Shown: one piece after another, positions 1 through 64,000 of the stretch
Numbering within the stretch: position 1 is the stretch's first letter
How the letters are laid out: each line of letters begins with the position of its first letter
Source of the DNA: Clostridiaceae bacterium BRH_c20a
GTDB lineage: Bacteria; Bacillota; Peptococcia; Peptococcales; BICA1-8
NCBI GenBank assembly: GCA_000961765.1
Contig: LADT01000042.1
Location: 40,907-104,906, forward strand
Reading direction: 5' to 3'
DNA length: 64,000 nt
Program-made: the position numbers and the translations under genes
The notes under the pieces: model-generated
The model's input: the letters and a program-made list of their open reading frames with translations, nothing else
Told to the model about the DNA's origin: nothing
Databases searched by the model: none

Positions 1-890
1 TTACCTTCGGTGGGATATCCCAGGAAATTTGCTCTGCGCTGGGCAACACTTTCCGACTTAATGTGACCTAATAGTAAATCTTCCAGAAAGTCACTTCGAA
101 ACCCTTCGACAATATCTTTTAGCGTTTTACGTTGCAGTAAATCTATATTAAATATCGAAAGAGTACCTTTAACTAATAATAAAATGTTCTCTTCAATTTT
201 TCCAAAAAGTTCACCTAAAACTAAATAGCCTTCTACACAGCCTTCAATTATTAATGGAAATATATGATAAGACATGTCTTCGTAAATTGTACTAGTTTCG
301 GAAATTAAACCTGAATTTTTTATTTTTTCTATAATAGACGTAACCTTAAACCATGGCTTTGGACTTTCCGCAAGGATGTTACCCATTTTATCCAAAATTG
401 CTATAGGATTTTTAATATGCTCTGAAAGAACAGAGAGCCTTTGTTCTATTCCTCCCCCAGCTATTGCAATCTCGGTTAACTGCCGTTGAAAGCTTGCGGT
501 TTCTCTCGTTATTATTTCAGTAATAATAGGTCTGATTATGTCTATATATGAAATATTATGTTCTAATTCTACTAATGGCAGTTCATATTTATTAGCTGCT
601 TCTAGCATTGCTTTGGGTATTAGATCTAGAAAACGCTGTGTTTTAATGACTAATGCTGAGGCACCTTTTTTTGCTAGTTCCCGGATCAATGTGATTTGTT
701 CCCCTTCATCTTTAGAAATGGCAAAACCACTGGTCAAAATAAGTTCGCCACCTTTGAGCCACTGGATGATATCCGGAACTTCCAAAACTGTTACATGCTC
801 AATTTGCCGGTTCATTCCATTTAAACCGGCTATAACTTTTCCGTACCGCAGTCCTCCAATTTTTAATGCCTCATGTACAGTAATACCCAT
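1..890 (-). CDS. PucR-family transcriptional regulator, N-terminal ~296 codons (the 3' end of the gene lies left of the window)
   Basis: Absent from the ORF track because there is no stop in the window. My minus-strand translation from ATG 888-890 (GGGGAGG RBS upstream) reads MGITVHEALKIGGLRYGKVIAGLNGMNRQIEHVTVLEVPDIIQWLKGGELILTSGFA... It is colinear with the N-terminus of the PucR-type protein at 44275-45948, and the frame stays open to position 1 (...DFLEDLLLGHIKSESVAQRRANFLGYPTEG). Confidence 0.75.
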   Translation of the reverse strand, partial: MGITVHEALKIGGLRYGKVIAGLNGMNRQIEHVTVLEVPDIIQWLKGGELILTSGFAISKDEGEQITLIRELAKKGASALVIKTQRFLDLIPKAMLEAANKYELPLVELEHNISYIDIIRPIITEIITRETASFQRQLTEIAIAGGGIEQRLSVLSEHIKNPIAILDKMGNILAESPKPWFKVTSIIEKIKNSGLISETSTIYEDMSYHIFPLIIEGCVEGYLVLGELFGKIEENILLLVKGTLSIFNIDLLQRKTLKDIVEGFRSDFLEDLLLGHIKSESVAQRRANFLGYPTEG

Positions 891-976
891 TACCCAGCCT
901 CCCCATTGACCCTAGTTTATTATAAATATATCACAAATCTAACGTCTGCTGTAGCCAGGTCTTATACTTTAAGAGA

Positions 977-1879
977 TTATTCTTTAGTGGAGTTATTCCT
1001 ACTATTAGTTATCAATACACCATTAACTATAAGTATTCCTCCTATTAAATGAAAAACATATAGCCTTTCGCCAAGAAAAGTCATCCCTAATATTGAAGTG
1101 AACACTATTTGCAAATTCAAATAGATAGAAGCTTTTATAGGGCCTATCTCCAACACAGCTCTATTAAAAAATAAAAAGGAAAGTATAGTGGGAAAAATCC
1201 CAAAATATATAAGACTTAGATAGTGTATCAATTCTAGTTGGGCTATCCAGGATAAGCCATTTGAGTAGCTTTCCACAATAAGCAAAGGCAAACCTACAAC
1301 TAAGCCTCCTAAAATTGAGCCTAAAAACAGAATCTTAGGATGAACTAAATTTCCCCTTAATTTAAGGATTATAAAATATAGTGCGTTAAACCCTACTGCT
1401 AAAAGCATTATCAGATCTCCGGGATTAAAGGACATTTCCACAAGTTTTGCCAGGTTTCCTTTTATTATTATCCAAACAACTCCTGAAAAAGCCAACACAA
1501 TACCTAATCCCTGTTTCATGCTTAACTTTTCCTTTAAATAGAATAAAGCTAAAATTGCAGTAAACATAGGTGTGGAAGCATTGATAATAGTAGCATTAAT
1601 AGCAGTTGTATACTTTACAGCCGAATACACAAAGACATTGAAGCCCATCATCCCTGTAATACCTAACATGAAAAACAGCTGCCAGTTTTCTCTCATTTCT
1701 TTGTGATTTTCCCTTATTTCTTTTAAGCAAAAAGGCAAGAACAACACAAATGCCTGAAACCACCGTAAAAAAGACAGGGTCATGGGAGGAATAACCTGTA
1801 CCGCTATTTTACCGAGAAAGAAATTGCCGCTCCAAAAAAGAACAGCAAGTATAATTAAGAGCTTTGGAGATATCTTCAC
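977..1879 (-). CDS. EamA/DMT-family permease (10-TM drug/metabolite transporter)
   Basis: 300 aa, uniformly hydrophobic with about 10 predicted helices in two similar halves. GTG start preceded by AGGAGG. Confidence 0.75.
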   Translation of the reverse strand: MKISPKLLIILAVLFWSGNFFLGKIAVQVIPPMTLSFLRWFQAFVLFLPFCLKEIRENHKEMRENWQLFFMLGITGMMGFNVFVYSAVKYTTAINATIINASTPMFTAILALFYLKEKLSMKQGLGIVLAFSGVVWIIIKGNLAKLVEMSFNPGDLIMLLAVGFNALYFIILKLRGNLVHPKILFLGSILGGLVVGLPLLIVESYSNGLSWIAQLELIHYLSLIYFGIFPTILSFLFFNRAVLEIGPIKASIYLNLQIVFTSILGMTFLGERLYVFHLIGGILIVNGVLITNSRNNSTKE

Positions 1880-1901
1880 TTTTTGCCTCCTATTTTTAGA
1901 A

Positions 1902-1931
1902 AAGTCTAGTCTTTTAGCAAAGACTAGACTT
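1902..1931 (-). terminator. Hairpin (13-bp stem AAGUCUAGUCUUU/AAAGACUAGACUU) followed by UUUUCU, between the TRAP operon and the EamA gene
   Basis: Inverted repeat read directly from the sequence. The U-tract is short, so it could instead be a processing or attenuation hairpin. Confidence 0.4.
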
Positions 1932-2015
1932 CCTTAAACTAATTTATTAATAATCGCTGGCCTATTCTAATAATCCCACTACCAAATGTAATGGGATTAT
2001 TTTCTCTTAAACTAA

Positions 2016-3293
2016 TTACTTCATAAATAAATTTGGTAGAAATAATGCAACATTTGGAAAATAGGTAACAATTAATGCAACTAAGAACATAGCGGCTAGC
2101 ATTGGTATCATAGGCCTCACTGTTTTAGCAATAGGTACTTTTCCAATGGAGCAAGCTGTAAAAAGCGTTAATCCTAATGGTGGTGTGGCCATACCAATTA
2201 CTAGGTTAGTCGTCATTATTATTCCTAGATGTAGTGGAGATACTCCAATACTGTTAGCTAGTGGTAATAACGCAGGTACTGTCATTACTAAAGCTGACGT
2301 GGTATCAATAAAGCAACCTAATACAAATAACATTACGTTTATCATAAATAAGATAACGTACTTGTTGTCTGAGATTTGCTGAAATGCCATAATCAATTTC
2401 TGGGGCCCTTGTTCTACAGTTAATAACCACGAAAAACTTGCTGCATTAGCAACAATTATCATTACAACCGCAGTAGTAATTGCTGTCTCCTTAAAAATTA
2501 CAGGTAAATCTTTAACCTTAAGTGAACGATAAATAAATAAACAAACAACCATAGCATATACCACACTGATAACAGCAGCCTCAGTAGGTGTAAATACGCC
2601 ACCCATAATACCGCCAATTATTACAACAGGCATTCCCATTGCCCATAAACTATCTTTAAAGGCTCTAGCAAGAGATTTGAAATCTATATGATCGGCTTTT
2701 TCTACTATATTCATCTTTTTTGCTCGTATATGGGCTAAAATCATTAAAGTTGCTCCCACCATTATCCCAGGTACAATACCTGCAAGAAACAATGCACCAA
2801 TGGATGCTCCTGCCATGCCTCCGTAAATAACCATAGTGATACTAGGAGGTATGATTGGGCCAATTGTTCCGGCGGTAGCAATTAATGCAACCGACCATTC
2901 TTTACCGTAACCCTTTTCTTCTAAGGCTGGTAAAGTTGCGCCTCCAATTGCCGCTGTTGTTGCTGGACCTGAACCAGAAATAGATGCAAAAATCATCGAA
3001 GCTAAAGATACTGCCATAGCTAAACCACCGGTTAATCGGCAAAGCAGTAATGAAGATAAATCGATCAGCCGTTGAGAAATACCTCCCCGTGTCATCAATA
3101 CTCCCGACAAAATAAAAAATGGCACTGCTAAGTAAACGAAAGAATCCAATCCGGTGAACATCTGTTGAGGTAATACATCTAAAGAAAATTTACCGGTTAG
3201 TAACAAATATGCTGTGGGTGCAGTAGCTAATGCAAAAGCTACGGGCATATTAAACAATAATAAGACTAATAACAATATTATTAATATCGACAA
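2016..3293 (-). CDS. TRAP transporter large permease subunit (DctM family), system 1
   Basis: 425 aa polytopic membrane protein. It abuts a 4-TM DctQ-like ORF (3294) and lies downstream of a DctP-like lipoprotein. It is a paralog of 22971-24269. Confidence 0.9.
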   Translation of the reverse strand: MSILIILLLVLLLFNMPVAFALATAPTAYLLLTGKFSLDVLPQQMFTGLDSFVYLAVPFFILSGVLMTRGGISQRLIDLSSLLLCRLTGGLAMAVSLASMIFASISGSGPATTAAIGGATLPALEEKGYGKEWSVALIATAGTIGPIIPPSITMVIYGGMAGASIGALFLAGIVPGIMVGATLMILAHIRAKKMNIVEKADHIDFKSLARAFKDSLWAMGMPVVIIGGIMGGVFTPTEAAVISVVYAMVVCLFIYRSLKVKDLPVIFKETAITTAVVMIIVANAASFSWLLTVEQGPQKLIMAFQQISDNKYVILFMINVMLFVLGCFIDTTSALVMTVPALLPLANSIGVSPLHLGIIMTTNLVIGMATPPLGLTLFTACSIGKVPIAKTVRPMIPMLAAMFLVALIVTYFPNVALFLPNLFMK

Positions 3294-3767
3294 CTAGACT
3301 TCCTCCCTTCTTAAAAGGGTTCGATAAAGATTGTTAATCACCTCAAAAAGCATTAAGGCACTACCAACCGGTATGGCAGCATAAGGTATTTTCATGGAAA
3401 TCCTCATTGCCGGCGATAACTGGCGGGATACAAAATCCGCCATATTGTACCCTTTCCAAACAAATATCGCCAAAATGCTGCAGAGCAATAAGCTTATTAC
3501 AATACTAACTACCTTCTGTAAACCTTTAGGCATCATACTTGTAAAAAAGTCAATTCCTAGATGATTTCCTGAACGAAATGCCATTGCAGCTCCCAAAAAA
3601 GTCAGCCATACTGCTAAATACCGTGCCAGTTCTTCTGTCCATGCCGGAGGGTTTTGAAATATATAACGACCTATTACTTGTAGGAAAGTTACGCAAACCA
3701 GTACTATTAATATTAGTATAGTAGTAAAGTCTACACTTTTATCCAATATACGTTTTACTTTACCCAT
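3294..3767 (-). CDS. TRAP transporter small permease subunit (DctQ family), system 1
   Basis: About 157 aa with 4 TM. Start trimmed to the internal ATG (MGKVKRILDK) because it has an AAAGGGGGG RBS. Contiguous with DctM. Confidence 0.8.
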   Translation of the reverse strand: MGKVKRILDKSVDFTTILILIVLVCVTFLQVIGRYIFQNPPAWTEELARYLAVWLTFLGAAMAFRSGNHLGIDFFTSMMPKGLQKVVSIVISLLLCSILAIFVWKGYNMADFVSRQLSPAMRISMKIPYAAIPVGSALMLFEVINNLYRTLLRREEV

Positions 3768-3844
3768 TGAGTTCCCCCCTTTAATAATCAAAAATTTAAA
3801 GAGGAGGACAAGAAAAGTTTATTCTTGTCCCCTTAAATAAAATA

Positions 3845-4912
3845 TTACTTACTGCGACCTTCAGCTTCTAGAATCTTTTTCAGGTTCTCACCGCCGTCAG
3901 GAATATTTTTTATAACTTCATCCCAGCTTAATTGTGCTGCTTCATGAAAAGGAGTCATATCATCAATTTCATAAACTTGTACCCCAGCGTTCTTCATTTC
4001 CTCAAGGGCTTTAGCAATATCCTGCTCGATAAGGGTATCTTCATATTCCCTAGCTTCTTTTGCTGCTTGTACAACCATTTCCTGTAATTCAGCAGGCAGG
4101 CTTTGGTAGAATTTTTCACTAACCATATACATTACGTTGTTAAATACATGATTTGTTAGAGAATAATGCTTGGCAACCTCATACTGCTTAGATGCAGCTA
4201 ATACATCTGGCGAGTTTTCGGCTGCGTGTACTGTTCCCTGTTGTAAACCGGTATATAGCTCAGGCCATGCCATTGGTGTTGGGCTAGCACCTAAAGCTTT
4301 AAAAAGCGCTTGGTGTGCAGGGTTTTCCATGGTTCTAATTTTAATTCCAGCCAAGTCTGCAGGTGTTTTAATAGGTTTGTTGCCATACACACTACGAAAT
4401 TCATATTTAATAAAGCCTAAATTCCGGATACCAATATCCAGCATTTTTTTGGATAAATCTTCTCCAACAGGGCCGTTTAAAATCTTCATAGCTTCTGCAC
4501 TATCTCTAAACAGGTAACCTAGATCTAGAATACCAAATTCAGGTACAAAGCCACTTAAAGGGCCGGAGGTAATAATACCCATCTCAATTGTGCCCATCTG
4601 AAGTCCTTCAAGAATAGCACGTTCTCCACCTAACTGAGCATTTGGGAATATTTCTACTTTAATTTTGCCACCAGATCTTTCTTCAATAAGTTCTTTAAAC
4701 TTTGCAGCACCTTTAGTATAGTGATGGTTCTCTGCTAATACGTGTGTAATCTTAATTGAATATTGTTTATCTGTGTTCTTATCTCCGCCATCAGCAGCCT
4801 TCTTATCCTCTCCACCTGTTGCACCTTTGTCCGAGCCACCACATCCAAGTGTCAGAACACTTATTAGAACCAATACTAATAATAATATTATACTTTTTCT
4901 TACTTTCTTCAT
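3845..4912 (-). CDS. TRAP transporter substrate-binding protein (DctP family), lipoprotein, system 1
   Basis: Signal peptide plus lipobox (LTLGCGG), then a low-complexity linker and a DctP-like body (ITHVLAENHHYTKGAAKFKELIEERSGGKIKVEIFPNAQLGGE). Confidence 0.85.
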   Translation of the reverse strand: MKKVRKSIILLLVLVLISVLTLGCGGSDKGATGGEDKKAADGGDKNTDKQYSIKITHVLAENHHYTKGAAKFKELIEERSGGKIKVEIFPNAQLGGERAILEGLQMGTIEMGIITSGPLSGFVPEFGILDLGYLFRDSAEAMKILNGPVGEDLSKKMLDIGIRNLGFIKYEFRSVYGNKPIKTPADLAGIKIRTMENPAHQALFKALGASPTPMAWPELYTGLQQGTVHAAENSPDVLAASKQYEVAKHYSLTNHVFNNVMYMVSEKFYQSLPAELQEMVVQAAKEAREYEDTLIEQDIAKALEEMKNAGVQVYEIDDMTPFHEAAQLSWDEVIKNIPDGGENLKKILEAEGRSK

Positions 4913-5014
4913 GAATTCTCCTCCTTTTTTACATGCCTAAATTTATTAATCGATGATAACACTAAAGAACCTATATTCCACCTCCTCAACAATAATCCAC
5001 TAATAATTAGCTTA

Positions 5015-6229
5015 TTAAACTAAATGTATCTTTGATGGATATAACAATTTTTTAACATCTACTACTTTTTTCTTTTGGGTAATATATGAGGCAATCACAC
5101 CAATATCTCTAATGTCACCAACCATAATTGCTCCCACTAATTGGCCTTGTTTAACAATAAGTTGTCTTATCACTCGCTTGTCCCTTTTTTCGATAGCATA
5201 TACTTGGTAGGCATCAATAATAGGACCCGTATACCCTACGGAAGCGACCTTGAGACCGAAGATATTTAAAGTATTTCTTTTTAAACCTCCGGCATATACA
5301 GCTGCTCGACCGGCCATATTTATACCTGCCAGATAGCCTTGCTCCAAAGCAATAGGCCAAATGGCATTTACTTCCTGACCACCACTTAAAAAATCGGGAG
5401 CCTGTGCAACATCACCCGCAGCATAAATATCAGGTACATTAGTTTCTAAGTTACAACCCACCTTAATTCCGTACCCAATTTCAACAGTAGTGTGGGCCAA
5501 CATTCTCACATTAGGCTGTACACCTTTACCAACAATCACCAACTGACAGTCAAGTATCTCTCCGTTTTCCAAGTGTACTCCCTCTACGTGTTCTTTACCT
5601 ACAATAGCTATAACATTGGTACCCATCCTGAAAGTGATTCCCTGTTCTTCTGCCTGTTGTTGAACAAAAGATGCCGGCTCCTTACTAAGCATTTGTGATA
5701 ACAACCGCTGTGAACTAATAAGAATTTCTACTTGTATACCTGCCTTTTGTAGTGCTTCCGCTGCTTTACAACTCACCAAGCCTCCACCAATAACTACAGC
5801 TTTCTCTACTTTCGGGAGTAAGCATTTAATCGCCATTGCATCCTGCAAAGTGCGGATACCAAATACTCCTTGAAGATCAATACCCGGAATATCAGGAAAA
5901 GATGGTGATGCACCAGTAGCTACTAGTAATTTATTATATTTCCAACTGCGCCCATCAACAGCAAAAATTTCTTTTGCTTCCACATCAACTTTTGTCACCA
6001 AGGTATTTAATACCAAATCCACATTTTGTTGCTGATACCAGTGGAAATCTCGATATATAGTTTCCGCAACTGATAGCTGCCCGGCAATTAAATATGTGGT
6101 TAAAATAGGTGAATACGCCTCACAGTCCTCACTCCCAATAACCGTAATAGAAGCCTCCTTATCTACACTTCTAATACCTTCTACTGCCTTAACCGCTGCA
6201 GCACTATTCCCGATTATTACATGTTTCAT
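5015..6229 (-). CDS. FAD/NAD(P)-dependent pyridine-nucleotide-disulfide-type oxidoreductase (AorC-like electron-transfer subunit)
   Basis: Two dinucleotide folds (VIIGNSAAAVKA; VVIGGGLVSCKAAEAL) and the AAGDVA motif. Last gene of the ferredoxin-AOR-MoaD-like operon. Confidence 0.75.
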   Translation of the reverse strand: MKHVIIGNSAAAVKAVEGIRSVDKEASITVIGSEDCEAYSPILTTYLIAGQLSVAETIYRDFHWYQQQNVDLVLNTLVTKVDVEAKEIFAVDGRSWKYNKLLVATGASPSFPDIPGIDLQGVFGIRTLQDAMAIKCLLPKVEKAVVIGGGLVSCKAAEALQKAGIQVEILISSQRLLSQMLSKEPASFVQQQAEEQGITFRMGTNVIAIVGKEHVEGVHLENGEILDCQLVIVGKGVQPNVRMLAHTTVEIGYGIKVGCNLETNVPDIYAAGDVAQAPDFLSGGQEVNAIWPIALEQGYLAGINMAGRAAVYAGGLKRNTLNIFGLKVASVGYTGPIIDAYQVYAIEKRDKRVIRQLIVKQGQLVGAIMVGDIRDIGVIASYITQKKKVVDVKKLLYPSKIHLV

Positions 6230-6260
6230 GCTATCACCGCCTAGTTAAATAAAGCTCACC

Positions 6261-6548
6261 CTAACCACCGGCTAGAGGGATTGAAATTAAAACTTTATCA
6301 CCAGTATTAATTTCAGTTTGCAGACCCTTAAAACGATAAATATTACTCCCATTTATTAAAATCTGATAAAAAAATACGTTGTCTGGCGGAACTTTGGTGT
6401 AAATTTCTTGTTCAAACTTTGTCCCATAACGGGATATTAAAAAATCTATTAATTCCTGTACCGTTATTGGAGTGGGTAGATAATATTCTACAACCACCTT
6501 TTCCACCAAATCTTTAACAGGACCAACAAATTGCACATTAAAGCTCAT
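6261..6548 (-). CDS. MoaD/ThiS-like beta-grasp protein with C-terminal Gly-Gly
   Basis: 95 aa ending ...ISIPLAGG. Overlaps the upstream AOR gene by 11 nt, which suggests translational coupling. Confidence 0.7.
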   Translation of the reverse strand: MSFNVQFVGPVKDLVEKVVVEYYLPTPITVQELIDFLISRYGTKFEQEIYTKVPPDNVFFYQILINGSNIYRFKGLQTEINTGDKVLISIPLAGG

Positions 6549-8391
6549 CTAATCCCAGTTCCTTAAGCTTATCTTGTGTTGGTTTACCCGTAGCAATATC
6601 CCAACCACGAGCTTCATAGTAGTCATCAAGCATATTTGAGACATCTATGGTCATTCCTTTAGAAGGACCTTCTGGGATTGCTTCTTTGGCAAACCGCTCT
6701 GGAAGCACGTCATCTTTCCGGTCAAATTTCCTTCTCACATTAAACATTCTTTCCAAATTATTAATTCGCTCTCCCACATGCAATAAATTAGAAGCTTCCA
6801 GAGAAATTCCGGTAATTGGTGTTATTAACTTAGCAAGCTGTTCGGGCAGTAGATAGGCAGTGCGGGTGAAAAACTTACAAACCCCTAAACAGTCCGCTAG
6901 AGCTCTCACATCTTCACACCACTTGATAAGCTTACCTTTCCCTTCTTCAGCAGTACGATCTACTGCTTTCTCGGTCCCCCAGATTTCCTTGGCCCTTTCT
7001 GGTGTGAAAATATATTCTACAACTGGGTGAGCACGTAAATGATCGGCACCGCGGCTTGCAACAGCAAAAGCTAAGCCCCAACCCAGTAACCCTCTGGGAT
7101 CACATGAGATAATTGCCTGACCTTTTACATGAGCGGAAAAATATTCGGAACCCTTACCAATTCGTTTAGCAGCTCCATACGAACCCTCAGCTAATAGGTC
7201 ACCCAATCCTTCACGATAGGACATTTTCTTTAACAATACTTCTGCTAATTGGTTGTCTCCCCAATTAAGAGTTAACCCATCAATTTCTTCATTGCTAATT
7301 AGTCCCTTTTCGTAGACTTCCAAAATAAATCCTATAACATCACCAGCACCGATGGTATCTAAACCATAACGGTTACACAAGTGATTGGCTTTCAAAATGG
7401 ACGGGTAGTCTATCACCCCAATACGTGGTCCTAATGCACCAATAGACTCAAACTCTAATCCTTCCTCTTTATGACTGCCTTCAACTTCGTAAAAGTGGCT
7501 GCAATGAATTACACAATTGTAACATGCCTTATGTTTCTTGGAGTATTTTTTAAGAAATGTATCTCCACTAATTTTCTCAGCTTCTCCATCCGGTACCCAA
7601 GATTTTTGGAAGTTTTTCACAGGAACTACTCCACGGGAATTATAAACATCAACCAAGCCTGGAGTCCCATGTGTTCCGAATAGTTTAAAGGACCAATCTG
7701 TTTCAGCTAATTTACGGGTCTCGCTCAATATTTCGAAAGTCTTTTCTAAGTCAACGTTATCAACACCACCGTGACCTCTAACAGCAACTGCTTTTAAGTT
7801 TTTTGAACCCATTACTGCACCCATACCACATCTACCAATAGCCCGTGTCAAGTTATTAATAATACAGGCTATTTTTGCTAGGTTCTCACCAGCCTGTCCA
7901 ATACAAGCTACCTGTACTTCCAGATCACCTAATTCTTCTTTTATAAATGTATCAGTTTCCCAAGTATCTTTACCCCATAAATGAGAGGCATCTCTAATTT
8001 CCACTTTGTCATTTTCTATATAAACATAAACAGGTTTTTCAGCTTTTCCTAAAAAAATAATATGACTATATCCAGCATAACGCATTTCAGGACCAAAAAA
8101 CCCCCCCGAGTTACCATCGCCAAAACCACCTGTTAGAGGAGATATGGCTGTTACAGTATATCTCCCTGAACATGGAGCAGCAGAACCAGTTAATAAACCA
8201 TTACCAAAGATTAAAGGATTTTGCGGAGAAAGGGGTTCTTCCTCACCACTTGTTAAGTCGTATAAAAATTTAGCACTTAACCCCCGACCACCCATATAGT
8301 TGTATATTTCTTCCTCTGTAACAGGACGAGAGGAATATTGTCCTGTAGTCAAATCTATTTGAAGAACTTTGCCAAAATCAAATTTGCTCAT
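6538..8391 (-). CDS. Aldehyde:ferredoxin oxidoreductase family tungsten-pterin enzyme (AOR-1, AorB-like)
   Basis: 617 aa. N-terminal GGRGLSAKFLYD, the CxxCxxxC cluster motif (CYNCVIHC) plus a distal Cys (DCLGVCKF), and typical AOR length. Confidence 0.9.
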   Translation of the reverse strand: MSKFDFGKVLQIDLTTGQYSSRPVTEEEIYNYMGGRGLSAKFLYDLTSGEEEPLSPQNPLIFGNGLLTGSAAPCSGRYTVTAISPLTGGFGDGNSGGFFGPEMRYAGYSHIIFLGKAEKPVYVYIENDKVEIRDASHLWGKDTWETDTFIKEELGDLEVQVACIGQAGENLAKIACIINNLTRAIGRCGMGAVMGSKNLKAVAVRGHGGVDNVDLEKTFEILSETRKLAETDWSFKLFGTHGTPGLVDVYNSRGVVPVKNFQKSWVPDGEAEKISGDTFLKKYSKKHKACYNCVIHCSHFYEVEGSHKEEGLEFESIGALGPRIGVIDYPSILKANHLCNRYGLDTIGAGDVIGFILEVYEKGLISNEEIDGLTLNWGDNQLAEVLLKKMSYREGLGDLLAEGSYGAAKRIGKGSEYFSAHVKGQAIISCDPRGLLGWGLAFAVASRGADHLRAHPVVEYIFTPERAKEIWGTEKAVDRTAEEGKGKLIKWCEDVRALADCLGVCKFFTRTAYLLPEQLAKLITPITGISLEASNLLHVGERINNLERMFNVRRKFDRKDDVLPERFAKEAIPEGPSKGMTIDVSNMLDDYYEARGWDIATGKPTQDKLKELGLDEL

Positions 8392-8407
8392 TTTTTATCC
8401 CTCCAAT

Positions 8408-8884
8408 CTAATTACCTATTAAACGTATCATTCGTCCAAGACCTTTACGCTGTTTTTGCTTAGTTATTTTAGTAAGCTGCAGATATTCAAGGGCTTTTGT
8501 TGGACAATTAGCTGCACAACGAGGTTTCCCTTCGCACAAATTGCATTTTTTCATTTTCTTTTCATCTGTAACAACTATACCGCCAATTGGACAGGCCATA
8601 ACACACATGGCACATCCTATACATTTATTTTCATTAATTGAAACTATTCCAGTCTCAGTATCTTTTGTTAAAGCTAAAGTAGGGCAAACTTCTATACATA
8701 AAGGTTGTTCACATTGCTGACAAAAAACAGGAAAGTCAATACCGTTTTGCTCATCCTTGATTACAGATATTCGAGCTTTACTTGGAATTACCTTACCTTC
8801 ATGACCTAAAGAGCAGACTGTTTCACACATCCGGCAACCTGCACATTTATCAACATCTACAATTAAAGCATATTTTTCTGACAT
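8408..8884 (-). CDS. 4Fe-4S multi-cluster ferredoxin-like subunit (AorA-like)
   Basis: 158 aa with repeated CxxCxxCxxxC(P) motifs (CAGCRMCETVC, CQQCEQPLC..CP, CIGCAMCVMACP, CNLCEG..C..CP). Lies directly upstream of AOR-1. Confidence 0.85.
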   Translation of the reverse strand: MSEKYALIVDVDKCAGCRMCETVCSLGHEGKVIPSKARISVIKDEQNGIDFPVFCQQCEQPLCIEVCPTLALTKDTETGIVSINENKCIGCAMCVMACPIGGIVVTDEKKMKKCNLCEGKPRCAANCPTKALEYLQLTKITKQKQRKGLGRMIRLIGN

Positions 8885-8919
8885 ATCCTACCCTCCCTAA
8901 TCATTATTATAATGAACCC

Positions 8920-10101
8920 CTACTTAGCCAGATGTTTCAAGGCCAAATAGCTGTAAATATAAGTTCCTTTGAGTAAATCTTCCACAAAAAGCACTTCATT
9001 ATCTGTATGCCAATAATCCATACTGCCAGGCCCAAACATAACAGCAGGGATATTTTGCTTATTTAAATAACCAGCGTCTATGGCGCTATTTGAATAAAAC
9101 TTTTCAGCCTCTTTGCCAGTGACTGTTTTAATCGCATCACTAAGCCTAGTAATAATAATGGAGTTGTCTTTAACTTCAGAGGGCAGTGTAACTGGTCCCA
9201 GTTTTACTTCTACTTTATACGGTGGAATCTCACCGATAGCCTCGCGTATTTCTTTCACAGCATCTGCTGCTTGGTCTCCCGGGAGTAAACGTCTATCAAA
9301 AATTATGTGACATTCATTTTGGATAGTATGCGTTGCATTAGGATAGCTTTTTATGGCTGTAGAAGCCAAGGTTGGCTTACCTAAGTGGGCATGTTTACTT
9401 GTAAATTTCATTTCTTTTAGTTTTTCTATAACGGCGCAAGCACCTTCAATAGCATTGATACCCTCTATAGGAGAGCTACTGTGACATGATTTCCCGTATA
9501 CTATTACTTCAACATCTGCTCTCCCTTTATTTCCTTGTGAGATTTTATTGTTTGTACCAATACCGACAACACCAAGGTCCGCTTTTATATCGGCAAACTT
9601 GCACATATTATCCACAGCTAAGTGTCGTCCTGTTTCACCAGCTAAACTGACACCAAATATTAATTCTCCATTCAAAAGATGATCGTTTTTATTAATTAAT
9701 TCTACTGCAGCAATCATTGCAGCCAAGGACCCTTTTTGTTCAGATACACCTCGCCCCCGAAGGGCTTCCTTACCAGCCTCTTCCACTATTTCGCCAGTAA
9801 AAGGATCTTTCATGGACGATGCTGGATGAGTCATGGCATAACCAAGAAAAAAAACTTTTTTCTTACCATCTGTGTTCCCTACACGGCAGATTAGGTTTCC
9901 CATATCATCCAGTTCCACGCTGTTTAACCCGCGTTTTTTTAGTTCAGGCATTAATGTGTCGCTAATGAAGCTTTTAATTTCTGGGTCGTATTCCATTTTG
10001 TCTGTCTGAGTACTTGGCCTGCTTACTAAATCCAGTGTTAGCCTTTTGAGATCTTCAATGTTCACACTGGATTTAACTATTTCATATAACTGATCACTCA
10101 T
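8920..10101 (-). CDS. M20-family metallopeptidase/deacylase (ArgE/DapE/YgeY-like)
   Basis: About 393 aa. Motifs read GYAMTHPASS, GRGVSEQKGSLAAM and SLAGETG. Start trimmed to MSDQLYEIV. Confidence 0.8.
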   Translation of the reverse strand: MSDQLYEIVKSSVNIEDLKRLTLDLVSRPSTQTDKMEYDPEIKSFISDTLMPELKKRGLNSVELDDMGNLICRVGNTDGKKKVFFLGYAMTHPASSMKDPFTGEIVEEAGKEALRGRGVSEQKGSLAAMIAAVELINKNDHLLNGELIFGVSLAGETGRHLAVDNMCKFADIKADLGVVGIGTNNKISQGNKGRADVEVIVYGKSCHSSSPIEGINAIEGACAVIEKLKEMKFTSKHAHLGKPTLASTAIKSYPNATHTIQNECHIIFDRRLLPGDQAADAVKEIREAIGEIPPYKVEVKLGPVTLPSEVKDNSIIITRLSDAIKTVTGKEAEKFYSNSAIDAGYLNKQNIPAVMFGPGSMDYWHTDNEVLFVEDLLKGTYIYSYLALKHLAK

Positions 10102-10244
10102 AAAACAAACCGCCCTTCTCAATAAATTAAGACGTAAACGTATAAAAAATCAGGATATTCTAGTGATATATCATCAATATACTAAGATGGGTGGTTACCG
10201 TTATGATTTTCCCTAAATGCTTATAAATAAGTATAGTTTCAATT

Positions 10245-12104
10245 TCACCTTATAGTAAAAGCTAAACCCAACTCCAGTAATTTTTCCCGGGTTGGATGAC
10301 CTGTTTCCACATTCCATCCTCTAACAGTATAATATTTGTCTAATAGTTTATTAATATCAAAGCTCTGACCCTGGGAAGCTCCTTCTTTTAGGGGTTCTGC
10401 ATATCTTGGGGGTAGTTTATCATCTTTTTTACCCAGACCCAATCTAACATTATACATCCGTTCCAGGTTAACAATCCGTTCTCCAATCTTTAATAGTTCC
10501 TGCTCATCAATTTCCCAGCCTGTTACTGTCCATAAGGCTTTTGCTGTCATCTCTATGGGAATGGTTAAAGCCATTTGGGCAAATTTGCACATTTCCAGTG
10601 AATCGGTGAAGCCACTTACCTCTTCAGACCATTTGACCAGTTTTTCCTTTCCGGTATAAGCAAAACGATCGACTACTTCTTCTGATCCAAAGGCCCGTAC
10701 TGCGTCTTCCTTAGTCCAAGTGGTCTCGGCTAAGGGAAAGGCCCGCAAATGGTCTGCACCCCGGTTCGATACAGCCCAACCTAGCCCCCAGGCTTTCATG
10801 CCTCGCGGTTCTTGCTCTGCGGGCTCCAAACCTTTGACATGGATGGCAAAATCTTCGGAACCCTTTATTTCTTCAGAAAGCTTTCTAACTCCTTGAGCTA
10901 ACCAAGCTCCACAGCCCTCACGATAGGCTATCTTTCTAACCAATTCTATGATGGTTTCGACATTACCCCAGCTTAGATCAAGATTATCAACCTGTTCCTT
11001 GTTAATAAGCCCTCTCTGATAACATTCCATTATAAAGGATATTACTCCGCCGGTGGATATAGAATCCAAGCCAAACTGATTTAGAAGCTGGTTCAGTTTC
11101 AATATAGAGGGCAGGCTGTAATTTCCACATCTTGGTCCAATGGCTACAATTGTCTCATATTCCGGCCCTTCCGAGTATGCATCAGAATAAGGACCTTGTT
11201 CAGTATACTTAGTATACCTGCTGCAATGAATGGGACAGGCAAAACAACCCTTTAGACCAGTGGTATATGCCGCTATCTTATCTGATGTTAGCTTTTTAGT
11301 TTGTTCATCATAGGCTTTCTGAGCATTATTAATGGGCATAGTACCATTACGAATATATATATCTGTAATAGCCGTCGTCCCTAATGTGGATCTTATCGGA
11401 TAACCAGGCGCACTGTAGATATGCTTCAGCATTTCATCAACAACTTTTAGGTGTTCCTCAGGATGGGCAATTTTTACCGGTTGGGTTCCTCGTACTACAA
11501 CAGCTTTCAGGTTCTTAGAGCCCATTACCGCTCCCATACCGCAGCGCCCTACCGCCCGCTTTAAGTTATTGATAATAGCTGCATATTTGACCTGATTTTC
11601 CCCTGCTTGCCCAATTGCTGCTACTTGAATATTTGGACCCAAGGTTTCTTTTAGGCTAACTGTTGTCTCCCAGACATCCCGTCCCCAAAGGTGCGCTGCT
11701 TCTTTTATTTCTACTTGGCCGTCATTTATCCAGATATATACCGGTTTTTCAGATACCCCTGTTATTACCACTGTATCAAACCCTGCATATTTGAGCTCCG
11801 GTGCCCAAAATCCTGCCGAATTGCCATCACCAAAGATACCTGTTAGAGGTGACTTAGCTGTCACAGTATACCGACCATTGGTGGGTATAAGACTTCCGGT
11901 TAGAGGGCCGGTACTAAAAATTAACGGATTATCTGGTCCTAAAGGATCGGTTTCTGCTACAGTCATGTCATATAATATTTTAGCATTTAAGCCTCGCCCG
12001 CCGAGATATTGTTTTAATAGTTTTTCTGCTATATCTTCATGGTAAACCTTACTATTGCTTAAGTCGATAATGACCTTTTTACCTGTCCATCCATACATAT
12101 TCAA
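10245..12104 (-). CDS. Aldehyde:ferredoxin oxidoreductase family tungsten-pterin enzyme (AOR-2)
   Basis: 619 aa. GGRGLNAKILYD, CFACPIHC, and a distal Cys in SLEMCKF. Paralog of AOR-1. Confidence 0.9.
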   Translation of the reverse strand: MNMYGWTGKKVIIDLSNSKVYHEDIAEKLLKQYLGGRGLNAKILYDMTVAETDPLGPDNPLIFSTGPLTGSLIPTNGRYTVTAKSPLTGIFGDGNSAGFWAPELKYAGFDTVVITGVSEKPVYIWINDGQVEIKEAAHLWGRDVWETTVSLKETLGPNIQVAAIGQAGENQVKYAAIINNLKRAVGRCGMGAVMGSKNLKAVVVRGTQPVKIAHPEEHLKVVDEMLKHIYSAPGYPIRSTLGTTAITDIYIRNGTMPINNAQKAYDEQTKKLTSDKIAAYTTGLKGCFACPIHCSRYTKYTEQGPYSDAYSEGPEYETIVAIGPRCGNYSLPSILKLNQLLNQFGLDSISTGGVISFIMECYQRGLINKEQVDNLDLSWGNVETIIELVRKIAYREGCGAWLAQGVRKLSEEIKGSEDFAIHVKGLEPAEQEPRGMKAWGLGWAVSNRGADHLRAFPLAETTWTKEDAVRAFGSEEVVDRFAYTGKEKLVKWSEEVSGFTDSLEMCKFAQMALTIPIEMTAKALWTVTGWEIDEQELLKIGERIVNLERMYNVRLGLGKKDDKLPPRYAEPLKEGASQGQSFDINKLLDKYYTVRGWNVETGHPTREKLLELGLAFTIR

Positions 12105-12110
12105 CCCCCC

Positions 12111-12515
12111 CTATTCAACCAAACTCAGTGTTTTTGTCGGACAATATTTAACACAGGCCGGGTCCCCGCCACAGATATCACATTTTAATATTATGTTTAG
12201 GCTTTGATGAAACCAAATAGCATTAAAGGGACAAGCTTCTACACAGGCCTGACATTGGGTACATAAATCATTAATATAAAGCACAACACCTGTTTTTTCA
12301 TCTTTATACAGCGCACCGGTGGGACAAGCTTCTACACATTTGGGCTTACTACATTGCCTGCAAACAACAGGCTTTTCTGTTCCCCGTATTTCATCTTTCT
12401 CAATTTTAATTCTACCTCTTGATGGGTCACATACCTCACTTTTATTGAAACTGCATATCACTTCACAATAGCGACAGCCAGTACATGTATGTCTATCAAC
12501 CTTAATGAAACTCAT
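12111..12515 (-). CDS. 4Fe-4S dicluster/multicluster ferredoxin-like partner of AOR-2
   Basis: 134 aa with CTGCRYCEVIC, CRQCSKPKC..CP, CTQCQACVEACP and CDICGG..C..CP. Confidence 0.85.
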   Translation of the reverse strand: MSFIKVDRHTCTGCRYCEVICSFNKSEVCDPSRGRIKIEKDEIRGTEKPVVCRQCSKPKCVEACPTGALYKDEKTGVVLYINDLCTQCQACVEACPFNAIWFHQSLNIILKCDICGGDPACVKYCPTKTLSLVE

Positions 12516-12627
12516 ACTTTTCCCCCTTTAAAAAAAAGCAATTTTTCATAAACTTCTCCGAAGGATTTAAAAACACCTTTTCATTTTTAGATGAAATATC
12601 AGGAAAGTGTTTATCTTTAAATGATAA

Positions 12628-12655
12628 GAAAAAACCACCGGGAAATCTCCGGTGG
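12628..12655 (-). terminator. Rho-independent terminator after the VUT-like gene
   Basis: Minus-strand RNA reads CCACCGGAGAUUUCCCGGUGG followed by UUUUUUCUU. Confidence 0.6.
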
Positions 12656-12698
12656 AATAAAAAAGTAGGCGTATTTTAATAAAATTAGCTTTACTCGG

Positions 12699-13484
12699 TT
12701 ATAGTTTACTTATCGGTGCAACTATAATAGGATCATCGCTTTGCAGAATATAACCTTTATCTCTAAAGTAAGACATGCTGTAAAGGAAGACAATCTCTAA
12801 TACTCCAGTAATTAATCGAACAATTACGGATATTAAAATCATTTCAATTAATTTCGATGCTGGAACAACAAAGGCAAAGGCAAGCAGCGTAAATATTATG
12901 GCATTGACAAAAAGTCCTGTAGCTGTAGAAACAAACGTTCTTAACCAAAGCATACCGCCCTCTGTTCTGCGTTTAACAAAGTCAAATAAATTTACATTAA
13001 TTATACCGCCAACATAAGTCGCTAGCATACTGGAAATAGCTACCCTTGGCACTATCCCCATTAAGTTTTTAAATGTTCCAAAATTTTCTGAATTAAAAGA
13101 GGGAGCTGGTAGAAAAATTAACCAGATGAGGAACAGGGTGGAAAGGGCTCGCACTATAAACTGCGCATAGACGGAAGATTTAGCGATCTTTGGACCATAA
13201 AATTCATTTAAATAGTCTTCACCCAAGGCCAAAATGGGGTACATTAAAGACCCAGCAACTATAAAATATTCTACTCCCCCTACGGATAATCCCACGAATT
13301 TGGAGGAAGTAAAGGAAACCATGATCTGCAAACCGCCCATTAATCCTACAATAACAAATGGTGCATATTTCTTGCCAAATTTTTCTGCCAGCAAGCAACC
13401 TACGGAAATCGTTAATAAACCAAAAATACATGTTAATAAGAGATTTGGAACACCTGACCAAGGACCACTAATCCAAGGACCCAT
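12699..13484 (-). CDS. VUT/YhhQ-family (DUF165) transporter, queuosine-precursor-transporter-like
   Basis: 261 aa, about 6-7 TM. The segments SSMLATYVGGIINVNLFDFVKRR and TGLFVNAIIFTLLAF resemble E. coli YhhQ motifs as I remember them. Confidence 0.6.
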   Translation of the reverse strand: MGPWISGPWSGVPNLLLTCIFGLLTISVGCLLAEKFGKKYAPFVIVGLMGGLQIMVSFTSSKFVGLSVGGVEYFIVAGSLMYPILALGEDYLNEFYGPKIAKSSVYAQFIVRALSTLFLIWLIFLPAPSFNSENFGTFKNLMGIVPRVAISSMLATYVGGIINVNLFDFVKRRTEGGMLWLRTFVSTATGLFVNAIIFTLLAFAFVVPASKLIEMILISVIVRLITGVLEIVFLYSMSYFRDKGYILQSDDPIIVAPISKL

Positions 13485-13508
13485 GAAAAACCCTCCTTTA
13501 AATTTATA

Positions 13509-14387
13509 TTATATTTTTAAAATCTCCTTGCTAATCTCAAACCTTACAGTGCATAAAGGATTAACCACTTGACAAATTCTTAAATGAGCACACTGGCCTG
13601 TTAGAGCATAAGCCTCATCAAAAGTTATATTCAGTTTTTCCCGAATAAAACCAATCATTGACCGTGTCGCTTCTTTACAGGCTTCTACCAAATCTTCATT
13701 AGAAACAACTATTTCATAACTGTCTTTAGTCTCAATTAGTGGATGTTTTATACTTTTAGCTTTGATAACATTAACTGTTAGAGTTACTACACTTCCAATT
13801 TCAATTCCAGTTCCTAATACTTCCCCTTCACCCATGGCAGCATGAACATCACCCACCGCCAATAACGCTCCTTCAACACTTACCGGTAGATAAACCTTAC
13901 TACCAGGAGCAAGAGAAAGTACATCCATATTACCACCGTGATTACCTTGTCTTAAACAATCAATTTCTTCCAGGGGAGCAACTCCAATAGTGCCAATCAT
14001 GGGCTTAACAGGAAAGCTAATTTTCTCATTAAAAAATACTCTGCCATTTTCCACGTTTACCTTTTTCAAATAGGGCTTAGTGACCTCATCCATTAAAATA
14101 CCCATCCACTGCCCCATCCACATCTTACCCTGACTTTTCAAATCAATTTTGTCGATAGAAACTTCCAATAAATCGCCAGACTGAGCACCTTCAATATATA
14201 CAGGGCCCGTAATAGAGAGAATCCGTTGAGGATAATTACCGTCACTATAATCTTTTTCAAAGACTTCATCGGGAATTCCGGGAGAACGAGTTTCTATTTT
14301 AAAAGTTTCCCCATCTTCCACCTTAGCAATTGGTTCATTAAATGGTGACATGGTATGAATTATCTTTTCATCGGAAATAAACCGCAA
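13509..14387 (-). CDS. Acetamidase/formamidase-family amidohydrolase
   Basis: 292 aa. The N-terminal pattern (HTMSPFNEPIAKVEDGETFKIETR) and the GNHGGNMD / GDVHAAMGEGE segments are typical of the FmdA/AmdA family. Confidence 0.7.
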   Translation of the reverse strand: MRFISDEKIIHTMSPFNEPIAKVEDGETFKIETRSPGIPDEVFEKDYSDGNYPQRILSITGPVYIEGAQSGDLLEVSIDKIDLKSQGKMWMGQWMGILMDEVTKPYLKKVNVENGRVFFNEKISFPVKPMIGTIGVAPLEEIDCLRQGNHGGNMDVLSLAPGSKVYLPVSVEGALLAVGDVHAAMGEGEVLGTGIEIGSVVTLTVNVIKAKSIKHPLIETKDSYEIVVSNEDLVEACKEATRSMIGFIREKLNITFDEAYALTGQCAHLRICQVVNPLCTVRFEISKEILKI

Positions 14388-14557
14388 TTTTAGAACCTCC
14401 TTTTAGTATATTTATTAATACTCTTAGCCCAGGCTTTTTGATTTTCGAGTATTTTCACTATAAGTGTACAATTTATCACAATCCTCGACTATGGCAATTT
14501 ACACATATCTTTTTATTATTTTTGGTATATTAGCACAACATTATATATATTTTACAT

Positions 14558-14590
14558 AAAAAAACCCCCCACCAATTTACAATGGCAGGG
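14558..14590 (-). terminator. Rho-independent terminator after the flavoprotein gene
   Basis: Minus-strand RNA reads CCCUGCCAUUGUAAAUUGGUGGGG followed by GGUUUUUUU. Confidence 0.6.
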
Positions 14591-14691
14591 TTTGAAAGCA
14601 TGGGAAACTTCATATAAAGGGTTATAGTAATCCTTGCAGATAAGACCTAATTGCCTTTATTAAAAGCCGAAAGCTATCTAACACTTTGTAA

Positions 14692-15306
14692 TTAGCGAAG
14701 GCTTCTTGTGGCCAGGCTAACCTCGTAAATTCGCTTCACCATTACAGACAATTCAGCCTGGGCTCCCTGATCATCACTGGAGGGCTTTTGCGCTGCCACT
14801 CCGCAATGACCCGGCTTATCACTTCTATAGCTAGGATTGACTACAGTAATTCCTTGAATCAGCATAATATCCTGGATGGTACGCAAGGTTCCTTCCTGAC
14901 CTCCAAACCGCGAAGCACCCACGGCCACAGCACCACCAACTTTGTTTAGTAAAACCTTGCCCGTCCACATATAACGGGCCTTGTCCCAAAAGGCTTTTAG
15001 CTGAGCACTTACTGTGCCGAAGTATACCGGAGAGCCTACAATAATTCCATCTGCTTCCCTTAGCAGCTGGTGAACTTCATAGAGGGGACTGTCCACCACA
15101 CAGGCTCCCCTGCAGGGGGTTGAACAATTGGTGCAAAAGGGAACGGGAAACTGGTTCATGATTTCACCCGCCTGAATCAAGCAGGTAAGACCACCCATGG
15201 CCTCAACCTGTTCCATTGCTTTATTTAGCAGATATGCAGTGTTGCCATCTTTAATAGGGCTTCCATTTATACCCACAATAAATACAGGTTTCTCTCTTTC
15301 CAACAT
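14692..15306 (-). CDS. Flavodoxin-like FMN reductase / iron-sulfur flavoprotein family
   Basis: 204 aa. Contains VGINGSPIKDGNT, the Cys cluster CTNCSTPCRGAC, and GSPVYFGTVSAQLKAF. Confidence 0.65.
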   Translation of the reverse strand: MLEREKPVFIVGINGSPIKDGNTAYLLNKAMEQVEAMGGLTCLIQAGEIMNQFPVPFCTNCSTPCRGACVVDSPLYEVHQLLREADGIIVGSPVYFGTVSAQLKAFWDKARYMWTGKVLLNKVGGAVAVGASRFGGQEGTLRTIQDIMLIQGITVVNPSYRSDKPGHCGVAAQKPSSDDQGAQAELSVMVKRIYEVSLATRSLR

Positions 15307-15327
15307 TACCCACCTCTTTACTGCAAT

Positions 15328-16755
15328 TTATTTTAACTCTTTGAGGATCTGGACCACCCATTCCCTAGAAGTTCTGGTTTCCGCAGCCAGGAAGTCCACT
15401 TCCTCCTTACTTACATGGGTAATCTTGCTGCTTTCAAGTGAATTGCGGAGGTATGAGCGGCGTAATTTGCCCAAGGACTGGTCAGTCACTTGAAGCTGTG
15501 AAAAACGCTCCGGAATGACTATTGTTTTCCCCGGAACATTCTCTGCGGGGTCACCTCTTCTGATTTCAACGCCCATATTCTTGGCAAAATTCAACTGTGC
15601 CATAGGATGCTTTCCGGCCCCAGTGTATTCTGTTTCCTGGACAACAACTATTTCATCCTGGTCATATTCACTGGCAATTGCCAGGGCTGCAGCCAGGGAA
15701 GTATTGCCAGCGGGACCCCGCTCAAGTCCTTCTACTTCAGCCAAGGCCTGAGTGACATAGAAAACCTCTCCCTGGGTAACTGTAACATAACGGTCCAGGT
15801 AACGCAGAGGCCTAGCCGCACTCCGGGGAACATCGGTCCTGTCCGGCCAGGAAGCAAAGGGTACACCAAAGCCTGTATGCCCGGTGGTAAATGACTTACG
15901 GTTAAAATCATAGTCAGAGGCCATATGTAATCCCATCAGATCAACACTGACCCCAATTACCTTAGTATCAATACATCCGGCTTTCAACAGACCTCGAGCC
16001 GTTCCCGTTACATTGCCTCCCCCTGCGTGGGTGACAATAACAGCGGCCGGGTCCTGGCTATATCTTTCCCTTACCTGTCCGGCCAACTCATAGCCTAAAG
16101 TCTCCACCCCTGATATGCCTAGTGGGCTGTATAGGGATGCATTGAAAAATCCTGTCTCTTCTAAAAGAAGCAGAGACATGTAAAAAAGCTCCGGCCCAAC
16201 GGTCAACTGGATAACCTCCGCACCTAACGCCTCGCATTTACGGGTCTTTTCAATTATCTCAGGCTGTCCAATATGTTTGGAATCAAATACCTCTTGAACA
16301 ATGATGCACTTTAATCCCCTCATTGCAGCCTGAGAAGCGACAGCGGCCCCATAGTTGCCGCTGGTTGCAGCTATTACACCGGGATAACCTTTTTCACGGG
16401 CATGATAAACAGAGATGGAGGCCCGTCTGTCCTTAAAGCTCCCCGCAGGATTTGCGGCCTCGTCTTTGACCATAATCCGAGCCCCTTTTCCCGACGGCGA
16501 ATTGGCCCGGACCAGGGCTGTGAGATTTTTGAGCTCGAACAAGGGGGTATTGCCTACACCCGCCTGTTTCTGAATGGCCGCTGTTTCCTCCAGAGAATAA
16601 GCAGTATTATTCATCATTCCTTCATAATCAAAGGCTAGGGGCGATATTTCAAAGGCAGCGTAATCTATTCCTAAGGCTTTGTTCATTATGTCGTTTTTCC
16701 TGCCCAACACAGACCCATAAGATATGTCCTTTGTCAATTTTCCTTCACCCCCCAT
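15328..16755 (-). CDS. ortB: 2-amino-4-oxopentanoate thiolase beta subunit-like (PLP enzyme, OrtB family)
   Basis: 475 aa. Trp-synthase-beta-fold PLP motif NPAGSFKDRRA and ATSGNYGAA. Overlaps the upstream ~100-aa OrtA-like ORF by 22 nt. Confidence 0.8.
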   Translation of the reverse strand: MGGEGKLTKDISYGSVLGRKNDIMNKALGIDYAAFEISPLAFDYEGMMNNTAYSLEETAAIQKQAGVGNTPLFELKNLTALVRANSPSGKGARIMVKDEAANPAGSFKDRRASISVYHAREKGYPGVIAATSGNYGAAVASQAAMRGLKCIIVQEVFDSKHIGQPEIIEKTRKCEALGAEVIQLTVGPELFYMSLLLLEETGFFNASLYSPLGISGVETLGYELAGQVRERYSQDPAAVIVTHAGGGNVTGTARGLLKAGCIDTKVIGVSVDLMGLHMASDYDFNRKSFTTGHTGFGVPFASWPDRTDVPRSAARPLRYLDRYVTVTQGEVFYVTQALAEVEGLERGPAGNTSLAAALAIASEYDQDEIVVVQETEYTGAGKHPMAQLNFAKNMGVEIRRGDPAENVPGKTIVIPERFSQLQVTDQSLGKLRRSYLRNSLESSKITHVSKEEVDFLAAETRTSREWVVQILKELK

Positions 16756-17045
16756 AGCTGCTCCCGCAGTTCTGAACCGATACGCTGAAGTTCTGCCACC
16801 GCTGGCCCAAAACTCTGAGTATAACCGGGGTTGACCTCGGTTAGTTCTCCCTGGATTATCCGCCCTGTTACGGTTTTAATTGAGCAAAGCTGTCCTTTTT
16901 CACATTCATCCAGTGCAAAACCTTTTATCCACATTTCAAAGGGTACTGTACGTGTTTCTTCCGGCAGGGAAGCAAGCCTATCCTGAACTTCAAAAATTAT
17001 CCCATGAACCTCTACCCAGTCCCCTGGTTTACATTTTAAATCCAT
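16734..17045 (-). CDS. ortA: 2-amino-4-oxopentanoate thiolase alpha subunit-like (OrtA family)
   Basis: 103 aa. The pattern GDWVEVH...VPFEMWIKGF...TVTGR...G.L.EVNP.Y...FG matches my memory of OrtA. Sits directly upstream of OrtB. Confidence 0.7.
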   Translation of the reverse strand: MDLKCKPGDWVEVHGIIFEVQDRLASLPEETRTVPFEMWIKGFALDECEKGQLCSIKTVTGRIIQGELTEVNPGYTQSFGPAVAELQRIGSELREQLWGVKEN

Positions 17046-17061
17046 ACTTATCCCCCTTTCA

Positions 17062-18414
17062 TTACCACCCTTTAACCATATCTAAAACGTTGTCCGGCAC
17101 CTTACCACTAATGGCATCGGCAATTGCCCCTTCCAAAATAGATATTCCCCGGTCAAGCTCCTCTTGTGTAATTACTAGCGGCGGACAAATTCTTAAGACT
17201 GACCCGCTGAAGAAAGTAAGATAAAGTCCTTGTTCATAACAACGCCAGACTATTTTGGCCGCCAGATCCCGGGCTCTTTCCCGGGAAGATCTATCTTTAA
17301 CAAGATCCACACCTATCATAAAACCCTGTCCCCGTACCTGACTGATCTGTTCATATTCTTCCGCAAGACGGTTAAATCTTTCTCTGATGTAACGACCCAT
17401 TTCCTCCGTTTTCTTTAATAACCCTTCCCGGCGAATTATGCCAATAGTCGCTAGGGATGCAGCACAACAAATTGGATTACCTGAAGTACAGAAGACATGT
17501 CCCGGTGAAGTCCAGGCTTCAAAAATCTCCTTCCTAGCTACCAAGGCAGATAATGGCATCCCTGAGGCTAGTGCTTTGCCAATTACAATGATATCAGGCT
17601 CAAGATTAAAGTGTTCTATACCAAACCATTTCCCGGTGCGGCCCATGCCGGTCTGAACTTCTTCCGAGACAAAAAGAATCCCATGCTTCTTACAAAAATC
17701 ATAGAGATACTGCATATACTCCTGGGGCGGAATTATTATACCCGAATCTCCCTGAATGGGCTCCATGATTACAGCAGCCACTTCATCAGGTGAAAACAGA
17801 GTTTCAAACATCCCAAGAAAGTACTGATAGCAGGCTAAGCCGCATCTCTCGGCATTCTGGTGTCCTAGGGGGCACCGATAACAGTCAGGGTAGGGGACGT
17901 GATAAATTTCTGGTACCCCAGGACCGAAGTGATAACGCATGGGTAAACTGACCGCTGAAATGCCCATGGCGCCATAGGTATTGCCATGATAAGAACGCAA
18001 AAAGGCTATGATTTTCTGGCGTCCCGTATAAGCCCTGGCCGCTTTAATTGCCCCGTCATTGGCATCTCCACCGGAGACACCATATGCCACTCTTTTCTCA
18101 AAGTTCCCCGGGGTTATTACTGTTAGCTCTTCTGTAAGCTCTGTCAGTTTTTCGTGGAAAGCATATGCGGGGTTACAGTGGATTAAGGATTCTGCTTGTT
18201 CTTTAATTGCCTCTACCACTGCCGGGTGATTGTGGCCAACGTTTGAGATGGCGCCGAAGGAAAGGAAATCAATGTATTTCCTACCTTCCAGGTCCTCTAA
18301 AACAGCACCCCTGCCGGACTTCACAACTAAGGGAAAAAAGGGAATGCGGATAGAGCGGGAAAGCAGTTTCTCATCCTTATCAATTATAGACCGGGTTTTA
18401 TTACTGATATCCAT
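17062..18414 (-). CDS. Class-III (omega-) aminotransferase
   Basis: 450 aa. Contains SGGDANDGAIK, DEVQTG-type SEEVQTGMGRTG, and the PLP-lysine context IVIGKALASG. Confidence 0.85.
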   Translation of the reverse strand: MDISNKTRSIIDKDEKLLSRSIRIPFFPLVVKSGRGAVLEDLEGRKYIDFLSFGAISNVGHNHPAVVEAIKEQAESLIHCNPAYAFHEKLTELTEELTVITPGNFEKRVAYGVSGGDANDGAIKAARAYTGRQKIIAFLRSYHGNTYGAMGISAVSLPMRYHFGPGVPEIYHVPYPDCYRCPLGHQNAERCGLACYQYFLGMFETLFSPDEVAAVIMEPIQGDSGIIIPPQEYMQYLYDFCKKHGILFVSEEVQTGMGRTGKWFGIEHFNLEPDIIVIGKALASGMPLSALVARKEIFEAWTSPGHVFCTSGNPICCAASLATIGIIRREGLLKKTEEMGRYIRERFNRLAEEYEQISQVRGQGFMIGVDLVKDRSSRERARDLAAKIVWRCYEQGLYLTFFSGSVLRICPPLVITQEELDRGISILEGAIADAISGKVPDNVLDMVKGW

Positions 18415-18441
18415 AAACTAACCCCCTTTACACTTGATAAA

Positions 18442-19455
18442 TTAATCTAGTTTAACTTTTTGCCCAATCTTCCGGGCTAAGGCCTCTTGGTATACATGCC
18501 AGCCGCTCAGGACATCTTGGGCCGCTGTTCCGACACTCTTAAAAAGGGTGTAATCCTCCGGTGTGCGCCGCCCCTCTACTGAGCCCATCAGGACGTGCCC
18601 CAGTTCAATAACTTGTTCCTCTTTAATCAGGCCCTGGGCTAGCGGACGAGCCAGGTCTCCGGGGACAAAGGCAGCAGGCTTACTATCAACTGTAATAATA
18701 CTGGAGGCCTGTACCAGTTCCTCATCGATTTCCTGCATAGAGGAGCTAAATGAGCCAGTGGCATTAACATGGGTTCCCGGCTTTAGCCATTCTTTCCGGA
18801 CAATAGGCTCATAGGATGTAGTGCAAGCACAGATAACATCACTCTGGTTACATAATTCCGCAGCTGAAGTACAGATTATTATTTCTACGGGTCTGGCTGC
18901 TTTTTCCGTCAATTCCTTCAGTTGGCCGACTAGGGTTTCCACTTTACTAAGGGTCCGGGAATAGAGCAAAATCTTTTCGATGGGTCTTACTGCCAAGACA
19001 GCCTCGGCCTGATGGAAGGACATACTCCCTGCTCCCAGTACTCCCAAGGTAGACGCCTCTGGTCGGGCTAAGGCCGCGGTAGCCACAGCCGAAGCTGCTC
19101 CCGTTCGGATTGCCGTCAGGTAAGTAGCATCCATAACTGCTTCCAGTTGGCCAGTCTTATTATTAACAAGCATTAAAGATCCTATGGTTGCCGGTAGTCC
19201 CTGGGAGGGGTTTTCCGGAAACAGCGAAACGATTTTGACACTTAACAATTCTTCATCCCCCACCAAGCCGGACATAACCAGCATATCTGCTTCCTGTGAA
19301 GGGATGGAGACTTGGTGCCGTTGGGGAACGTTGACCTTTTTGTCTGCTATGTTAATAAACGCCTTGGATGTAGCTTCTATTGCTGCTTTTATTGGGAAAA
19401 GCTGTCGAACTTCAGCTTGGTTTAAAATTAACAAGCTATCAACTCCCGTTTTCAA
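18442..19455 (-). CDS. Ornithine cyclodeaminase / mu-crystallin family NAD(P) enzyme
   Basis: 337 aa. Contains DATYLTAIRTGAASAVAT and the Rossmann motif LGVLGAGSMSFHQ. Confidence 0.8.
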   Translation of the reverse strand: MKTGVDSLLILNQAEVRQLFPIKAAIEATSKAFINIADKKVNVPQRHQVSIPSQEADMLVMSGLVGDEELLSVKIVSLFPENPSQGLPATIGSLMLVNNKTGQLEAVMDATYLTAIRTGAASAVATAALARPEASTLGVLGAGSMSFHQAEAVLAVRPIEKILLYSRTLSKVETLVGQLKELTEKAARPVEIIICTSAAELCNQSDVICACTTSYEPIVRKEWLKPGTHVNATGSFSSSMQEIDEELVQASSIITVDSKPAAFVPGDLARPLAQGLIKEEQVIELGHVLMGSVEGRRTPEDYTLFKSVGTAAQDVLSGWHVYQEALARKIGQKVKLD

Positions 19456-20717
19456 TATTTGTTTTTATATGCCAACTGGCGAATGGCCTCTGCCAATACT
19501 GTCACCCCTGCCATGCATTGACTAGGGGATGTATACTCTTCCCCGCAATGGCTTCTGCCCCCAGTGCTGGGTACGAAGAGCATGCCGATTGGGGCAAAAC
19601 GAGCCGCCATAATGGCATCGTGCCCGGCACCACTAACCATTTCATGATAGTCAAGTCCGGCCTTACGAGCCGCCTCAGCTAAAATATCCCTTAATATTGG
19701 ACTACAAGGCACCGGTTCCACCGCCAGTATATTTTTCCATTCCACTAGTACGCCCGTTTGGGCTGCTACTTTTAGGGTCTCTTCCTCCAATTGACTATAC
19801 AAACCCTTTAGTTTTTTGGGATCAGGGTCCCGCATATCAATGGTAAAAACCGTCTCAGCGGCCACAACATTTACAGCCCCGGGGTTAGCTGAGATTCTGC
19901 CTACAGTAAATACGGTATCTCCCCCGGACTGTCGGACACATAAATCCATGGCCCCAATCATCTTGGCCGCGGCCAATAAAGCATCATGCCGCATTCCCAT
20001 GGGCGTAGTGCCCGCATGGTCACTGCGTCCCCTGATAGTGAGTTCTGCCTGTCTCATGCCCGTTATACCACTTACTATACCTATTGGACAACCCTTGGCT
20101 TCGAGTACGGGCCCTTGTTCAATGTGCAGTTCCAAAAAGGCTTCTACATCCGATCGTGGGGTAGAACCGGAAGGGGAGAGACTATAGCCAAATGCTTGAG
20201 CAGCGGCTTTCAGGGAAATACCGTTTTCATCCACTTTAACTAACTCTTTTTCTTCCAAATCACCGGCCATCCATTTACTGCCCATAAGACCGCTGAACCT
20301 GCTGCCCTCCTCGCCGATAAAGGCGATAACTTCAATAGGATTCTGCGGTCGGCCATAGGTTTTCAGCAGGTAGCCTGCTGCAATTATGCCACCTGCAACA
20401 CCCAGCATCCCATCATATATTCCTCCACCTCTAACTGTGTCAAGGTGTGAACCCATTGTGACAGCCCGGGCCTGGTTGTCTGTACCCTCAATACGGCCAA
20501 TTATGTTGCCAATACCGTCCTTTTTCACCTCAAAGCCGTGTTCTTTCATCCAGCCCGCTACAAGATTGGCCGCCTCCTCATATTCCTGAGTATAGGGGCT
20601 ACGCCACAGGCCAAATTCTCCAATGCCAACCTTTCCTAGTTCCTGCAGATAACTGGAAAGCAAAACTTCATACCCATGTGAATTGAGCTTTTGTAAATCT
20701 TTAGATATTTTCATCAA
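19452..20717 (-). CDS. M20 amidase of the hydantoinase/carbamoylase family (N-carbamoyl-amino-acid / beta-ureidopropionate / allantoate amidohydrolase type)
   Basis: 421 aa. Contains MGSHLDTVRGGGIYDGMLGV, IGEEGSRF and GRSDHAGTTPM. A 4-nt overlap links it to the downstream OCD gene. Confidence 0.8.
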   Translation of the reverse strand: MMKISKDLQKLNSHGYEVLLSSYLQELGKVGIGEFGLWRSPYTQEYEEAANLVAGWMKEHGFEVKKDGIGNIIGRIEGTDNQARAVTMGSHLDTVRGGGIYDGMLGVAGGIIAAGYLLKTYGRPQNPIEVIAFIGEEGSRFSGLMGSKWMAGDLEEKELVKVDENGISLKAAAQAFGYSLSPSGSTPRSDVEAFLELHIEQGPVLEAKGCPIGIVSGITGMRQAELTIRGRSDHAGTTPMGMRHDALLAAAKMIGAMDLCVRQSGGDTVFTVGRISANPGAVNVVAAETVFTIDMRDPDPKKLKGLYSQLEEETLKVAAQTGVLVEWKNILAVEPVPCSPILRDILAEAARKAGLDYHEMVSGAGHDAIMAARFAPIGMLFVPSTGGRSHCGEEYTSPSQCMAGVTVLAEAIRQLAYKNKY

Positions 20718-20720
20718 GTG

Positions 20721-21467
20721 CTAACCTCCCTGAAAAATTCCAAGCCCCTTTTTTAAGCTATCCATTAAGGCACAATCGGGAGCAGAGCCAGTATCTCGCA
20801 AACCTAAAATATCGAGAAATGCCCAGAAAATAGCTAGATTGGTAGAAACCACTGGGATGCCCAGGTCGTGCTCCAAGGGAGCTATTACTTCTAAGGTCCG
20901 TAAGTCTGTGGCCAGGATGCAGAGAGCATCAGCCCCTTTAAAACCCATAGCCCTAGCTTCCCGGTAGAGGCTTTCCGGGGTTACCCTTGTTACTGCATGA
21001 TAATCATCAATATCCAAACTTTTTAAGGCCACCGGGTTTAGACCCCATTCCTGAAAGTAAGGGGCTACAAGAGGCTGAATTGTAGAAGGATAAGGTGTAA
21101 GCACAGCCACATTTTTGGCCTGAAGCTCAATCAAGGCTTTGGCAGTGCATTGGGCGGCAGTAATCAATTCCACTCCCTGCCCCTGTATACGCTCCTGAAA
21201 GGAGCAATCCCACTGTTTTCCTTTGACCAGGCTGGTTGACATGCAGGCATAGACAATAACGTCCACCTGGGAAAGAGCAAGTTCACCAGTACCACGGGAA
21301 GCCTGGGTTTCCATGCGGTTCAAAGCTTCTGAATTAAAGGCTCCCTCCACAATCATTCGTGTGGCAAAAGCCGCCGCCCCTTCAGGTAAGACTTTACTCA
21401 TTTCGGGTTCAATAATAGTATTATTGGCAGGAATCAAAAGACCAAGTTTACCTCTCCACCCGTACAT
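20721..21467 (-). CDS. Asp/Glu/hydantoin-racemase superfamily enzyme (maleate-isomerase / arylmalonate-decarboxylase-like)
   Basis: About 248 aa from MYGWRGKLGLLIPANNTIIEPE (RBS GAAAGGA). Two candidate catalytic Cys (VYACMSTS; ALCILATDL) sit at the spacing known for maleate isomerase. Confidence 0.7.
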   Translation of the reverse strand: MYGWRGKLGLLIPANNTIIEPEMSKVLPEGAAAFATRMIVEGAFNSEALNRMETQASRGTGELALSQVDVIVYACMSTSLVKGKQWDCSFQERIQGQGVELITAAQCTAKALIELQAKNVAVLTPYPSTIQPLVAPYFQEWGLNPVALKSLDIDDYHAVTRVTPESLYREARAMGFKGADALCILATDLRTLEVIAPLEHDLGIPVVSTNLAIFWAFLDILGLRDTGSAPDCALMDSLKKGLGIFQGG

Positions 21468-21547
21468 TTTAACTATCATCCTTTCACTATGCCCAAGGCA
21501 CAAAAACTAATGATGTCATCTCATTCTCAATTCTCCATTTTCAATTT

Positions 21548-22912
21548 TCAATTCCTAGAAACACTCTCTCCGTAACCGGGTTTTACAATTATAGTGCCGC
21601 TGTCATATACCCATTTCCCCCGGACCATGGTTTTCTCAACCCTACCCTGGAGTGTTACTCCCTCAAAAGGAGTCCATTTCGATTTGCCCAGCAGTGCCTT
21701 TCCTTGGACCTTCAAACTGACCCTAGGGTCAACTATGGCTAGGTCAGCATCTACCCCCGCAGCTATGGTCCCCTTGCGGGGGTAAAGGCCTAGCCAACGG
21801 GCAGGCTGTTCAGACATAAGGTTGACGATATTCTCTATGGTAATTCTTCCTCGACTGGCGGCATCCAGCATTAGGGGCAAAGCTGTTTCTAAGGTGGGGA
21901 CACCACTGGCCCCTTTCCAGATATCCTCTTTTCCTGCTATCTTTTCTTCCCAGCTATGGGGTGCATGATCTCCGCCAATCATGTCGATTGTGCCATCAAC
22001 AAGCTCGGTCCACAGAGCTTTAACCATGTCTGCTTCCCTAAGAGGCGGAGCCATCTTAGCTGCCGGTCCTAAACGAAGCATGTCATCGGTGTTCAGAAAA
22101 AGATGATGGGGATTTACTTCGATCTTAATATCTGCCAAAGACTTTAAAGCTTTATAAGCTTTTATTACGTTAAGTGCCTCCATTGTGCTTATCTGCCGAA
22201 ATAGAAGCCGGACATTTGTTACCCTAGCTATTTGAGTGATGCGGGCCACCTCGGCAGCTTCCGCCACCGGTGGTCTGGCCTGTACCCAGGCCAGGGGATC
22301 TATCCGGCCACTATTTTGTAAGTGCTCTGTTTCGGCAGCAACTATGCTGGCATCGGTGGCATAAACAGCCACCGGCAGTCCCAGCTGGACCGCGTTCCTA
22401 AAAATTTGCAAGTAATGGGCTCCATCTCTAACCAACCACCCCTCAGGTACATCGCAGGCAGCAACATCCAAGATAATGGCTCCTGCATTTTTTAGAGCTA
22501 CCAAATTTTTGATGTTTTGAGGGGTCACTTGGGCACTCACCCCAAAGTCAACTACACAACGGTCCTGACCCAATTCCAGTAAATTCCTGATACTGGCGCT
22601 ATCGACAGCAGGGGGAGACGTATTAGGCTGTGCCACCACAGTTCCATACCCCCCGGCCGCAGCTGCACAGGTCCCGGTGTAGAAATCCTCCTTTTGGGTA
22701 TAGCCGGGGTCCCGCAGGTGTACATGTGTATCAACTAGAGCAGGAATTACCAGTTTACCCTCGGCATTATAATAGCCGTCAGCTTCCGGCACATTTGAAC
22801 AGTCGGAAATAGCAATGATACGGCCGTTCTTAATGGCGAGATTGGCTTTACCCCTCCAGGAGGAGGTTACTACCTCTCCATTCATCACCACATAATCAAA
22901 CAAACCTGTCAC
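21548..22912 (-). CDS. Cyclic amidohydrolase (dihydroorotase / dihydropyrimidinase / allantoinase-like)
   Basis: 454 aa. The metal motif VDTHVHLRDPG and ...AQPNTSP parallel the operon-encoded PyrC (IDMHVHLREPG...MPNTNP), but the protein is longer and divergent. Confidence 0.8.
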   Translation of the reverse strand: MTGLFDYVVMNGEVVTSSWRGKANLAIKNGRIIAISDCSNVPEADGYYNAEGKLVIPALVDTHVHLRDPGYTQKEDFYTGTCAAAAGGYGTVVAQPNTSPPAVDSASIRNLLELGQDRCVVDFGVSAQVTPQNIKNLVALKNAGAIILDVAACDVPEGWLVRDGAHYLQIFRNAVQLGLPVAVYATDASIVAAETEHLQNSGRIDPLAWVQARPPVAEAAEVARITQIARVTNVRLLFRQISTMEALNVIKAYKALKSLADIKIEVNPHHLFLNTDDMLRLGPAAKMAPPLREADMVKALWTELVDGTIDMIGGDHAPHSWEEKIAGKEDIWKGASGVPTLETALPLMLDAASRGRITIENIVNLMSEQPARWLGLYPRKGTIAAGVDADLAIVDPRVSLKVQGKALLGKSKWTPFEGVTLQGRVEKTMVRGKWVYDSGTIIVKPGYGESVSRN

Positions 22913-22970
22913 CCCTTCTTGAAACTAATATTCATGCTGCAATTATCTTACATCTCAGCTTTTTCTTTAA

Positions 22971-24269
22971 TTACCTGGTTATGCCCACGCTATCAGGATA
23001 GGTAATGCTAGGCAGATAAAGGGTCAATTCTGGCCAGTAGGTGATTAAAAGCAGGGCAATGAGAGTTACAGCTATAAAAGGCAGTACTGCTGGAATTATC
23101 TTGACCATAGGCACTTTGGTAACACCTGTAGCAACAAATAAGTTTAAGCCAAAGGGCGGTGTATACATACCAATTGCTAGATTTGCCGTCAGCACAACAC
23201 CCAGATGAACGGGGTTAATGCCCATTTTCATTGCCATTGGATAAATCAAAGGAGCAAGAATGGTAACCGCCGCCGCTCCATCCATAAACATCCCGGCAAC
23301 TAAAAAGAGAACGTTGATAGACAACCAGAAGACTATCTGAGTGGTATTGGGACCCAGCATCATTTCTGCTAAGAGCTGCGGGGCCTGGTTAACGGTAAGA
23401 ACCCAGCCAAAAACTGAAGCTCCAGCTACCAAAACCATGACACCCGCCAGGGTTATAGTGGACTCGAGAGCCGTTTCTAGCAGAGACTTCCAAGTGAACT
23501 CCTTGTAAACATACATCCCCACGAAGGCAGCATATACAGCCGAGACACCGGCTGACTCTGTGGGAGTAAAGACCCCTGTATAAATTCCACCGAGAATTAT
23601 AAAAGGAACTCCAAGAGCCCAAGCCGCATCCTTACCTGTCCGAACAATTTCCTTTAAGCTAAAATGTGAATCAGGCTGGCGCTTTCCTTTGACGGCTACA
23701 TAATAGGAGTAGGCTAGGATAGAAATTCCGAATATTATACCGGGTATAATGCCAGCCACAAATAAGGCGCCGATGGAAACTCCAGTAACCGTACCATAAA
23801 CTATCAGAGTTATGCTGGGGGGAATTAGAATAGCTACAGCACCGCTAGCAGTAATCAAACCAACGGCAAAGGCACTGTCATATCCCTTTTTTGTCATTTC
23901 GGGATACATAAACCCGCCCATGGCGGCAACAGTGGCTGGGCTTGAACCAGAAAGGGCTCCAAAAAACATACAAGCCAACTGGGTAGTAAGAGCCAGACCC
24001 CCACGCATAAAACCAGCTAAGCAGAGGGTAAACTCCAAAAGCCTTTGGGCAATACCTCCTCTACGCATTATGTCTGCAGCAAAAATAAAAAAGGGCATAG
24101 CCATCAAGGAAAACTTATCAATTCCGGCAAACATCCGCTGAGCCACAACGGAGGTTGGTATATCACTACCAAAGATTAATGCCAAAAGAGGGGCAAAGGA
24201 TAGTGCGATAAAAATAGGCACCCTAGCAAAAAGCATGAAAAAAAGAACCAAAAGCATAGAAAGAATCAT
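22971..24269 (-). CDS. TRAP transporter large permease subunit (DctM family), system 2
   Basis: 432 aa polytopic protein. Paralog of 2016-3293 and contiguous with a DctQ-like ORF. Confidence 0.9.
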   Translation of the reverse strand: MILSMLLVLFFMLFARVPIFIALSFAPLLALIFGSDIPTSVVAQRMFAGIDKFSLMAMPFFIFAADIMRRGGIAQRLLEFTLCLAGFMRGGLALTTQLACMFFGALSGSSPATVAAMGGFMYPEMTKKGYDSAFAVGLITASGAVAILIPPSITLIVYGTVTGVSIGALFVAGIIPGIIFGISILAYSYYVAVKGKRQPDSHFSLKEIVRTGKDAAWALGVPFIILGGIYTGVFTPTESAGVSAVYAAFVGMYVYKEFTWKSLLETALESTITLAGVMVLVAGASVFGWVLTVNQAPQLLAEMMLGPNTTQIVFWLSINVLFLVAGMFMDGAAAVTILAPLIYPMAMKMGINPVHLGVVLTANLAIGMYTPPFGLNLFVATGVTKVPMVKIIPAVLPFIAVTLIALLLITYWPELTLYLPSITYPDSVGITR

Positions 24270-24755
24270 TTACTGCTCCCCTCCTTCTTTAAAAGTTAAG
24301 TAAAAATGCTGAGAAAATCTAAGAGCTCCCAGACCAAAGCCCAGCGGCAGACAAAAGTACACCAAGTAAAAAGGCAGTTGTAAGGCAGGTGATTTCTGGG
24401 CTGTAGCCATCTGCTTACTCACCGTCTCAAAGCTGTAAAAAATCATCATTACACAAAAAACAATAGAGACCAGGTCAGCAAATAAAGTCATGTACCTCTG
24501 ATTCTTCTTGCTGAGAAATGCGGCAAAAAAATCGATGCTGACATGGGCATTCTTACGGGCATTGAGACCGATCCCAATAAAAGTAGCCCAAATAATAAGA
24601 TAGCGGATTAATTCTTCAGACCAAGGCAAACCCGCTTTAAAGACATAACGCAGAACCACGTTAATAAACATCAGCGCTGTGGCTAGTATAAAGCCCAGCG
24701 AACAAAACCATTCTTCAGCTTTGCCAATTAAAGTGTTAAGCTTTTCCATGGACAT
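24270..24755 (-). CDS. TRAP transporter small permease subunit (DctQ family), system 2
   Basis: 161 aa, 4 TM, positioned between the DctP-like and DctM-like genes. Confidence 0.8.
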   Translation of the reverse strand: MSMEKLNTLIGKAEEWFCSLGFILATALMFINVVLRYVFKAGLPWSEELIRYLIIWATFIGIGLNARKNAHVSIDFFAAFLSKKNQRYMTLFADLVSIVFCVMMIFYSFETVSKQMATAQKSPALQLPFYLVYFCLPLGFGLGALRFSQHFYLTFKEGGEQ

Positions 24756-24860
24756 ACCACCTTGTTGTTTTGAATTTTAATTTTTTTAAAAAAGGAGAGG
24801 CTCCTTCTGGCAGCCCCTCCCTGGAGGTCTTAATGGCATGATTCAATTCTTGGCTTCCTA

Positions 24861-25928
24861 TTATTTATTGGCTTCCTCAGCGGCTTTCTGGAGCTCAGTT
24901 ACCATATCTGCGCCAACGCGGCCGGAAACGAACTCAACAACAGGCTTGGAGGCAGCTTGGAAAGCCGTAAGTTCTTGCTCACTTGGAACGTATACTTCCA
25001 TCTTGTTCTTTTTCAGTTCTTCCAGCCACTTATCGGAGTTGGTCTTCATCTCTTCCCACTCGGACTTGGAAGCGAATATAGCAGCCTCACTAACATTCTT
25101 CTGAATATCTGCAGGCAGTCCGTCAAACCACTGCTTGTTGGCTACAGTAATATACAAGAAGGGAGCGTGGTTGGTCACGGTTACAACCTTCTGAACTTCC
25201 CAAAGCTTCAGCATGACAAGAGTCTGAAAGCCGTTCTCTTGCCCATCAACAACTTTTTGCTGGAGAGCGTTGTACATTTCACCGTACTCGATAGGAGTAG
25301 GATTTGCTCCAAAAGCCTTATAGGTCTCAATTAGGATAGGTGCTGGCATAACACGGAACTTCATACCTTTTAAAGCTGCCGGTCCTTTGATGGGGACGTT
25401 GGCTGTCATCTGCTTTAAACCACCGGTTTCCATTCCCAGTGCAACCATACCCTTTTCTTCTAGCCCCTTATTGATTTTAGCTGCGGCAGGACCAAACATA
25501 ACTTCCTGAGCTGCATCCATGTCTTTGAATAAGAAAGGAATATCATAAACCTCTAAGGCTTGGTTAAAGTTAGAAAGCACGGAAGTAGGCTGCTGGGTCA
25601 TTTCGATAGTACCGTTGGCAGCTTGCTCAGCTTGCTCTCTCATCTGTCCCAACTGCATATTGGGGAAAATAGTTACCTGAACCTGACCGTTACTGAGTTC
25701 TTCCACTTTTTGTTTAAAGGCTTCTACGCCGCGATGCTGCGGGCTGTTAGTATCCTGATTATGACCAAATTTAATTTTGTAAGTTTTTGCTTCCTTAGCA
25801 GGCGCCGGGTCAGACTTGGAGTCAGGCGCCGGAGCAGGTGTTGGATCAGGTTTTGAACAACCTGCCAATGCTAAAACTAAGACTGCTACCAAACACACAA
25901 CAATAAGCTTTTTAAAGTTAAACTTCAT
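24861..25928 (-). CDS. TRAP transporter substrate-binding protein (DctP family), lipoprotein, system 2
   Basis: Start trimmed to MKFNFKKLIVV (RBS AGAGGAGGAA). Lipobox LALAGCS, a Pro/Ala-rich linker, then a DctP-like body. Confidence 0.85.
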   Translation of the reverse strand: MKFNFKKLIVVCLVAVLVLALAGCSKPDPTPAPAPDSKSDPAPAKEAKTYKIKFGHNQDTNSPQHRGVEAFKQKVEELSNGQVQVTIFPNMQLGQMREQAEQAANGTIEMTQQPTSVLSNFNQALEVYDIPFLFKDMDAAQEVMFGPAAAKINKGLEEKGMVALGMETGGLKQMTANVPIKGPAALKGMKFRVMPAPILIETYKAFGANPTPIEYGEMYNALQQKVVDGQENGFQTLVMLKLWEVQKVVTVTNHAPFLYITVANKQWFDGLPADIQKNVSEAAIFASKSEWEEMKTNSDKWLEELKKNKMEVYVPSEQELTAFQAASKPVVEFVSGRVGADMVTELQKAAEEANK

Positions 25929-26062
25929 TTTTATTCCTCCTCTTTTTTTCAATCAAATTTTGTTTGTCTTAAATAGGAAAACGCAACACGGGACAGCTTC
26001 CTCTCATCACCTCCTTAAATGACCTGACCTTACTTTACTTAAAAACAAATCCGATGAATTGG

Positions 26063-26974
26063 TCAATTCCGAGTGTGGGCAGCTCCCACTAGGCTGTTAA
26101 CATCTTCTATCCCTTTTTCTTCTAAATATTGTTCAAGCCCTGCTAAAATTTTAGGCGCAGCCATGGGGTCGAAAAAGTTAACTACACCCAACGCCACTGC
26201 CTGAGACCCTGCCAAAAGAAACTCAATGACATCACGGACATTGGCAATTCCCCCCATCCCGATAATGGGTATCTTCACGTTTTGGTATACCTGGTAAACA
26301 AGGGCGACAGCAATGGGACGGATAGCTGGCCCCGAGAGGGCTCCCATCACATTTCCCAAAAATGGCTTTCTTGTTTCTATATCAATCATCATAGCCCTGG
26401 GAGAGTTGATCATAGAGATAGCATCAGCTCCAGCAGCTTCTACAGCCTTGGCAACCTCGATAATATTGGACTGATCAGGGGGAAGCTTGGGGATTAAGGT
26501 CAGCCCTGTTTTCTTTCGGGAAAGAGCTACCACCTTGTAAGCCATATCCTTGTTAGCCCCAAACTGCAGACCTCCTGCCTTCACATTGGGACAGGAAAGG
26601 TTTAATTCAATCCCCGCCAGAAAGCCCAACCCATCACTTAGTTCAACTATCTCGGCATATTCTTCTTCAGTCCGTCCCACAACACTTAAAATAACTGGGG
26701 TCTTAAGTGCTTTAAGCTTAGGTACATCCTCGCTGACAAACATTTCCCAGCCTTTACTGGGTATACCCACTGCGGAAAGGACCCCGGAGGGGGTTTCTGT
26801 TATCCTCGGAGGAGGATTGCCAGGCCAAGAATAAGCCCGGACTGTCTTTGGAACAAAGGCGCCGAGTATATCAGGAGAATAAAGGCTCTCATAATCCAGA
26901 CTATGGCAGCCTGAACCTGTTGTTATGGGATTTTGCATTTTTATTTTACCAATCTTTACGGAAAGATTAACCAT
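26063..26974 (-). CDS. pyrD: Dihydroorotate-dehydrogenase type 1B catalytic-subunit-like flavoenzyme (PyrD-like; possibly an orotate/pyrimidine reductase)
   Basis: Start trimmed to MVNLSVKIGKIKMQNPITTGSG, giving an 8-nt overlap with the pyrK-like stop. Contains the active-site motif IELNLSCPNVKAGG and the FMN-binding tail IIGMGGI. The IGLQNPG-type loop is divergent (VGIPSKG). Confidence 0.75.
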   Translation of the reverse strand: MVNLSVKIGKIKMQNPITTGSGCHSLDYESLYSPDILGAFVPKTVRAYSWPGNPPPRITETPSGVLSAVGIPSKGWEMFVSEDVPKLKALKTPVILSVVGRTEEEYAEIVELSDGLGFLAGIELNLSCPNVKAGGLQFGANKDMAYKVVALSRKKTGLTLIPKLPPDQSNIIEVAKAVEAAGADAISMINSPRAMMIDIETRKPFLGNVMGALSGPAIRPIAVALVYQVYQNVKIPIIGMGGIANVRDVIEFLLAGSQAVALGVVNFFDPMAAPKILAGLEQYLEEKGIEDVNSLVGAAHTRN

Positions 26975-27788
26975 TTGAGACCACCTCCCAGGACAAGAAA
27001 ACAGGTCCTTCTTTACATACCCGCTTATAACACCTGCTCTTCTGATCCTGACCTTGATATAGTTCAACCACACAACCCTGACAGGCTCCTAGTCCGCAGG
27101 CCATATACTGGTCTAGGGATATCTGGGCATTAATTCCCTGCCGGTGAGCCAGGTGGTGGATATTTTTAATTAAACTGCAGGAAGGACAGAAGTCGCATAA
27201 TCCTCCCATATAAATCTGATCCAGCTTGATCTTACCAGCTACCCGTTCCAACTCCTTTGTCATAAATGGACCACATCTCCAGGCACCGTTGTCCGGGTAG
27301 AATAACAATTCACCTTTTCCTTCAAGGAAGCTAAAAGAGTGCAAAAGCTCAGTGTATTTCGAGCTTAGGAAAGCATATACCCCCACTCCCTTTGCTGCAG
27401 CCTGATCAATTAAGGCAGCTAAGGGACCTATGCCTGTATCTCGACCCAAAACCGCAATATTTTTAGCTGAAGCAGGAAGGGTAAAGCCATTACCCAAGGG
27501 GCCCAATATTGAACAAGTATGACCTGGTTCCCAGGTCGTCATAATCTCAGTACCCTGGCCTACAACCTTGTATAGGATATCAATAACCCCTTCTTCCTTA
27601 TAGATTCTCGAGACCGTTAACGGCCTTCTGAACAAAGGATCGGTCTGTTCAGTTAGCCGGAGCATTACAAACTGTCCGGGAACAATGATGCGGGCTATTT
27701 CCGGGCACTCTAATTTAATCAGCCAGAAATTTTCCATAACTTTGCTATTTTCTAATACTTTACCACTGATATCATACTTTTTGTCCAT
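26967..27788 (-). CDS. pyrK: PyrK-like FAD / 2Fe-2S electron-transfer subunit
   Basis: 273 aa. Ferredoxin-reductase fold with the C-terminal motif MACGLGACQGC...C..GPVF. Confidence 0.75.
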   Translation of the reverse strand: MDKKYDISGKVLENSKVMENFWLIKLECPEIARIIVPGQFVMLRLTEQTDPLFRRPLTVSRIYKEEGVIDILYKVVGQGTEIMTTWEPGHTCSILGPLGNGFTLPASAKNIAVLGRDTGIGPLAALIDQAAAKGVGVYAFLSSKYTELLHSFSFLEGKGELLFYPDNGAWRCGPFMTKELERVAGKIKLDQIYMGGLCDFCPSCSLIKNIHHLAHRQGINAQISLDQYMACGLGACQGCVVELYQGQDQKSRCYKRVCKEGPVFLSWEVVSNG

Positions 27789-27846
27789 TTTTTACACCTC
27801 ACCTAAACATTTTTCCTGGCTAACAGCTCTTAGTCAGCCAAGATAA

Positions 27847-28056
27847 TCAAGAACGGCGTAAGCATAAAATAAAATTGCCTCGAGCATCCAGCCTGACCAA
27901 TAAGCCCAGTTCCTCCACATAAGGTTTGACTATGTTTTTAATAAATTCCTGGACCATAGGCTCATTTTCAAAGAGCTCCGCCTGAGGACTAGGAATCCCT
28001 AGGATCTTCTGGGTAATCTCAATTATTTTTGAGCCCTCACTTAGCTGTTCAACCAA
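27847..28056 (-). pseudogene. Remnant of an M20 peptidase gene (N-terminal ~65 codons only)
   Basis: The 69-aa ORF ITQKILGIPSPQAELFENEPMVQEFIKNIVKPYVEELGLLVRLDARGNFILCL aligns without gaps to LTLDLVSRPSTQTDKMEYDPEIKSFISDTLMPELKKRGLNSVELDDMGNLICRV of the M20 at 8920-10101. Like that gene, it lies directly downstream of an AOR gene. Confidence 0.5.
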
Positions 28057-28119
28057 CTCAACAAGATATCCTTCATTTTAACTATCATTCCTTTCGCTAT
28101 CCTCAAGGCCATTGGTTTA

Positions 28120-30021
28120 CTAGAGCTTTACCCACTCAAGGTTTAATTTTTCGAGAGTTTCTTTTTTAGGAATTCCTGTATCAGTATCCCAGTTCATAGC
28201 TGTATAATACTGCTCTAGCAAATTCCTTAAATCTTCTGGGCTCACTCTTTCTCCGCTGCCCGGTCCATCGGGAACAGGTTCTTCCATTAAACGTCCCGGC
28301 AAGGTATCATCTGCTGAAGTAAACCCTTCCCGGATGTTGTAGCAGCGCTCCAAGGTATTAATTCGGGCTGCCGCAGTGTAAAGATCCTCAATAGTATAAG
28401 TGTGGCCAAGGGCCGCACTGAGAAGTTCACTCCAGTTCTGCCAGTCAAAACTCCGGTTGTAAGCAAAAGTACAGTTGGGTCCGCTATCCTGAATAATCCT
28501 TAGGGCAGCATGCCTTTTCACCAGTTCCCCTTTGCCTTCTATCTCTTTGTGTATTCCCAACTTAAGTTCCTCAAAAACAGGAAGCCCAATGGCATGGTGG
28601 CAACCGCCTCGGTTGCCGGCGGCAAAGACTATTGCCTGTCCCTTGGCTGTCCTCGGTTCATATCCACCCAACTCCATACCTTTTACATGCATAGCAAAAT
28701 ATTCGCTGCCCTGACCGATTTGTTCAGCCGCCCGTTTGGTTCCCATAGCCAGAAGGGCACCAAACCCTCTCCTGTAAGCGATATCTTCAATAAGGGTCAA
28801 AACCACCTTGCTGTTTCCGAAGCGAACCTCCAACCCCCCTGTATCCTCCCTATCAAGATATCCCCTTTCGAAGCATTCCATGGCAAAAGCAATAGATACT
28901 CCCGCAGAAATGGTGTCAAGCCCCAGCTCATCACAGAGTTGATTTGCCGCTATAATTGCCTCCGGGTCTCCAATACCGCAAGCAGAACCCAAAGCAAAGA
29001 TAGATTCATACTCAGGTCCGTCGCAACTTGCCCCGGCAAAAGGGCCTTCTTTTACTAGGGTCAGCTTGCCGCAGCGCAAGGGGCACCCAAAGCAGCCTGT
29101 ATCTTTAACAACCAGCCCCAGGTTATCCCGCATATAATTCATGGAGATATCCCGAGCCTTAGAGAAGGTACATTGAGCCCAGTTGGATGTAGGCAGCCCT
29201 CCCAAAGCGCTGCGGGCTTCTTGGGACTCTCCTGTACCGTAGCGGGCAAAACTGTCGCCATTGCCGGGCTTTGCCTTAAAGTCTGTCATAATTCTTTTAA
29301 AAATCTGCTTATATTGCCCCGGATCAGCCATGCTAATCTGTTTATGTCCCTTTTCCACCATTATTGCTTTAAGGTTTTTACTTCCCATAACGGCGCCTAG
29401 ACCACCCCGGCCAAACTGGCGCCAATCATCGGTACTGACACCCGCATAAGGAATGAGGTTTTCCCCGGCAGGTCCTATGATGGCCCCGGAGAAACTTGAA
29501 CCAATTTCGTTTTTTAGATGGTATAGGGCTAGGGTGGTACCCATCCCCCACAAATATTGGGCTTCCCTGACTTTGATGCCATCGGGAGTAATCAGTAAAT
29601 TAACAGGCTTTTCTGCTTTTCCTTCAACTATGATAATATCATATCCTGCCTGGCGCATATTAGCTCCCAATCTTCCGCCAGCCATTGTGTACATATATGT
29701 CCCGGTAAGGGGGGATTTCGTTAGCATAATTACCCTAGAAGCTGTTGGAAAACCAGTGCCAGTAAGGGGTCCCGTAGCTAGAATCACCTTATTTTCAGGC
29801 GAAAGTGCCTCAATAGCTGGTCCCACTTCATCCCACATAATTTTAGCACCAAGGCCCCGGCCGCCAATAAATCTTGAGACGGTCTCTTGGTCAATCTTTT
29901 CGATTTTGCTGGTACCACTGCTTAAATCAACCCTTAACACTCTGCCGAAATCAGACACAATATTCACCCCTATTTTCCCCAAGATGTTTTTTCCAAAAAG
30001 TGAAAATACCACTTTCAACAA
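28120..30021 (-). CDS. Aldehyde:ferredoxin oxidoreductase family tungsten-pterin enzyme (AOR-3)
   Basis: 633 aa ORF. Contains GGRGLGAKIMWD and CFGCPLRC, with a distal Cys in GPNCTF. The true start may be the GTG near 29958 (RBS AGGGGTG), giving M-SDFGRVLRVDL. No adjacent ferredoxin gene. Confidence 0.85.
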   Translation of the reverse strand: MLKVVFSLFGKNILGKIGVNIVSDFGRVLRVDLSSGTSKIEKIDQETVSRFIGGRGLGAKIMWDEVGPAIEALSPENKVILATGPLTGTGFPTASRVIMLTKSPLTGTYMYTMAGGRLGANMRQAGYDIIIVEGKAEKPVNLLITPDGIKVREAQYLWGMGTTLALYHLKNEIGSSFSGAIIGPAGENLIPYAGVSTDDWRQFGRGGLGAVMGSKNLKAIMVEKGHKQISMADPGQYKQIFKRIMTDFKAKPGNGDSFARYGTGESQEARSALGGLPTSNWAQCTFSKARDISMNYMRDNLGLVVKDTGCFGCPLRCGKLTLVKEGPFAGASCDGPEYESIFALGSACGIGDPEAIIAANQLCDELGLDTISAGVSIAFAMECFERGYLDREDTGGLEVRFGNSKVVLTLIEDIAYRRGFGALLAMGTKRAAEQIGQGSEYFAMHVKGMELGGYEPRTAKGQAIVFAAGNRGGCHHAIGLPVFEELKLGIHKEIEGKGELVKRHAALRIIQDSGPNCTFAYNRSFDWQNWSELLSAALGHTYTIEDLYTAAARINTLERCYNIREGFTSADDTLPGRLMEEPVPDGPGSGERVSPEDLRNLLEQYYTAMNWDTDTGIPKKETLEKLNLEWVKL

Positions 30022-31442
30022 AGTTTTTGTAATATTGCTGACTGCCGTTCAACCTGGTCCTTGTGGGTCCTAAAAAAGGCATCCCTGATTCGTTGACCCC
30101 GTTTGGTGGTCTCATCCATAATTTTTTGCTCCGAATTATTCAGCAATCTTCCATTTAATAAAACCGGTTTACCCTGGACTATCACAGTTTCTACCGCAGA
30201 AACCGGTTCAGAATATATTAGCTGCCACATTACATTATTAAGAGGATTTAAAGAACAGTTTTCCAGATTCAACAAAACAAGATCAGCCTTTTGACCAGGT
30301 GCTATTGTACCCAGGTCATTTTGAAGCAAGACCTTGGGTCCATGGTGAGTAACCATCTCCCAGACATTATGGGGCTGTATCCAAGTATCGGGCTGTTCAT
30401 TTAAGGCATTGTGAATTAGCCCTGCCAGTTTCATAGATCCAAACATACTTAAACTACCTGAAACATTAGCTCCGTCAGTACCCAAGGCCACAGGCACTCC
30501 TTTTTCCCTGTACTTTGTTACCGGTGCAATACCGCTGCCAAGAATGGAATTACTAGCAGGACTGTGCACAACGGTAGCACCGCGGGATGCAACCAGGTCT
30601 ATTTCATCTTCCGAAAGCCAGATTGAGTGAACTAATGATGTACGTTCACTTATGCATCCCAGTTGATCCAAGTGAAAAATCATTGGTTTTCCATAAAGGG
30701 ATTCTGCGGTCCGAGCCTGGGCCCTTGTCTCCAAGACATGGGTGTGGAAACCGGTATCAAGCAGCATGGCCTGTCTTGCACATTCCCGCAGAAGCTGATC
30801 CGAACAGCGCTGCGGTCCCGAAGGCCCAAAAGCAACCTGGAGTCTCCCCTCTTTTGTATGCCATTTTTTATATAGTGAGGTTGTGAGTTCTAGTAAATCA
30901 TTAGCAGAAGGGACTTCTTGGTTCTTAAATTCAGCAGGAACAAGTTCTTCCCTTACAGGCAATGTTGCATAATAGGGCTTATCACTGATCATAGGAGCCA
31001 TGGTAACCCGTATTCCTATATCCCGATAGGCCTGCATTGCAGCATCAAGAGCCTCCGGCCCTTGGGCTAAGTGATCCATGCAACTTGTCGTCCCCGTCTT
31101 CAGCATTTCCATGGCTCCACTCAACACATTCCAATAGACGTCTTCCGGTGTTAAAAGGCCGCCTAGAGCCATGGTGTAAAGCATCCATTGTTCCAAGGCG
31201 ACTGTAGGGTTAAGTCCTTTTACAAAATTGGCATAGGAATGGTAATGGGCATTGATAAGGCCAGGCATTATTAGTTTGTTTTGCCCATCAATCACCATAT
31301 CAAAATTATCGGGTTCTATATATACCCCAGTTGTTACAGAAGCGATTTTTCCCTGTTCAATAGTAACACAACCCTCTAACAGTAAAGGGTTTTCTTTGTC
31401 TCCTGTAAATATAGAAATATTTCTTATAAGAATTTTCGACAT
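30015..31442 (-). CDS. Amidohydrolase-superfamily aminohydrolase (SsnA / chlorohydrolase / nucleobase-deaminase-like)
   Basis: 475 aa. Contains the HxH motif PGLINAHYHS, later HTHVLE, and GTDGA. Confidence 0.7.
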   Translation of the reverse strand: MSKILIRNISIFTGDKENPLLLEGCVTIEQGKIASVTTGVYIEPDNFDMVIDGQNKLIMPGLINAHYHSYANFVKGLNPTVALEQWMLYTMALGGLLTPEDVYWNVLSGAMEMLKTGTTSCMDHLAQGPEALDAAMQAYRDIGIRVTMAPMISDKPYYATLPVREELVPAEFKNQEVPSANDLLELTTSLYKKWHTKEGRLQVAFGPSGPQRCSDQLLRECARQAMLLDTGFHTHVLETRAQARTAESLYGKPMIFHLDQLGCISERTSLVHSIWLSEDEIDLVASRGATVVHSPASNSILGSGIAPVTKYREKGVPVALGTDGANVSGSLSMFGSMKLAGLIHNALNEQPDTWIQPHNVWEMVTHHGPKVLLQNDLGTIAPGQKADLVLLNLENCSLNPLNNVMWQLIYSEPVSAVETVIVQGKPVLLNGRLLNNSEQKIMDETTKRGQRIRDAFFRTHKDQVERQSAILQKLC

Positions 31443-31642
31443 ATAAAGTAATTCTCCTTTGCTGGAAGTTATCCAATCTTTAAGAATACATTATTCTTGC
31501 TAAAAAACGGGCCATTTGAGTGACTGTATTTTCTGAAAGTTCATCTTTTTTTATTCGCCATTTTTTATGTGAAGTCCTTTACTTTATTTGCGGAAAGAAT
31601 AGGAAGCTCTTTATCCAAAAGTGATAAACGAGATAAGAACAC

Positions 31643-31665
31643 CCTTCGGATATACTCCGAAGGGT
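31643..31665 (-). terminator. Hairpin CCCUUCGGAGUAUAUCCGAAGGG downstream of the TAXI-TRAP permease gene
   Basis: Perfect 8-bp GC-rich stem, but the following U-tract is weak (UGUUCUUAUCU). Confidence 0.45.
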
Positions 31666-31697
31666 TAAAAAGGGGGTAAGGAGTTTGTATACTAAAA

Positions 31698-33593
31698 TTA
31701 TGGGGAAGCCGTTTTAAGTTGTTCTTTTTTAGCTCTCAAATATTGAATAAACAATACTATAGCTAATGCAGCTAACCCAAGTATATCAGTTGTTTTTCCG
31801 TACATTACCAACATGATAGATGAAATTCCTAGCAAGCCTCTATCCATTAGAGTTGTTTTAGTTAATAAAAAGCCTTGCATAGCCGCTGAAAATGACAGTA
31901 CACCCAATAAGGCAGTAATAGATGCTCCTATAATTTGCATGGCTGTCCCTTGCCATAAAAGGAAGGGAATATACACAAACATAATTGGAATATAATAAAT
32001 GGAAAGTCCCATTCTTAGAGAATACCACCCGGTTTTCCAGGCATCAGCCTGTGCTATAGCAGCAGCAACATAGGCCGATATGCATACTGGAGGAGTTATT
32101 ACCGCTAGTTGACTGGCCCAGAATACGAAAAAATGGGCAGTTAATAGGGGTACTCCCATTTCCACTAATGCGGGAGCAGCCAAAGTTATTAAAACTAAAT
32201 AGGCAGAGGTAACATTCATACCCATCCCCAGTACAAAGCTGGCCACCATGACCAAGAAAAGGGCTATGGGTACACTGCCTCCGGATAACTTTAAAACTAT
32301 TAGGCTAAATTTCATACCCAACCCTGGCAGGGCAATGGCAGTAATAATAATCCCGACTACCCCTGCTGTTACGGCCATTATTAAAGAACTCTTAGCACCT
32401 TCTGCAAGGGTTTCAAAAACATCCCTAGGCGTCATTCTAGTTTCCTTTCTTACAAAAGAAACCAGAAAGGCGGTAACTATAGCCCAAAAGGCGACCATTG
32501 ATGGAGAGTTCCCCCTGAGAAGAAAGACAACAATTACCAAAATAGGAACGAGAGAATGCCAACCTGATTTTAATACCGTCCAAGGGTTGGGCAATTCTTC
32601 TACAGGCATACCCTTAAGTCCCATACGCTTTGCTTCTAGATACACCATAAAGATCATACTAAGGAAAAACAGTAAGGCAGGAATAAGTCCGGCTTTAACG
32701 ATTTCTATATAGGGTACTCCTATAAAGGCCGCCATCAGGAAGGCTGCTGCTCCCATTATCGGCGGCATAAATTGTCCGCCAATGGATACAACCGCTTCAA
32801 TTGCCGCAGCTACATGACGTTTATAACCCCTAGAGATCATTAAAGGAATAGTTACAGCCCCTGTTATGGCTGTATTAGCAGTAGAAGAGCCTATTACTGA
32901 ACCCAATATCCAGCTTGATACCACAGCAGCCTGAGCAGGGCCACCCGTAAATCTTCCCACAAAAGCTTTAGATAGTTCAATAAAAAACATCCCTGCACCA
33001 GACCTCTGCAAAAAGGTACCAAAGATAATGAATAAAAAGATAAAGGTAGAAAATATATACACAACAGACCCGAAAATCCCGTCAGTACTGGCATAAACTA
33101 CACTGATCACTCGGTTTAAATCATAACCTTTATGGGAAATTATCGCGGGTAATGATCTTCCATATAAGGTGTAAAATATAAAGACAATCCCAATAATCGG
33201 CAAGGCCCAGCCCACTATACGTCTAGCAGCCTCCAAAACGAGAATAACTGTGATAACTCCTAGATAAACATCAATAGATTCCAATTTTAACCCGGCCATA
33301 TCTGCATAATAATTAAACCTATACATAAAAGAAACTACCACCAGACAGGACAAAAGGACTAAGCCCAGATCAATAATTTCTGTGTATTTGTTAACTTTAT
33401 TTTTAATAAGGGGATAGATTAAAAATGTCAATACTAGTGTAAAGAGTATATAAAGCCCACGGCTAATATGAGCCTCCCAGACTCCAAAAGCAGCCTGGTA
33501 CAAAAATACTCCCGAAAAAGCTGCTGCGAGCAGATTAATTGCTTTATTCTTAATTTCTGAATATATCAAGATGAATATTCCCCTTTCTTCCAT
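31698..33593 (-). CDS. TRAP transporter fused 4TM/12TM permease (TAXI-type system)
   Basis: 631 aa, highly hydrophobic throughout. Sits directly downstream of a TAXI-like binding lipoprotein. Confidence 0.8.
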   Translation of the reverse strand: MEERGIFILIYSEIKNKAINLLAAAFSGVFLYQAAFGVWEAHISRGLYILFTLVLTFLIYPLIKNKVNKYTEIIDLGLVLLSCLVVVSFMYRFNYYADMAGLKLESIDVYLGVITVILVLEAARRIVGWALPIIGIVFIFYTLYGRSLPAIISHKGYDLNRVISVVYASTDGIFGSVVYIFSTFIFLFIIFGTFLQRSGAGMFFIELSKAFVGRFTGGPAQAAVVSSWILGSVIGSSTANTAITGAVTIPLMISRGYKRHVAAAIEAVVSIGGQFMPPIMGAAAFLMAAFIGVPYIEIVKAGLIPALLFFLSMIFMVYLEAKRMGLKGMPVEELPNPWTVLKSGWHSLVPILVIVVFLLRGNSPSMVAFWAIVTAFLVSFVRKETRMTPRDVFETLAEGAKSSLIMAVTAGVVGIIITAIALPGLGMKFSLIVLKLSGGSVPIALFLVMVASFVLGMGMNVTSAYLVLITLAAPALVEMGVPLLTAHFFVFWASQLAVITPPVCISAYVAAAIAQADAWKTGWYSLRMGLSIYYIPIMFVYIPFLLWQGTAMQIIGASITALLGVLSFSAAMQGFLLTKTTLMDRGLLGISSIMLVMYGKTTDILGLAALAIVLFIQYLRAKKEQLKTASP

Positions 33594-33646
33594 GTTACCT
33601 TCAGCCTAGGGATTTTTCCCTAGGCTGAAGGAATGCAAAAAACTAC

Positions 33647-34642
33647 CTATTTGTTTTCACTGTAGAATTTTTTTGCACCTGGATGGAGCTCTAAATTAAT
33701 CTTTTCAAAACGTTCAATTCCAGGTGACATTTCTTTAAAAGCAGCCTGAGTATTTTCTAAATATCCACGCCCTTTTTCTGAGAACATAACTTTTAACATT
33801 TTGTAAATAACCTCTTCAGGTATATCATCTCTAGCTACCCAGATAACCGTATAACCCACGGTTTTAACTGGTTCCTGCAAACTTTTATAGCCACCAACCG
33901 GGATGGTATATTCGACATGGTAGGGTCTGGCATCTAGAAATGTTTTTCTTCTGGCATCATCCACCGGCAATAAAACCATATCGTGGGTTGATTCCAGCTC
34001 AATTAATGCGGGAACCGGTGTATTGCCTCCGATTATAAACGCATCAAGATGACCATCTCTTAAGGAAGAAGCAGAGTCGCTAAAACTGAGGTAGCTTATT
34101 TCAATGTCATCAAATAATCCTACTATTTTAAGGAAATCTTCGGCAACAGCAGCACTTCCTGAGCCTTTAGGACCAATAGATACCTTTTTGCCTTTCAAAT
34201 CATCTAATGTTGTGATACCTGTTTTCTTTAAAGTTACAAAGTTCAATGCACCATCGTGAATATTAGCTACAGCTCTTAGGCCCTCGTATTTATTGTTTGC
34301 GAAGTCCCCTTCACCTCTGATCGCCTCATAAGCTGTAGAGCCATAGGAAAAGCCCATATCTGTCTGATTGGAAGCCATTAATCTTACATTTTCCACAACA
34401 CCTTTAGTTACTTCAGCTGTAACTTCTAGACCATCCACCTCACCACTAACAAGGCCGGCAATACCTGAAGCCGCAACATAAAAGGTACCGCCTTGTCCAC
34501 TACTAGCAAATGAAAAATATTGTTTTTCCTGTTTCTTCTCTTGAGCTTGAGGCTCATCTTTGGGAGTTTCACTGGAACAACCTACTAAACTGAGGCTAAC
34601 TAATAATGCAAAAACGATAAACAACAGCATTCTTTTTTTCAT
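33647..34642 (-). CDS. TAXI-family TRAP solute-binding lipoprotein
   Basis: Start trimmed to MKKRMLLFIV (RBS AAAGGAG). Lipobox SLVGCSS, then SGQGGTFYVAASGIAGLV, typical of the TAXI/Imp family. Confidence 0.8.
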   Translation of the reverse strand: MKKRMLLFIVFALLVSLSLVGCSSETPKDEPQAQEKKQEKQYFSFASSGQGGTFYVAASGIAGLVSGEVDGLEVTAEVTKGVVENVRLMASNQTDMGFSYGSTAYEAIRGEGDFANNKYEGLRAVANIHDGALNFVTLKKTGITTLDDLKGKKVSIGPKGSGSAAVAEDFLKIVGLFDDIEISYLSFSDSASSLRDGHLDAFIIGGNTPVPALIELESTHDMVLLPVDDARRKTFLDARPYHVEYTIPVGGYKSLQEPVKTVGYTVIWVARDDIPEEVIYKMLKVMFSEKGRGYLENTQAAFKEMSPGIERFEKINLELHPGAKKFYSENK

Positions 34643-34959
34643 TTGTTCGACTCCTTTATTTTTGATTTTGTACTTGAATAAAAGATTAATTCTAACAATA
34701 TTTCCTCCCTTCAATCAATCATCTAATTTATCTCGTAGCTTCAAAAAATATCTTTGTTTATCCTTAATGTACTATTTTTCTCATTCAAATCATATGTAAT
34801 AACGCACAATGAATCACGGGATTTTTGTTAAAACTGCATAAATGCCGTACTAATAGCTAACTTTATTGAGTTGAGATTAGCTTATAAGCGAGTGGCAGGC
34901 TGAAGAACCTACGTTCATGCTATTGAAATAAAAGGCTGGCTGTGTTGATAAATAATGCT

Positions 34960-34999
34960 AAAAAGGCCGTTGAAGCAAAACCCTTCAACAGCCTTTTTT
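34960..34999 (-). terminator. Rho-independent terminator after the carbamate kinase gene (A/U tracts on both sides)
   Basis: Minus-strand RNA reads GGCUGUUGAAGGGUUUUGCUUCAACGGCC followed by UUUUU. Confidence 0.7.
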
Positions 35000-35003
35000 A
35001 ATA

Positions 35004-35981
35004 CTAAATTACCTCTTCGAAAATACCATTTGCATCTGGAACTATAAATGTCCCGGCTTCACCTTTCAAGGCAGCTCCTACCATTTCCAGCGATGTTATC
35101 AGAGCTTTGCCACCTGTCTTTTCTACATAATCAATTGCGGCAGCAATTTTAGGTCCCATGCTGCCTGGTGGGAAATGCCCTTCATCATAATATTTTTTTG
35201 CTTCGAAAACCGTAAGTTGAGAAAGCAGCTCCATATTAGGGCGGCCGAAATTTATAGCTACTTTTTCCACACCAGTGATAATTACCAGTAAGTCAGATTT
35301 AATTTCTTGAGCGAGGACCGAGGATGCCCAGTCTTTGTCTATAACAGCTTCGATTCCCCTAAGCTCACCTTTCCCATCGGTAATTACCGGTATCCCACCA
35401 CCACCGGCTGTAATAACAATTTTTCCTTGTTCTACAAGGTCTTTAATTACATGGTTTTCAATAATGCCTATGGGTTTGGGCGAAGGGACAACCCTGCGGT
35501 AGCCTCTGCCGCTATCTTCTACAAATACAGCATTTTTTTCCAGCTTCAGCTTATTGGCCTGTTCCTCAGAATAAAAAGGACCAATTGGCTTAGTGGGGTC
35601 TTTAAAAGCGGGATCATTACTATCGACCAGTACCTGGGTCAAGATAGTCACAACTTCTTTGTCTAATCCCCGTTGTCTTATCTTATTGGTCAATGTTCTT
35701 TGAATTAAATACCCCAACTGCCCCTGACTTTCGGCGCCACAGACATCTAAAGGCATAGGGGGAACTATATGTGCAGCTGCCTCCATCCTTAGCAGTATAT
35801 TTCCTATTTGTGGCCCGTTACCATGGGTAAGAACTACTCGATAGCCCATAGCTATTATATCAATGATACTGTCAGCACTGCTTTCAATATTAGCTAGCTT
35901 TTCCTCTAAAGTCCCCTTTTGGTTTTCCTTAGTTATGGCATTACCACCGATGGCAATAACTATTGTTGATTGTTTGGCCAT
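35004..35981 (-). CDS. arcC: Carbamate kinase
   Basis: 325 aa. Contains IVIAIGGNAI, VLTHGNGPQIGN and ITAGGGGIPV. Confidence 0.9.
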   Translation of the reverse strand: MAKQSTIVIAIGGNAITKENQKGTLEEKLANIESSADSIIDIIAMGYRVVLTHGNGPQIGNILLRMEAAAHIVPPMPLDVCGAESQGQLGYLIQRTLTNKIRQRGLDKEVVTILTQVLVDSNDPAFKDPTKPIGPFYSEEQANKLKLEKNAVFVEDSGRGYRRVVPSPKPIGIIENHVIKDLVEQGKIVITAGGGGIPVITDGKGELRGIEAVIDKDWASSVLAQEIKSDLLVIITGVEKVAINFGRPNMELLSQLTVFEAKKYYDEGHFPPGSMGPKIAAAIDYVEKTGGKALITSLEMVGAALKGEAGTFIVPDANGIFEEVI

Positions 35982-36012
35982 TATACTCCCCCTATTTTGT
36001 CTTTATGCAATG

Positions 36013-36210
36013 TTATTTGTTTATTTTATACAGAAGGCCTATTAAAGGGTAAACCATACCCAGACCTAAAAGGATGAAAGCCACAATTAATAATCCTACC
36101 TGCCCCCTTGTCCCTGCTAGATAAAGAAAAGGAAAGGAGAGAAGCACCAAGGTGCTGGCTAAAGTATATTGCCCGAACTGAGTTTTAAGCCATTTTCCCA
36201 TATTACTCAA
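36013..36210 (-). CDS. Small 2-TM membrane protein of unknown function
   Basis: 65 aa with two hydrophobic helices. Tightly spaced after the LctP-like gene, but has no recognisable family. Confidence 0.35.
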   Translation of the reverse strand: MSNMGKWLKTQFGQYTLASTLVLLSFPFLYLAGTRGQVGLLIVAFILLGLGMVYPLIGLLYKINK

Positions 36211-36217
36211 GCCCCTT

Positions 36218-37834
36218 TCAGCGGAATATTAAATGAAAAACCAAGAGAAAGACTCCACTTAACCCGGTAATGAGAAGTGTAGGCGGTAAGATTTTACGCA
36301 TAACCTCACCTTCCAATCCCAGGATGCCGGTAGTAGTAGTTCCTAAGAGGACCTTGCCCGGGGCAATTACCGAACCAATGGCTCCGCCACCGGTCTGGGC
36401 CCCTAAAATAGCCGCTCTGTCTAGTCCCAAAAGTGAAGACATAGTATCCTGGAAGCTACCGAAAAGTATATTAGAGGACATATTGCTGGAGGTCATAAAA
36501 GAACCTAAAACACCGATAAAAGGGGCGATCACCGGATAAATAGCCTGGGTAGCATTAGCGGTTCCATAAGCTAAAACTACCGTCTGCCCAGTGCCATCCA
36601 TAATCTTGGACATTACAATCAAACCAATAGTAGCTATGGCGGCGGGCATAACCTTTTCCATAGTGCTCAGAAAAATTCTCCGACCGCCTCCGGTTGCAAT
36701 AGCTCCCATCTTTTTAAAAGAAAAGTAACCAATTAAGGCTGCTATTAAAAGAAAGGTGCCGGAATGGGTAAATACTGTAATTGGCGAGTACAATTGAACT
36801 GCTTTATTAACATGCCCAAAGGCTGTCAGCGTTTCCGGAAAGGCAAAACCTATCTTTAAAAAACTTAAGGCGTTTTCTACAGGTTTAATTAATAACACGA
36901 AGAGGGTAATAAAGGTTAAGGCATAATAAGGGATAAAGGCTTGATGTAAAGACATCTCCTTATCTACTTTTTCATCCCAGTCAACCTCCCTGCCTTTGCG
37001 GTCCATAATCATGCTATCTGGCTCTTGGTAGGGCTTATTGTACCAGGAAGTTTTACCCAGCAGAAATACAACAGCTAAGGCTATACAAGCCATGACGAAA
37101 TTTGCCAAGGTCGGATTGGCCTGGGAAAAGAGCATCTGTCCCCCCCCATGAATTAGAGAAATTATTAAGACCGCCGGCAGACCTGTTTTTAAACCCTTAC
37201 GACCACCGTAAAAGTAACAGATTAAAATACCTGCAGCGATATTTATGAGCCAATTAAAACCACTGGCCCATAAGGCAGTTGCCTTAATTAAAGCAGGGTC
37301 ACTTATCCCTGTTTGCAAAATCAAAGCGTCCCAAGCCACGGCTAATGTCCCAAAGGTATTGGCCCAAGCCTGACCATATAAAGAAATAATAACTGCCCAC
37401 AAGGGGGTTACCCCAATACCTACCAGTAAAGGTGCCCCAACAGCAACTGGTACACCAAAACCGGTTACCCCTTGGAGAAAGCTGACAAATACCCAGCCAA
37501 TAGCCAAGATCTGCAGCAATTCATTGGGAGAAAACTTCTGCATCCCTTTGCGAAAAGGCTCAAAAGCCTTTGCCTCGTTAGTCACTTCATAGATTAAAAT
37601 AGCTGGCAAGACAACGGTAAGAACCGCTATCCCGTTCCAGATCCCTTTGGCACTTTCCAAAGCAATTAAATCCCAGGGCGCCTTATAAAAAACAACCCCG
37701 CTTACCAGAGCGATGATAACCCCAACAGGGGCAGCCTCTGCCGCTCCCCACCGGAATTTAACCATCAAGAGCATTAACACTACAATCGGAAGTAATGCCA
37801 AAAGCCAGTAATTTAAGGTAATAGGTAGTGACAT
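36218..37834 (-). CDS. L-lactate/glycolate permease (LctP) family organic-anion transporter
   Basis: 538 aa, polytopic. Overall organisation and glycine-rich helices are typical of the LctP family. Confidence 0.75.
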   Translation of the reverse strand: MSLPITLNYWLLALLPIVVLMLLMVKFRWGAAEAAPVGVIIALVSGVVFYKAPWDLIALESAKGIWNGIAVLTVVLPAILIYEVTNEAKAFEPFRKGMQKFSPNELLQILAIGWVFVSFLQGVTGFGVPVAVGAPLLVGIGVTPLWAVIISLYGQAWANTFGTLAVAWDALILQTGISDPALIKATALWASGFNWLINIAAGILICYFYGGRKGLKTGLPAVLIISLIHGGGQMLFSQANPTLANFVMACIALAVVFLLGKTSWYNKPYQEPDSMIMDRKGREVDWDEKVDKEMSLHQAFIPYYALTFITLFVLLIKPVENALSFLKIGFAFPETLTAFGHVNKAVQLYSPITVFTHSGTFLLIAALIGYFSFKKMGAIATGGGRRIFLSTMEKVMPAAIATIGLIVMSKIMDGTGQTVVLAYGTANATQAIYPVIAPFIGVLGSFMTSSNMSSNILFGSFQDTMSSLLGLDRAAILGAQTGGGAIGSVIAPGKVLLGTTTTGILGLEGEVMRKILPPTLLITGLSGVFLLVFHLIFR

Positions 37835-37844
37835 CGTTTACCTC

Positions 37845-39284
37845 CTAAAGACCTTCATTTTTCATAAAAGCCCGCAATGCTTCCAAAAATATTTTCATGG
37901 GCGGTCTAACAATACCGGCACCTACCTGACCGATACCCGGTTTTTTATGAGCTATACCTGTATTAATAATTGGTAAAATTCCTGTTTCGACAACCTTGCT
38001 AATATCTATGCCGGTAGCCACCCCTTGGAAGTTTAGGTTAGGCATAGGCAAGTTGGCGTTACGGGTAACTGTGATTTCTCCCATACTCTCGGAATATTTG
38101 ATAGCCGCACTAACTGAGCCGGCTCCCACGAAGTTAACAACTGCCGGGGCACAGCCCATTGCAAAACCACCAATACCGATACATTCCACAATAGTGCTAT
38201 CACCCATATCGGGGTTAGCATCTTCCTCAGTATAGCCCGGGAAATATAAACCTTCCGGCATATTAACCGGTGCTGTAAACCAGCGGGAACCTAAACCACT
38301 GACATTGATACCAAATTCCACACCATTTCTGCTCATAGCTGTTACCACAGTGCTGTGAGGAATATCTCTAGCTGAATCCATTATGGCCTTTGAGGCTACC
38401 ATAGCCAAATTAAGGAAAAATTGATCATTTTTCTTAGCGATAAACTCTACTATATCTTTGGCATCTTCCCGGCCGGCTACCTCTTGGGATAATTCGCCAC
38501 TAATAGTACGATAAAAGAGCAGGCTTGCTGCTACGTTACGTTGATGCATTTCATCACCCATAGCTAGAGCTTGGGCTATAATGTTTTTAAGGTTAACCCC
38601 GCCGGCTTTTTTAATGGCTTTATCCAGCACAGGAGCTAAGACCTGTTCCAACCATTTTAAACGGGTAATAACCTTTTCGCCATTAGCGCCAAAACGCATA
38701 ACTTCGCCCAAACCTTCATTAATTGTACAATAGCCATAATTGCCATAAGTTTCATTTTTCACCACGAAGACAGGCATTGAATATGAAATCATCCCGGTCA
38801 TCGGGCCAACAGCACCGTGATTATGATTAGGACTATATTCTATTTTTCCTTGTTCCATTAAAGCTACTGCTTCTTCTTCAGTTTGGGCCAAGCCCTCATA
38901 GCGGATAGCTCCAATAAAGGCTCCTTGCATAGGTCCACACATGTCTCGCCAAGCCACAGGAGGTCCTGCATGAAAGATAGAATTTTTCTTCATTTCCGGA
39001 AAAACCTCATGAGCTGGTTTTACACCAATTAATATCGGCTGACTGGCCATTATTCTTTCCACAGCTATTTTATTTGCCTGTTCAACCCGGGTAAGGCAAT
39101 TTTCATCCTTTTCCATTAACTGCAGATGAAAAAGCAAATCAACAATCTCGGCATCACCCTGAGCAGGCGGTCTCCAGTCTAAGCCTATAAAGGGTGTATT
39201 TGTATCACTAAAGGCCTTAGTGAAGTTATCTAGGCCAATATTTACAACTCTCAGTTCTTCGGGTACATTTTTTAATTCAGTCAC
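37845..39284 (-). CDS. DUF1116 (YlbE-like) protein, copy 1
   Basis: 479 aa. Paralog of 40862-42301, sharing VVNIGLD, HAGPP, VGPMTG, NPDMGDS and MPNLNF. Each copy follows an FdrA-like gene, as with E. coli fdrA-ylbE. Confidence 0.75.
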   Translation of the reverse strand: MTELKNVPEELRVVNIGLDNFTKAFSDTNTPFIGLDWRPPAQGDAEIVDLLFHLQLMEKDENCLTRVEQANKIAVERIMASQPILIGVKPAHEVFPEMKKNSIFHAGPPVAWRDMCGPMQGAFIGAIRYEGLAQTEEEAVALMEQGKIEYSPNHNHGAVGPMTGMISYSMPVFVVKNETYGNYGYCTINEGLGEVMRFGANGEKVITRLKWLEQVLAPVLDKAIKKAGGVNLKNIIAQALAMGDEMHQRNVAASLLFYRTISGELSQEVAGREDAKDIVEFIAKKNDQFFLNLAMVASKAIMDSARDIPHSTVVTAMSRNGVEFGINVSGLGSRWFTAPVNMPEGLYFPGYTEEDANPDMGDSTIVECIGIGGFAMGCAPAVVNFVGAGSVSAAIKYSESMGEITVTRNANLPMPNLNFQGVATGIDISKVVETGILPIINTGIAHKKPGIGQVGAGIVRPPMKIFLEALRAFMKNEGL

Positions 39285-39299
39285 CTTTTGAAACCCCCT

Positions 39300-40865
39300 T
39301 TATATATTTTTAATTAGATCACCCGCTAGTTTGGCAGCATGGGCATTGGAAGGCATAACGATAACTCCCGCCGCTACTAACTTTGCTACCTGTTCTTTGC
39401 GGGAGGGACTATCATTATCTGTACCACAAACAGAAGTAACCAGACTAACACCCAGGCTTCCCGCTTTTTCTGCTTTAGCTTTGTTTATTATTTGCACAAC
39501 CTCTCCCGCTGGATCAGGGTGGGAACCATAGCCGATAACCAAGTCAAAAATCACAACTGCTGCGTCCGGATCAAGTATCTCCCGGTAGAGCCTGTTATTT
39601 TTCATAGTGGGGTCAATCATAGGATGGGGTTTGCCCACAGTAAATTCGTCTTCTCCCATATCCAAAAAAGTGTGTTTTTGACTTTTTTGATTATCAGGTA
39701 AAGAATGCATGCCTTTTAAGGGAATATTTGAATATATGTCTTCTTGAGGAAGAAGGGTACCCAGGATATTCATAGTTTCATAGCAGAGACTGCCCCCGCC
39801 AAAAATACCCCGCAAATATTTTCCTTTTTCTACCTGTTTTACCCCTTTTGCTAAAAGGGCATTATAGGCAGCAGCATCACTTATAGATACTTTATCCATT
39901 TCCAATTTAGCCGTTAGGGAGTTAACAGCTAGGGTTGCAGCTTCCTCTAAAGTGCTAGTTACTAGTGCTCCTGCAGTTTTTTCAGGAGTATAGTCTTCAC
40001 AACCGGCATAATTAATGATAAAAGGTTTAGAAGAATCCTTTATTACACTGCATATTTTTTCCCTAACCTGCTCTCCTGGTGGTTTAGAAATCAGAACAAT
40101 AACCTGGGTTTGGGGGTCATTGAGAAGATACTTTAATCCAGCCAAGGCAGTAATTCCGCCAATTACATCTTTTAGATCCCGTCCACCGGTACCAATAGCC
40201 TGACTAATTCCCTGACCTAAAGCATCGATAAGGCAAGTTACCTCTTGAATTCCCGTACCTGAAGCCCCCACAATACCGATACTCCCCGTACTGACTTTAT
40301 TTGCAAAAGCCAAAGGTATACCATTTAAAATGGCTGTTCCACAATCAGGTCCCATGACCATCAAGCCTCTGCTCTGTGCCATTTTCTTTAAACGGAGCTC
40401 GTCTTCTAAGGAAATATTGTCACTGTAGAGCATAACATTAAGACCTTTGCTTAAAGCTTTAGCCGCTTCATACTTGGCATAGTCGCCAGCCACGGAGATT
40501 AAAGCCAGATTAAGCTCAGCATCTTCCAGGAGGGCGTGCTCCAATGTATTAATTATTCTAGTATTGTCACCAGCATCTTTGCTTTTGACAGAGGCTGTTA
40601 GCATTTCATTAATTTTAGCCATTGCTGATGCTAAAACATCTTCATTTGCAGAACTCACAGCTATAGCTAAATCATCGGAGTTGGCCTGGGCTAATTCGTC
40701 GGTATATAAGCCCGCAACCTTAAACAGATCTTTATTTCTCTCCGTAGCCATCATTGCTGAAGCCACCGTTACACCTTCTAATTGGCTGGCTTGGCTGGAA
40801 ATTTTCATTAGAAATACAGAGTCCCGGTAAGTGTTCTTAACAATTAAACTTTTAATAAAACTCAT
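39300..40865 (-). CDS. fdrA: FdrA-like protein (succinyl-CoA-synthetase-alpha-like CoA-ligase fold), copy 1
   Basis: 521 aa. Contains GPDCGTA, VGASGTGIQE, IGTGGRDL and GKPHPMIDP. Confidence 0.8.
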   Translation of the reverse strand: MSFIKSLIVKNTYRDSVFLMKISSQASQLEGVTVASAMMATERNKDLFKVAGLYTDELAQANSDDLAIAVSSANEDVLASAMAKINEMLTASVKSKDAGDNTRIINTLEHALLEDAELNLALISVAGDYAKYEAAKALSKGLNVMLYSDNISLEDELRLKKMAQSRGLMVMGPDCGTAILNGIPLAFANKVSTGSIGIVGASGTGIQEVTCLIDALGQGISQAIGTGGRDLKDVIGGITALAGLKYLLNDPQTQVIVLISKPPGEQVREKICSVIKDSSKPFIINYAGCEDYTPEKTAGALVTSTLEEAATLAVNSLTAKLEMDKVSISDAAAYNALLAKGVKQVEKGKYLRGIFGGGSLCYETMNILGTLLPQEDIYSNIPLKGMHSLPDNQKSQKHTFLDMGEDEFTVGKPHPMIDPTMKNNRLYREILDPDAAVVIFDLVIGYGSHPDPAGEVVQIINKAKAEKAGSLGVSLVTSVCGTDNDSPSRKEQVAKLVAAGVIVMPSNAHAAKLAGDLIKNI

Positions 40866-42301
40866 GGTTTTCCCCCTTTCCCTTTAGAATTCTCCATATT
40901 TTCAGCAAAGGCCTGAAAAGCCCTAATAAATACATCCTTGGGTGCTCTAGCCATACCGGCTCCGATCATACCCACTCCCGGCTCCTTGTGGGAAATAGCT
41001 GTGTTGATGATAGGCTCAATTCCACTTTCCACCACTTTTAAAATATCAATTCCGGTAGGTGTACCCCGAAAATTCAAGTTAGGCATAATAAACTGCCGGT
41101 TTTCGGCAAGGGTTATTTCATACATTTCATGGGTGTTAGCAAAGGCATCATAAGCGGTACCTGTTCCTAAGAAGCGAATTATCGCCGGTGCCGTAGCCAT
41201 TGCAAAACCACCCAAGCTATAGGTTTCCATAATGGCACTATCACCCATGTCAGGATTAGCGTCTTCTTGAGAGTACCCTGAAAAATACAGGCCATTGATG
41301 CGATTAGCAGGTGCAGTAAACCACTGGTCTCCTAAACCGCTGACTTTTATGCCAAATTCGTAGCCATTCCTGGCCATAATAGTAACCAAGGTACTTCCCG
41401 GAATATTATGAGCAGCCTCCAAGGTAGCCTTACCAGCTGCCATAGCTAGATTTAAGAAAATCTGATCATTATTGATGGATATAAATTTCAAAATCCTAAT
41501 TAGCCTTTGCTGGTCAGTACAAACCTCAGCTAATAAGGGCGAGAGGTAACGGACATACAGTGCGGCAGTAGCAGCATTGCGCATATGCAATTCATCACCC
41601 ATAGTCACCGCCTGAGAAATAACCACCTTCAGATTTAAACCCCCTGAAAGTTGAATAGCCTTTTTCAATTCAGGAGCAAGTTCATTTTCTATCCACTTTA
41701 ACCTATCTACTACTTCTTGGGAATTAGCACCAAATCTTAAGACCTTACCCATCCCTTCATTGATAGTAGTGTAGCTGAAATTACCATAGGTCTTGTTTTC
41801 TACAACATAGAGGGGCATCGAATAGGAAGTAATACCTGTCATCGGACCAACTGTATGAAAATCATTACAGGAAGCAAATTTAATTTTGCCCTCTTTAAGG
41901 AGATTTTCGGCCTCCTGGTCATCTTTAGCCAGGCCTTCGTACTTCAAGGCCGCAAAGACACCGGCCCGCATAGGTCCGCACATGTTTTCCCAGCCTACAG
42001 GAGGGCCGGCATGGAGTAAAGTGTATTTGTCCATACCAGAAATAACCTCATGGGCCGGCAAAATATCCATTAACACGGGCTGGCCATTTTGCACTATTTC
42101 AATAGCCTTTTCATTAGCCTCGCTAATTCGGTCTTTACTGCTTTCCAATTTAGTTAATAGGTTAAGCATTTTTTTATCCCCAGCCGGTGGCCGCCAGCTA
42201 AGATTTATGTTGGGTACATTTTGTTCCTCCAGATCTTGAGGAAAAATATCTAAACCAATATTTACCACCTGTAATTCGCTGTTTAAAAGATTGTTCTTCA
42301 T
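40862..42301 (-). CDS. DUF1116 (YlbE-like) protein, copy 2
   Basis: 479 aa. 4-nt start/stop overlaps with both flanking fdrA-like genes. Confidence 0.75.
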   Translation of the reverse strand: MKNNLLNSELQVVNIGLDIFPQDLEEQNVPNINLSWRPPAGDKKMLNLLTKLESSKDRISEANEKAIEIVQNGQPVLMDILPAHEVISGMDKYTLLHAGPPVGWENMCGPMRAGVFAALKYEGLAKDDQEAENLLKEGKIKFASCNDFHTVGPMTGITSYSMPLYVVENKTYGNFSYTTINEGMGKVLRFGANSQEVVDRLKWIENELAPELKKAIQLSGGLNLKVVISQAVTMGDELHMRNAATAALYVRYLSPLLAEVCTDQQRLIRILKFISINNDQIFLNLAMAAGKATLEAAHNIPGSTLVTIMARNGYEFGIKVSGLGDQWFTAPANRINGLYFSGYSQEDANPDMGDSAIMETYSLGGFAMATAPAIIRFLGTGTAYDAFANTHEMYEITLAENRQFIMPNLNFRGTPTGIDILKVVESGIEPIINTAISHKEPGVGMIGAGMARAPKDVFIRAFQAFAENMENSKGKGGKP

Positions 42302-43869
42302 TTACCTCCCCCTTTATCTGTTAAATTTTGCACAATTTCCACCGCTAAACGGGCAGCCTCAGCATTAGAGTTCATAACAATAACACCGGCACTTTCCAGT
42401 TTTTCTATCTGCCCCTCATAGTCTTGGGGGTCATCTTTGGTACCACATAGGGAAGCAATAAAAGAGATGTGTCTTTCTTCCTGGAGGGCTATTTCCTGAG
42501 CCTTTTTAATTTTTGGCACCAACGCCCCAGCAGGGTCACTATGGGAACCATATCCCAGCACAACATCTAATAAAATGACCGCAGTCTCAGGGTCCTTGGC
42601 TTCCACCAGGATTTTTTCAGCTCTCAGACTAGGGTCAATCATGGGATGGGGTCTTCCTTGGGTAAACTCATCATCTCCTAAGTCAATAAACGTATTTTCC
42701 CGGGACTTATCTGAAGCACCTAGTTTTAACTGTGGTTTTAAAGGCACATTAGAATAAACATCACCGATGAAGCTCTGGGAAATTAAAAGAGCTTCATAGC
42801 AGAGGGTACCTCCCGAGAACAAACCCCTGATATATTTTTGCTCGGCATTAAACTTTTCACACTCACCATTAGCGATTTCCCTTAGTTCAAAGCATTCTTC
42901 ATTCAGACTTTTTTCAATATTAGCACTGCCCTTTGAAACTGCCAAAGCTAAAGCTGCTGTTTCTTCCAGAGTGTGGCCAAAATAAATATCCTTCTTCGCC
43001 ATAGTTAAAATACTGCCGCCTAAGAAACAGACCACAACAGGTTTCTCTATACTACTGATAGTTTCGATAATTTTCTTTTCTACCATAGGGGAGGGTGGTT
43101 TGGAAACCAAGACAATAACCTTGGTTTTCTCATCCTCGGTCAACATCTTAATCCCTTGCAGCATGGTACTACCGCCCACCGCCTCTTTTAAGTCCCTGCC
43201 CCCTGTACCGATGGCATGGGAAATACCTCCACCTTTTTCTGAAATCAAACAGGCTATTTCTTGCAGTCCAGTCCCCGAGGCAGCAACTATGCCGATATCA
43301 CCGTTTTTAACAACATTAGCAAAGCCAATACCCTTGCCGTTGATGTAGGCTGTACCACAATCAGGACCCATCACCAAAAGACCTTTTTTAGCACTTTTCT
43401 CTTTAAGCTCAATCTCTTCTTCCAGGGATACATTATCACTGAATAGAAAAACATTGAGCCCATTATCCAGAGCTTTATGGGCTTCTCGAGCTGCATATTC
43501 ACCAGGTATAGAAATAATAACTAGATTAGCCTCCGGCAATTTTTCTAAAGCTTTAGCTAAACTCCTAATGGGTACATTAGACCGTTCGACATCTGAGCCC
43601 GGTTTATTTAAAGCCTTGTCGATTTCTTCCAATACCTTTTGCTGACATTTTTCATCCAAACATTTAATACAAATAAGCATATCGGAAGATGAAGCCTTTT
43701 CACCTTCAGCATTTAATAGGTCAGCCTGCCTTAAAATTTCTTTGTTATTATCGGTAGCCATCATCACGGCTGCTTCTTCTACTTCTTCCAGAACAGACAC
43801 TTTTTGCGTAATGGACATTAATGTTACTGAATCATAGTAAGTGTTTAACTTAACTATATTAGTTAGCAT
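42298..43869 (-). CDS. fdrA: FdrA-like protein, copy 2
   Basis: Start trimmed to MLTNIVKLNTYYDSV (RBS AAAAGGAGGG). Contains GPDCGTA, VAASGTGLQE, IGTGGRDL and GRPHPMIDP. Confidence 0.8.
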   Translation of the reverse strand: MLTNIVKLNTYYDSVTLMSITQKVSVLEEVEEAAVMMATDNNKEILRQADLLNAEGEKASSSDMLICIKCLDEKCQQKVLEEIDKALNKPGSDVERSNVPIRSLAKALEKLPEANLVIISIPGEYAAREAHKALDNGLNVFLFSDNVSLEEEIELKEKSAKKGLLVMGPDCGTAYINGKGIGFANVVKNGDIGIVAASGTGLQEIACLISEKGGGISHAIGTGGRDLKEAVGGSTMLQGIKMLTEDEKTKVIVLVSKPPSPMVEKKIIETISSIEKPVVVCFLGGSILTMAKKDIYFGHTLEETAALALAVSKGSANIEKSLNEECFELREIANGECEKFNAEQKYIRGLFSGGTLCYEALLISQSFIGDVYSNVPLKPQLKLGASDKSRENTFIDLGDDEFTQGRPHPMIDPSLRAEKILVEAKDPETAVILLDVVLGYGSHSDPAGALVPKIKKAQEIALQEERHISFIASLCGTKDDPQDYEGQIEKLESAGVIVMNSNAEAARLAVEIVQNLTDKGGGK

Positions 43870-44018
43870 GTCATCCCTCCTTTTGTTAATCATCGGGATT
43901 AAGAGTTAATCCCATAAGCTTGCCTATTATCTAAAATTGTAGCACGACACTAATCCTCAGTCATTGTCAGTGGAATCAATTTTCGCCTTGGTTTGTTGTG
44001 CACATTGTACAAAAGGAA

Positions 44019-44231
44019 GGGGACACACCTGCTGATACTGAGACAGTTTTTTAGCCAGGAATGTCCCCATTAAAGTGAAAAAACCTGCCTCGGCAGGTTT
44101 TTTGGGCAAAAACAGTGAAAGGGGACACACCTCCCTACAGAGTAATACTTTGCGGTCAGAGGAATGTCCCCATTAAAAAGAAAGGGGACGCACCTGCTGA
44201 GACTGAAAGTTTTTTAGCCAGGAATGTCCCC
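44019..44231 (+). repeat. Three same-orientation copies (44019-44068, 44121-44171, 44184-44231) of a ~50-nt hairpin element GGGGACRCACCT-N24-27-AGGAATGTCCCCATTAAA
   Basis: Read directly from the sequence. Copies 1 and 3 are near-identical including the loop, while copy 2 has a different loop. Related copies lie at 58383-58430 and (degenerate) 58176-58208. Confidence 0.85.
44078..44103 (-). terminator. Rho-independent (bidirectional-looking) terminator downstream of the PucR gene
   Basis: AAAAAACCTGCCTCGGCAGGTTTTTT: a perfect GC-rich stem flanked by A and T runs. Confidence 0.75.
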
Positions 44232-44274
44232 ATTAAAATAGTGCTACAGAAAAAAATTAAGTGAAATAGAGGAG

Positions 44275-45948
44275 CTATTCTGTTTCATTGTTTAAAAGCC
44301 CCTTTAGTTTCAAGGCCAACTGCAGTTTGAGTAAAGTATTATAATCATTTAAATCCATATTTAATATTTCTTTAATCTTGTCTAAGCGATAGGTAAAGGT
44401 ATTGCGGTGAATAAACATCTCCTTGGCAGCCTCAGAATAATTAAAATTACAATGAAAATAGGTTTCTAAGGTTTTTACCAGATCCATTTTATTATCTTTG
44501 TCAAAAAGCATTAATTTTTCAATACTTTCATGATAAATTTCTTTAAGCTTAGCTTTATCCAGTGAGTTTAAGAGGTGTTCAACAAAAAAATCTTCAAAAT
44601 AGAGCAGACAATCCTTCTTTTGTTGCATCTTAGCCCCTAATTTGATTGCCTCTACAGCATTAGCATAGCTTTCATGGACCAACAGGGCATTTTTAATGGT
44701 ACCCACTCCGATGGAAACAGTTAACCCACTGATATTTTTATAAATATGAGACTTTATGTCATAGGCTAACTGTTTAGTAATTTCCCGACTTCTCTCCTTT
44801 GGATTGTGTTGCAGGATAATAACTATCTGGTCACTCTGACTAAAGGTTACCGCTTTAAGATTATTATTGGCTAATATTTCATCTACCAGGGCTGAAAGCT
44901 TTCTTTTCAACTTCTGGGCACGGAAATCACTGCCTTCCATTTCTTCCAAATAAATCTTTGTAAAATGGTCTACATCCAAGACCATACAAATATAAAAGGA
45001 ACTTGGATTGATTCCATAAGCGGTACCTCTTCTAGCTAAAATTTCCCGGGATTTTATATTGCCTGATAAATAATCACTAAAAAAGTCTACTTTTAGTCTA
45101 TTGCGCATTTCGGAAAAGGCCGTATTTTTTAACAACTCTAAGCCCACTACGGTAGCTGCATGTTCAATAGCGACAATATCCGGCTCCTCTAGTTCCTCCA
45201 CATTTTGCCAGATGGTAATATGTCCGTACAGTTTCTTTTCGGACATAACCAGATAAATTATCCGCTTAATCTCATGGTCATCAATAAAAATTTTGTCCTC
45301 TAGGTATTTCCTGTTTCCGTTGATAATCTCCTGCATAGTCTGATTATCAATAGGACTTTCAAAAATCAAAAGTTTACTTAAGGGAATTTGTGCTTCAGGA
45401 TGATTATACAAGCTTAAGCTTTTCCAGTTGGCATCAGAAATGGAAATGCTATTATTGACAAAGCTCGACAATAACTCGGCAATCTCATTGAGTCCGCCGC
45501 CCTTTAAAGCCAGTTTGGTAAACCAGTCATGTATTTGGTGGGACCTTTCAATTTTCCTGGCTTGACAGACTAATATTTCTTTCATCATCTCATTCATGAT
45601 TTCTGCAATATTATCTTCAAAGGGGATTTCTATCAAGGGTAAACCTTCCTGATCGGCCAAATCAATCATGTGTTGAGGAATGGTTCTAAAAAACCTTTTC
45701 ACTTTAATGCCTAAACCGGCACATTTTTTTTCGTTTAGATCGAGAATAAGCTGTTTTTGTTCATTAATATCATTACGAATAAAATATCCTGTGGTCACAA
45801 TAAACTGATTTTCCTTGGTCCAGTTAACAAAATCGGGGGCATCCATCTGATTGACCGAGCTGATCATTCTGTCTACGCCTCTGCTTCCGCCTATTACTTT
45901 ACACCCTTTTAATGCTTCCAACTTTAAGGCCTCAGACACCTTGATCAT
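44275..45948 (-). CDS. PucR-family transcriptional regulator
   Basis: 557 aa. N-terminal PucR-type domain, a GGDEF-like middle region, and a C-terminal HTH (YSEAAKEMFIHRNTFTYRLDKIKEIL). Confidence 0.85.
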   Translation of the reverse strand: MIKVSEALKLEALKGCKVIGGSRGVDRMISSVNQMDAPDFVNWTKENQFIVTTGYFIRNDINEQKQLILDLNEKKCAGLGIKVKRFFRTIPQHMIDLADQEGLPLIEIPFEDNIAEIMNEMMKEILVCQARKIERSHQIHDWFTKLALKGGGLNEIAELLSSFVNNSISISDANWKSLSLYNHPEAQIPLSKLLIFESPIDNQTMQEIINGNRKYLEDKIFIDDHEIKRIIYLVMSEKKLYGHITIWQNVEELEEPDIVAIEHAATVVGLELLKNTAFSEMRNRLKVDFFSDYLSGNIKSREILARRGTAYGINPSSFYICMVLDVDHFTKIYLEEMEGSDFRAQKLKRKLSALVDEILANNNLKAVTFSQSDQIVIILQHNPKERSREITKQLAYDIKSHIYKNISGLTVSIGVGTIKNALLVHESYANAVEAIKLGAKMQQKKDCLLYFEDFFVEHLLNSLDKAKLKEIYHESIEKLMLFDKDNKMDLVKTLETYFHCNFNYSEAAKEMFIHRNTFTYRLDKIKEILNMDLNDYNTLLKLQLALKLKGLLNNETE

Positions 45949-45981
45949 TTCTCAAACCCTCCCTAAATCAATCCATTTAAT

Positions 45982-46194
45982 CTAACCTCCGGCGAGAACT
46001 GGAAGGACCTGAATGAAATCATCTTCCTCCAGCTCAAAATCTAAATCATTTACTATTCCAACATTGTTTCTTAATACCAGCACATCATTAAAGGAAACCT
46101 CCAATAAGTCTAATAGTCCCTTTAGGTTCATGGGGCCTTCAATATCTAAATCCTTCCTGTATGGATGCAAAACTTTTATTTTCAGCTGCCTCAC
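45982..46194 (-). CDS. Small MoaD/ThiS-like beta-grasp protein with C-terminal Gly-Gly
   Basis: 70 aa ending ...IQVLPVLAGG, the same C-terminal signature as 6261-6548. Confidence 0.55.
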   Translation of the reverse strand: MRQLKIKVLHPYRKDLDIEGPMNLKGLLDLLEVSFNDVLVLRNNVGIVNDLDFELEEDDFIQVLPVLAGG

Positions 46195-46212
46195 CCCATT
46201 TTTTACTATTAA

Positions 46213-47124
46213 CTATCCCAAATATTTTCTTGCTAAAAAATCCAATCCTAAATAAACGCCAGTCAGAAAGTCCTTACCTGAGGAATGACCAATAACAGCA
46301 ATAACAGGTAAGCAATCCCTGAATTGTTCCAGGTTATCTTGGTTTAAAGCTTTTATAAGCAGGTATATGGGCTGAGAGTAATAGTTTTGAAAAAAGTAAG
46401 CAATAAATTCAAAACTAATTTCCGTAGTAGAGGCTCTAGCCAAATGTAAAATTTCATCTTTTATACTTTCTACTATTCTACTATATTTTTCTTGTACTGT
46501 AAGTATGGTTAAAAAGCCTAACAAAAGATCATCTCCACTGGGTGTCAAGCCTATACCCAAACCCAATAACTGATCTATCCCTTTAATTATGAGGGTTTTA
46601 TCCTGATTTAGAAAGCCCTGCTTAATTTCTTCAGCAGCTGCGGATATTTTTTGCGCTAAAGCCTTCTCAATAGCAGTTAAGGCATTACTCTGGTCCCAAG
46701 CTATCAGAAAATGATAAAGATTTACCGGGCTTTCCCGTAGAAAATCCTTCATAGCCTTTAGATAATCAGAATAACATATGCTGTGTTTTTTTATCTCAAT
46801 TTTAGTTGAAAACTCTTGGGCACCTGCTAGGGAAAATGTATTTTCCCCGATTTGTATGTTTTGGTCCACAAGGCTTAAAACGGCTGTCTCGCCGGGTTTA
46901 AGGGATAAAAGAGTAAAATCATCAATTTCTGGTGAGCATAAACAGCTCATGGGTGTCTTGGCAACTTTTGCATTTTGCAGGGTTAAGAGTGGGCCCATAC
47001 GGGTTTTAATATTACAGGAAGAATTAAAGACCGAATGAACGGCACCAAATAGTCCACTAGAAGAATTCAATAAAAGCTTTGCCATTGGTGAACTTATTTC
47101 TGTAATTGGATAAACTCTGCCCAT
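46213..47124 (-). CDS. DUF2877 (YlbF-like) protein
   Basis: 303 aa. The motif GLGIGLTPSGDDLLLGFL is the signature I associate with DUF2877, the third component of the E. coli fdrA-ylbE-ylbF set. Confidence 0.65.
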   Translation of the reverse strand: MGRVYPITEISSPMAKLLLNSSSGLFGAVHSVFNSSCNIKTRMGPLLTLQNAKVAKTPMSCLCSPEIDDFTLLSLKPGETAVLSLVDQNIQIGENTFSLAGAQEFSTKIEIKKHSICYSDYLKAMKDFLRESPVNLYHFLIAWDQSNALTAIEKALAQKISAAAEEIKQGFLNQDKTLIIKGIDQLLGLGIGLTPSGDDLLLGFLTILTVQEKYSRIVESIKDEILHLARASTTEISFEFIAYFFQNYYSQPIYLLIKALNQDNLEQFRDCLPVIAVIGHSSGKDFLTGVYLGLDFLARKYLG

Positions 47125-47179
47125 AAGCCCTTTCCTCTCATTTAGTTTTAAAAAAAGCGCCTTAAAAGACGCTTTTTTT

Positions 47180-48325
47180 TTAGAAGAACCTTTTTTCTAT
47201 AATCTGGGGACTACGAAAAATATCAGAAGGGTTATTACACCCTAGTAAAGTGAATTGAGCTTTGTTGCCTTCTTGGATGCTAAATCTTTTTACATCAACA
47301 AGGCCCTTGCCGTTTTGGATCAGCATTTGAAAAATATCTGCCTGTTCATCGTCACTATAAAAACGCTGTACATAAGTTAGTAACTGTGCTACTTCAAACA
47401 CATTACCATTACCTAAGGGATTAAATTGGTCCTGTATATTATCAGTACCCAAGCTTACATTAACTCCCGCTAGCAGCAGTTTCTTCACTTCGGTGAGCCG
47501 TCGAGTGGCGATGGCTGTAGGGCAGACAATAACATTAATACCCGCTTTCTTGATGCCTTCAATATCTTTGCTAGCCTCCTCTTCAGAGATAACCGGCAAA
47601 GAACAGCAGTGAATAGCATTTACCCGTCCCTGGTAGCCCTCATTTATAGTCTTTTCGATTAAATAGGGCAGCATATGATCATCAGGTCTACCTGTTTCAT
47701 CTGCATGAAAATCAATGTCCACATCAAAGGCTTTGCCTAGTGCAAAAATAGTATCTATGTGCTCCTTTTTCCTGTCGGCATCCATGCTTGTATGACCGCC
47801 AACGCTGTCAGCACCCATACGTAAGGCTTCTTCAAGGAGCTCTTTAGTTTCCGGGAACCTATTAAAGCCTTCCTGAGAGAAAGCAGTAACGTGGATATCC
47901 ATCATATCCCGGACTTCTGCTTTTAGTTCTAATACAGCCTCAATACCCTTTAAGCCAACCAGAGGGTCCACATCCACATTGGTTCTGATGCCGATCACAC
48001 CGTTTTGTCTAGACATCCTGATAACTTCCCGGGCCCGTTCCTTAATATCCTCTTTGGTAAAGGTTTCTTTTAGCTCCCTGACCCAGCCGGCCCGTACAGG
48101 GGGTGCTTCATCCTGGTACGGTTTTCGTCCAATAATTAAGGATTTATCAATATGGGCATGGGCATTAATTACACCGCTAATCACTATCTTTCCTTGGGCA
48201 TCAAAAACATCACACTGGTTAATGTCAATATTAGCGGCTATCTTTTTGATAATATTATTTTCCACATAAATATCCTGCAGTGTATTACCATCTAGGAGAT
48301 TAGCATTTTTAATAAGCTTGTTCAT
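47180..48325 (-). CDS. Amidohydrolase of the cytosine-deaminase / AtzC (N-isopropylammelide aminohydrolase) / creatinine-deaminase type
   Basis: Start trimmed to MNKLIKNANLL (RBS AGGAGTG). Contains GVINAHAHIDKS, RTNVDVD, VTAFSQEGF, DVDIDFHADE, AIHCCS and SLGTDNIQDQFNPLGNGN. Confidence 0.8.
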   Translation of the reverse strand: MNKLIKNANLLDGNTLQDIYVENNIIKKIAANIDINQCDVFDAQGKIVISGVINAHAHIDKSLIIGRKPYQDEAPPVRAGWVRELKETFTKEDIKERAREVIRMSRQNGVIGIRTNVDVDPLVGLKGIEAVLELKAEVRDMMDIHVTAFSQEGFNRFPETKELLEEALRMGADSVGGHTSMDADRKKEHIDTIFALGKAFDVDIDFHADETGRPDDHMLPYLIEKTINEGYQGRVNAIHCCSLPVISEEEASKDIEGIKKAGINVIVCPTAIATRRLTEVKKLLLAGVNVSLGTDNIQDQFNPLGNGNVFEVAQLLTYVQRFYSDDEQADIFQMLIQNGKGLVDVKRFSIQEGNKAQFTLLGCNNPSDIFRSPQIIEKRFF

Positions 48326-48335
48326 TAAGTCACTC

Positions 48336-49436
48336 CTATTCGGCCTTAACAATAACAGCCAAGAGATTTGCCCCCAGAGGACCTTGGTGCTCGGCTCCTG
48401 CAGAAGCTAAAATCATCGGATCACCGATTAGGGAAGCTACTACAGCATTAGCTACCGCTTTAGCCATAATCCCGGAATAGCCGGCTAAAAAGTCAGTTTT
48501 AATGGTATTTCTCCTGCCTCTGACTGCCCCTACGGAATCAGCCCCGGCGTTAACAAAGATATTAACAACTCTCTGCGCTTCTTCTTTGGAAGGCATACAG
48601 TCAAATTTAAGGCCAGCACTTCTTAAGGCATCTTTAGCTCCTTCTACATCTAGCTGATCCTTCATTACACCGCTGCCCACATAATATTTACTGTTAGATT
48701 TTGAAGAATTACCCATAAGAACTATACGGCAAGCTACCTGTTCGCCACCGGCAGAAGTAGATGCCTTATTTGAATAAAATCCCCAGTTGCTGCAGATATC
48801 TTCCTGCTTTAAAGCTGCAAAGTCAACTTCTCCTAAAGCCACAGCCACACCTAGGGCTGCAGCTCCTTTAGCCAGGCTGCTGGCTTTTCCTAAATCTTCC
48901 GAAACCACGGCTTGGCCCCTGTTTTTAGCATCATTAACCCTAGCGGCAGTCATAGCCGGTAGTTTTACTTCTACACAATGGACATCTTCAACATTATCAA
49001 TACCGGCATCCTGTATTGCCTCTTTAACAGCTTCAGCCACTAATCGCACCTGCTCTAAGGTCCCGTATTCTTCAGGTTTAAGTACCGGTGTGTTGGTAAT
49101 TCCTAAGGCAAAACACTTTTTAGTGTTATCCCCTTTTTCGGCTAGAACCTTCTTGGTAAATACTGTATAATGAGGACTCATAAGACCACCGGTCAAACCG
49201 ATCATCAACATAGGAATTCTATCAAAAACCTCTTGCCTGGTAATTCCCAGTTTTTCAGATAATAGAACCTGAAAAGCCAGAGTGGCATATCCCCTGTCAT
49301 GTCCATCTCCTTCAGTCTGAGCGATAATAGCTGCAATTTCTTCGGGAATAATTTCACCCTGATTAATCATTCTTTCCAACTCAGACACATCACCGGGATG
49401 AGCCATAGGCAATTTGTAAACATTAACATCAAACAT
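48336..49436 (-). CDS. Ring-opening amidohydrolase family protein (cyanuric acid hydrolase AtzD/TrzD / barbiturase family), divergent
   Basis: Start trimmed to MFDVNVYKLP (RBS GGAGGTG). Contains VHCVEVKLPAMT, ASTSAGGE and VRGRRNT, with the C-terminal SAGAEHQGP matching the family signature GGAEHQGP. Confidence 0.8.
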   Translation of the reverse strand: MFDVNVYKLPMAHPGDVSELERMINQGEIIPEEIAAIIAQTEGDGHDRGYATLAFQVLLSEKLGITRQEVFDRIPMLMIGLTGGLMSPHYTVFTKKVLAEKGDNTKKCFALGITNTPVLKPEEYGTLEQVRLVAEAVKEAIQDAGIDNVEDVHCVEVKLPAMTAARVNDAKNRGQAVVSEDLGKASSLAKGAAALGVAVALGEVDFAALKQEDICSNWGFYSNKASTSAGGEQVACRIVLMGNSSKSNSKYYVGSGVMKDQLDVEGAKDALRSAGLKFDCMPSKEEAQRVVNIFVNAGADSVGAVRGRRNTIKTDFLAGYSGIMAKAVANAVVASLIGDPMILASAGAEHQGPLGANLLAVIVKAE

Positions 49437-49575
49437 CAACTGCACCTCCAGAGCTTTTGTTTATATTATTCGTCACAAATATACCATACTACAACCCTTT
49501 GGTCATTGTAATTTATAACCCAAGGAAACCGTAAGCTATTGTGCATCTTGCCCAACTTGGTGCCATTTTAACAAC

Positions 49576-50148
49576 TTATTCTCTGCTGCCAGGTTTATAG
49601 ATGGGTATTCCTTGTTTGCATAAGGGGCAATCATTAGGGTCATAATTATTCATACTTATTGTTACCAAGGAGAAATACGGAACTGTCAGTTTAGCCAAAC
49701 CATTACTACGGTCAACTATAGAGCCTACAGCTAAAACTTCACCTCCCAATCCTTCCACTAAATCAATAACTTCCTGAGAGGAAAGTCCTGTTGTGATGAC
49801 ATCCTCGACCACTAAAACCTTTTGACCAGGTTTAATACTAAACATTCTTCTTAGCTGAGCTTTCCCCTCCACTTTTTCAGTGAAAATACCGGGGACCCCC
49901 AAATAACGAGCAACTTCATAAGCGACTATGATGCCTCCCATGGCAGGGCCAATGACGATATCCGGTTTATCTTGGCAAAAGTGCTCGGCAAGGGTAGTAC
50001 ACACCTTTTCAGATAAATCAGGTTCTTTTAATAGTTGTGCGCACTGTATATACACCTCACTATGTAAGCCGGAACTAAATTTGAAGTGCCCTTCTTTAAA
50101 AGCATCTACCTTTTTCAGCATTTCTAATACTTCATTGGAATCTAACAT
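49576..50148 (-). CDS. pyrE: Orotate phosphoribosyltransferase
   Basis: Start trimmed to MLDSNEVLEMLKK (RBS AGAGGAGA). Contains the PRPP loop VLVVEDVITTGLSS. Confidence 0.85.
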   Translation of the reverse strand: MLDSNEVLEMLKKVDAFKEGHFKFSSGLHSEVYIQCAQLLKEPDLSEKVCTTLAEHFCQDKPDIVIGPAMGGIIVAYEVARYLGVPGIFTEKVEGKAQLRRMFSIKPGQKVLVVEDVITTGLSSQEVIDLVEGLGGEVLAVGSIVDRSNGLAKLTVPYFSLVTISMNNYDPNDCPLCKQGIPIYKPGSRE

Positions 50149-50188
50149 AATTATCCATCTCCTCTTTGTAAATTTTTTATGCTTTAAC

Positions 50189-50296
50189 AAAAAAACCTTT
50201 TATCCAATCGCATAAGACTCCCTCTTCTATAAGCGGGAGATAAGGAATTAGGATAAGTCTCCCTAAGTTCAGGTGGAGTCAAAACTCCATCTGAAC
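50189..50296 (-). promoter_or_regulatory. Structured pyrF-pyrE spacer: a strong hairpin (50267-50296) plus a second composite stem ending in U7 (50189-50245); possible internal attenuator/terminator
   Basis: Minus-strand RNA reads GUUCAGAUGGAGUUUUGACUCCACCUGAAC, then CCUUAUCUCCC...GGGAGUCUUAUGCGAUUGGAUAAAAGG-UUUUUUU. Alternative GGGAG/CUCCC pairings are possible. Confidence 0.3.
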
Positions 50297-50306
50297 AAGT
50301 TCGGCT

Positions 50307-51017
50307 TTATATGGTCACCATTTCAGTGACAATGTCCTTGGCGGCCTGGTTAGGATTAATACTTTTCGTTATAGGTCGTCCTACTACAAGATAATCTGCA
50401 CCCATCTTTATTGCTTCCTGGGGTGTGGTAATCCTTTTTTGATCTTCGAGCAAGGTTCCCCGAGGCCGAACCCCCGGACAAACTGTCATAAATTCCTGAC
50501 CACATACTGTTTTTATTTGATTTGCTTCCTGGGGGGAACAAACTACACCATCCAGACCTGACTTTTGACAAAGCTGGGCTAGATTCATTACTGTTTCTGG
50601 GATAGTATATTTATAGCCTACCTGACTAAAGCTCTCTATATCAAAGCTTGTCAATACTGTAACACCGATTATCAAAGGAACCTTAAACCCGTTATTGAGA
50701 GCAGTATTTTTAACTGTTTCCACCGTAGTGGACATCATTACCCCCCCTCCGGAAGCATGAACATTAAACATATCAACACCTAAGCCCGCCGCCCACTTGG
50801 CAGCCTGGGTAACGGTATTGGGAATATCATGAAACTTTAGGTCCAGGAAAATCTTTTTTTCCTTAGTCTTTAAGTAATCTAGAATCTCCCCTCTGGTATT
50901 TAGAAATAATTCCAATCCTACTTTGTAAAAATTTGCTGCATCATCCAAAACATCAATAAGTTCTTTCGCCTTTGCTAGGCTTGGTACATCTAAGGCCACA
51001 ATTAATCTGTTTTCCAT
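50307..51017 (-). CDS. pyrF: Orotidine-5'-phosphate decarboxylase
   Basis: 236 aa. Contains LIVALDV, FLDLKFHDIPNTV and VVGRPI. Confidence 0.9.
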   Translation of the reverse strand: MENRLIVALDVPSLAKAKELIDVLDDAANFYKVGLELFLNTRGEILDYLKTKEKKIFLDLKFHDIPNTVTQAAKWAAGLGVDMFNVHASGGGVMMSTTVETVKNTALNNGFKVPLIIGVTVLTSFDIESFSQVGYKYTIPETVMNLAQLCQKSGLDGVVCSPQEANQIKTVCGQEFMTVCPGVRPRGTLLEDQKRITTPQEAIKMGADYLVVGRPITKSINPNQAAKDIVTEMVTI

Positions 51018-51075
51018 CTTCTCTCTCCTTTCTTTTGCTTAAGGGATATTTTGAATGTCAGTGTGATGACTAATG

Positions 51076-51113
51076 GGTAAGTCTGCACGACAGTGCTACA
51101 GTGCTACAGAAAA
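51076..51113 (-). repeat. 38-bp element TTTTCTGTAGCACTGTAGCACTGTCGTGCAGACTTACC (minus-strand reading); inverted partner of 54651-54688
   Basis: By direct comparison, 34/38 positions are identical to the plus-strand sequence at 54651-54688. Confidence 0.85.
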
Positions 51114-51185
51114 TGACAGGTTAAGGTTTCGCTTCGCTAGGCTGAGGTTAAGAAGAACCATAAGCAAGTCTGGACACTGAGCACT

Positions 51186-51260
51186 AATCACCAGTCACTA
51201 ATAGACCATAGACCATCGACTATAGACTATAGACTTTACTAGTCACCAGTCACCAGTCAC
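51186..51260. repeat. Short tandem repeats: (GACCATA/GACTATA)x5 at 51204-51238 and (AGTCACC)x3 at 51239-51260
   Basis: Read directly from the sequence. They lie immediately downstream of the carB stop. Confidence 0.8.
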
Positions 51261-51264
51261 TTTA

Positions 51265-54200
51265 CTAATACATCTGCAGCGGTTTGACTCTAATCATTGA
51301 TTCTAAAACCTGAACTATAGCCAAAACTAAATCTAGTGAGGTAAGACAGGGCACGTTGAACTCCACTGCCGCTCTCCGGATTCTAAACCCATCCCGGGCT
51401 GGAATTTTCCCTTTAGTCAAGGTATTGAGGACCAAATCTATTTCCCCTTTTTTAATCACATCAACCACATGGGGACTTCCTTCCTTAATTTTGTTCACTT
51501 CCCTGACCTCTAAGCCATGTTTTCGTAAAAGTTGGGCAGTTCCGCTGGTAGCAACTAAATTAAATCCTAAAGCCTTTAACCTTTTTATACTGGGTAAAGC
51601 CTCTTCTTTATCCTTATCAGCAATAGTTACCAGTACATTTCCCCTGCGGGGAATTACATATCCTGCAGCAATAAGAGCTTTATATAGAGCCTTATTAGGA
51701 TCTTTATCAAGTCCTAAAACCTCTCCAGTAGACTTCATTTCCGGACCTAAGGAGGTTTCTACATCGATAAGCTTACTAAAAGAAAACACCGGCATCTTTA
51801 CTGCTACAAGATCTTTAGCCTTAGCAAGTCCCGGGATATAATCTAATTCCCGTATAGTTTTGCCTAAAATAACCTCAGTTGCGATTTCCATCATAGGAAT
51901 TCCTGTTACTTTGCTTAAATATGGAACAGTCCGACTGGAGCGGGGATTGACCTCAATTACATAAACTTCATCTTCATGAATAACATATTGAATATTTAGT
52001 AACCCCTTAATTTTTAAAGCTATGGCCAGCTTTTCTGTCTTTTCTACCAGCTTATTTACTTCTTCTTCCTTTAAGGACATGGGAGGATATACAGCGGTAC
52101 TATCCCCAGAGTGGACACCAGCCCTTTCAATATGCTCCATTATTCCCGGAATCAAAACCTCGCTGCCATCACAGATGGCGTCTATTTCTACTTCCTTCCC
52201 AGTTAAATACCTATCAACCAGCACAGGATGGTCTGGGGAGATTTTAACAGCATTCGCCAAATACTCCTCTAGTTCCTCTAGTGAATAAACTATCTCCATA
52301 GCTCTTCCCCCCAAAACATAGGAGGGTCTGACTAAGACGGGAAAGCCTAATTGTTCTGCAATATTTTTAGCTTCCTTGACATTTCTGGCTGTTTTACCGG
52401 AAGGTCGGACAATGTTTAGCTCTTCTAAAATTGCTTCAAATTTTTCCCGATCTTCAGCCCCATCAATATTTTCCACTTGAGTGCCCAAAATCCTTATCCC
52501 TGCATCATGTAATGGTCTAGCCAGGTTGATGGCAGTCTGGCCGCCAAATTGGACAATTACACCCAGAGGCTTTTCTTTTTCTATAACATTTAACACGTCC
52601 TCTTTTGTTAAGGGTTCAAAATATAGCCTGTCAGATGTGTCAAAGTCTGTACTTACTGTTTCCGGATTGTTATTAATAACAATAGACTCATAGCCGGCAT
52701 TTCTTAGACCCCAGGCACAATGTACTGAGCAGTAGTCAAACTCTATGCCCTGTCCAATCCGGATGGGACCGCTCCCTAATACCACAACCTTTTTGTTGTT
52801 ATTTGTAGGTTCAACCTCATCTTTTTCATTGTAGCTGGAATAATAGTAGGGGGTAACTGCTTCAAATTCTCCTGCACAGGTATCAACCATTCTAAAAACT
52901 GCCCCAAGCTTTAATTGTTTTCTCAGCTCATATACCTCTTGCTCCGAAACACCCCAAGCCTCTGCAATCTGCAAATCACTAAAGCCTAATTCTTTAGCCT
53001 CTTTGAGTTTTTCACTATCAAATTTATTATTGGGCAGTATTGCTTTTTCCCAATTGACCAGCGTCGCAAATTTATTTAAAAAGAAGACATCAACATCTGT
53101 TAGTTTATGAATTTCTTTTATTAAGTAGCCTCTTCTTAAAGCTTCACCAAGGAGGAACAGTCTCTCATCATCAGGGTAAATGAGTCTTTCTTCAAGCTCC
53201 TCTTTACTGATGCTTTGGAATTGGGGATTTAGTAAACCCTTAACATCTAATTCTAAGGAACGGATTCCTTTCTGTAAAGCCATTTCAAAATTACGTCCTA
53301 TAGCCATAATTTCTCCGGTCGCCTTCATTTGTGAACCTAATTTTCTATTGCCTGATTGGAATTTATCAAAAGGCCAGCGGGGTATTTTGACAACTACATA
53401 ATCTAAAGCCGGCTCAAAAGCCGCTAAAGTTTTATCTGTTACACTATTAGGTATTTCATCTAAAAAATATCCTAAAGCAATCTTAGCCGCAATCTTGGCA
53501 ATTGGATAACCGGTTGCCTTAGAAGCAAGAGCACTAGATCTACTGACCCTGGGATTAACCTCTATCACAATATATTCCAGCTTATTAGGATTTAGGGCAA
53601 ACTGAACATTACAGCCTCCTTCAATCCCTAAAGCCCTAATTATTTTTATTGATGCAGTCCGTAATAGTTGATATTCTACATCCGTTAAGGTTTGACTAGG
53701 AGCTACCACAATACTGTCTCCTGTATGCACACCTACAGCATCAATGTTCTCCATATTACAAATAGTAATACAGGTATCATTGGCATCCCGCATTACTTCG
53801 TATTCTATTTCTTTCCAGCCCTTAACACTCTTTTCAATTAAGAGCTGGTTAATTGCACTATATTTTAAGCCTTTAGCTACAATCTCCTTAAGCTCAGCAT
53901 CAGTATGGGCAAAGCCACCCCCGGAGCCACCTAGGGTATAAGCAGGCCGGACAATAAGGGGATAGCCTATTTCCTCAGCCAAAAGTTTAGCTTCTTCATA
54001 ATTATTGGCAATACCACTCTCTGGTACCGGCTCATCTATTTCCTTTAATAAAGCTTTAAACATTTCCCTGTCTTCCGCTTTTCGGATAGCCTCCAAGGGC
54101 GTTCCTAAAAGTCTAACACCTGCTTTTTCCAAAATTCCGCTTTCCGCTAACTCTTGGGCCAGGTTAAGACCCACCTGTCCGCCTAGAGTGGCTAATAGCC

Positions 54201-54453
54201 CTTGAGGTCGTTCCGCATAAATAATTTCTTCTAAAAACTCTTTAGTTAAGGGCTCAATATATACACGGTCAGCCATGTTTTCATCGGTCATTATGGTGGC
54301 AGGATTGCTGTTTACTAATACTACCTCTATTCCTTCGTCCTTTAAGGCTCGGCAGGCCTGGGTACCAGCATAATCGAATTCCGCCGCCTGCCCGATTATT
54401 ATCGGACCAGAACCGATGACCATTACCTTTTTGATATCTTGACGTTTAGGCAT
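51265..54453 (-). CDS. carB: Carbamoyl-phosphate synthase large subunit
   Basis: 1062 aa from [30 protein letters not shown] (RBS GAAAGGAGA). Duplicated ATP-grasp halves and a C-terminal MGS-like domain. Confidence 0.95.
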
Positions 54454-54472
54454 GTGCTTTCTCCTTTCATGC

Positions 54473-54688
54473 TTAAGTGTGTAAGTGTTTAAGTGTTTAA
54501 GTTGAGATGTTGGGTCTGACAATGCTTTGGAGTGGACATTACGCGTCTGACAATACTACTGGGTAAATTTTTTGCGTCTGACAAATACTTTACGGGCATA
54601 CTAGTGCGTCTGACACAGGATTGGTTTGTGCAACATCCGGGTTTTAGTATTTTTCTGTAGCACTGTAGCACTGTCCTGCAGTCTAGCC
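54473..54688 (+). repeat. Repeat-filled carA-carB spacer: (TAAGTGTK)x4 at 54473-54506; four ~31-bp units with core GYGTCTGACA (cores at 54514, 54545, 54576, 54608); 38-bp CTGTAGCAC element at 54651-54688
   Basis: Read directly from the sequence. The spacer is 282 bp, where carA and carB are normally adjacent. Confidence 0.85.
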
Positions 54689-54735
54689 TGTGAGCCGTCA
54701 CACTAACATGCAGTTTATCCTATAAGCCTACACAC

Positions 54736-55812
54736 TTAAGTTTTATTTAGTTTGGCCAGAAATTCTTCAAACAAATATGCCGAATCTTGAGGACCTGGGG
54801 CTGCTTCGGGGTGATACTGTACACTGCCTACCGGCAGTCTTTTATGCCTTAATCCTTCGACCGTGCCATCATTTAGATTAATATGGGTTACTTCTACATC
54901 TTTATTCAGGCTTTCTGAGTCTACAGCAAAGCCATGATTTTGGGAGGTGATATATACCCGACCGGTTTGTAAATCTTTGACTGGATGGTTTCCACCTCGG
55001 TGACCAAATTTTAGTTTATAGGTTTTGCCGCCTAAGGCTAAGCCTAGCAGCTGGTGACCCATGCAAATACCAAACATAGGTATTTTTTGGGGTATTAACC
55101 TTTTAATGGTTTCTACAGCAAAAGCTACATCCTGAGGATCGCCCGGTCCGTTAGAGAGCAAAATCCCATTGGGTTTATGGGCTAATATCTCTTCTGCTTT
55201 TGTATCAGAAGGAACTACTATCACCGTACAGCCCTGTTCCTGTAATTTCCGTATTGAGTTGTTTTTAACACCAAAATCCATTACAACAACCCTTTTAGCC
55301 CCTCCCGGAAGGACATAGCTAAAAGGAGTGCTTACTTCCTTGACCAGCTGCTGTCCCGAGAGGGGTGGTATCCCTTCGGTCATACTTTTGAGCTCTTCTA
55401 TCCCCGTACCATCATTGGCAACTATGCCCGCCATTGTTCCGTGATACCGAAGATGCTTAGTAAGAGTCCGAGTATCTATGCCTTGTATTCCTACTAGTTT
55501 ATGTTCAACCAAAAACGCCTGAAAGCTTTGATTAGCCCGCCAACTACTAGGTTCCTCACAAGCTTCCTTAACTATCACACCCCGCCCGAAAACCTTGCGG
55601 CCTTCCCAGTCGGTAGTATTAGTTCCGTAGTTACCTATTAGGGGATAAGTAAAAGTAATGATTTCCCCAGCATAAGACGGGTCAGTAAGTATCTCTTGAT
55701 AGCCCACCATGCTTGTATTAAATACCACCTCGCCTTGAGTCCTGCCCCTCCAACCCAGGCCTTTTCCAGGGAAAACCGTACCATCTGCTAAGACAAGATA
55801 AGCCTTATTCAT
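54736..55812 (-). CDS. carA: Carbamoyl-phosphate synthase small (glutaminase) subunit
   Basis: Start trimmed to MNKAYLVLADGTVF. Contains the GATase triad Cys in FGICMGHQLL and the HPE tail (VQYHPEA). Confidence 0.95.
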   Translation of the reverse strand: MNKAYLVLADGTVFPGKGLGWRGRTQGEVVFNTSMVGYQEILTDPSYAGEIITFTYPLIGNYGTNTTDWEGRKVFGRGVIVKEACEEPSSWRANQSFQAFLVEHKLVGIQGIDTRTLTKHLRYHGTMAGIVANDGTGIEELKSMTEGIPPLSGQQLVKEVSTPFSYVLPGGAKRVVVMDFGVKNNSIRKLQEQGCTVIVVPSDTKAEEILAHKPNGILLSNGPGDPQDVAFAVETIKRLIPQKIPMFGICMGHQLLGLALGGKTYKLKFGHRGGNHPVKDLQTGRVYITSQNHGFAVDSESLNKDVEVTHINLNDGTVEGLRHKRLPVGSVQYHPEAAPGPQDSAYLFEEFLAKLNKT

Positions 55813-57094
55813 TGACTTCACCCTTTTCCATAACAATTTTTCCAGCTTTTATTGTTAGTATCGGCCACCCGGTAAGTTCCCAATCCTGAAAGGGAGTATT
55901 TTTGCCCAAGGAATAAAATGTTTCTCTTTTTACTTTTTGTGTAAGCTCTGGATCAATTACAGTGATATCAGCATTTTTTCCAGCTTGAACAGTGCCTCTA
56001 TCTATCCCCAATATTTTTGCCGGGGTTGTAGTAAATGTCTTTACCAGATCGAGCATACTAAGATGCCCCGCTAGATAAAGGTTTTGCCAGGCTAAAGGTA
56101 CAGCTGTTTCTAAGCCAGAGATACCATATGGTGCATAATCAAACTCTACATCTTTTTCCTCGCGAGCATGGGGCGCATGGTCAGTTGCAATGCAATCTAT
56201 AGTACCGTCCTGTAAACCCTGGATTAAGGCATAAACATCTTCCTCTGTTCTCAATGGAGGATTAACTTTAGTATTAGTGCAATAACCTTTTACAGCAGCA
56301 TCTGTCAAGGAAAAATGATGGGGTGTAACCTCAGCAGTCACCTTAACTCCTCTTTTTTTAGCGGCACGAATTAATTCTACTCCGCTTTTAGTTGACACAT
56401 GGGCAATATGAATTCGGCCTTTTGTTAGCTCCGCTAAGCGGATGTCCCGGTCGATAATAATATCCTCTACTTCTCTGGGAATACCAGCTAAGCCTAACTG
56501 AGTGCTGATTAACCCTTCATGCATTACGCCGGAGCCAGCTAGCTCCTCATCTTCACAGTGACTAATAATCAATAGATCCAGCATTTTTGCATAATCTAAT
56601 GCTCTACGCATAACACCACTATTCCTTACAGAATGTCCATCCTCAGATAAAGCTATAGCACCACACTCATGTAATATAGCAAACTCGGTCAACTCTTTCC
56701 CTTCCTGACCTTTAGTTATACTTGCTATTGGATAAACCTCTACTAGGTCATACCGCTTTGCTCGAGCTAGGATAAGCTCGATTACTCCTTCTGTGTCAGC
56801 AACCGGATTGGTATTGGGCATACAGGCTATTCCAGTAAAGCCTCCCCGAGCTGCAGCCCGGCAGCCACTTAGAATTGTTTCTTTATGCTCAAAGCCCGGT
56901 TCTCTAAGATGAACATGCATATCAATAAATCCGGGAGCAACTATTTTTTCATTAACATCTATTACCTTGATATCAGGAGAAGCTTTAATATCCTTTCCTA
57001 ACTCCACTACTTTACTATTTGCTATAAGAATATCCATTTTCTCACAGATGTTCTGACTGGGGTCAACCAACAACCCATTCTTAAGCAGTAACAT
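55805..57094 (-). CDS. pyrC: Dihydroorotase
   Basis: Start trimmed to MLLLKNGLLVDP (RBS GGGGGAGG). Contains FIDMHVHLREPG and ATDHAPH. Overlaps both the pyrB stop and the carA start. Confidence 0.9.
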   Translation of the reverse strand: MLLLKNGLLVDPSQNICEKMDILIANSKVVELGKDIKASPDIKVIDVNEKIVAPGFIDMHVHLREPGFEHKETILSGCRAAARGGFTGIACMPNTNPVADTEGVIELILARAKRYDLVEVYPIASITKGQEGKELTEFAILHECGAIALSEDGHSVRNSGVMRRALDYAKMLDLLIISHCEDEELAGSGVMHEGLISTQLGLAGIPREVEDIIIDRDIRLAELTKGRIHIAHVSTKSGVELIRAAKKRGVKVTAEVTPHHFSLTDAAVKGYCTNTKVNPPLRTEEDVYALIQGLQDGTIDCIATDHAPHAREEKDVEFDYAPYGISGLETAVPLAWQNLYLAGHLSMLDLVKTFTTTPAKILGIDRGTVQAGKNADITVIDPELTQKVKRETFYSLGKNTPFQDWELTGWPILTIKAGKIVMEKGEVNE

Positions 57095-58016
57095 TAAATT
57101 TACCTCCCCCCATGGCATATAATAACGCCATTCGTATTGCTACACCATTGGTCACCTGCTCTTCTATTACTGATTGAGAGGACTCAGCAACCTCAGCAGT
57201 TATTTCAATTCCCCGATTCATGGGACCGGGATGCATAACCAAAGCATTATCCTGGGCAAGCTTCAGCTTTTCTTGATTAAGTCCATAAAGCTTTGCGTAC
57301 TCTCTAGTGGAAGGAAACAGCCCTTTCTTCTGCCTTTCCAGTTGAATCCTAAGCACCATTACTACATCTGCTCCCTCTAGAGCTTTTTTCATATCCCAGG
57401 TAACCTTTACTCCCAGCTTTTCCACCTGTGCGGGTAAAAGGGTTGGTGGTGCACAAACCCAGACATCAGCACCAAAGGCATTTAAACCCAATATATTTGA
57501 ACGGGCAACCCTACTGTGCAAAACATCCCCAATTATAGCAATTTTTTTTCCGCTAAGTGTACCTAGGTGACCTAGCATAGTAAACATGTCCAAGAGTGCC
57601 TGTGTAGGATGCTCATGGGTTCCATCACCGGCATTGATCACTCGAGCGTTTATGGCTTTAGCCAAGATATGGTGGGCACCACTGGCAGGATGGCGCATTA
57701 TAACTACATCAGCTCCCATCCTCTCAATGGTTTTAGCTGTATCCCGCAGACTTTCACCCTTAGCGACACTTGAAGTGCCGGCACTGATATTAATTACATC
57801 GGCACCCATGTATTTGCCTGCTAGTTCAAAGGAGCTTCGAGTCCGAGTACTATTTTCATAAAAAAGATTAATGATTGCCTTTCCCCTAAGGGTAGGTACC
57901 TTTTTAATTTCCCGGTGAATAATTTCTTTCATGGATTTTGCATTAATGAATATTTCCTTCATTTCTTCAACAGATAAATCAGATAAGCTTATGAGGTCTT
58001 TACTTTTAATTCCCAT
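57081..58016 (-). CDS. pyrB: Aspartate carbamoyltransferase catalytic subunit
   Basis: 311 aa. Contains ENSTRTRSSFE, HEHPTQALLD and HPGPMNRG. Confidence 0.95.
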   Translation of the reverse strand: MGIKSKDLISLSDLSVEEMKEIFINAKSMKEIIHREIKKVPTLRGKAIINLFYENSTRTRSSFELAGKYMGADVINISAGTSSVAKGESLRDTAKTIERMGADVVIMRHPASGAHHILAKAINARVINAGDGTHEHPTQALLDMFTMLGHLGTLSGKKIAIIGDVLHSRVARSNILGLNAFGADVWVCAPPTLLPAQVEKLGVKVTWDMKKALEGADVVMVLRIQLERQKKGLFPSTREYAKLYGLNQEKLKLAQDNALVMHPGPMNRGIEITAEVAESSQSVIEEQVTNGVAIRMALLYAMGGGKFNVTA

Positions 58017-58046
58017 GGTTAAACCTCCTTTTAGTTGCTGGTGGCG

Positions 58047-58084
58047 CTAGTTGTTAGTGGCTAGTGGCTAGTGACTGGTTACTG
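58047..58084. repeat. Tandem heptamers CTAGTTG-TTAGTGG-CTAGTGG-CTAGTGA-CTGGTTA in the pyrB 5' leader
   Basis: Read directly from the sequence. The reverse complement is related to the (AGTCACC)n run at 51239-51260. Confidence 0.75.
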
Positions 58085-58211
58085 ATAATTAGTCTATGGT
58101 CTTCTTTTATCATGTGGTCTAGTGATTGTTATTAGTAACTAGTTTTTGGTAAAACACTAAAATATATTATGGATCGGGGGAACACCTCTTCACTTTGAGG
58201 AATTCCCCTAA

Positions 58212-58359
58212 TTAATAAAGCCGGGTCAGAGGACCCGGCAGGTAGACTAGTTATACTACAGCCAGCTTTACAGTAAAAACTGTAGTACTGTAGCACTGTA
58301 GCACTGCTAGAACTGAGCTACAGTTTCTCCTTGCCGGACTCTCAGGACCGATTTAAAGG
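58212..58359 (-). promoter_or_regulatory. PyrR-type transcription attenuator 1 (binding loop + terminator), proximal to pyrB
   Basis: Minus-strand RNA reads CCUUUAAAUCGGUCCUGAGAGUCCGGCAAGG, against the B. subtilis PyrR loop consensus UUUAA..RUCCAGAGAGGYU..AAGG. It is followed by the terminator GCCGGGUCCUCUGACCCGGC-UUUAUU. Confidence 0.7.
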
Positions 58360-58382
58360 GAATAATATTCAATTATATGCAC

Positions 58383-58430
58383 GGGGACACACCTCTTTTA
58401 TGGTTTATCATTGGGATGAGGAATGTCCCC
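58383..58430 (+). repeat. Copy of the GGGGACAC...GGAATGTCCCC hairpin element between the two attenuators
   Basis: GGGGACACACCT-N24-AGGAATGTCCCC, with the same termini as the 44019-44231 copies. Confidence 0.8.
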
Positions 58431-58460
58431 AAATAATTATGGGCGCGATAAACTTTATAT

Positions 58461-58610
58461 TAATAAAGCCGGGTCTTAAAAGACCCGGCAGGTAGACTAA
58501 TTATACTACAGTCAGCTTTACAGTAAAAACTGTAGAACTGTAGAACTGTAGAACTGCTAGAACTAACTACAGATTCTTCCTTGCCAGCCTCACAGGACCG
58601 AACTTAAAGG
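58461..58610 (-). promoter_or_regulatory. PyrR-type transcription attenuator 2 (distal; first after the promoter)
   Basis: Minus-strand RNA reads CCUUUAAGUUCGGUCCUGUGAGGCUGGCAAGG, followed by the terminator GCCGGGUCUUUUAAGACCCGGC-UUUAUU. By eye it is about 85-90% identical to attenuator 1. Confidence 0.7.
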
Positions 58611-58627
58611 ACTATTTATTTTTATTA

Positions 58628-58656
58628 ATTATAACCTTCCAAAATAAAATTGACAA
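58628..58656 (-). promoter_or_regulatory. Sigma-A-type promoter of the pyr operon (-35 TTGTCA, 17-nt spacer, -10 TATAAT)
   Basis: Minus-strand reading TTGTCAattttattttggaaggtTATAAT, lying about 15-20 nt upstream of the first PyrR loop. Confidence 0.6.
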
Positions 58657-58713
58657 GTTAAATTTACTAAAAATATGTTTACTGCTATAATTTTGGCTAG
58701 TGGGTAATTTTTG

Positions 58714-58963
58714 GAGTGACATATACTACAGGGTGAACATTATTGGGCTGACATTCTTCTGGGCGAATATTACGCGTCTGACATATACTTTTGGGTGATC
58801 ATTATGGGTCTGACATACTCCTACGCCATATTTTGCGTCTGACACAACCATTAACAGATATTCTATCAGATGCTAAACTAAACCCTTAAGCTATTGTCAG
58901 ACGCGAAAGACTGTCCCCATAGCAATGTCAGACCCATAAGTTAAACCCCTTAGTCTATCAGAC
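58714..58963. repeat. Head-to-head array of ~31-bp units with core G(C/G)GTCTGACA: five direct units (cores 58714, 58746, 58776, 58808, 58837) facing three inverted units (TGTCAGAC at 58895, 58926; TATCAGAC at 58956)
   Basis: Read directly from the sequence. The unit is the same as in the carA-carB spacer. Confidence 0.85.
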
Positions 58964-59029
58964 GTATTATCTTCACCCAGAAGTACATTTAACCAATGAA
59001 CTAGACCCATTAGCAAAAAGGAGGACAAA

Positions 59030-59674
59030 ATGAGGAAAATCAAAGGAATACTATTTGACCTAGACGGTACTTTAATCAATACCAACGAGCTAATAATTGA
59101 AACCTTCCAATACACTTATAAAAATATTCTAAACCTAGATATCCCCCGTGAGGAAATTGTCCAGTATTTTGGTGAACCCCTTATTGATACCCTTGCCAAA
59201 TACGGTCCTGACAAGGTTGAACTATTGCTAAAAACCTACCGTGATTATAACTTCCAGAGACATGATGAAGTAACTACCATTTTTCCCGGTGTCAAAGATA
59301 CAGTCATTACCCTAAAAAATCAAGGCTATCAATTGGCAGTTGTAACCTCAAAAAAAAATATTGGAGCCCGCAAGGGCTTAGATCTATTTGGGTTAACCCC
59401 ATATATTGATTTTTTTGTAGGATATGATGACACAGATAAACATAAGCCCAATCCTGACCCTGCTCTAAAAGCTTTATCTGGCTTAAAATTAACACCCCAG
59501 GAAGCACTCATGATTGGAGACAGCCCTTATGATATCTTATGTGGTAAAAATGCTGGGACCCATACTGCTGTAGTTAAATATAGCGAGCATTCCTTGGAAA
59601 AACTAATGGAATTAAAACCTGATTATGTATTAAATCATTTGGCAGATTTACTCCAAATACTAAATCGTCCGTGA
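59030..59674 (+). CDS. HAD-IA family phosphatase (PpaX / phosphoglycolate-phosphatase-like)
   Basis: 214 aa. Contains ILFDLDGTLINT, VVTSK and MIGDSPYDILCG. RBS AAAGGAGGA. This is the only convincing plus-strand gene in the window. Confidence 0.8.
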   Translation: MRKIKGILFDLDGTLINTNELIIETFQYTYKNILNLDIPREEIVQYFGEPLIDTLAKYGPDKVELLLKTYRDYNFQRHDEVTTIFPGVKDTVITLKNQGYQLAVVTSKKNIGARKGLDLFGLTPYIDFFVGYDDTDKHKPNPDPALKALSGLKLTPQEALMIGDSPYDILCGKNAGTHTAVVKYSEHSLEKLMELKPDYVLNHLADLLQILNRP

Positions 59675-59736
59675 TCAGTGATCAGTGCTCCGTGTCCAGA
59701 TCACGGGGCGGCGTGGAAACCGCCCCCTACAATATA

Positions 59737-59779
59737 AAAGCCCTCCGCCAGTATATTGTGCAACTGGCGGAGGGCTTTT
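59737..59779. terminator. Bidirectional rho-independent terminator between the convergent HAD and ATPase genes
   Basis: AAAAGCCCTCCGCCAG-N12-CTGGCGGAGGGCTTTT. Confidence 0.8.
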
Positions 59780-59781
59780 AA

Positions 59782-62475
59782 TTATTTTTTGAAACTTCTT
59801 TTAAAGATTTTAGCAATTTCCACTATCACCAGTGGTGCAAGGCTTAAAAGCAGTACCATTAACAATTCTTGTGTTGTTAGTACAGCTGTTTCGAATATTC
59901 CCCTTAAGAAAGGAACATAGACTACAGCTAACTGAAGACCTGCCGAGAGTAGGAAAGCATACACTAATGCTCTATTAGTACCTATGCCCATTTTAAAGAG
60001 TGACTGGTCAAAGCTTCGGGCGTTAAAAGATTGCACTAATTGGGAGAAGGCCATAGTCATAAAAGCCATAGTATGAGCTTCTTCTATACTCTGTCCCCAC
60101 CGGAGACCCAGCCAATAGGCAAAAAAGGATAACAAACCAATTGCGAAACCTTGATAAAGAATAGCTCCACCCACACCACCTGCAAAAACTGTTTCCTTAG
60201 AACTTCGGGGCGGATTATTCATAACTCCTTTTTCCGGTGGCTCCAAGCCTAAAGCTAGAGCAGGCGGACCATCAGTAACCAGGTTCAGCCATAATATCTG
60301 AATGGGTGTCAACGGACTTCCATAACCCAAGAGAATAGCGGTAAAAATGGCAACAATTTCCCCAGTATTACACGATAACAGATAATGAATAGACTTTCTA
60401 ATATTAGAGTATATAGTTCTGCCTTCTTCAACTGCATTAACAATAGTTGCAAAGTTATCATCAAGAAGCACCATGTCAGCGGCTTCTTTAGCCACTTCTG
60501 TACCTGTAATCCCCATGGCAGCACCGATATCAGCCCTTTTTAAAGCGGGGGCATCGTTAACACCATCTCCAGTCATTGCAACAACATGACCATGGGCTTT
60601 CAATGCACCTACAATCCGCAGCTTATGCTCCGGAGAAACCCTTGCATAAACTGTTGTCTTAGTAACATGTTTTTTTAATTCTTCTTCATCCATTTTTTCT
60701 AGCTGTGAACCGGTAAGAACACCATCACCTTTCTGCCAGATATTCAGCTCTTTGGCAATAGCTAAAGCTGTATCCTGGTGGTCACCGGTAATCATTACAG
60801 TTTTAATACCCGCCTTACGACTTATTTCCACGGCATCTTTAACTTCATCCCGTGCTGGGTCCAAGATAGCAAAGAAACCAATAAAGATAAGTTTATCTTC
60901 TACTGTATCCGAGTTTGGCTTTTCAGGGACTTCCGGCCATTTGCGGAAAGCCAGAGCGAGAACCCGTTGCCCTTGGGAAGCAATACTAGAATTCACCTTT
61001 AAAATCTTATCAAGAACCTCTTTACTTAATGCCTTTACTCCATCTTTTGTAAGCATTTCGCTGCAACGGGATAAAAGAACATCAGGGGCTCCTTTGGTAA
61101 AAGAAATAATTTCACCGTCAATTTTATTGAAGGTAGTCATCATTTTCCGAGCTGAATCAAAGGGAATTTCTTCTAAACGAGGATACTTTTTATCTATTTC
61201 GTCTTTGGTAAGTCCCGCTTTACCGGCAGCTACCACTAAAGCACCTTCTGTGGGGTCACCTATTACTTCATAGGCTTTTTCTGTTTTTTCAACCCGGGCA
61301 TCACTATTTAGAACACCACCCCTGAGCATTAGTTCCAAATTTTTATCAGCTAAAGGTGATAATTTCCCGTCTTTTTGATCTAAAAATTCCCCTTCCGGTT
61401 GATAACCAGTTCCTGTTAATTTAATAAAATTCTCGTCCTGATAAATTTGTATAACTGTCATCTCATTTTTAGTAAGGGTACCTGTTTTATCAGAACAGAT
61501 ATAGGTTGCTACACCCAAGGTTTCTACTGCCGGCAGCTTTCTGATAATAGCATTACGACGGCTCATCCTGGTCACACCTAAAGCTAACACTATGGTAACA
61601 ACTGAAGGTAAACCTTCTGGAATAGCTGCTACTGCTAAGGCAATAGAGGTCATAAACATTTCTAGAATTTCTTCACCCCGCCATAAACCAGTTGCAAAGA
61701 CTACAGCCACAATAACTCCAGCGGCAATTCCCAGGATTTTACCTAAAGCTGCTAACTGACGCTGTAATGGTGTAGGGTCCGGAGGTGATTCTTGGAGCAT
61801 TTGGGCAATTTTACCTAATTCACTATTCATACCAGTACCGGTAACTATCATTTTCGCCCGACCACCGGTTACAGTAGTTCCTCGGAAAACCATATTTTTC
61901 CGGTCGCCAATAGAAACATCTTCACCTTGGATTACTTTTAACTCTTTTTCTACCGGTACCGATTCACCAGTTAGAGCAGCTTCATTCACCCTTAAGGATG
62001 CGGACTCAAACAATCGAGCATCAGCTGGGATGGAGTCACCAGCATCTAGTAGTACTATATCACCTGGAACTAGTTGATCGACCTCAACCTGAGTCACTTT
62101 ACCGTTTCGCAGTACCTTAACCATAGCCTTGGTCATTTCTTTTAGTGCCTTGAGAGCTTGTTCAGCTTTGTTTTCCTGAAATACACCTAAAGCAGCATTT
62201 AAAACAACTATAATAAGGATAACTATTGAATCTGCCACTTCGCCTAGTGCTCCAGATACAACTGCAGCAACAATTAGGATTAACACCAAGACTTCCTTGA
62301 GCTGGGCAATAAACATAGAAATTAGACTGCGGGGCGGTGGCTCTTTTAAAGCATTTGGACCGTAAGAATTTAACCGTTTATTAACTTCTTCGGTACTTAG
62401 CCCTTTTTCCAGGTCCCCATTTAATTCCTGGGTAACCTGGGTGACCTCCTGTGAATACCACTTTTTGTCCTTCAA
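59782..62475 (-). CDS. P-type ATPase, type IIA (SERCA/PMR-like Ca2+/Mn2+ transporter)
   Basis: 897 aa. Contains CSDKTGTLT, TGES, MITGD and MTGDGVNDAPALKRAD, with 10 TM. TTG start with a GGGAGG RBS. Confidence 0.9.
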   Translation of the reverse strand: MKDKKWYSQEVTQVTQELNGDLEKGLSTEEVNKRLNSYGPNALKEPPPRSLISMFIAQLKEVLVLILIVAAVVSGALGEVADSIVILIIVVLNAALGVFQENKAEQALKALKEMTKAMVKVLRNGKVTQVEVDQLVPGDIVLLDAGDSIPADARLFESASLRVNEAALTGESVPVEKELKVIQGEDVSIGDRKNMVFRGTTVTGGRAKMIVTGTGMNSELGKIAQMLQESPPDPTPLQRQLAALGKILGIAAGVIVAVVFATGLWRGEEILEMFMTSIALAVAAIPEGLPSVVTIVLALGVTRMSRRNAIIRKLPAVETLGVATYICSDKTGTLTKNEMTVIQIYQDENFIKLTGTGYQPEGEFLDQKDGKLSPLADKNLELMLRGGVLNSDARVEKTEKAYEVIGDPTEGALVVAAGKAGLTKDEIDKKYPRLEEIPFDSARKMMTTFNKIDGEIISFTKGAPDVLLSRCSEMLTKDGVKALSKEVLDKILKVNSSIASQGQRVLALAFRKWPEVPEKPNSDTVEDKLIFIGFFAILDPARDEVKDAVEISRKAGIKTVMITGDHQDTALAIAKELNIWQKGDGVLTGSQLEKMDEEELKKHVTKTTVYARVSPEHKLRIVGALKAHGHVVAMTGDGVNDAPALKRADIGAAMGITGTEVAKEAADMVLLDDNFATIVNAVEEGRTIYSNIRKSIHYLLSCNTGEIVAIFTAILLGYGSPLTPIQILWLNLVTDGPPALALGLEPPEKGVMNNPPRSSKETVFAGGVGGAILYQGFAIGLLSFFAYWLGLRWGQSIEEAHTMAFMTMAFSQLVQSFNARSFDQSLFKMGIGTNRALVYAFLLSAGLQLAVVYVPFLRGIFETAVLTTQELLMVLLLSLAPLVIVEIAKIFKRSFKK

Positions 62476-62719
62476 ATTAATACCTCCCTATTTATTTAAA
62501 GCAATTTATTCTCTAAACCTTAATTAATTACTGTCGACTAGCGACTAGCTATTAGTTATTATTCCAAAAATGTAGGCTTAGATTTATTTATTTGTCTTTG
62601 TTAGACAAAAAATTACTAGAAAAATTTACTTCTTCCTGTAAATAAGACATTAAGGGGACAATTAACTCAATAATCATTAACATTTCCATTTGAATTACTA
62701 TTAATCCTTTTATTCAGAT

Positions 62720-62862
62720 ATTAAAAAGACCTCTACCCTGATATTATTAATCAAGGTAAAGGTCTGGCTTTAGCAATATACTAAGGTAACACCGGGCTTT
62801 TTAGGGCCGAGAAATGTCGACGTTACCACCAAAGAACTGGCAGTTACTCCCCTTTACGGAGG
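62720..62862 (-). promoter_or_regulatory. yybP-ykoY-like (Mn2+) riboswitch with a terminator expression platform
   Basis: Minus-strand RNA reads GUAAAGGGGAGUAACUGCC...GUCGACAUUUCUCGGCCC...UUGCUAAAGCCAGACCUUUACC. The 5' AAAGGGGAGUA and 3' AGACCUUU form the hallmark P1/L1 elements. The 3' P1 strand can instead pair in the terminator AGACCUUUACCUUGAU...AUCAGGGUAGAGGUCU-UUUUU. Confidence 0.65.
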
Positions 62863-62974
62863 GTTATTTAATTTGCATATTTATTGTAAACTATGTTTTA
62901 AAAAACTGCAATAGCATTTGCATAATTGGTAAAAGTCGTTAATACGTCTATTTGTCAACTCACTTTTAGCGTTT

Positions 62975-63131
62975 CATCGTGACATCGTGTCGCCGTGTCA
63001 TCGATTAAAAGGCATCTGCTATTGGGTTGAGATATTGGGATGCATCTCATGCAAGTGGAGATTACTGGATGCATCTGCTTAAAGGTCTAGCTTAAGGGAT
63101 GCATCAAAAAGATTGGCATTCATCTGATGCC
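62975..63131 (+). repeat. Tandem octamers (CATCGTGA-CATCGTGT-CGCCGTGT-CATCGATT, 62975-63006), then a ~30-bp-period array with core GG(G)ATGCATCT (GCATC at 63012, 63042, 63071, 63101, and CATCT at 63121)
   Basis: Read directly from the sequence. It lies between the riboswitch promoter region and the stop of the M20D gene. Confidence 0.8.
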
Positions 63132-63166
63132 ATAACTATTAACTCGCCCACTGACTCACTTTGAGA

Positions 63167-64000
63167 CTAATTTAGTCGTTCTTCAACTATTGCGGCTAAT
63201 ATCTTCGCCCCATGGATCAGTGCTTCCAAATTAAATTTCATTTCGGGATGATGGAGACCTGGAGCTAAATCAGCACCTAGACCTATATAGGCTGTTTTAA
63301 TTTGTCCCTTGGTACTATAGTAGTGAAAATCCTCGCCACCGGGAGTAATAACGGGATCCATGGTTTCTCCTAAAACTTTTTGAATAGCTTTAGAGGTTAA
63401 ATCAATTAATCCCTGGTCATAACTCGCTCCCGGAACACCTCCTAGTACTGAAATCCGGGAAGAGGCTCCAAGAGCAGCAGCCCCATTTTCTACAGCACGC
63501 TGAACCCTTTTCTGCAGTTCCTCCATTGCTTCATTAGTTTGGGCTCTTAAATCAAAAACCATTTCTGCCCTATCAGGAATAATATTATTTGCCCCATTAT
63601 TTGCCAACAGTTTAGTGGTTTTTACAGAAAAAGGCACAGTAGGATTAAGTCTAATAGCATTAACTGCGTTGACAACTGCTGCCGCTGCATCAATAGCATT
63701 AATTCCCAAATGAGGTCTCGCACCATGAGCTGGTAAACCTTTAATTTCGGCCCACATAATATAAGAAGACCCATGACATAATGCAGGCGTAGCTTGGCCA
63801 AGCTTACCCTCTTGGATAGGCCTCAGGTGTATCCCAAACATTTCCTCAACATCAGCCAAAATACCACTTTTTAGCATTGCCTCAGCCCCACCAAGGGCTT
63901 CTTCGGCTGGCTGAAACAATATTTTTAAGGTCCCCCTTTTGATTCTCCTTTTAGCCCATACTAAAGCTGCCATCAATACCATAGTACTGTTAGCATCGTG
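63167..64000 (-). CDS. M20D-family amidohydrolase (N-acyl-amino-acid amidohydrolase / hippurate-hydrolase-like), C-terminal 277 codons (the 5' end lies right of the window)
   Basis: The frame is open to position 64000 (...HDANSTMVLMAALVW...). Contains LFQPAEEALGGA and the dimerisation-domain pattern GLPAHGARPHLGINAI. Confidence 0.8.
   Translation of the reverse strand, partial: HDANSTMVLMAALVWAKRRIKRGTLKILFQPAEEALGGAEAMLKSGILADVEEMFGIHLRPIQEGKLGQATPALCHGSSYIMWAEIKGLPAHGARPHLGINAIDAAAAVVNAVNAIRLNPTVPFSVKTTKLLANNGANNIIPDRAEMVFDLRAQTNEAMEELQKRVQRAVENGAAALGASSRISVLGGVPGASYDQGLIDLTSKAIQKVLGETMDPVITPGGEDFHYYSTKGQIKTAYIGLGADLAPGLHHPEMKFNLEALIHGAKILAAIVEERLN

Follow-up and report, generated by a model that had tools for sequence, protein, structure and literature searches.

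The window, by which we mean the whole stretch of 64,000 nucleotides analysed here, encodes a divergent member of the cyanuric acid hydrolase (CAH)/barbiturase family, here called CAHL, in which only one of the three Ser-Lys dyads of the family is intact. The reading we favour, with a probability of roughly 55%, is that CAHL opens an asymmetric cyclic ureide, and that the resulting acyl-urea is phosphorolysed to carbamoyl phosphate, from which ATP is then obtained. The observation of an earlier note on this DNA is confirmed, and its interpretation is partly supported.

A family member with a single intact dyad

Counted from its first GTG, the open reading frame of CAHL covers positions 48336-49445 of the minus strand. 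The start is likely ATG 49436, 8 nt after a GGAGG, giving 366 aa, and a gene called independently on a metagenome contig has the same length. Membership of the CAH/barbiturase family, as the earlier note had it, is borne out by Pfam PF09663 (E 4.3e-123, 411 bits), by the match to PDB 6BUM (E 8e-91) and by an AlphaFold2 model (pLDDT 90.9; TM 0.92-0.94 against 6BUM), and chance is excluded by a wide margin. CAHL has the Toblerone fold and the length of AtzD, TrzD and the Moorella thermoacetica CAH (EC 3.5.2.15), with Foldseek identities of 36, 41 and 45%, respectively. It also shares with them the central Ser-Lys-Glu, the Arg of domains A and C, the domain-C Ser and the EHQGP loop, and the motifs VEVKLP, ASTSAGGE, VRGRRNT and GAEHQGP named earlier are all present.

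The key residues (366-aa numbering) are Q40, R48, I79, G83, K158, K190, S228, E232, N296, G298, R309 and S345. In HMMER alignments of CAHL to the Moorella CAH, TrzD, AtzD and barbiturase the two divergent segments noticed before hold (SGGTEG reads IGLTGG and AKAEA reads VNAGA), and the central Ser228-Lys158-Glu232 of domain B is the sole surviving catalytic set. Both residues of dyad A are gone (Lys to Gln40, within a segment changed from GKTEGNG to AQTEGDG, and Ser to Ile79), and dyad C has lost its Lys (Asn296) and kept its Ser. Gly83 and Gly298 stand in place of two Glu residues adjoining the lost lysines; in AtzD, the Glu at the second of these positions is alone in binding the structural metal through its side chain. 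The domain-B Arg is replaced by Lys190 (SRGASALG to AKGAAALG), and the C-terminal CAH motif S-G-G-X-E-X-Q-G-P-X-G-G-G-P fails, CAHL having S-A-G-A-E-H-Q-G-P-L-G-A-N-L. Four of these changes, namely Gln40, Lys190, Gly83/Gly298 and the C-terminal motif, had been missed by the earlier note. That a single central dyad is conserved throughout the family is already known: the nucleophile has been assigned to the domain-B Ser226/Lys156 dyad, the only one conserved family-wide, and in a 'Bacillus subgroup' the domain-B Arg (Arg188) is replaced by Lys (Cho et al., 2014, PMC4051656). In the proposed mechanism CAHL would be a cyclic-amide (ureide) ring-opening hydrolase with Ser228 as the nucleophile, Lys158 as the base and Glu232 as their partner, and the two other pseudo-symmetric sites would be remodelled into a non-catalytic, partly hydrophobic wall (Gln40, Ile79 and Gly83; Asn296 and Gly298).

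The residue pattern of CAHL is common to 118 of the 120 best database homologues (56-93% identity) and invariant across a 30-sequence alignment. The four core substitutions (Gln40, Ile79, Asn296, Gly298) occur in all 88 clade members of the fetched loci and the full 12-residue signature in 83 of them, with Arg in place of Lys190 in one. This one-dyad clade, found in Bacillota, Mycoplasmatota, Proteobacteria and Cyanobacteria, appears monophyletic in a rough neighbour-joining tree. Since the changes are fixed across the whole clade, they argue that CAHL is not an ordinary CAH.

An ordinary CAH working on the central dyad alone, in an anaerobic cyanurate pathway like that around the canonical enzymes, is thus very unlikely, even though the Moorella CAH is the best PDB match of CAHL (45% identity), the NCBIfam CAH equivalog score (351.6) lies only just below the cut-off of 360, and the deaminase partner is AtzC-like, as in the step from ammelide to cyanurate. 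Canonical CAHs are also found in similar clusters (see below). CAHL keeps the proposed nucleophile dyad and all three cationic oxygen-binding residues (Arg48, Lys190, Arg309), and a cyanurate-like trioxo substrate is therefore compatible with the data. However, AtzD has been reported to lose its activity whichever of the six dyad residues is substituted, and in the Azorhizobium CAH the published loss of activity is about 10^7-fold for S79A and about 10^4-fold for K40A. Two published hallmarks of CAHs, an Arg at the position of R194 and the C-terminal motif, are absent from CAHL, as is the Glu metal ligand. In addition, a canonical CAH stands alongside a clade member on one 76-kb contig and in six cyanobacterial loci, which argues for different substrates. 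A catalytically dead relative serving as a binding protein, sensor or scaffold, which the loss of four of the six dyad residues or their partners and of the metal ligand might suggest, is hardly credible: Ser228, Lys158, Glu232, Arg48, Arg309, Ser345 and many glycine and proline positions are invariant among sequences 56-80% identical to CAHL, and translational coupling links the CAHL gene to a deaminase gene that is intact.

The gene neighbourhood and its conservation

The features of the window discussed here are collected in Table 1. The promoter-like site lies in the 139 nt that separate pyrE from the CAHL start, a gap without a predicted terminator. The gene partners named in the earlier note were all found.

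Table 1. Predicted features around the CAHL gene (positions in the window).
Feature	Positions	Strand	Basis
Promoter-like site (ATGACC, 17 nt, TATATT, with TG)	49478..49506	-	consensus match only
CAHL, one-dyad Toblerone-fold ring-opening amidohydrolase	48336..49436	-	366 aa; PF09663, NCBIfam, structure alignments, start context, model
AMH390, AtzC/CodA-like mononuclear metallo-deaminase	47180..48325	-	381 aa from ATG 48325; best PDB match AtzC 4CQB
AllH (DUF2877/YlbF) homologue, AllFGH-type carbamoyltransferase subunit	46213..47124	-	PF11392, 82 bits
ThiS/MoaD-like ORF, 70 aa, Gly-Gly end	45982..46194	-	PF02597, 25.1 bits
PucR-family transcriptional regulator	44275..45948	-	PucR, GGDEF_2 and HTH_30 domains
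AllF (FdrA) homologue, copy 1	42298..43893	-	NF004760, 551.6 bits (cut-off 433)
AllG (YlbE/DUF1116) homologue, copy 1	40862..42301	-	PF06545, 294.5 bits
AllF homologue, copy 2	39300..40865	-	NF004760, 486.5 bits
AllG homologue, copy 2	37845..39284	-	PF06545, 305.8 bits
LctP-family (lactate/glycolate permease) transporter	36218..37834	-	PF02652, 247.8 bits
Carbamate kinase	35004..35981	-	TIGR00746, 420 bits (cut-off 358)
Intrinsic-terminator-like hairpin, 16 pairs and T run	34960..34998	-	directly 3' of carbamate kinase gene

The mechanical open reading frame of the deaminase AMH390 has its start at TTG 48352, which would make it overlap with the CAHL gene; the independent gene call also gives 381 aa. 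Its best PDB matches are AtzC (4CQB, E 2.6e-51) and then cytosine deaminases. It carries the CodA-type H-x-D-E motif together with equivalents of the AtzC-type Lys65, Gln160 and Asn304, and ten residues (H65, H67, K70, Q160, H216, D218, E219, H248, D304 and N305) are invariant in 37 of 37 sequences, AMH390 and 36 orthologues. The catalytic residues of the deaminase are, as read from these sequences, intact, as in each operon partner of CAHL. The ThiS-like gene recurs only in the closest relative (locus L005, 63% identity) and is absent from about 85 other loci; the beta-grasp partner of the earlier note is thus present, but it is probably lineage-specific and not core to the system.

Homologues of E. 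coli AllF, AllG, AllH and AllK, the set of the anaerobic allantoin branch, are all encoded in the window, with identities of 37-39% for AllF (39% for copy 1), 48% and 50% for AllG copies 1 and 2, 29% for AllH (to the C-terminal part of the E. coli protein) and 39% for the carbamate kinase (to AllK). Unlike E. coli, the window has two AllF paralogues, 44% identical to each other, and two AllG paralogues, and about 55 aa at the N-terminus of its AllG match what is the C-terminus of AllF in E. coli. The upstream genes are the Toblerone hydrolase and the deaminase in the window and AllB, AllC, AllE and AllD in E. coli, and the acyl-urea substrate probably differs as well. The LctP-family transporter scores under the TIGR00795 cut-off.

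The operon genes are tightly spaced, with the PucR gene and a 381-nt gap standing between the hydrolase operon and allF, and no other minus-strand terminator-like site in the 33.5-51.3 kb region comes close in strength to the hairpin behind the carbamate kinase gene. Judging only from gene spacing and terminator prediction, the genes may be co-transcribed, and the hydrolase operon may be co-regulated with allF. As a whole, the window forms an island densely packed with amidohydrolases, TRAP transporters and carbamoylases.

Synteny was counted only where a locus had 4 kb or more of flank on each side. Among the 18 loci of the Bacillota group, AllG is encoded in 17 (adjacent in 12), AllF in 15 and LctP in 14; the deaminase is found in 17, adjacent every time, and PucR in 12, as well as in all five Paenibacillus/Cohnella loci. 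The 16 other loci, mostly of Proteobacteria, have AllG in 14 (nine adjacent), AllF in 12 and carbamate kinase in eight. Taken together, AllG lies near the hydrolase gene in 31 of these 34 loci and within 400 bp of it in 21. The link of CAHL to the carbamoyl-transfer/ATP module is a conserved synteny and no local accident. No AllFG was found near the clade members in the 14 cyanobacterial and the five Paenibacillus/Cohnella loci, and the clade as a whole therefore does not require phosphorolysis. In the latter, which belong to aerobic Bacillales, a RutB/BiuH-like cysteine hydrolase takes the place of AllFG; enzymes of that family have ureido-acyl compounds as substrates. Canonical Moorella-type CAHs of anaerobes served as a control: three of these three-dyad enzymes (from Zhaonella, Alkaliphilus and a Logan contig) are encoded in AllH-AllF-AllG-CAH-permease-carbamate kinase clusters, and the 76-kb contig bears both cluster types; the product of canonical CAHs, carboxybiuret/biuret, is an acyl-urea. 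Thus the tie between ring opening and the ATP module claimed earlier stands as conserved synteny, but the divergent enzyme shares its coupling to AllFGH and carbamate kinase with canonical CAHs of anaerobes.

The neighbourhood might still mislead, if the hydrolase-deaminase pair and the AllFGH/carbamate kinase module served different substrates and were merely co-located in catabolic islands for nitrogen heterocycles. The density of the island, the regulator gene and gap between the two blocks and the clade members without AllFG in Cyanobacteria and Paenibacillus would suit such an arrangement. We consider it quite unlikely in view of the AllG frequencies and distances given above and of the same adjacency repeated around canonical CAHs; AllG-family genes are generally expected to be few per genome, so that chance is an unlikely source of the observed frequency.

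Candidate substrates and the proposed pathway

We infer that the substrate of CAHL is a six-membered 2,4-dioxo ureide with three oxygen-bearing substituents but without threefold symmetry. A barbiturate-type ring is the best guess; alternatively, the ring may be carboxylated, like that of orotate or oxonate. Barbiturase of Rhodococcus erythropolis (PDB 5HWE; EC 3.5.2.1) has the fold of CAHL (about 34% identity by Foldseek), shares with it an asymmetric form of the CAH active site and yields ureidomalonate, the type of acyl-urea proposed as the product of CAHL. Unlike CAHL, it keeps the three Ser-Lys dyads and the metal-ligand Glu; the domain-B Arg is Asn in barbiturase and Lys in CAHL, and the domain-C Ser is followed by Val-Ser and Ala-Gly, respectively (PMC3758960). 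The one-dyad pattern read in the earlier note holds, but since barbiturase keeps its dyads, their loss is no barbiturase signature, and barbiturate is not implied by the residues.

Family members lacking an assigned substrate comprise the orphan Group/class V (Frankia 5HY0, Azorhizobium AZC_3203, Bacillus alcalophilus and B. cellulosilyticus) and the 'Bacillus subgroup'. AZC_3203 was found to act on neither cyanurate nor barbiturate, the identity of the Frankia protein to CAHL is only about 33%, and the Lys of the 'Bacillus subgroup' at Arg188 matches Lys190, a likeness taken from the published description only. Reports on the orphan members give no genomic link to AllFGH or carbamate kinase. 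The two enzyme families encoded side by side in the window, an AtzC-like deaminase followed by an AtzD-like ring opener, are also those of AtzC and AtzD in the s-triazine pathway, which lead from N-isopropylammelide through cyanurate to carboxybiuret. There, however, AtzC has H-I-H-D where AMH390 has the CodA-type H-x-D-E, and Trp309 where AMH390 has Phe; the ring opener of the window has one dyad, unlike AtzD, and the downstream genes are AllFGH and carbamate kinase instead of the hydrolytic AtzE/AtzF or BiuH.

In the proposed order of steps the AtzC/CodA-like deaminase would convert an amino-substituted precursor into an oxo ring, CAHL would open it to a carboxylate-terminated acyl-urea, and the AllF/AllG/AllH carbamoyltransferase would phosphorolyse this to carbamoyl phosphate and an amide. 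Carbamate kinase would then yield ATP from carbamoyl phosphate, and the residual small acid or amide may be exported by the LctP-family permease. We know of no demonstrated AllFGH activity beyond oxalurate/oxamate. The logic is that of E. coli AllFGH/AllK, in which oxalurate and oxamate plus carbamoyl phosphate are interconverted by the oxamate carbamoyltransferase AllFGH (PMC11326118).

A five-membered ureide is unlikely as the substrate: either N-methylhydantoin from creatinine, with the CodA-like partner as creatinine deaminase, or parabanate/allantoin-type rings feeding oxalurate to AllFGH. CodA-type enzymes are indeed established creatinine deaminases, the isochorismatase-family partner in Bacillales also resembles relatives of N-carbamoylsarcosine amidase (3EEF, E 8.6e-18), and a creatininase-family gene lies 9 kb upstream in locus L002. 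The LctP-family transporter would suit oxamate, a lactate/pyruvate analogue. At locus L093, E. coli-like AllC, AllE and AllD adjoin the cluster with no allantoinase beside it, so AllFG there could simply serve the ordinary oxalurate route, yet this association is limited to one of about 87 loci. To our knowledge all characterised family members act on six-membered trioxo rings, and the retained cationic residues and backbone geometry better fit a 2,4,6-substituted six-membered ring. N-carbamoylsarcosine, moreover, is not an acyl-urea, and parabanate is hydrolysed to oxalurate spontaneously at neutral pH, according to PMC5703782.

The published full text searched contained no description of a deaminase, a ring opener and an ATP-yielding carbamoyl module in combination, in agreement with the earlier note. 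If the opening of an asymmetric cyclic ureide by CAHL and phosphorolysis of its product are true, a route from the opened ring to ATP, new to the literature searched, would exist in many anaerobes.

The hydrolase and its active site

All genes of the hydrolase region lie on the minus strand. The hydrolase itself is a Toblerone-fold protein of the PF09663 family with one intact catalytic dyad. Its mechanical open reading frame runs from a GTG (48336-49445); an ATG at 49436 has GGAGG 8 nt ahead of it, 366 aa was also the length called independently on a metagenome contig, and the homologues are 364-367 aa long. The gene is therefore taken to begin at this ATG, in agreement with the 366 aa claimed in the earlier note. 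The match to PF09663 spans the full length (E 4.3e-123, 411 bits). The protein scores 334 bits against the cyanuric acid hydrolase/barbiturase superfamily model TIGR02714 (cut-off 153), and 351.6 bits against the NCBIfam equivalog of cyanuric acid hydrolase (CAH), NF052395, which is under the cut-off of 360. Among solved structures Moorella CAH 6BUM is the best match (E 8e-91), followed by TrzD 5T13 (E 4.5e-84), AtzD 4BVQ (E 1e-67) and barbiturase 5HWE (E 2e-61). An AlphaFold2 model from a 30-sequence alignment (pLDDT 90.9, pTM 0.92) has the three-repeat fold and superimposes on 6BUM with a TM score of 0.92-0.94 at 45% identity.

Active-site residues were compared in HMMER alignments, their roles being taken from AtzD and the Azorhizobium CAH (PMC3758960, PMC4051656). 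Mutagenesis indicated that all three AtzD dyads, Lys42/Ser85, Lys162/Ser233 and Lys296/Ser344, are needed for activity (PMC3758960, PMC4051656). In the hydrolase Lys158/Ser228 is complete, and Gln40/Ile79 and Asn296/Ser345 are broken. Both lost lysines have also lost the adjoining glutamate, and in the alignments this paired loss resembles a concerted remodelling more than decay. A passage of PMC9118981 citing Seffernick 2012 gives arginine at the AtzD R194 and R324 positions as characteristic of CAH; the former is a lysine in the hydrolase (Lys190) and the latter is kept as Arg309. The C-terminal diagnostic CAH motif S-G-G-X-E-X-Q-G-P-X-G-G-G-P (PMC9118981) reads S-A-G-A-E-H-Q-G-P-L-G-A-N-L, and the metal-binding side chain of Glu298 is replaced by Gly298. 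The barbiturase signature (PMC3758960), with Asn at AtzD-195 and a Val-Ser pair following the Ser of domain C, is absent as well, these positions being Lys190 and Ala346-Gly347. Barbiturase keeps all three dyads with only the domain-B Arg altered (to Asn), whereas two dyads of the hydrolase are incomplete; the pattern is therefore neither CAH-like nor barbiturase-like. The segments IGLTGG and VNAGA and the single intact dyad, all read in the earlier note from the sequence, hold in these alignments; Gln40, Lys190 and the absent metal ligand had been overlooked there.

Active-site positions of canonical CAH and of the hydrolase (366-aa numbering)
Domain	Role	Canonical	Hydrolase
A	Dyad Lys	Lys	Gln40
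A	Dyad Ser	Ser	Ile79
A	Glu beside Lys	Glu	Gly83
A	Oxygen-binding Arg	Arg	Arg48 (kept)
B	Dyad Lys	Lys	Lys158 (kept)
B	Dyad Ser	Ser	Ser228 (kept)
B	Partner Glu	Glu	Glu232 (kept)
B	Oxygen-binding Arg	Arg	Lys190
C	Dyad Lys	Lys	Asn296
C	Glu, side-chain ligand of structural metal	Glu	Gly298
C	Dyad Ser	Ser	Ser345 (kept)
C	Oxygen-binding Arg	Arg	Arg309 (kept)

These residues delineate a clade. Among the best 120 matches drawn from a search of 5.8 billion clustered proteins, 118 (56-93% identity) have a nine-position signature that includes Gln40, Lys190 and Asn296, and twelve signature positions do not vary in the 30-sequence alignment. In 87 fetched loci, Gln40, Ile79, Asn296 and Gly298 are kept in 88/88 clade members and the full twelve-position signature in 83; the exceptions are four changes of Gly83 to Ala, one of them accompanied by Lys190 to Arg, and one sequence truncated at Arg48. 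The nine canonical sequences (six locus paralogues and three references) have KRSEKRSEKERS. The family is small, with 936 matches at E <= 1e-3 in an exhaustive HMMER scan of 1.84 billion 50%-identity representatives, and the exact signature was present in 3/80 full-length representatives of that scan. In a rough neighbour-joining tree the clade is monophyletic and separate from the Moorella/TrzD/AtzD and barbiturase groups, and its sister lineages likewise have no dyad A. Carriers include Bacillota MAGs, Natronincola, Oscillospiraceae, Erysipelotrichaceae, Liberiplasma, Izimaplasma, Pseudolabrys, Casimicrobiaceae and other Proteobacteria, many filamentous Cyanobacteria, and Paenibacillus/Cohnella. 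The nearest genome is a Bacillota MAG (L005, 89% identity), and a rock porewater metagenome contains an identical gene string.

Gene neighbourhoods of the one-dyad clade

Downstream of the hydrolase gene follow an AtzC/CodA-like deaminase, AllH, a ThiS-like ORF, PucR and a 381-nt gap, and then AllF, AllG, AllF, AllG, an LctP-family permease and carbamate kinase. Thus all three subunit families of an AllFGH-type (oxamate) carbamoyltransferase and the kinase are encoded together: AllF scores 551.6 and 486.5 bits against NF004760 (cut-off 433), AllG 294 and 306 bits against PF06545, and carbamate kinase 420 bits against TIGR00746. Identity to the E. coli proteins is 37-39% for AllF, 48-50% for AllG, 29% for AllH and 39% for the kinase AllK. 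Of the terminator-like hairpins on the minus strand in 33.5-51.3 kb, the one directly 3' of the carbamate kinase gene is by far the strongest, the others having 5-7 pairs. No terminator was predicted between pyrE and the hydrolase gene, and nothing in the window reached the Rfam gathering score for a riboswitch or other known RNA. From gene spacing only, the hydrolase cluster may be inferred to be co-transcribed. The window pyrE is the final gene of a pyrB-pyrC-carA-carB-pyrF-pyrE operon; its adjacency to the hydrolase gene, seen in 1/18 Bacillota-group loci, was judged coincidental.

Coordinates of features in the window
Feature	Position	Strand	Remark
Biosynthetic pyr operon	49576-58016		without pyrD and pyrK
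Hydrolase	48336-49436	-	366 aa
AtzC/CodA-like deaminase (amidohydrolase)	47180-48325	-	best PDB match AtzC (E 2.6e-51), then cytosine deaminases
AllH (DUF2877)	46213-47124	-	PF11392, 82 bits
ThiS-like 70-aa ORF, GG end	45982-46194	-	PF02597, 25.1 bits (cut-off 22.5)
PucR regulator	44275-45948	-	
AllG	40862-42301		
AllG	37845-39284		
Terminator-like hairpin	34998-34960	-	16 pairs
TRZ/ATZ/SsnA-type deaminase	30015-31442		adjoins one AOR gene
Aldehyde:ferredoxin oxidoreductases (tungsten AOR family)	6538-8391, 10245-12104, 28120-30021		three genes
DctPQM TRAP system with four further genes	19452-27788		
PyrD/PyrK-like pair	26063-27788		near DctPQM
Dihydroorotase/hydantoinase-type amidohydrolase	21548-22912		near DctPQM
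N-carbamoyl-amino-acid/allantoate amidohydrolase-type M20 enzyme	19452-20717		near DctPQM
OrtB region	15328-16755 and 17062-19455		
FmdA/AmdA-family amidase and Vut_1	12699-14387		

The deaminase gene may start at an ATG (48325), 10 nt after the hydrolase stop, or at a TTG (48352) that overlaps the hydrolase gene. AtzC residues His60, His62, His217 and Asp303 (metal ligands) and His249, Lys65, Gln160 and Asn304 all have equivalents (H65, H67, H216, D304, H248, K70, Q160 and N305), which are invariant in 37/37 aligned sequences. At the positions of AtzC His219 and Trp309 the deaminase has H-A-D-E and Phe310; the corresponding CodA motif is H-C-D-E. AtzC has an H-I-H-D motif and a Trp309 stacking on the substrate, whereas the deaminase has a CodA-type H-x-D-E and a Phe, invariant in the 37 sequences; the AtzC His219 position is that of CodA Glu217 (PMC4577212). 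The enzyme does not fit cytosine deaminase CodA either, the best NCBIfam cytosine deaminase model giving 193.9 bits vs a cut-off of 438 and the CodA Asp314 position being Asn305. The AtzC/CodA-like partner claimed earlier is present, as are the claimed DUF2877 and GG-ended beta-grasp neighbours, the last ending in ...VLAGG as ThiS/MoaD proteins do with Gly-Gly. As a component of the system the ThiS-like ORF was rejected: a large-database search returned the identical sequence alone, among the compared loci it recurs in L005 only, and the small ORFs elsewhere are fragments or pieces of the AllG N-terminus. No E1-like adenylyltransferase or sulfur-acceptor partner was found among about 50 window ORFs scanned against Pfam.

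In both AllG proteins of the window the first approximately 55 residues correspond to the last 50 of E. coli AllF (NF004760 positions 505-555), and in other genomes this segment forms an ORF of its own, 56-62 aa long, between allF and allG (L001 4024-4197; L087 7802-7990). Judging from these matches, the domain appears to migrate between the subunits.

Window proteins were used to search 80 genome loci and twelve Pfam-annotated contigs, and synteny was counted only in loci with at least 4 kb on either side. In the Bacillota group (n = 18) AllG was found in 17 loci (adjacent in 12), AllF in 15, the deaminase in 17 (always adjacent), LctP in 14, PucR in 12 and AllH, by BLAST, in 12. The usual order is PucR, AllH, AllF, AllG, LctP, AllG, hydrolase, deaminase, often with carbamate kinase, a TAXI or DctP TRAP system and the FmdA and Vut_1 pair added. 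The other loci, mostly of Proteobacteria (n = 16), have AllG in 14 (9 adjacent), AllF in 12, carbamate kinase in 8 and the deaminase in 5. Neither AllG nor AllF occurs in Cyanobacteria (n = 14), where the deaminase was seen once and a divergent OPRT-like phosphoribosyltransferase (TIGR01367, 110 bits, under the cut-off of 150) in 11 loci. Cyanobacterial loci also have an HbpS/GlcG-like protein directly downstream of the hydrolase and an NMT1-type ABC transporter, and in six of them a canonical CAH paralogue lies within 10 kb of the clade member. In Paenibacillus/Cohnella (n = 5), again with neither AllG nor AllF, the deaminase (all adjacent) and PucR are present in all five loci. Loci of this group also have a transporter of the NMT1 ABC type and a cysteine hydrolase resembling RutB/BiuH, whose gene is directly beside the hydrolase-deaminase pair in at least three (L040, L081, L083). 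The OPRT-like paralogue lies closely upstream of the one-dyad hydrolase in L002 (9323-9883) and in about 11 of the 14 cyanobacterial loci, L027, L029, L030 and L032 among them.

The window pair of FmdA/AmdA and Vut_1 (YhhQ-like, of the queuosine-precursor transporter family) recurs in several Bacillota no farther than 10 kb from the one-dyad cluster (L001, L013, L017, L019, L024, L045 and L086). The DctPQM set, which also has an Asp/Glu-racemase-like protein nearby, looks like a set for reductive orotate or hydantoin utilisation. The TRAP binding proteins gave no ligand clues. The TRZ/ATZ/SsnA type of deaminase also occurs beside AllG elsewhere. A module for ornithine fermentation, unrelated to the hydrolase finding, is suggested by OrtB (826 bits; beta subunit of 2-amino-4-oxopentanoate thiolase), which lies close to a class-III aminotransferase and to a gene of the ornithine cyclodeaminase family. 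The reductive urate pathway (XdhD, YgfK, SsnA, YgeW, YgeX, YgeY) was set aside since the enzymes differ, the PLP enzyme of the window being OrtB and not YgeX.

Canonical CAH clusters and a possible ureide fermentation

As a control, a search was made with the biochemically characterised Moorella CAH, and three of its matches from anaerobes were inspected: Zhaonella formicivorans (94% identical to the Moorella enzyme), Alkaliphilus crotonatoxidans and a Logan contig. All of the best 120 matches have the canonical signature. The three loci share a cluster of PucR, a 412-417-aa protein, AllH, AllF, AllG, CAH, a xanthine/uracil-family permease and carbamate kinase. Linking a Toblerone ring opener to AllFGH and carbamate kinase is hence a design found generally in anaerobes and not a one-dyad peculiarity. 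Canonical CAH converts cyanuric acid to carboxybiuret/biuret, an acyl-urea, which supports the view that the AllFGH homologues take ring-opened acyl-ureas. On the Logan contig (76 kb) a one-dyad cluster lies approximately 12 kb from the canonical one; besides the deaminase it includes LctP, a TAXI-TRAP system and AllC, AllE and AllD of the E. coli-like kind. With both enzyme types on one contig, their substrates presumably differ.

The 412-417-aa proteins adjoining canonical CAH (L090 4835-6073; L091 11137-12390; L092 8728-9972) have no Pfam match and are 43-59% identical among themselves; homologues were found neither in the window nor at the one-dyad loci. In L093 (ERR14027448_35), E. coli-like allC, allE and allD (17201-20341, 58-61% identity) directly follow the hydrolase/deaminase/TAXI/LctP cluster, with no allantoinase gene near them, and this 76-kb contig has three AllF/AllG sets, one of which is a 1000-aa AllF-AllG fusion.

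According to Cho et al. the nucleophile of the family is the domain-B Ser, acting with Lys and Glu, and this dyad is the sole one conserved family-wide (PMC4051656). Since the clade retains exactly the domain-B Ser-Lys-Glu set and three cationic oxygen-binding residues, its enzyme is proposed to be an active single-dyad hydrolase, which, to judge from its residues, would open an asymmetric ring with three oxygen-bearing positions. The deaminase would act ahead of ring opening, an order proposed since many proteobacterial loci do without a deaminase. The resulting acyl-urea would then either be phosphorolysed by AllFGH and carbamate kinase with the formation of ATP or, in aerobic Bacillales, be hydrolysed by the RutB/BiuH-like enzyme. 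The substrate could be a barbiturate-type ring derived from 6-aminouracil-type precursors, with ureidomalonate as the product, or a carboxylated ring such as orotate or oxonate. Uracil, giving ureidoacrylate, and five-membered rings are further candidates. The TRAP transporters, the cyanobacterial OPRT-like partner and the LctP-type exporter, which would suit oxamate, speak for the carboxylated rings. A Frankia class V orphan (PDB 5HY0) was deposited under the title 'orotic acid hydrolase'; the accompanying paper reportedly identified no substrate.

A more far-reaching reading, with a probability of roughly 0.4, is that anaerobes and some Proteobacteria may carry out an undescribed family of ATP-yielding 'ureide fermentation' routes, in which resonance-stabilised N-heterocycles would be opened by Toblerone enzymes and phosphorolysed by AllFGH to carbamoyl phosphate. 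As parts of the same reading, canonical three-dyad enzymes would serve cyanurate, the one-dyad clade would serve another natural ring (barbiturate-, orotate- or oxonate-like) for which no direct hydrolase is known, and the AtzC and AtzD steps of the herbicide pathway would have been derived from such natural pairs.

Members of unknown function, including a 'Bacillus subgroup' with Lys at the domain-B Arg, have been described in the family (PMC4051656), and a Group V protein showed no activity with either cyanurate or barbiturate (PMC3758960). The identification of AllFGH as oxamate carbamoyltransferase dates from 2024, the E. coli enzyme being the only one assayed (PMC11326118), and a 2025 metagenomic study placed allFGH and allK beside biuret/triuret genes in nitrifiers, without CAH (PMC12625717). 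The searchable full-text literature links the family to neither AllFGH nor carbamate kinase and assigns no substrate to the clade, of which earlier tests may exist. Within that literature, a defined one-dyad clade, its conserved pairing with an AtzC/CodA-like deaminase and a general link between Toblerone hydrolases and the AllFGH-carbamate kinase module are not described, and two 2025 papers on reductive urate degradation mention neither the Toblerone family nor AllFGH.

The clade now has a precise residue signature, a broad distribution and a testable metabolic role, and cultured carriers of one or the other cluster type include Natronincola ferrireducens, Liberiplasma polymorphum, Zhaonella formicivorans and Alkaliphilus crotonatoxidans. 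Cyanuric acid occurs as a natural product and is also an industrial pollutant. The conserved coupling suggests that ring ureides, cyanuric acid included, are fermentable with substrate-level phosphorylation; if true, this would widen the sole known role of oxamate carbamoyltransferase, and the hydrolase-deaminase pairing may be the natural origin of the AtzC-AtzD steps of the atrazine pathway.

Follow-up and report, generated by a model that had tools for sequence, protein, structure and literature searches.

Probable displacement, rather than loss, of pyrK-pyrD from the pyr operon of Clostridiaceae bacterium BRH_c20a

The pyr operon of Clostridiaceae bacterium BRH_c20a has no pyrK-pyrD between carB and pyrF in the 64,000-nucleotide stretch that we analysed (the window). 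This gap is real, and we put at about 85% the probability that the two genes were displaced by an old rearrangement and a large insertion and not lost. An ancestral ...carB-pyrK-pyrD-pyrF-pyrE order would have been rearranged to ...carB-pyrF-pyrE followed by a module of PucR, a second dihydroorotase, pyrK, and pyrD. Later insertions would then have separated pyrE from the PucR module; here they would comprise a 47.7-kb block together with EamA, PucR, and M20 carbamoylase genes. Because of these insertions, pyrK-pyrD now begin some 53 kb downstream of pyrE and 3.4 kb outside the window, and the puzzle of their absence arises because the window ends 3.4 kb short. No essential pathway step is missing, and the genome is no candidate for auxotrophy. 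The case also illustrates that a fixed analysis window can create an apparent missing gene.

Organization of the pyr operon

The pyr genes are on the minus strand in the order pyrB-pyrC-carA-carB, followed by a 247-bp non-coding, repeat-rich spacer and pyrF-pyrE.

58211-58614, minus strand: pyr leader with two tandem PyrR-type attenuators (58459-58614 and 58211-58363; RF00515 at a relaxed threshold)
57081-58016, minus strand: pyrB, aspartate carbamoyltransferase (Pfam OTCace_N, OTCace)
55805-57118, minus strand: pyrC, dihydroorotase (Pfam Amidohydro_1, DHOase)
54736-55836, minus strand: carA, carbamoyl-phosphate synthase small chain (Pfam CPSase_sm_chain, GATase)
54454-54735, minus strand: carA-carB spacer, 282 bp, repeat-rich
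51265-54453, minus strand: carB, carbamoyl-phosphate synthase large chain, 1062 aa (Pfam CPSase_L domains)
51018-51264, minus strand: carB-pyrF spacer, non-coding
50307-51017, minus strand: pyrF, OMP decarboxylase (Pfam OMPdecase)
49576-50148, minus strand: pyrE, orotate phosphoribosyltransferase, 190 aa (Pfam Pribosyltran and metagenome gene call)

The start of carB was placed at ATG 54453 according to its RBS and a metagenome gene call, and the alternative TTG 54522 was rejected.

The operon resembles the Bacillus subtilis type, pyrR-pyrP-pyrB-pyrC-carA(pyrAA)-carB(pyrAB)-pyrK-pyrD-pyrF-pyrE under PyrR attenuation, in having the same biosynthetic genes on one strand, PyrR-type attenuators in the leader, and carAB at an internal position. 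Different from that type, it has no pyrK-pyrD between carB and pyrF and no pyrR or pyrP in the leader, while two attenuators stand back to back upstream of pyrB and long repeat-filled spacers flank carB. The preliminary description was right about the absence of pyrK-pyrD and the 247-bp spacer at that junction. It also took the B. subtilis-type order as canonical. The relative Desulfonispora has exactly this order from pyrB to pyrE, with carB-pyrK-pyrD-pyrF-pyrE tightly packed in Desulfonispora thiosulfatigenes, but the order is not universal, as carB is directly followed by pyrF at about 60 Paenibacillus loci and in several Clostridia. The Paenibacillus order, pyrB-pyrC-carA-carB-pyrF(-pyrE), is like that of the window, and those roughly 60 loci have no dihydroorotate dehydrogenase (DHOD)-like gene within 10 kb.

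A promoter-like site, TTGTCA-17-TATAAT at 58656-58628, is located upstream of the leader. Both attenuators align with the full length of RF00515 (model 1-115), having a binding stem-loop …UCCUUUAA…GGUCCnGnGAGGC… plus an intrinsic terminator upstream of the pyr genes. Each ends in a G+C hairpin and a U-tract, and a terminator scan located terminator-like hairpins at 58489-58468 and 58239-58220. At gathering thresholds, Rfam gave no match in the whole window; the PyrR elements emerge only at relaxed thresholds, with 49.7 and 43.4 bits (E=1e-4 and 2e-3) against a gathering score of 54. The scores are below threshold because a CTACAG-repeat segment is inserted in the attenuators. The double attenuator is also present in a relative, L003.

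A canonical pyrK-pyrD pair beyond the left end of the window

Three metagenome contigs (L173, L174, and L175) are 100% identical, without gaps, to window positions 1-11879 or 1-5541, and they extend 9 kb past the left end. The extension is known from these contigs, which come from three independent assemblies that agree with each other; the identity spans 11.9 kb, and a chimeric join past the overlap is formally possible. The extension carries a second DHOD-like gene pair.

1-890, minus strand: PucR-family regulator, 5' part, running off the window (translation; NCBIfam on the extension)
3,389-4,183 bp beyond position 1, minus strand: canonical pyrK (PyrK2, 264 aa), on L173-L175
4,176-5,087 bp beyond position 1, minus strand: canonical pyrD (PyrD2, 303 aa), on L173-L175

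The pair occupies L173 15268-16966, downstream of EamA and PucR. PucR is followed by an M20 carbamoylase, a second dihydroorotase whose stop overlaps the start of pyrK2, pyrK, pyrD, a TRZ/ATZ-type amidohydrolase, YdjM, DUF1540, and HisKA. The carbamoylase, the second dihydroorotase, pyrK, and pyrD form an apparent operon. A candidate canonical pyrK directly after EamA inside the window was rejected, its reading frame being that of the PucR regulator.

Judged by its sequence, the pair beyond the left end belongs to the canonical class-1B type. On NCBIfam NF005574, PyrD2 reaches 448.7 bits (cut-off 269), and it is 72%, 53%, and 52% identical to Thermanaerosceptrum PyrD, the Desulfonispora operon PyrD, and the PyrD of Lactococcus lactis DHODB, respectively; every substrate residue of the L. 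lactis enzyme is kept. It retains N69, N75, and T193 (motifs ETPAGMLNSVGLQNPG and SLINT) as well as all orotate-binding Asn residues. These three residues are invariant among its 120 closest homologs, both loop Asn residues being present in 120/120. PyrK2 narrowly misses the NCBIfam PyrK cut-offs (251.6 vs 314 and 206.3 vs 219). PyrD2 is identical to a protein on record as the DHOD of Clostridiaceae bacterium BRH_c20a.

The preliminary description had considered a class-2 pyrD elsewhere in the genome. Another pyrD does exist, but it belongs to a canonical class-1B pair, 3.4-5.1 kb beyond the left end. It had also considered a canonical pair elsewhere under normal biosynthetic regulation; the pair is present, but no PyrR attenuator is recognisable at its module. 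PyrK2 and PyrD2 most likely carry out the biosynthetic dihydroorotate-to-orotate step.

Gene order in relatives and the inserted block

Between pyrE and the PucR module, the window contains the following.

1880-49575, minus strand: catabolic block of N-heterocycle and amino-acid genes, 47.7 kb (Pfam, NCBIfam)
977-1879, minus strand: EamA-family transporter, marking the distal edge of the inserted block (Pfam EamA; tblastn against L171)

The block hosts genes for AtzD-like, AllH, PucR, two AllF/AllG sets, carbamate kinase, TRAP systems, three AOR proteins, amidohydrolases, M20 carbamoylases, OrtAB, and others. It is syntenic in the MAG GCA_049323895.1, which has the same layout as the window.

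The complete genome of Thermanaerosceptrum fracticalcis (CP045798.1) has carB-[88 bp]-pyrF-pyrE-PucR-DHOase-pyrK-pyrD-DctPQM, which is the uninterrupted form of the BRH_c20a arrangement. Unlike Thermanaerosceptrum, BRH_c20a has 47.7 kb of catabolic genes plus EamA before the PucR module; its module has gained the M20 carbamoylase, and the TRZ/ATZ amidohydrolase replaces the TRAP genes. A second genome, that of a close relative represented by L003 and L177, has carB-[24 bp]-pyrF-pyrE-nif island-PucR-DHOase-pyrK-pyrD-DctPQM. In L171, the order is carB-[363 bp]-pyrF-pyrE-EamA-pyrK-pyrD-YdjM, so that an EamA ortholog (70-84% identity) directly follows pyrE and separates it from pyrK-pyrD. Sequence identities support orthology across these arrangements (92%, 88%, and 70% for PyrD2; 84% and 69% for the second dihydroorotase). 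Which way the ancestral rearrangement went is deduced from gene order in a handful of genomes. They document the move of a biosynthetic gene pair from an attenuator-controlled operon into a regulator/hydrolase/transporter module, and the pyrE/pyrK junction appears as a recurrent insertion site: one lineage received a nif island there, another the 47.7-kb N-heterocycle catabolic island.

PyrF identity to the window's protein is 75% in L003 vs 69% in L170, a ranking unlike that of CarB and PyrD. The value of 75% was the best PyrF match in the genome contig search, the species itself not being among the contigs. Clostridiaceae bacterium BRH_c20a is from Opalinus Clay porewater.

A possible role of the displaced pair in orotate utilisation

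Compatible with the displacement of the genes is a further reading, which we regard as tentative. PyrK2/PyrD2 may be part of a PucR-controlled module for orotate/carbamoyl-aspartate utilisation, composed of carbamoylase, the second dihydroorotase, PyrK, and PyrD, with a TRAP transporter in relatives, and may thereby serve catabolism or salvage in addition to de novo synthesis. Thermanaerosceptrum, L177, GCA_049323895.1, and this genome all share the conserved unit PucR-DHOase-pyrK-pyrD, and DctPQM comes next in two of them. Here the module is preceded by the M20 gene (L173 12716-13966), a member of the N-carbamoyl-amino-acid amidohydrolase family with 435.9 bits on NF006771, and the overlap of the dihydroorotase stop with the pyrK start points in the same direction. 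So do the lack of a PyrR attenuator and the lack of any other canonical DHOD beside the pyr operon in the genomes compared.

The enzyme set also matches the classical orotate fermentation route, which leads from orotate through dihydroorotate and carbamoyl-aspartate to aspartate and whose biochemistry was reportedly described by Lieberman and Kornberg. Clostridium oroticum ferments orotate with an NADH-linked DHOD, a dihydroorotase, and a ureidosuccinase; the M20 carbamoylase, dihydroorotase, and PyrK/PyrD outside the window presumably correspond to these three steps. Different from the C. oroticum pathway, PyrK2/PyrD2 probably serve biosynthesis too, and the BRH_c20a route is a predicted one. 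Against a utilisation module, its sole basis is genomic context, the pyrK-pyrD of L171 are accompanied by neither PucR nor DHOase, and the second dihydroorotase beside pyrK-pyrD could be a plain biosynthetic paralog. The literature searched for an assigned orotate-catabolism gene cluster contained nothing relevant and no precedent. Through the displaced module, orotate catabolism or salvage in anaerobes could become accessible to genetics.

Content and origin of the carB-pyrF spacer

The spacer (51018-51264) is exactly 247 bp between the carB stop codon at 51265-51267 and the pyrF ATG at 51015-51017. It contains three short tandem arrays: ACAGTGCT x2.5 (51090-51109), ATAGACT x5 (51201-51235), and AGTCACC x2.9 (51241-51260). 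In transcript order, it starts with (GTGACTG)x3, (GTCTATA/G)x5, and a core of about 100 nt common to the relative L091, which are followed by an inverted-repeat arm (51083-51113), a ~45-nt proximal element (TCACACTGACA..., 51030-51070), and the pyrF RBS. The carA-carB spacer is of a similar make, with four TGTCAGAC units spaced by 31-32 bp and ACACTTAA-type tandem octamers; TGTCAGAC arrays with the same spacing are also found upstream of the pyr promoter.

Comparison among genomes shows the non-coding 247-bp spacer to be a later, subclade-specific repeat expansion, younger than the rearrangement. Two genomes share the rearranged order but have carB-pyrF junctions of only 24 bp (L003) and 88 bp (Thermanaerosceptrum), which makes the 247-bp spacer a later expansion rather than the scar of an excision. 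It consists of 7-8-nt tandem repeats, which are prone to slippage, and of scattered repeat fragments. Of the two informative short relatives from the metagenome contig search, L090 and L091, the latter has a homologous spacer differing in repeat copy numbers, while the spacers of L170 and L171 cannot be aligned with the window's apart from the last ~45 nt. No ORF in the spacer exceeds 35 aa, and the short ones are without support.

A function of the spacer as RNA or DNA is unlikely. It would act as an mRNA processing or stability element, or as a protein-binding array, and control pyrF-pyrE apart from carB; in one version, the arm at 51083-51113 pairs with its complement upstream of carB, at 54651-54681 in the carA-carB spacer, to form a duplex bracketing carB. 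These arms are indeed a 31-nt inverted repeat around carB (30/31 match), TCACACTGACA and TCACACTAACA make up a second pair, and L171 has an equivalent one. The proximal ~45 nt are conserved in 4/4 relatives with a long spacer, even though the PyrF proteins of these four are only 66-69% identical to the window's, and the regularly spaced TGTCAGAC arrays, both in the carA-carB spacer next to it and ahead of the promoter, would also suit a binding array. On the other side, the local RNA fold is not better than that of shuffled sequences (z=-0.45), and neither a terminator nor an Rfam match was found in the spacer. L170 keeps the proximal element with a carA-carB junction of only 34 bp (31 bp in L003, 282 bp here), so the bracketing pair is not universal; L003 and Thermanaerosceptrum do without any such spacer, and both arms occur in two genomes only, too few for covariation. 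A promoter in the proximal element, with CTGACA as the -35 box, was rejected, as no -10 box is conserved across the four relatives.

That the spacer is the physical scar of a pyrK-pyrD excision, as the preliminary description proposed, is quite improbable. The position agrees, for in Desulfonispora pyrK-pyrD occupy exactly this junction, and the junctions are unusually long in four related genomes (247, 258, 289, and 363 bp). However, comparing the junction across relatives speaks against a scar: besides the short junctions mentioned above, no homology links the spacer bodies of L170 and L171 to that of the window, and the carA-carB junction, which was never a pyrK-pyrD site, has expanded likewise with the same repeat types. 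No remnant of the genes was detected at the DNA or protein level; BLASTX of the spacer against PyrK/PyrD gave no similarity (all E>3), and BLASTX and BLASTN against canonical pyrK/pyrD of four relatives and the in-window pair gave noise only.

The DHOD-like pair inside the window

When the window was searched by tblastn with canonical PyrK/PyrD, a single locus (26063-27788) was found.

26967-27788, minus strand: PyrK-like electron-transfer subunit (Pfam DHODB_Fe-S_bind, FAD_binding_6)
26063-26974, minus strand: PyrD-like catalytic subunit, 303 aa, with its ATG overlapping the pyrK-like stop; member of a divergent DHOD-1B-like clade

The preliminary description correctly identified these as the sole DHOD-like genes in the window, placed in a GC-rich region between a TRAP transporter and an AOR gene, and having a divergent substrate loop. 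The neighbours are the AOR gene at 28120-30021 and the TRAP genes DctPQM at 22971-25952, and G+C is 44-49% around the pair vs about 35-43% elsewhere.

Both BRH_c20a pairs share the two-subunit architecture of L. lactis DHODB (PyrDB/PyrK; PDB 1EP1-3, 5KSW, 5UE9), that is, an FMN TIM-barrel subunit and an FAD/[2Fe-2S] subunit, overlapping genes, and a catalytic Cys. The in-window PyrD-like protein scores 207.9 bits on PF01180, 338 on NF005574 (cut-off 269), and 298 on TIGR01037 (cut-off 270). It retains Lys, Asn127, Cys130, Asn132, and Asn193, with motifs ELNLSCPNV, FVPKT, and SMINS. Its substrate loop is VLSAVGIPSKG vs the canonical MLN(A/S)(I/V)GLQNPG. Compared with L. lactis DHODB, to which it is 41% identical, both Asn residues of MLNAIGLQNPG are changed to Ser, and INSPRA stands for INTLMG. 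Alignment with 1DOR places Ser at the equivalents of Asn67 and Asn73. Among its 120 closest homologs, the Asn67 position is Ser/Thr in 111, and Asn73 is replaced in all 120. In the class-1A DHODH of T. cruzi, Asn67 makes the strongest hydrogen bonds to N1-H/C2=O of orotate (PMC4427443); the residue is also Asn67 in L. lactis DHODA and carries the same number in 1DOR. The protein is 49% identical to PyrD2 and 53-58% identical to proteobacterial members of its clade, which adjoin XDH-like, M20, amidohydrolase, asparaginase, and GntR genes. The PyrK-like subunit contains PF10418 and PF00970, and its Cys cluster aligns with 5KSW_B, but it is 36% identical to PyrK2 and reaches 127, 123, and 115 bits on the NCBIfam PyrK models with cut-offs of 314, 219, and 270. 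RF00515 had no match at E<=1 in 18000-36500 around the pair.

On these sequence grounds, the in-window pair is a paralog from a separate DHOD-like clade with an altered substrate pocket. From its residues and context, its most likely reaction is the reduction of an N-heterocyclic carboxylate resembling orotate, as part of a catabolic pathway. The proposed route would begin with uptake by TRAP and reduction of the ring, after which a DHOase/hydantoinase-like enzyme would open the ring and M20 would remove the carbamoyl group. Proteins of this clade are auto-annotated as dihydroorotate dehydrogenase while missing the key orotate contact, likely a systematic mis-annotation in Firmicutes and Proteobacteria.

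It is scarcely credible that the biosynthetic genes were lost and that this catabolic pair works in both directions and supplies orotate for UMP synthesis, as the preliminary description suggested: although the PyrD-like protein exceeds the NCBIfam DHOD equivalog cut-off and keeps the catalytic Cys, the carboxylate-binding Lys, and three Asn residues, and although class-1B DHODs are reversible NAD-linked enzymes (e.g., that of Clostridium oroticum), the premise fails with a canonical pair in the same genome, so that such a supplier is unnecessary, and it is further disfavoured by the loss of the Asn67 equivalent, the catabolic clusters around the proteobacterial relatives, the absence of a PyrR site, and the PyrK-like scores far below the cut-offs.

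Displacement of the canonical pair and the nature of the in-window clade may be combined in a joint reading, which we offer as speculative. The canonical DHOD would be detached from the PyrR-controlled operon and run bidirectionally in a PucR orotate module, much as the preliminary description guessed for the other gene pair, and the in-window clade would be a new reductive dearomatase acting on an N-heterocyclic carboxylate. Specifically, in anaerobic Clostridia (Thermanaerosceptrum, BRH_c20a, and relatives) the displaced pair would be the only canonical DHOD, and its module would be the hitherto unassigned gene set for orotate fermentation/utilisation, comprising also a second dihydroorotase and a transporter, joined in BRH_c20a by an N-carbamoyl-amino-acid amidohydrolase. 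The in-window clade, with Asn67 changed to Ser/Thr and a new Pro-Arg motif, would partner a tungsten-/molybdenum-pterin enzyme.

We then compared the in-window cluster with those of dearomatising DHO_dh-family reductases, namely PydA/PydAc and UacX of the reductive uric-acid pathway, in which a PF01180 enzyme is clustered similarly. Common parts are cyclic amidohydrolases (SsnA/TRZ-ATZ-like and hydantoinase/DHOase-like), an M20 ureido-hydrolase, carbamate kinase, and a pterin-dependent oxidoreductase, and the gene logic of uric-acid and uracil degradation clusters matches that of the window (PMC12507026, PMC7332683). A variant of the reductive uric-acid cluster was rejected as an identity for it, given an amidohydrolase below the SsnA cut-off and no YgeX/YgeW set. 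Aside from this amidohydrolase, the in-window cluster differs from the PydA/UacX systems in that its DHOD-like pair is nearest to class-1B DHODs, its electron partner is PyrK-like instead of ferredoxin domains, and its pterin enzyme is of the AOR family, whereas that in Proteobacteria is XDH-like.

Canonical pyrK-pyrD genes beyond the window edge

The genes of the pyr region are all encoded on the minus strand, and those from pyrB to pyrE were assigned by Pfam.

Features of the window discussed here
977-1879, minus strand: EamA transporter, the leftmost complete gene
26063-26974, minus strand: PyrD-like gene of the in-window pair
26967-27788, minus strand: PyrK-like gene of the in-window pair
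49576-50148, minus strand: pyrE
50307-51017, minus strand: pyrF, ATG at 51017-51015
51018-51264: carB-pyrF spacer
51265-51267 (stop codon) to 54453 (start ATG), minus strand: carB
54736-55836, minus strand: carA
55805-57118, minus strand: pyrC
57081-58016, minus strand: pyrB

The carB start lies at ATG 54453 behind an AAAGGAG site, not at TTG 54522 of the listed ORF, and agrees with the gene predicted on a metagenome contig of identical sequence. As the preliminary description stated, carB is followed by a 247-bp spacer and then pyrF, with no pyrK-pyrD in between. The sole tblastn match to canonical PyrK/PyrD in the window is the pair at 26063-27788.

Downstream of the EamA gene, a PucR-family regulator ORF runs past the window edge. 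A search of public assemblies with the EamA protein yielded three subsurface metagenome contigs, from Mont Terri among other sites. Two of them match window positions 1-11879 and the third positions 1-5541, in each case at 100% identity with no gaps, and they extend about 9 kb further. The extension encodes, in order, PucR, an M20 hydantoinase/carbamoylase-family amidase (435.9 bits on NF006771), a second dihydroorotase (457 bits on TIGR00857), PyrK2 (264 aa), PyrD2 (303 aa), a TRZ/ATZ-type amidohydrolase, YdjM, DUF1540, and a histidine kinase. On NF005574, PyrD2 reaches 448.7 bits; it carries the canonical ETPAGMLNSVGLQNPG and SLINT motifs and shares 49% identity with its paralog in the window and 72% with PyrD of Thermanaerosceptrum. 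The same protein sequence has been deposited under Clostridiaceae bacterium BRH_c20a as its DHOD; this MAG represents a new genus and comes from Opalinus Clay porewater. The pyrK2-pyrD2 pair is located 3,389-5,087 bp past window position 1, ca. 53 kb downstream of pyrE. Hence a pyrD does exist elsewhere in the genome, as had been proposed, but it is of canonical type instead of class 2. The apparently missing DHOD is accounted for by the window boundary, an old rearrangement, and a large insertion.

Gene order in relatives

Gene order around carB, pyrF, and pyrK-pyrD (junction lengths in brackets)
Desulfonispora thiosulfatigenes: pyrB-pyrC-carA-carB-pyrK-pyrD-pyrF-pyrE, with 0-1-bp junctions around pyrK-pyrD; PyrF 61% identical
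Thermanaerosceptrum fracticalcis, complete genome: carA-carB-(88 bp)-pyrF-pyrE-PucR-DHOase-pyrK-pyrD-DctPQM
JASKKI01, nearest GTDB genome: carB-(24 bp)-pyrF-pyrE, then nif cluster; CarB 84% identical
SAHD_10002058, JGI contig: carB-(363 bp)-pyrF-pyrE-EamA-pyrK-pyrD-YdjM
MAG GCA_049323895.1: same layout as the window, on a single 345-kb contig

A contig identical to JASKKI01 over 3.3 kb runs through nif to PucR-DHOase-pyrK-pyrD-DctPQM-YdjM. In SAHD_10002058, PyrD is 92% identical to PyrD2 and EamA is 70-84% identical to that of the window. The carB-pyrF adjacency itself is common: it occurs at about 60 Paenibacillus loci, none of which has a DHOD-like gene within 10 kb. The simplest reading of these gene orders is a three-step history. 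The pyrK-pyrD and pyrF-pyrE pairs would have traded positions, the former joining PucR and a second dihydroorotase; differing islands would then have entered between pyrE and the PucR/dihydroorotase/pyrK-pyrD module; and in BRH_c20a the insert would amount to 47,696 bp (1880-49575), plus EamA, PucR, and M20.

At the pyrE/PucR junction, where the window has its catabolic island, JASKKI01 and its extending contig (L003 8481-17888 and L177 1-6200) harbor a complete nif cluster composed of nifH, two P-II genes, nifDKEN, radical-SAM NifB, an AnfO-like gene, and homocitrate synthase. This suggests that the junction is a recurrent insertion site.

The carB-pyrF spacer

The positions of the carB stop and the pyrF ATG make the spacer exactly 247 bp of intergenic sequence. 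Tandem Repeats Finder detected three arrays in it, namely ACAGTGCT (2.5 copies), ATAGACT (5 copies), and AGTCACC (2.9 copies). The spacer contains no ORF longer than 35 aa, no terminator-like site, and no Rfam match, and its RNA fold is not more stable than those of shuffled sequences (z=-0.45). It had been suggested that the spacer is the scar of an excision. However, BLASTX against PyrK and PyrD of four relatives gave only noise (E>3), and two relatives with the rearranged order have short junctions (24 and 88 bp), so the rearrangement left no long scar. The long spacer is limited to the subclade of the window, the short metagenome relative L091, the MAG contig L170, and SAHD_10002058 (L171). 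The L091 spacer is clearly homologous to that of the window, and the similarity of its non-repeat core is about that of the carB 3′ end and greater than that of pyrF. It has more GTGACTR copies, fewer GTCTATA copies, and one extra CTGTAGCA-like unit, differences that are the expected product of replication slippage. The L170 and L171 spacers are packed with other repeats and cannot be aligned to that of the window except for the final ~45 nt (…TCACACTGACAnTnAGAATAnCC…AAAGGAG). Judged from these comparisons, the spacer is a young repeat expansion, not an excision scar.

Over 50307-51650, DNA identity between the window and L091 is ~90% at the carB 3′ end, ~75-80% in the non-repeat part of the spacer, and ~55-70% in most of pyrF, and PyrF identities rank the relatives differently than CarB and PyrD do. 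Together they suggest recombination or accelerated divergence beginning at the carB-pyrF junction.

The in-window pair

The PyrD-like start ATG (26974) overlaps the PyrK-like stop. Consistent with the preliminary description, the pair has divergent substrate residues, is flanked by an AOR-family gene and a DctPQM TRAP system, and lies with its neighbors in the G+C-richest part of the window. Downstream are a dihydroorotase/hydantoinase-like amidohydrolase, an Asp/Glu-racemase-superfamily protein, and an M20 N-carbamoyl-amino-acid amidohydrolase. PyrD-like exceeds the NCBIfam DHOD cut-off (338 versus 269); PyrK-like is below every NCBIfam PyrK cut-off. PyrD-like homologs from uncultured Firmicutes fall into three tiers (83-99%, 70-72%, and 59-63% identity), followed by those of Pusillimonas, Castellaniella, Roseivivax, and Rhizobiales (53-58%), and the proteobacterial pairs neighbor a GntR regulator, an M20 peptidase, asparaginase, an amidohydrolase, a transporter, and an XDH-like molybdoenzyme.

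Alignment with L. lactis DHODA (1DOR) shows that PyrD-like has Ser where DHODA has Asn67 and Asn73. The catalytic Cys, the carboxylate Lys, Asn127, Asn132, and Asn193 are conserved. In T. cruzi DHODH, Asn67 makes the strongest orotate interaction, forming hydrogen bonds with N1-H and C2=O (PMC4427443). Among the 120 closest homologs of PyrD2, the Asn67 and Asn73 equivalents and the Thr after Asn193 are invariant. Among the 120 closest homologs of PyrD-like, the Asn67 site is Ser or Thr in 111, the Asn73 site is Cys, Ser, or Ala, the site after Asn193 is Ala, Gly, or Ser, and a Pro-Arg pair occurs after Asn193. No PyrR element was found near the pair. Owing to the altered residues, catabolic context, and lack of this element, we read the pair as a divergent catabolic paralog, acting on a putative orotate-like cyclic ureide or N-heterocyclic carboxylate. 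Its action would follow the logic of the PF01180 reductases that degrade uracil and uric acid anaerobically. The proposal that it supplies biosynthesis is disfavored by these features and by the presence of PyrK2/PyrD2; the in-window pair is most likely not the source of the biosynthetic DHOD activity.

In the 331-bp gap between the AOR and PyrK-like genes (27789-28119), the syntenic MAG contig L083 has a gene for a 393-aa M20 peptidase, which the window seems to have lost or to retain as a mere remnant. A DHOD-like subgroup retaining the Asn67 equivalent occurs in two metagenome contigs (L088/L089, genes 5543-13211), clustered with PucR, a class-III aminotransferase, PyrK, PyrD, dihydroorotase, and an ATCase/OTCase-like carbamoyltransferase. 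The cluster looks like pyrimidine biosynthesis reversed, with carbamoyl phosphate freed by phosphorolysis.

Regulation and role of the displaced pair

Upstream of pyrB, a 1-kb leader combines a good promoter-like site with two PyrR-type attenuators in tandem. Each aligns with RF00515 over the full length of the model and has a terminator hairpin behind it. Their scores (49.7 and 43.4 bits) are below the gathering score of 54, reduced by CTACAG-repeat insertions; the JASKKI01 leader has the same attenuator pair. A canonical pair with normal biosynthetic regulation had been envisaged elsewhere in the genome. The pair is there, but no PyrR-type attenuator precedes pyrK2-pyrD2, and none accompanies the in-window pair. 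The canonical DHOD genes are therefore present but apparently outside the attenuation control of the pyr operon. The pyrK2-pyrD2 genes overlap the stop of the second dihydroorotase gene, and a carbamoylase gene precedes. Carbamoylase, dihydroorotase, and PyrK/PyrD match the enzyme set of the classical orotate-to-aspartate route of the Clostridium oroticum work, for which the literature searched gave no gene assignment. The module may be catabolic, may salvage imported intermediates, or may just be the biosynthetic step placed under other control. The missing DHOD is largely explained; what stays of note is the link of the canonical pair to PucR and the DHOD-like clade with its altered residues.

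Catabolic island and dispersed repeats

Directly downstream of pyrE, 35004-49445 encodes an AtzD/TrzD-family ring-opening amidohydrolase (barbiturase/cyanuric-acid-hydrolase family), a cytosine-deaminase-like amidohydrolase, AllH, a ThiS-like small ORF, PucR, two AllF/AllG pairs (oxamate carbamoyltransferase subunits), a lactate-permease-family transporter, and carbamate kinase, possibly constituting an ATP-yielding ureide pathway. The 64 kb hold three aldehyde:ferredoxin-oxidoreductase-family (tungsten/molybdenum-pterin) genes (6538-12515 and 28120-30021), all among amidohydrolases and M20 hydrolases; two of the three adjoin 4Fe-4S ferredoxins. The AOR position beside the DHOD-like pair is filled by the XDH-like molybdoenzyme in Proteobacteria.

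The carA-carB junction displays the same type of expansion as the spacer, with 282 bp in the window, 217 bp in L171, 31-34 bp in L003 and L170, and an overlap in Thermanaerosceptrum. A 31-nt inverted repeat composed around CTGTAGCA units brackets carB with one arm per spacer (54651-54681 and 51083-51113, 30/31 matching), and a second, shorter inverted pair lies outside it (54698-54708 and 51056-51066). An equivalent pair occurs in L171; present with both arms in only two genomes, these pairs may reflect RNA pairing over a long range or belong to a family of dispersed repeats, an unproven possibility. The CAGTGCTACAG units of the bracketing repeat also build part of the second PyrR attenuator (58280-58306).

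The octamer TGTCAGAC occurs nine times in the window (0.72 expected), exclusively in two arrays with 29-32-bp spacing (54514-54615 and 58776-58933). Four copies fall in the carA-carB spacer; the other five, split three to two between the strands, closely precede the pyr promoter. The arrangement looks like a candidate protein-binding-site array or a dispersed repeat. REP-like hairpins (AATGGGGACATTCCT…AGGTGTGTCCCCTT) are present in three copies between PucR and allF (43894-44274) and two in the pyr leader (58383-58431 and about 58170-58215), and also in the JASKKI01 leader. Three GATGCATC copies spaced by 29-30 bp precede a P-type ATPase gene (63039-63105), and a GATGCATC array fills the carB-pyrF spacer of MAG GCA_049323895.1 (L170 9712-10000); its occurrence at both sites indicates that periodic octamer arrays move among intergenic sites in this lineage.

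Follow-up and report, generated by a model that had tools for sequence, protein, structure and literature searches.

In the pyr operon studied here, carB is bracketed by two copies of a 38-bp sequence standing in opposite orientation. The question therefore arises whether this inverted repeat is a device acting on carB, at the level of RNA or of DNA, or whether it consists of two ordinary members of a dispersed repeat. The analysis covered an unbiased window of 64 kb (64,000 nucleotides; "the window" always denotes this whole stretch), and both full copies which it contains are located in adjacent spacers of one operon. The positions of all features are collected in Table 1.

Table 1. Position and strand of the features discussed; position 1 is the first nucleotide of the window.
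Feature	Position	Strand	Remarks
pyrF	50307-51017	-	
carB-pyrF spacer cassette, 247 nt	51018..51264	-	fills the whole spacer
Extended arm B, 77 nt	51037..51113	-	octamer run 51090-51109; two 32-nt units 51037-51099
38-mer copy B	51076..51113	-	sense on pyr mRNA; 34/38 vs copy A
carB	51265-54453	-	
carA-carB spacer cassette, 282 nt	54454..54735	-	fills the whole spacer
carA-carB terminal inverted repeat, left arm	54472..54483	.	CTTAAGTGTGTA, 12 nt perfect
38-mer copy A	54651..54688	+	T-run, (CTGTAGCA)2.5, start of first 32-nt unit; antisense to pyr mRNA
Extended arm A, 77 nt	54651..54727	+	octamer run 54655-54674; two 32-nt units 54665-54727
carA-carB terminal inverted repeat, right arm	54729..54740	.	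TACACACTTAAG; overlaps carA stop codon
carA	54736-55812 or 55836	-	
T-run and single octamer remnant	44240..44256 (about)	-	+ strand: AGTGCTACAG then A7
PyrR attenuator 1	58211..58363	-	Rfam RF00515, 43.4 bits vs gathering score 54
PyrR attenuator 2	58459..58614	-	Rfam RF00515, 49.7 bits vs gathering score 54

Copy A reads TTTTCTGTAGCACTGTAGCACTGTCCTGCAGTCTAGCC on the plus strand and copy B, as reverse complement, TTTTCTGTAGCACTGTAGCACTGTCGTGCAGACTTACC. They differ at four positions, which upholds the 34/38 identity claimed in an earlier note on this DNA, and the longest exact run common to both is 25 nt. None of 100 shuffles of the sequence contained a match to the 38-mer; the 14-mer CTGTAGCACTGTAG, with up to two mismatches, gave 8 matches vs 0.23 expected. 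A repeat search extended both arms to 77 nt with 79% identity, leaving 3537 nt between them, and by alignment the similarity reached the carA stop codon at one end and the pyrF ribosome-binding site at the other. A third, partial unit (54728-54740) follows arm A and runs over the stop codon of carA (54736-54738); arm B immediately precedes the pyrF ribosome-binding site, its end being 19 nt from the pyrF ATG. The region is 100% identical in a contig of an independent ENA assembly (L001), and a contig of a second assembly (L002) ends inside the carB-pyrF spacer. Contig breaks at the element, also seen in L043, L093 and L121, are expected of a dispersed repeat.

The genes carA, carB and pyrF are all encoded on the minus strand. 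The carA-carB spacer measured 282 nt, in agreement with the separation reported previously, and the carB-pyrF spacer 247 nt. On the plus strand, the carA-carB cassette comprises a TTAAGTGT octamer run (54473-54502), GCGTCTGACA-type cores at 54512, 54530, 54543, 54574 and 54606, about 31 nt apart, and after this array a T-run, an octamer run and 32-nt units. The carB-pyrF cassette contains, in mRNA order from the carB stop codon, GTGACTG heptamers (51241-51260), AGTCTAT heptamers (51201-51235), a CTAGCGAAGCGAAACCTTAACCT module (about 51114-51150), a T-run, octamers, 32-nt units and the pyrF ribosome-binding site. The tandem runs detected with TRF were CTGTAGCA x2.5 at two sites, ATAGACT x5, AGTCACC x2.9, TTAAGTGT x3.8 and GCTAGTG x4. 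The terminal inverted repeat of the carA-carB cassette forms the closing stem in the predicted RNA fold, with the carA stop codon beside the carB ribosome-binding site, and the pair is kept in the relative L094; the carB-pyrF cassette has no terminal inverted repeat at its ends.

No known RNA family was found in the whole window at Rfam gathering thresholds. A permissive scan of positions 50900-59100 returned the two sub-threshold PyrR attenuators and noise; as neither spacer gave a match, identity of the arms with a known RNA family or a PyrR binding site (RF00515) was rejected. Promoter- and terminator-like sites between 50200 and 59100 were no commoner than in shuffled sequences, and the stronger ones were all located outside both spacers. 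As the spacers contain no promoter or terminator signal above the chance level, we infer that the cassettes are co-transcribed within the pyr operon.

The octamer runs which had been described for both PyrR attenuators were located as well. In attenuator 1 the run (58279-58315) represents one arm of the central hairpin, and in attenuator 2 a CTGTAGAA run occupies the same position (58528-58564). The likeness of the arms to the attenuators is confined to this octamer run, and one relative carries a different heptamer run at the corresponding attenuator position. The single octamer unit claimed near 44241 was found beside an A-run. The same octamer run also occurs in about 70 Bacteroidales loci, where it has no consistent relation to the flanking ORFs.

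Both arms contain a module consisting of a T-run, (CTGTAGCA)n and one to three units of about 32 nt (consensus CGTCACACTGACATGCAGTATAGCCTATGAGC); the window arms have (CTGTAGCA)2.5 and at least two units. An exact 19-mer was found at no fewer than 12 sites, distributed over 11 blocks and 10 contigs of the metagenome-assembled genome (MAG) Peptococcaceae bacterium BICA1-8, and none of the blocks retrieved overlapped the window. The module was also present in the related Bacillota MAG L010, and a second scan yielded at least 23 stretches with it, at least 16 of them in the JGI metagenome Ga0209643. These copies show octamers followed by the 32-nt units found in the window arms, occur singly and were intergenic in all cases examined. 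The modules of the family comprise the octamer with the 32-nt unit, the GCGTCTGACA unit, the GGATGCATC unit and heptamer runs; heptamer- or octamer-style runs were also seen in BICA1-8 spacers.

A fixed orientation, with the units nearly always toward the upstream stop codon, had been indicated by the first 10 loci. This was weakened in a census of about 35 loci with crude gene calls (longest ORFs of at least 80 aa): the units pointed toward the upstream stop codon in about 19 loci and toward the downstream start in about 11, and a few copies were located between convergent or divergent genes. The earlier note had named a ubiquitous intergenic repeat of random orientation as the outcome that would speak against a special role. 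Largely, this is what was found: the motif is common in the spacers of the lineage and occurs in both orientations.

Outside the octamers, family copies share 65-77% identity, and they differ in the number of modules. The two window copies share 65% identity over the 66 nt after the octamers. Nearest to the copy at 54670 were L041 (77%) and L010 (73%), and nearest to the copy at 51093 were L105 (74%) and L111 (73%). Unit and module folded no better than shuffled sequences (z from -0.3 to +1.1), and RNAalifold gave -0.58 kcal/mol and no covariation for 13 module copies. An identity as a REP-like hairpin was thus ruled out by the folds of the unit, the module and the 13-copy alignment.

Comparison of related contigs revealed that the carA-carB junction is highly variable. 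The spacer has 34 nt in L096 and 76 nt in L097, both without the repeat, and carA of these relatives is 84% and 77% identical, respectively. In L094 and L095 it has 217 nt and contains an orthologous cassette (87%) with fewer octamers and units. A spacer of 331 nt with a different unit subfamily and no octamer run is found in L121 and L122, with carA 92% identical; the L121 cassette folds as a local giant hairpin spanning the spacer (z = -6.3), and L085 likewise showed a giant hairpin across the whole spacer (z = -4.1). At the other junction, L094, L096 and L111 retain the pyrF-proximal unit, irrespective of the carA-side copy. The inverted arrangement, with an antisense copy after carA and a sense copy before pyrF, is common to the window and L094. 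In relatives lacking the carA-side copy, carB is syntenic and 81-88% identical. Judged from these contigs, turnover at the carA-carB junction is fast among relatives. This variation lends no support to the notion of a carB-specific device.

We therefore propose, with a probability of roughly 0.8, that each arm belongs independently to a modular intergenic repeat family of high copy number, that the two came by chance to stand in opposite orientation, and that the pair is a by-product without dedicated function. The family would have its host in a Peptococcaceae lineage, comprising BICA1-8 and relatives, where it probably fills dozens of gene-to-gene spacers. The module is one block of larger mosaic cassettes which also include heptamer and octamer runs and other arrays with a period of about 31-32 nt, and which extend over the entire spacer, between the stop codon of the preceding gene and the following ribosome-binding site. 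Orthologous spacers differ in copy number, showing that slippage of the 7-8-nt and 32-nt units makes the cassettes lengthen, shorten and change. Spread between loci may be by transposition in trans or by way of recombination and gene conversion; a transposase, a target-site duplication or a donor for the family was not identified. A shared constraint may also exist: what is maintained, rather than a carB-specific device, would be an approach to the ribosome-binding site that is free of structure, the looping-out of the spacer, or both. It is suggested by the constant G polarity described below and by several cassettes folding from stop codon to ribosome-binding site.

Some observations count against this account. 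Clustering of two copies in adjacent spacers has a chance of about 4%, a rough estimate for two copies and roughly 50 spacers. Furthermore, the inverted arrangement recurs in L094, and the duplex predicted between the window copies is strong.

A function of the cassettes as spacers concerns the whole family and does not compete with the by-product account of the inverted pair. It is possible, but we hold it only tentatively, that the cassettes have been selected as operon-internal cis-acting spacers, which would loop out so that a stop codon meets the next ribosome-binding site. They may in addition provide a G-poor, unstructured landing zone and thereby keep up or adjust the translational coupling and the stability of the mRNA. 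All eight spacers tested, a small and partly orthologous sample, change from G-rich to G-poor along the mRNA in either cassette orientation, and the last 60 nt of the analysed segments, up to the ribosome-binding site, contain 3-18% G vs 22% in the control; this polarity could, however, be a mere signature of degenerate palindromes. The carA-carB closing stem and its presence in L094 fit looping-out, as do the giant hairpins over the whole spacers of L121 and L085, but the window spacers as a whole were not significantly structured (z = -1.5 and -0.4). Runs of the CCAGTCA and CTAGCCA types adjoin the pyrB ribosome-binding site in four of four relatives. The same roles, in transcript stability or translational coupling, were proposed for cyanobacterial STRR sequences between hupS and hupL, which often form hairpins (PMC2670836). 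On the other hand, relatives manage without a cassette, as exemplified by the 34-nt spacer of L096.

A pairing of the two arms across carB, which the earlier note had considered over 3.5 kb together with RNase III sites, appears improbable. The arms would anneal in the pyr mRNA to a duplex of about 77 bp, which would be cut by RNase III or mask the pyrF leader, and carB or pyrF would thereby be expressed independently of the other genes of the operon. The predicted duplex is indeed strong, with -97.4 kcal/mol, a net value of -57.5 over the self-folds as compared to -4.7 ± 5.1 for shuffles, and a perfect run of 25 bp. The arms are otherwise unstructured (z about 0) and therefore free to pair; no terminator lies between them, which makes a single transcript plausible. 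Arm B is also close to the pyrF start codon, and L094 has the same inverted arrangement.

However, the complementarity is not conserved. In L094 the net value is only -14.8 kcal/mol and the longest complementary run 11 nt, a collapse which is explained by independent changes of unit and octamer numbers in the two arms. The duplex is impossible in L096 and L097, where the carA-side arm is missing, and in the closest relative, L121, the carA-carB junction is occupied by a local hairpin complete in itself, without an octamer. Moreover, the window arms are ordinary family members and not each other's closest relatives. Translated kilobases between complementary arms disfavour RNA pairing, and here 3.2 kb of translated carB would do so kinetically.

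The RNase III stems flanking rRNA offer a comparison: there, too, long complementary sequences bracket a multi-kilobase segment and the duplex potential is far above chance. The extended flanking complementarity of such stems is present here (77 nt, 79%); a complementarity kept by compensatory change in relatives was not found, and the bracketed segment is a translated mRNA. A combined view would be that the cassettes are undescribed lineage-wide operon-internal RNA spacers whose folding joins a stop codon to the next ribosome-binding site, and that the decayed pair around carB has been co-opted as a long-range duplex of about 77 bp, with processing as in the stems beside rRNA. We consider this hardly likely; if true, carB would be released as a separate mRNA and the CarA:CarB:PyrF stoichiometry would be set in this way.

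At the DNA level, the inverted copies might act as recombination substrates flipping the 3.5-kb carB segment, either as an on/off switch or as a source of instability. The inverted orientation and the exact 25-bp core would permit this, a core of that size being close to the shortest that RecA-dependent recombination needs in E. coli. However, the arms as a whole are only 79% identical over their 77 nt, and a single orientation was found in the window and L001 (both junctions) and likewise in L094 and L095, which come from different samples; only the pyrF-side junction is covered by L002. The gene table of L001 lists only pyr and allantoin-type genes, hence no recombinase gene in or beside the segment, and inversion would leave carB antisense within an essential biosynthetic operon. 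Among the assembled contigs, neither a second orientation nor a nearby recombinase was thus observed, and the inversion proposed earlier is very unlikely.

That a MITE or composite transposon with these copies as its terminal inverted repeats brought carB into the operon can practically be dismissed: the inverted geometry, the dispersed family and the contig breaks at the repeat would fit, but carB is syntenic and 81-88% identical without the carA-side copy, as expected for vertical descent, the arms face outward and belong to separate cassettes that each take up a whole spacer, copies elsewhere are single, and no target-site duplication was found at the cassette borders against the empty 34-nt junction of L096, a comparison whose power is limited by divergence. 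The carA-carB cassette has the 12-nt perfect inverted repeat at its ends and the carB-pyrF cassette has none, and the 38-mer arms themselves belong to two cassettes. Of the MITE-like hint given earlier, membership in a dispersed intergenic repeat family stands; a recombination structure bracketing carB has no support from the relatives.

The result is mostly deflationary, as the striking inverted repeat which brackets an essential gene most probably consists of two copies of a common repeat; a regulatory or rearrangement reading would need transcript or long-read evidence. Nevertheless, an uncultured deep-subsurface Peptococcaceae lineage appears to carry dozens of spacer-filling mosaic cassettes with quick turnover between close relatives; through these cassettes, junctions that are normally tight, for example carA-carB, have been widened. 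As a natural system, they may help to show how long repetitive spacers are tolerated, or put to use, by operons; in practice, they also cause assemblies of these metagenome-assembled genomes to break. The searchable literature gave nothing relevant on the repeat sequences, on BICA1-8 or on heptamer repeats in Desulfotomaculum. Apparently, the family is an undescribed mosaic one which resembles BIME, BOX and STRR elements.

Like the STRR of cyanobacteria, the family has tandem 7-nt runs, and here 8-nt runs as well, between genes and also in spacers within operons. CCAGTCA and CTAGCCA are reminiscent of the published STRR heptamers, but the similarity of the sequences is one of style only. The host is different, Peptococcaceae (Bacillota) instead of cyanobacteria, and the short runs are here one module of larger cassettes with 32-nt unit arrays. 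The pneumococcal BOX elements (boxA-boxB(n)-boxC) are likewise modular and intergenic, with variable internal tandem units and co-transcription with their neighbours. This comparison is one of description rather than of sequence: the sequences are unrelated, and BOX A and C pair as a stem-loop, whereas the module described here has no intrinsic structure. MIRU units are longer (46-100 bp) and contain small in-frame ORFs allowing coupling; the 32-nt unit is not a multiple of three and contains no evident ORF. The two nevertheless agree in that tandem arrays of short units occupy operon spacers, that the arrays reach at their ends into the neighbouring stop codon or ribosome-binding site, and that copy number varies among close relatives.

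Finally, the BIME/REP elements of enterobacteria consist of an imperfect palindrome of about 35 nt forming a hairpin, whereas neither the 32-nt unit nor the octamer module is a palindromic hairpin and the tandem units, with a period of about 32 nt, are flanked by runs of 7-8 nt; their hosts are Proteobacteria, and the present family belongs to Bacillota. In their organization, however, the two correspond: both are dispersed at high copy number in transcribed intergenic spacers, including operon-internal ones, and both are mosaics of few motif types in recurring order and in both orientations.

The inverted repeat of 38 bp described in the earlier note as bracketing carB is real and was even understated. 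The sequence 54651-54688 (plus strand) and the reverse complement of 51076-51113 are identical at 34 of 38 positions (four differences; longest common exact run, 25 nt), and a repeat search extended the pair to arms of 77 nt (51037-51113 and 54651-54727) with 79% complementarity. The 38-mer had no match in shuffled sequences; the octamer 14-mer occurred eight times as compared to 0.23 expected from shuffles. The gene coordinates also yielded the carA-carB gap of 282 bp noted before. In an independent assembly of a rock-porewater metagenome (PRJNA257561; contig L001), this region is identical; the contig of a second assembly (L002) terminates within the carB-pyrF spacer.

Each arm consists of a T-run, (CTGTAGCA)2.5 and two units of ~32 nt (consensus CGTCACACTGACATGCAGTATAGCCTATGAGC); a third, partial unit overlaps the carA stop codon, and the pyrF-side arm ends 19 nt from the pyrF ATG. 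Both spacers flanking carB are mosaics: besides its arm, the carA-carB spacer holds a run of TTAAGTGT octamers and an array of GCGTCTGACA cores at ~31-nt spacing, and in the carB-pyrF spacer there are also a CTAGCGAAGCGAAACCTTAACCT module and heptamer runs of GTGACTG and of AGTCTAT. Neither the module of T-run, octamers and units nor the ~32-nt unit was predicted to fold better than shuffles, and an alignment of 13 module copies showed no consensus structure. Promoter-like or terminator-like signals above chance were not detected in either spacer, so we reasonably infer that both are co-transcribed within the pyr operon.

Coordinates of the pyr operon, its spacers and associated repeats in the window and in relatives
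Feature	Sequence	Coordinates	Strand or length	Remark
pyrB	window	57081-58016	minus	
pyrC	window	55805-57118	minus	
carA	window	54736-55812	minus	
carB	window	51265-54453	minus	
pyrF	window	50307-51017	minus	
pyrE	window	49576-50190	minus	
carA-carB spacer	window	54454-54735	282 nt	
carB-pyrF spacer	window	51018-51264	247 nt	
carA-carB spacer	L121/L122 (carA 92%)		331 nt	unit subfamily GTCGGCAT/ATGCCGAC, differs from window's
carA-carB spacer	L094/L095 (carA 87%)		217 nt	orthologous cassette
carA-carB spacer	L096 (carA 84%)		34 nt	repeat absent
carA-carB spacer	L097 (carA 77%)		76 nt	repeat absent
pyrB-leader heptamer runs	window	58020-58075		
pyrB-leader heptamer runs	L094	120-200		
pyrB-leader heptamer runs	L096	5740-5790		
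pyrB-leader heptamer runs	L097	5690-5760		
pyrB-leader heptamer runs	L121	1-30		
GGGGACACACCT/AGGAATGTCCCC hairpins	window	44019-44068, 44121-44171, about 44185-44231, 58383-58430, about 58176-58210		
GGATGCATC arrays	window	63038-63130, 62530-62560		
GGATGCATC array	L041	5700-5930		
GGATGCATC array	L096	12330-12490		

A census, as the earlier note had proposed, revealed the 38-mer module to be a dispersed intergenic repeat in both orientations. The exact 19-mer (CTGTAGCA)2CTG was found at at least 12 sites in at least 11 blocks on at least 10 contigs of the MAG Peptococcaceae bacterium BICA1-8, which was obtained in the porewater project that also yielded the contig identical to the window; among the matches listed, it also occurred in Bacillota MAG JBMOKT (L010). 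The 32-nt units of the window also come after the octamers in most of these copies; often the CTAGCGAAGCG...AATCTTAATCT module and a T-run stand ahead of the octamers, again as in the window, along with the window's heptamer runs in unchanged order. A scan of metagenomes for CTGTAGCACTGTAGCACTGWC yielded 23 stretches, of which 16 came from a single metagenome, Ga0209643, where they lie on eight long contigs. Every family copy is intergenic. According to crude ORF calls, at ~19 loci the units face the stop codon of the gene upstream (antisense to the mRNA, as on the carA side) and at ~11 the ribosome-binding site of the gene downstream (sense, as on the pyrF side), and at a few loci the module lies between convergent or divergent genes; an early impression of fixed orientation was lost once the sample was enlarged. 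Contigs L002, L043, L093 and L121 start or finish inside the element, and such breaks are typical of dispersed repeats.

Over the 66 nt past the octamers, the carA-side copy is nearest to copies in L041 (77%) and L010 (73%), the pyrF-side copy to those in L105 (74%) and its ortholog L111 (73%); between the two copies of the window, identity is 65%. They are no special pair, and we consider the inverted repeat around carB to be a by-product of a dispersed repeat family (probability about 0.8).

Comparison of the carA-carB junction in relatives, likewise suggested earlier, revealed spacers of 34-331 nt, with the repeat missing from L096 and L097. The cassette (the spacer-filling mosaic) of L094/L095 contains two units, 1.5 octamers, two GCGTCTGACA cores and ACACTTAA-type runs. 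The L121/L122 spacer lacks the CTGTAGCA run and is predicted to form a giant local hairpin (-121 kcal/mol, z = -6.3). Orthologous spacers differ in their counts of octamers, units and cores, which shows that cassettes expand and contract in situ. Furthermore, L094 (with one octamer), L096 (single unit, no octamers) and L111 keep a unit immediately before the pyrF ribosome-binding site; this unit therefore predates, and is independent of, the carA-side copy.

Pairing of the two arms across 3.5 kb had also been proposed. For the window arms in one mRNA, a strong duplex was indeed predicted (-97.4 kcal/mol), with a net gain over self-folds of -57.5 kcal/mol as compared to -4.7 ± 5.1 kcal/mol with shuffled partners; thermodynamics would thus permit pairing in this genome. 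However, the complementarity is not conserved in the operon: the L094 arms gain just -14.8 kcal/mol and share a longest complementary run of 11 nt as compared to 25 nt in the window, L096 and L097 lack one arm, and the L121 carA-carB spacer is predicted to pair with itself. On these predictions, long-range pairing across carB in the pyr mRNA appears very unlikely. The idea of a recombination-prone, invertible carB segment found no support: the window and the independent contig L001, each spanning both junctions, and the relatives L094 and L095 have one orientation, no recombinase was found nearby, and the arms share an exact run of 25 bp. Import of carB between the arms is ruled out, since CarB is syntenic and 81-88% identical in all relatives compared.

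Two tandem PyrR attenuators, each with a binding hairpin and a terminator, are located at 58211-58614 (Rfam PyrR 49.7 and 43.4 bits, just below the gathering score of 54); the Rfam scan gave no PyrR match in the spacers flanking carB. The octamer runs common to both attenuators do lie in the central hairpin, of which they are predicted to form one arm. Two attenuators likewise exist in L096 (about 5190-5500) and L097 (about 5100-5480), with GTGGCTA heptamer runs at this position in L096 and no runs in L097. This limits the likeness claimed earlier to a lineage-typical short tandem run used as stem filler. The tandem attenuators precede pyrB with neither pyrR nor pyrP in between, and the duplication is kept in the relatives with carA 84% and 77% identical. 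A candidate pyr promoter, TTGTCA-17-TATAAT, lies at 58656-58628 (minus strand). In every relative examined, C/A-rich heptamer runs (CCAGTCA, CTAGCCA, CTAACCA on the mRNA) abut the pyrB ribosome-binding site; the exact runs vary, and overall they resemble a conserved G-poor leader kept by slippage. A separate hairpin family, GGGGACACACCT...(variable loop)...AGGAATGTCCCC, gave no Rfam match at gathering thresholds; three copies are located upstream of an AllF-like gene and one just downstream of each attenuator terminator.

In eight of eight cassette spacers tested, the mRNA is G-rich beside the stop codon and G-poor beside the ribosome-binding site, for either direction of the octamer-plus-unit module; G content in the last 60 nt of the spacer segments analysed was 3-18% as compared to 22% in the control. 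Additionally, the carA-carB cassette of the window has a perfect 12-nt terminal inverted repeat, retained as a pair in L094, which closes a predicted fold that places the stop codon of carA beside the ribosome-binding site of carB. Giant hairpins of whole spacers were predicted for L121, L085 (z = -4.1) and window 58700-58990 (z = -6.05). Polarity and folds would fit a looping-out or unstructured-leader role, as proposed for the STRR hairpins between cyanobacterial hupS and hupL (PMC2670836); they could equally be a compositional signature of decaying palindromes.

The window hairpin is a giant imperfect palindrome (58714-58965, -90.1 kcal/mol) between the pyr promoter and a divergent HAD-hydrolase gene, with five GCGTCTGACA-type plus-strand units (cores 58714, 58745, 58774, 58806, 58835) opposite three inverted units (58895, 58926, 58956); it probably lies within the 5' UTR of the gene starting at 59030. 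L085 (506-959; BICA1-8 contig JUEF01000078.1, block 8001-16000) belongs to a second, paralogous carA/carB pair, 57%/66% identical to that of the window. The spacer between its two genes is taken up by inverted arrays of 32-nt units (454 nt); hence, both carA-carB junctions of the lineage are expanded. GGATGCATC core arrays (~30-nt spacing) occur in several lineage spacers in both orientations, one of them in the L096 carB-pyrF spacer. Directly downstream of pyrE, a cluster (40307-49445; L001 11582-20711) encodes an AtzD/TrzD-family ring amidohydrolase, an amidohydrolase, AllH, a PucR-type regulator and AllF/AllG-like proteins, and, lying beside the biosynthetic operon, may serve pyrimidine or ureide catabolism.

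The run (CTGTAGCA)n is also intergenic in unrelated phyla, namely at ~70 loci (L003-L093) in rumen Bacteroidales/Prevotella, in Peregrinibacteria (L004/L007/L048/L057) and in L037, L069, L084 and L088; a consistent relation to ORFs was not seen at these loci. In rumen Bacteroidales, the run is always preceded by ...ATAAATATAAAATTTC...TTTTGAA and frequently forms divergent pairs with a spacing of 110-140 nt; in CPR and other phyla, its neighbours are other 7-8-nt tandem runs, as in the window. A published description of the repeat family, by sequence or organism, was not found in the literature searched. Unlike REP, the family has no defining palindromic unit, and unlike MITEs it shows no target-site duplication; with BIME/REP, BOX, MIRU and STRR it shares a dispersed, modular, intergenic and co-transcribed character.
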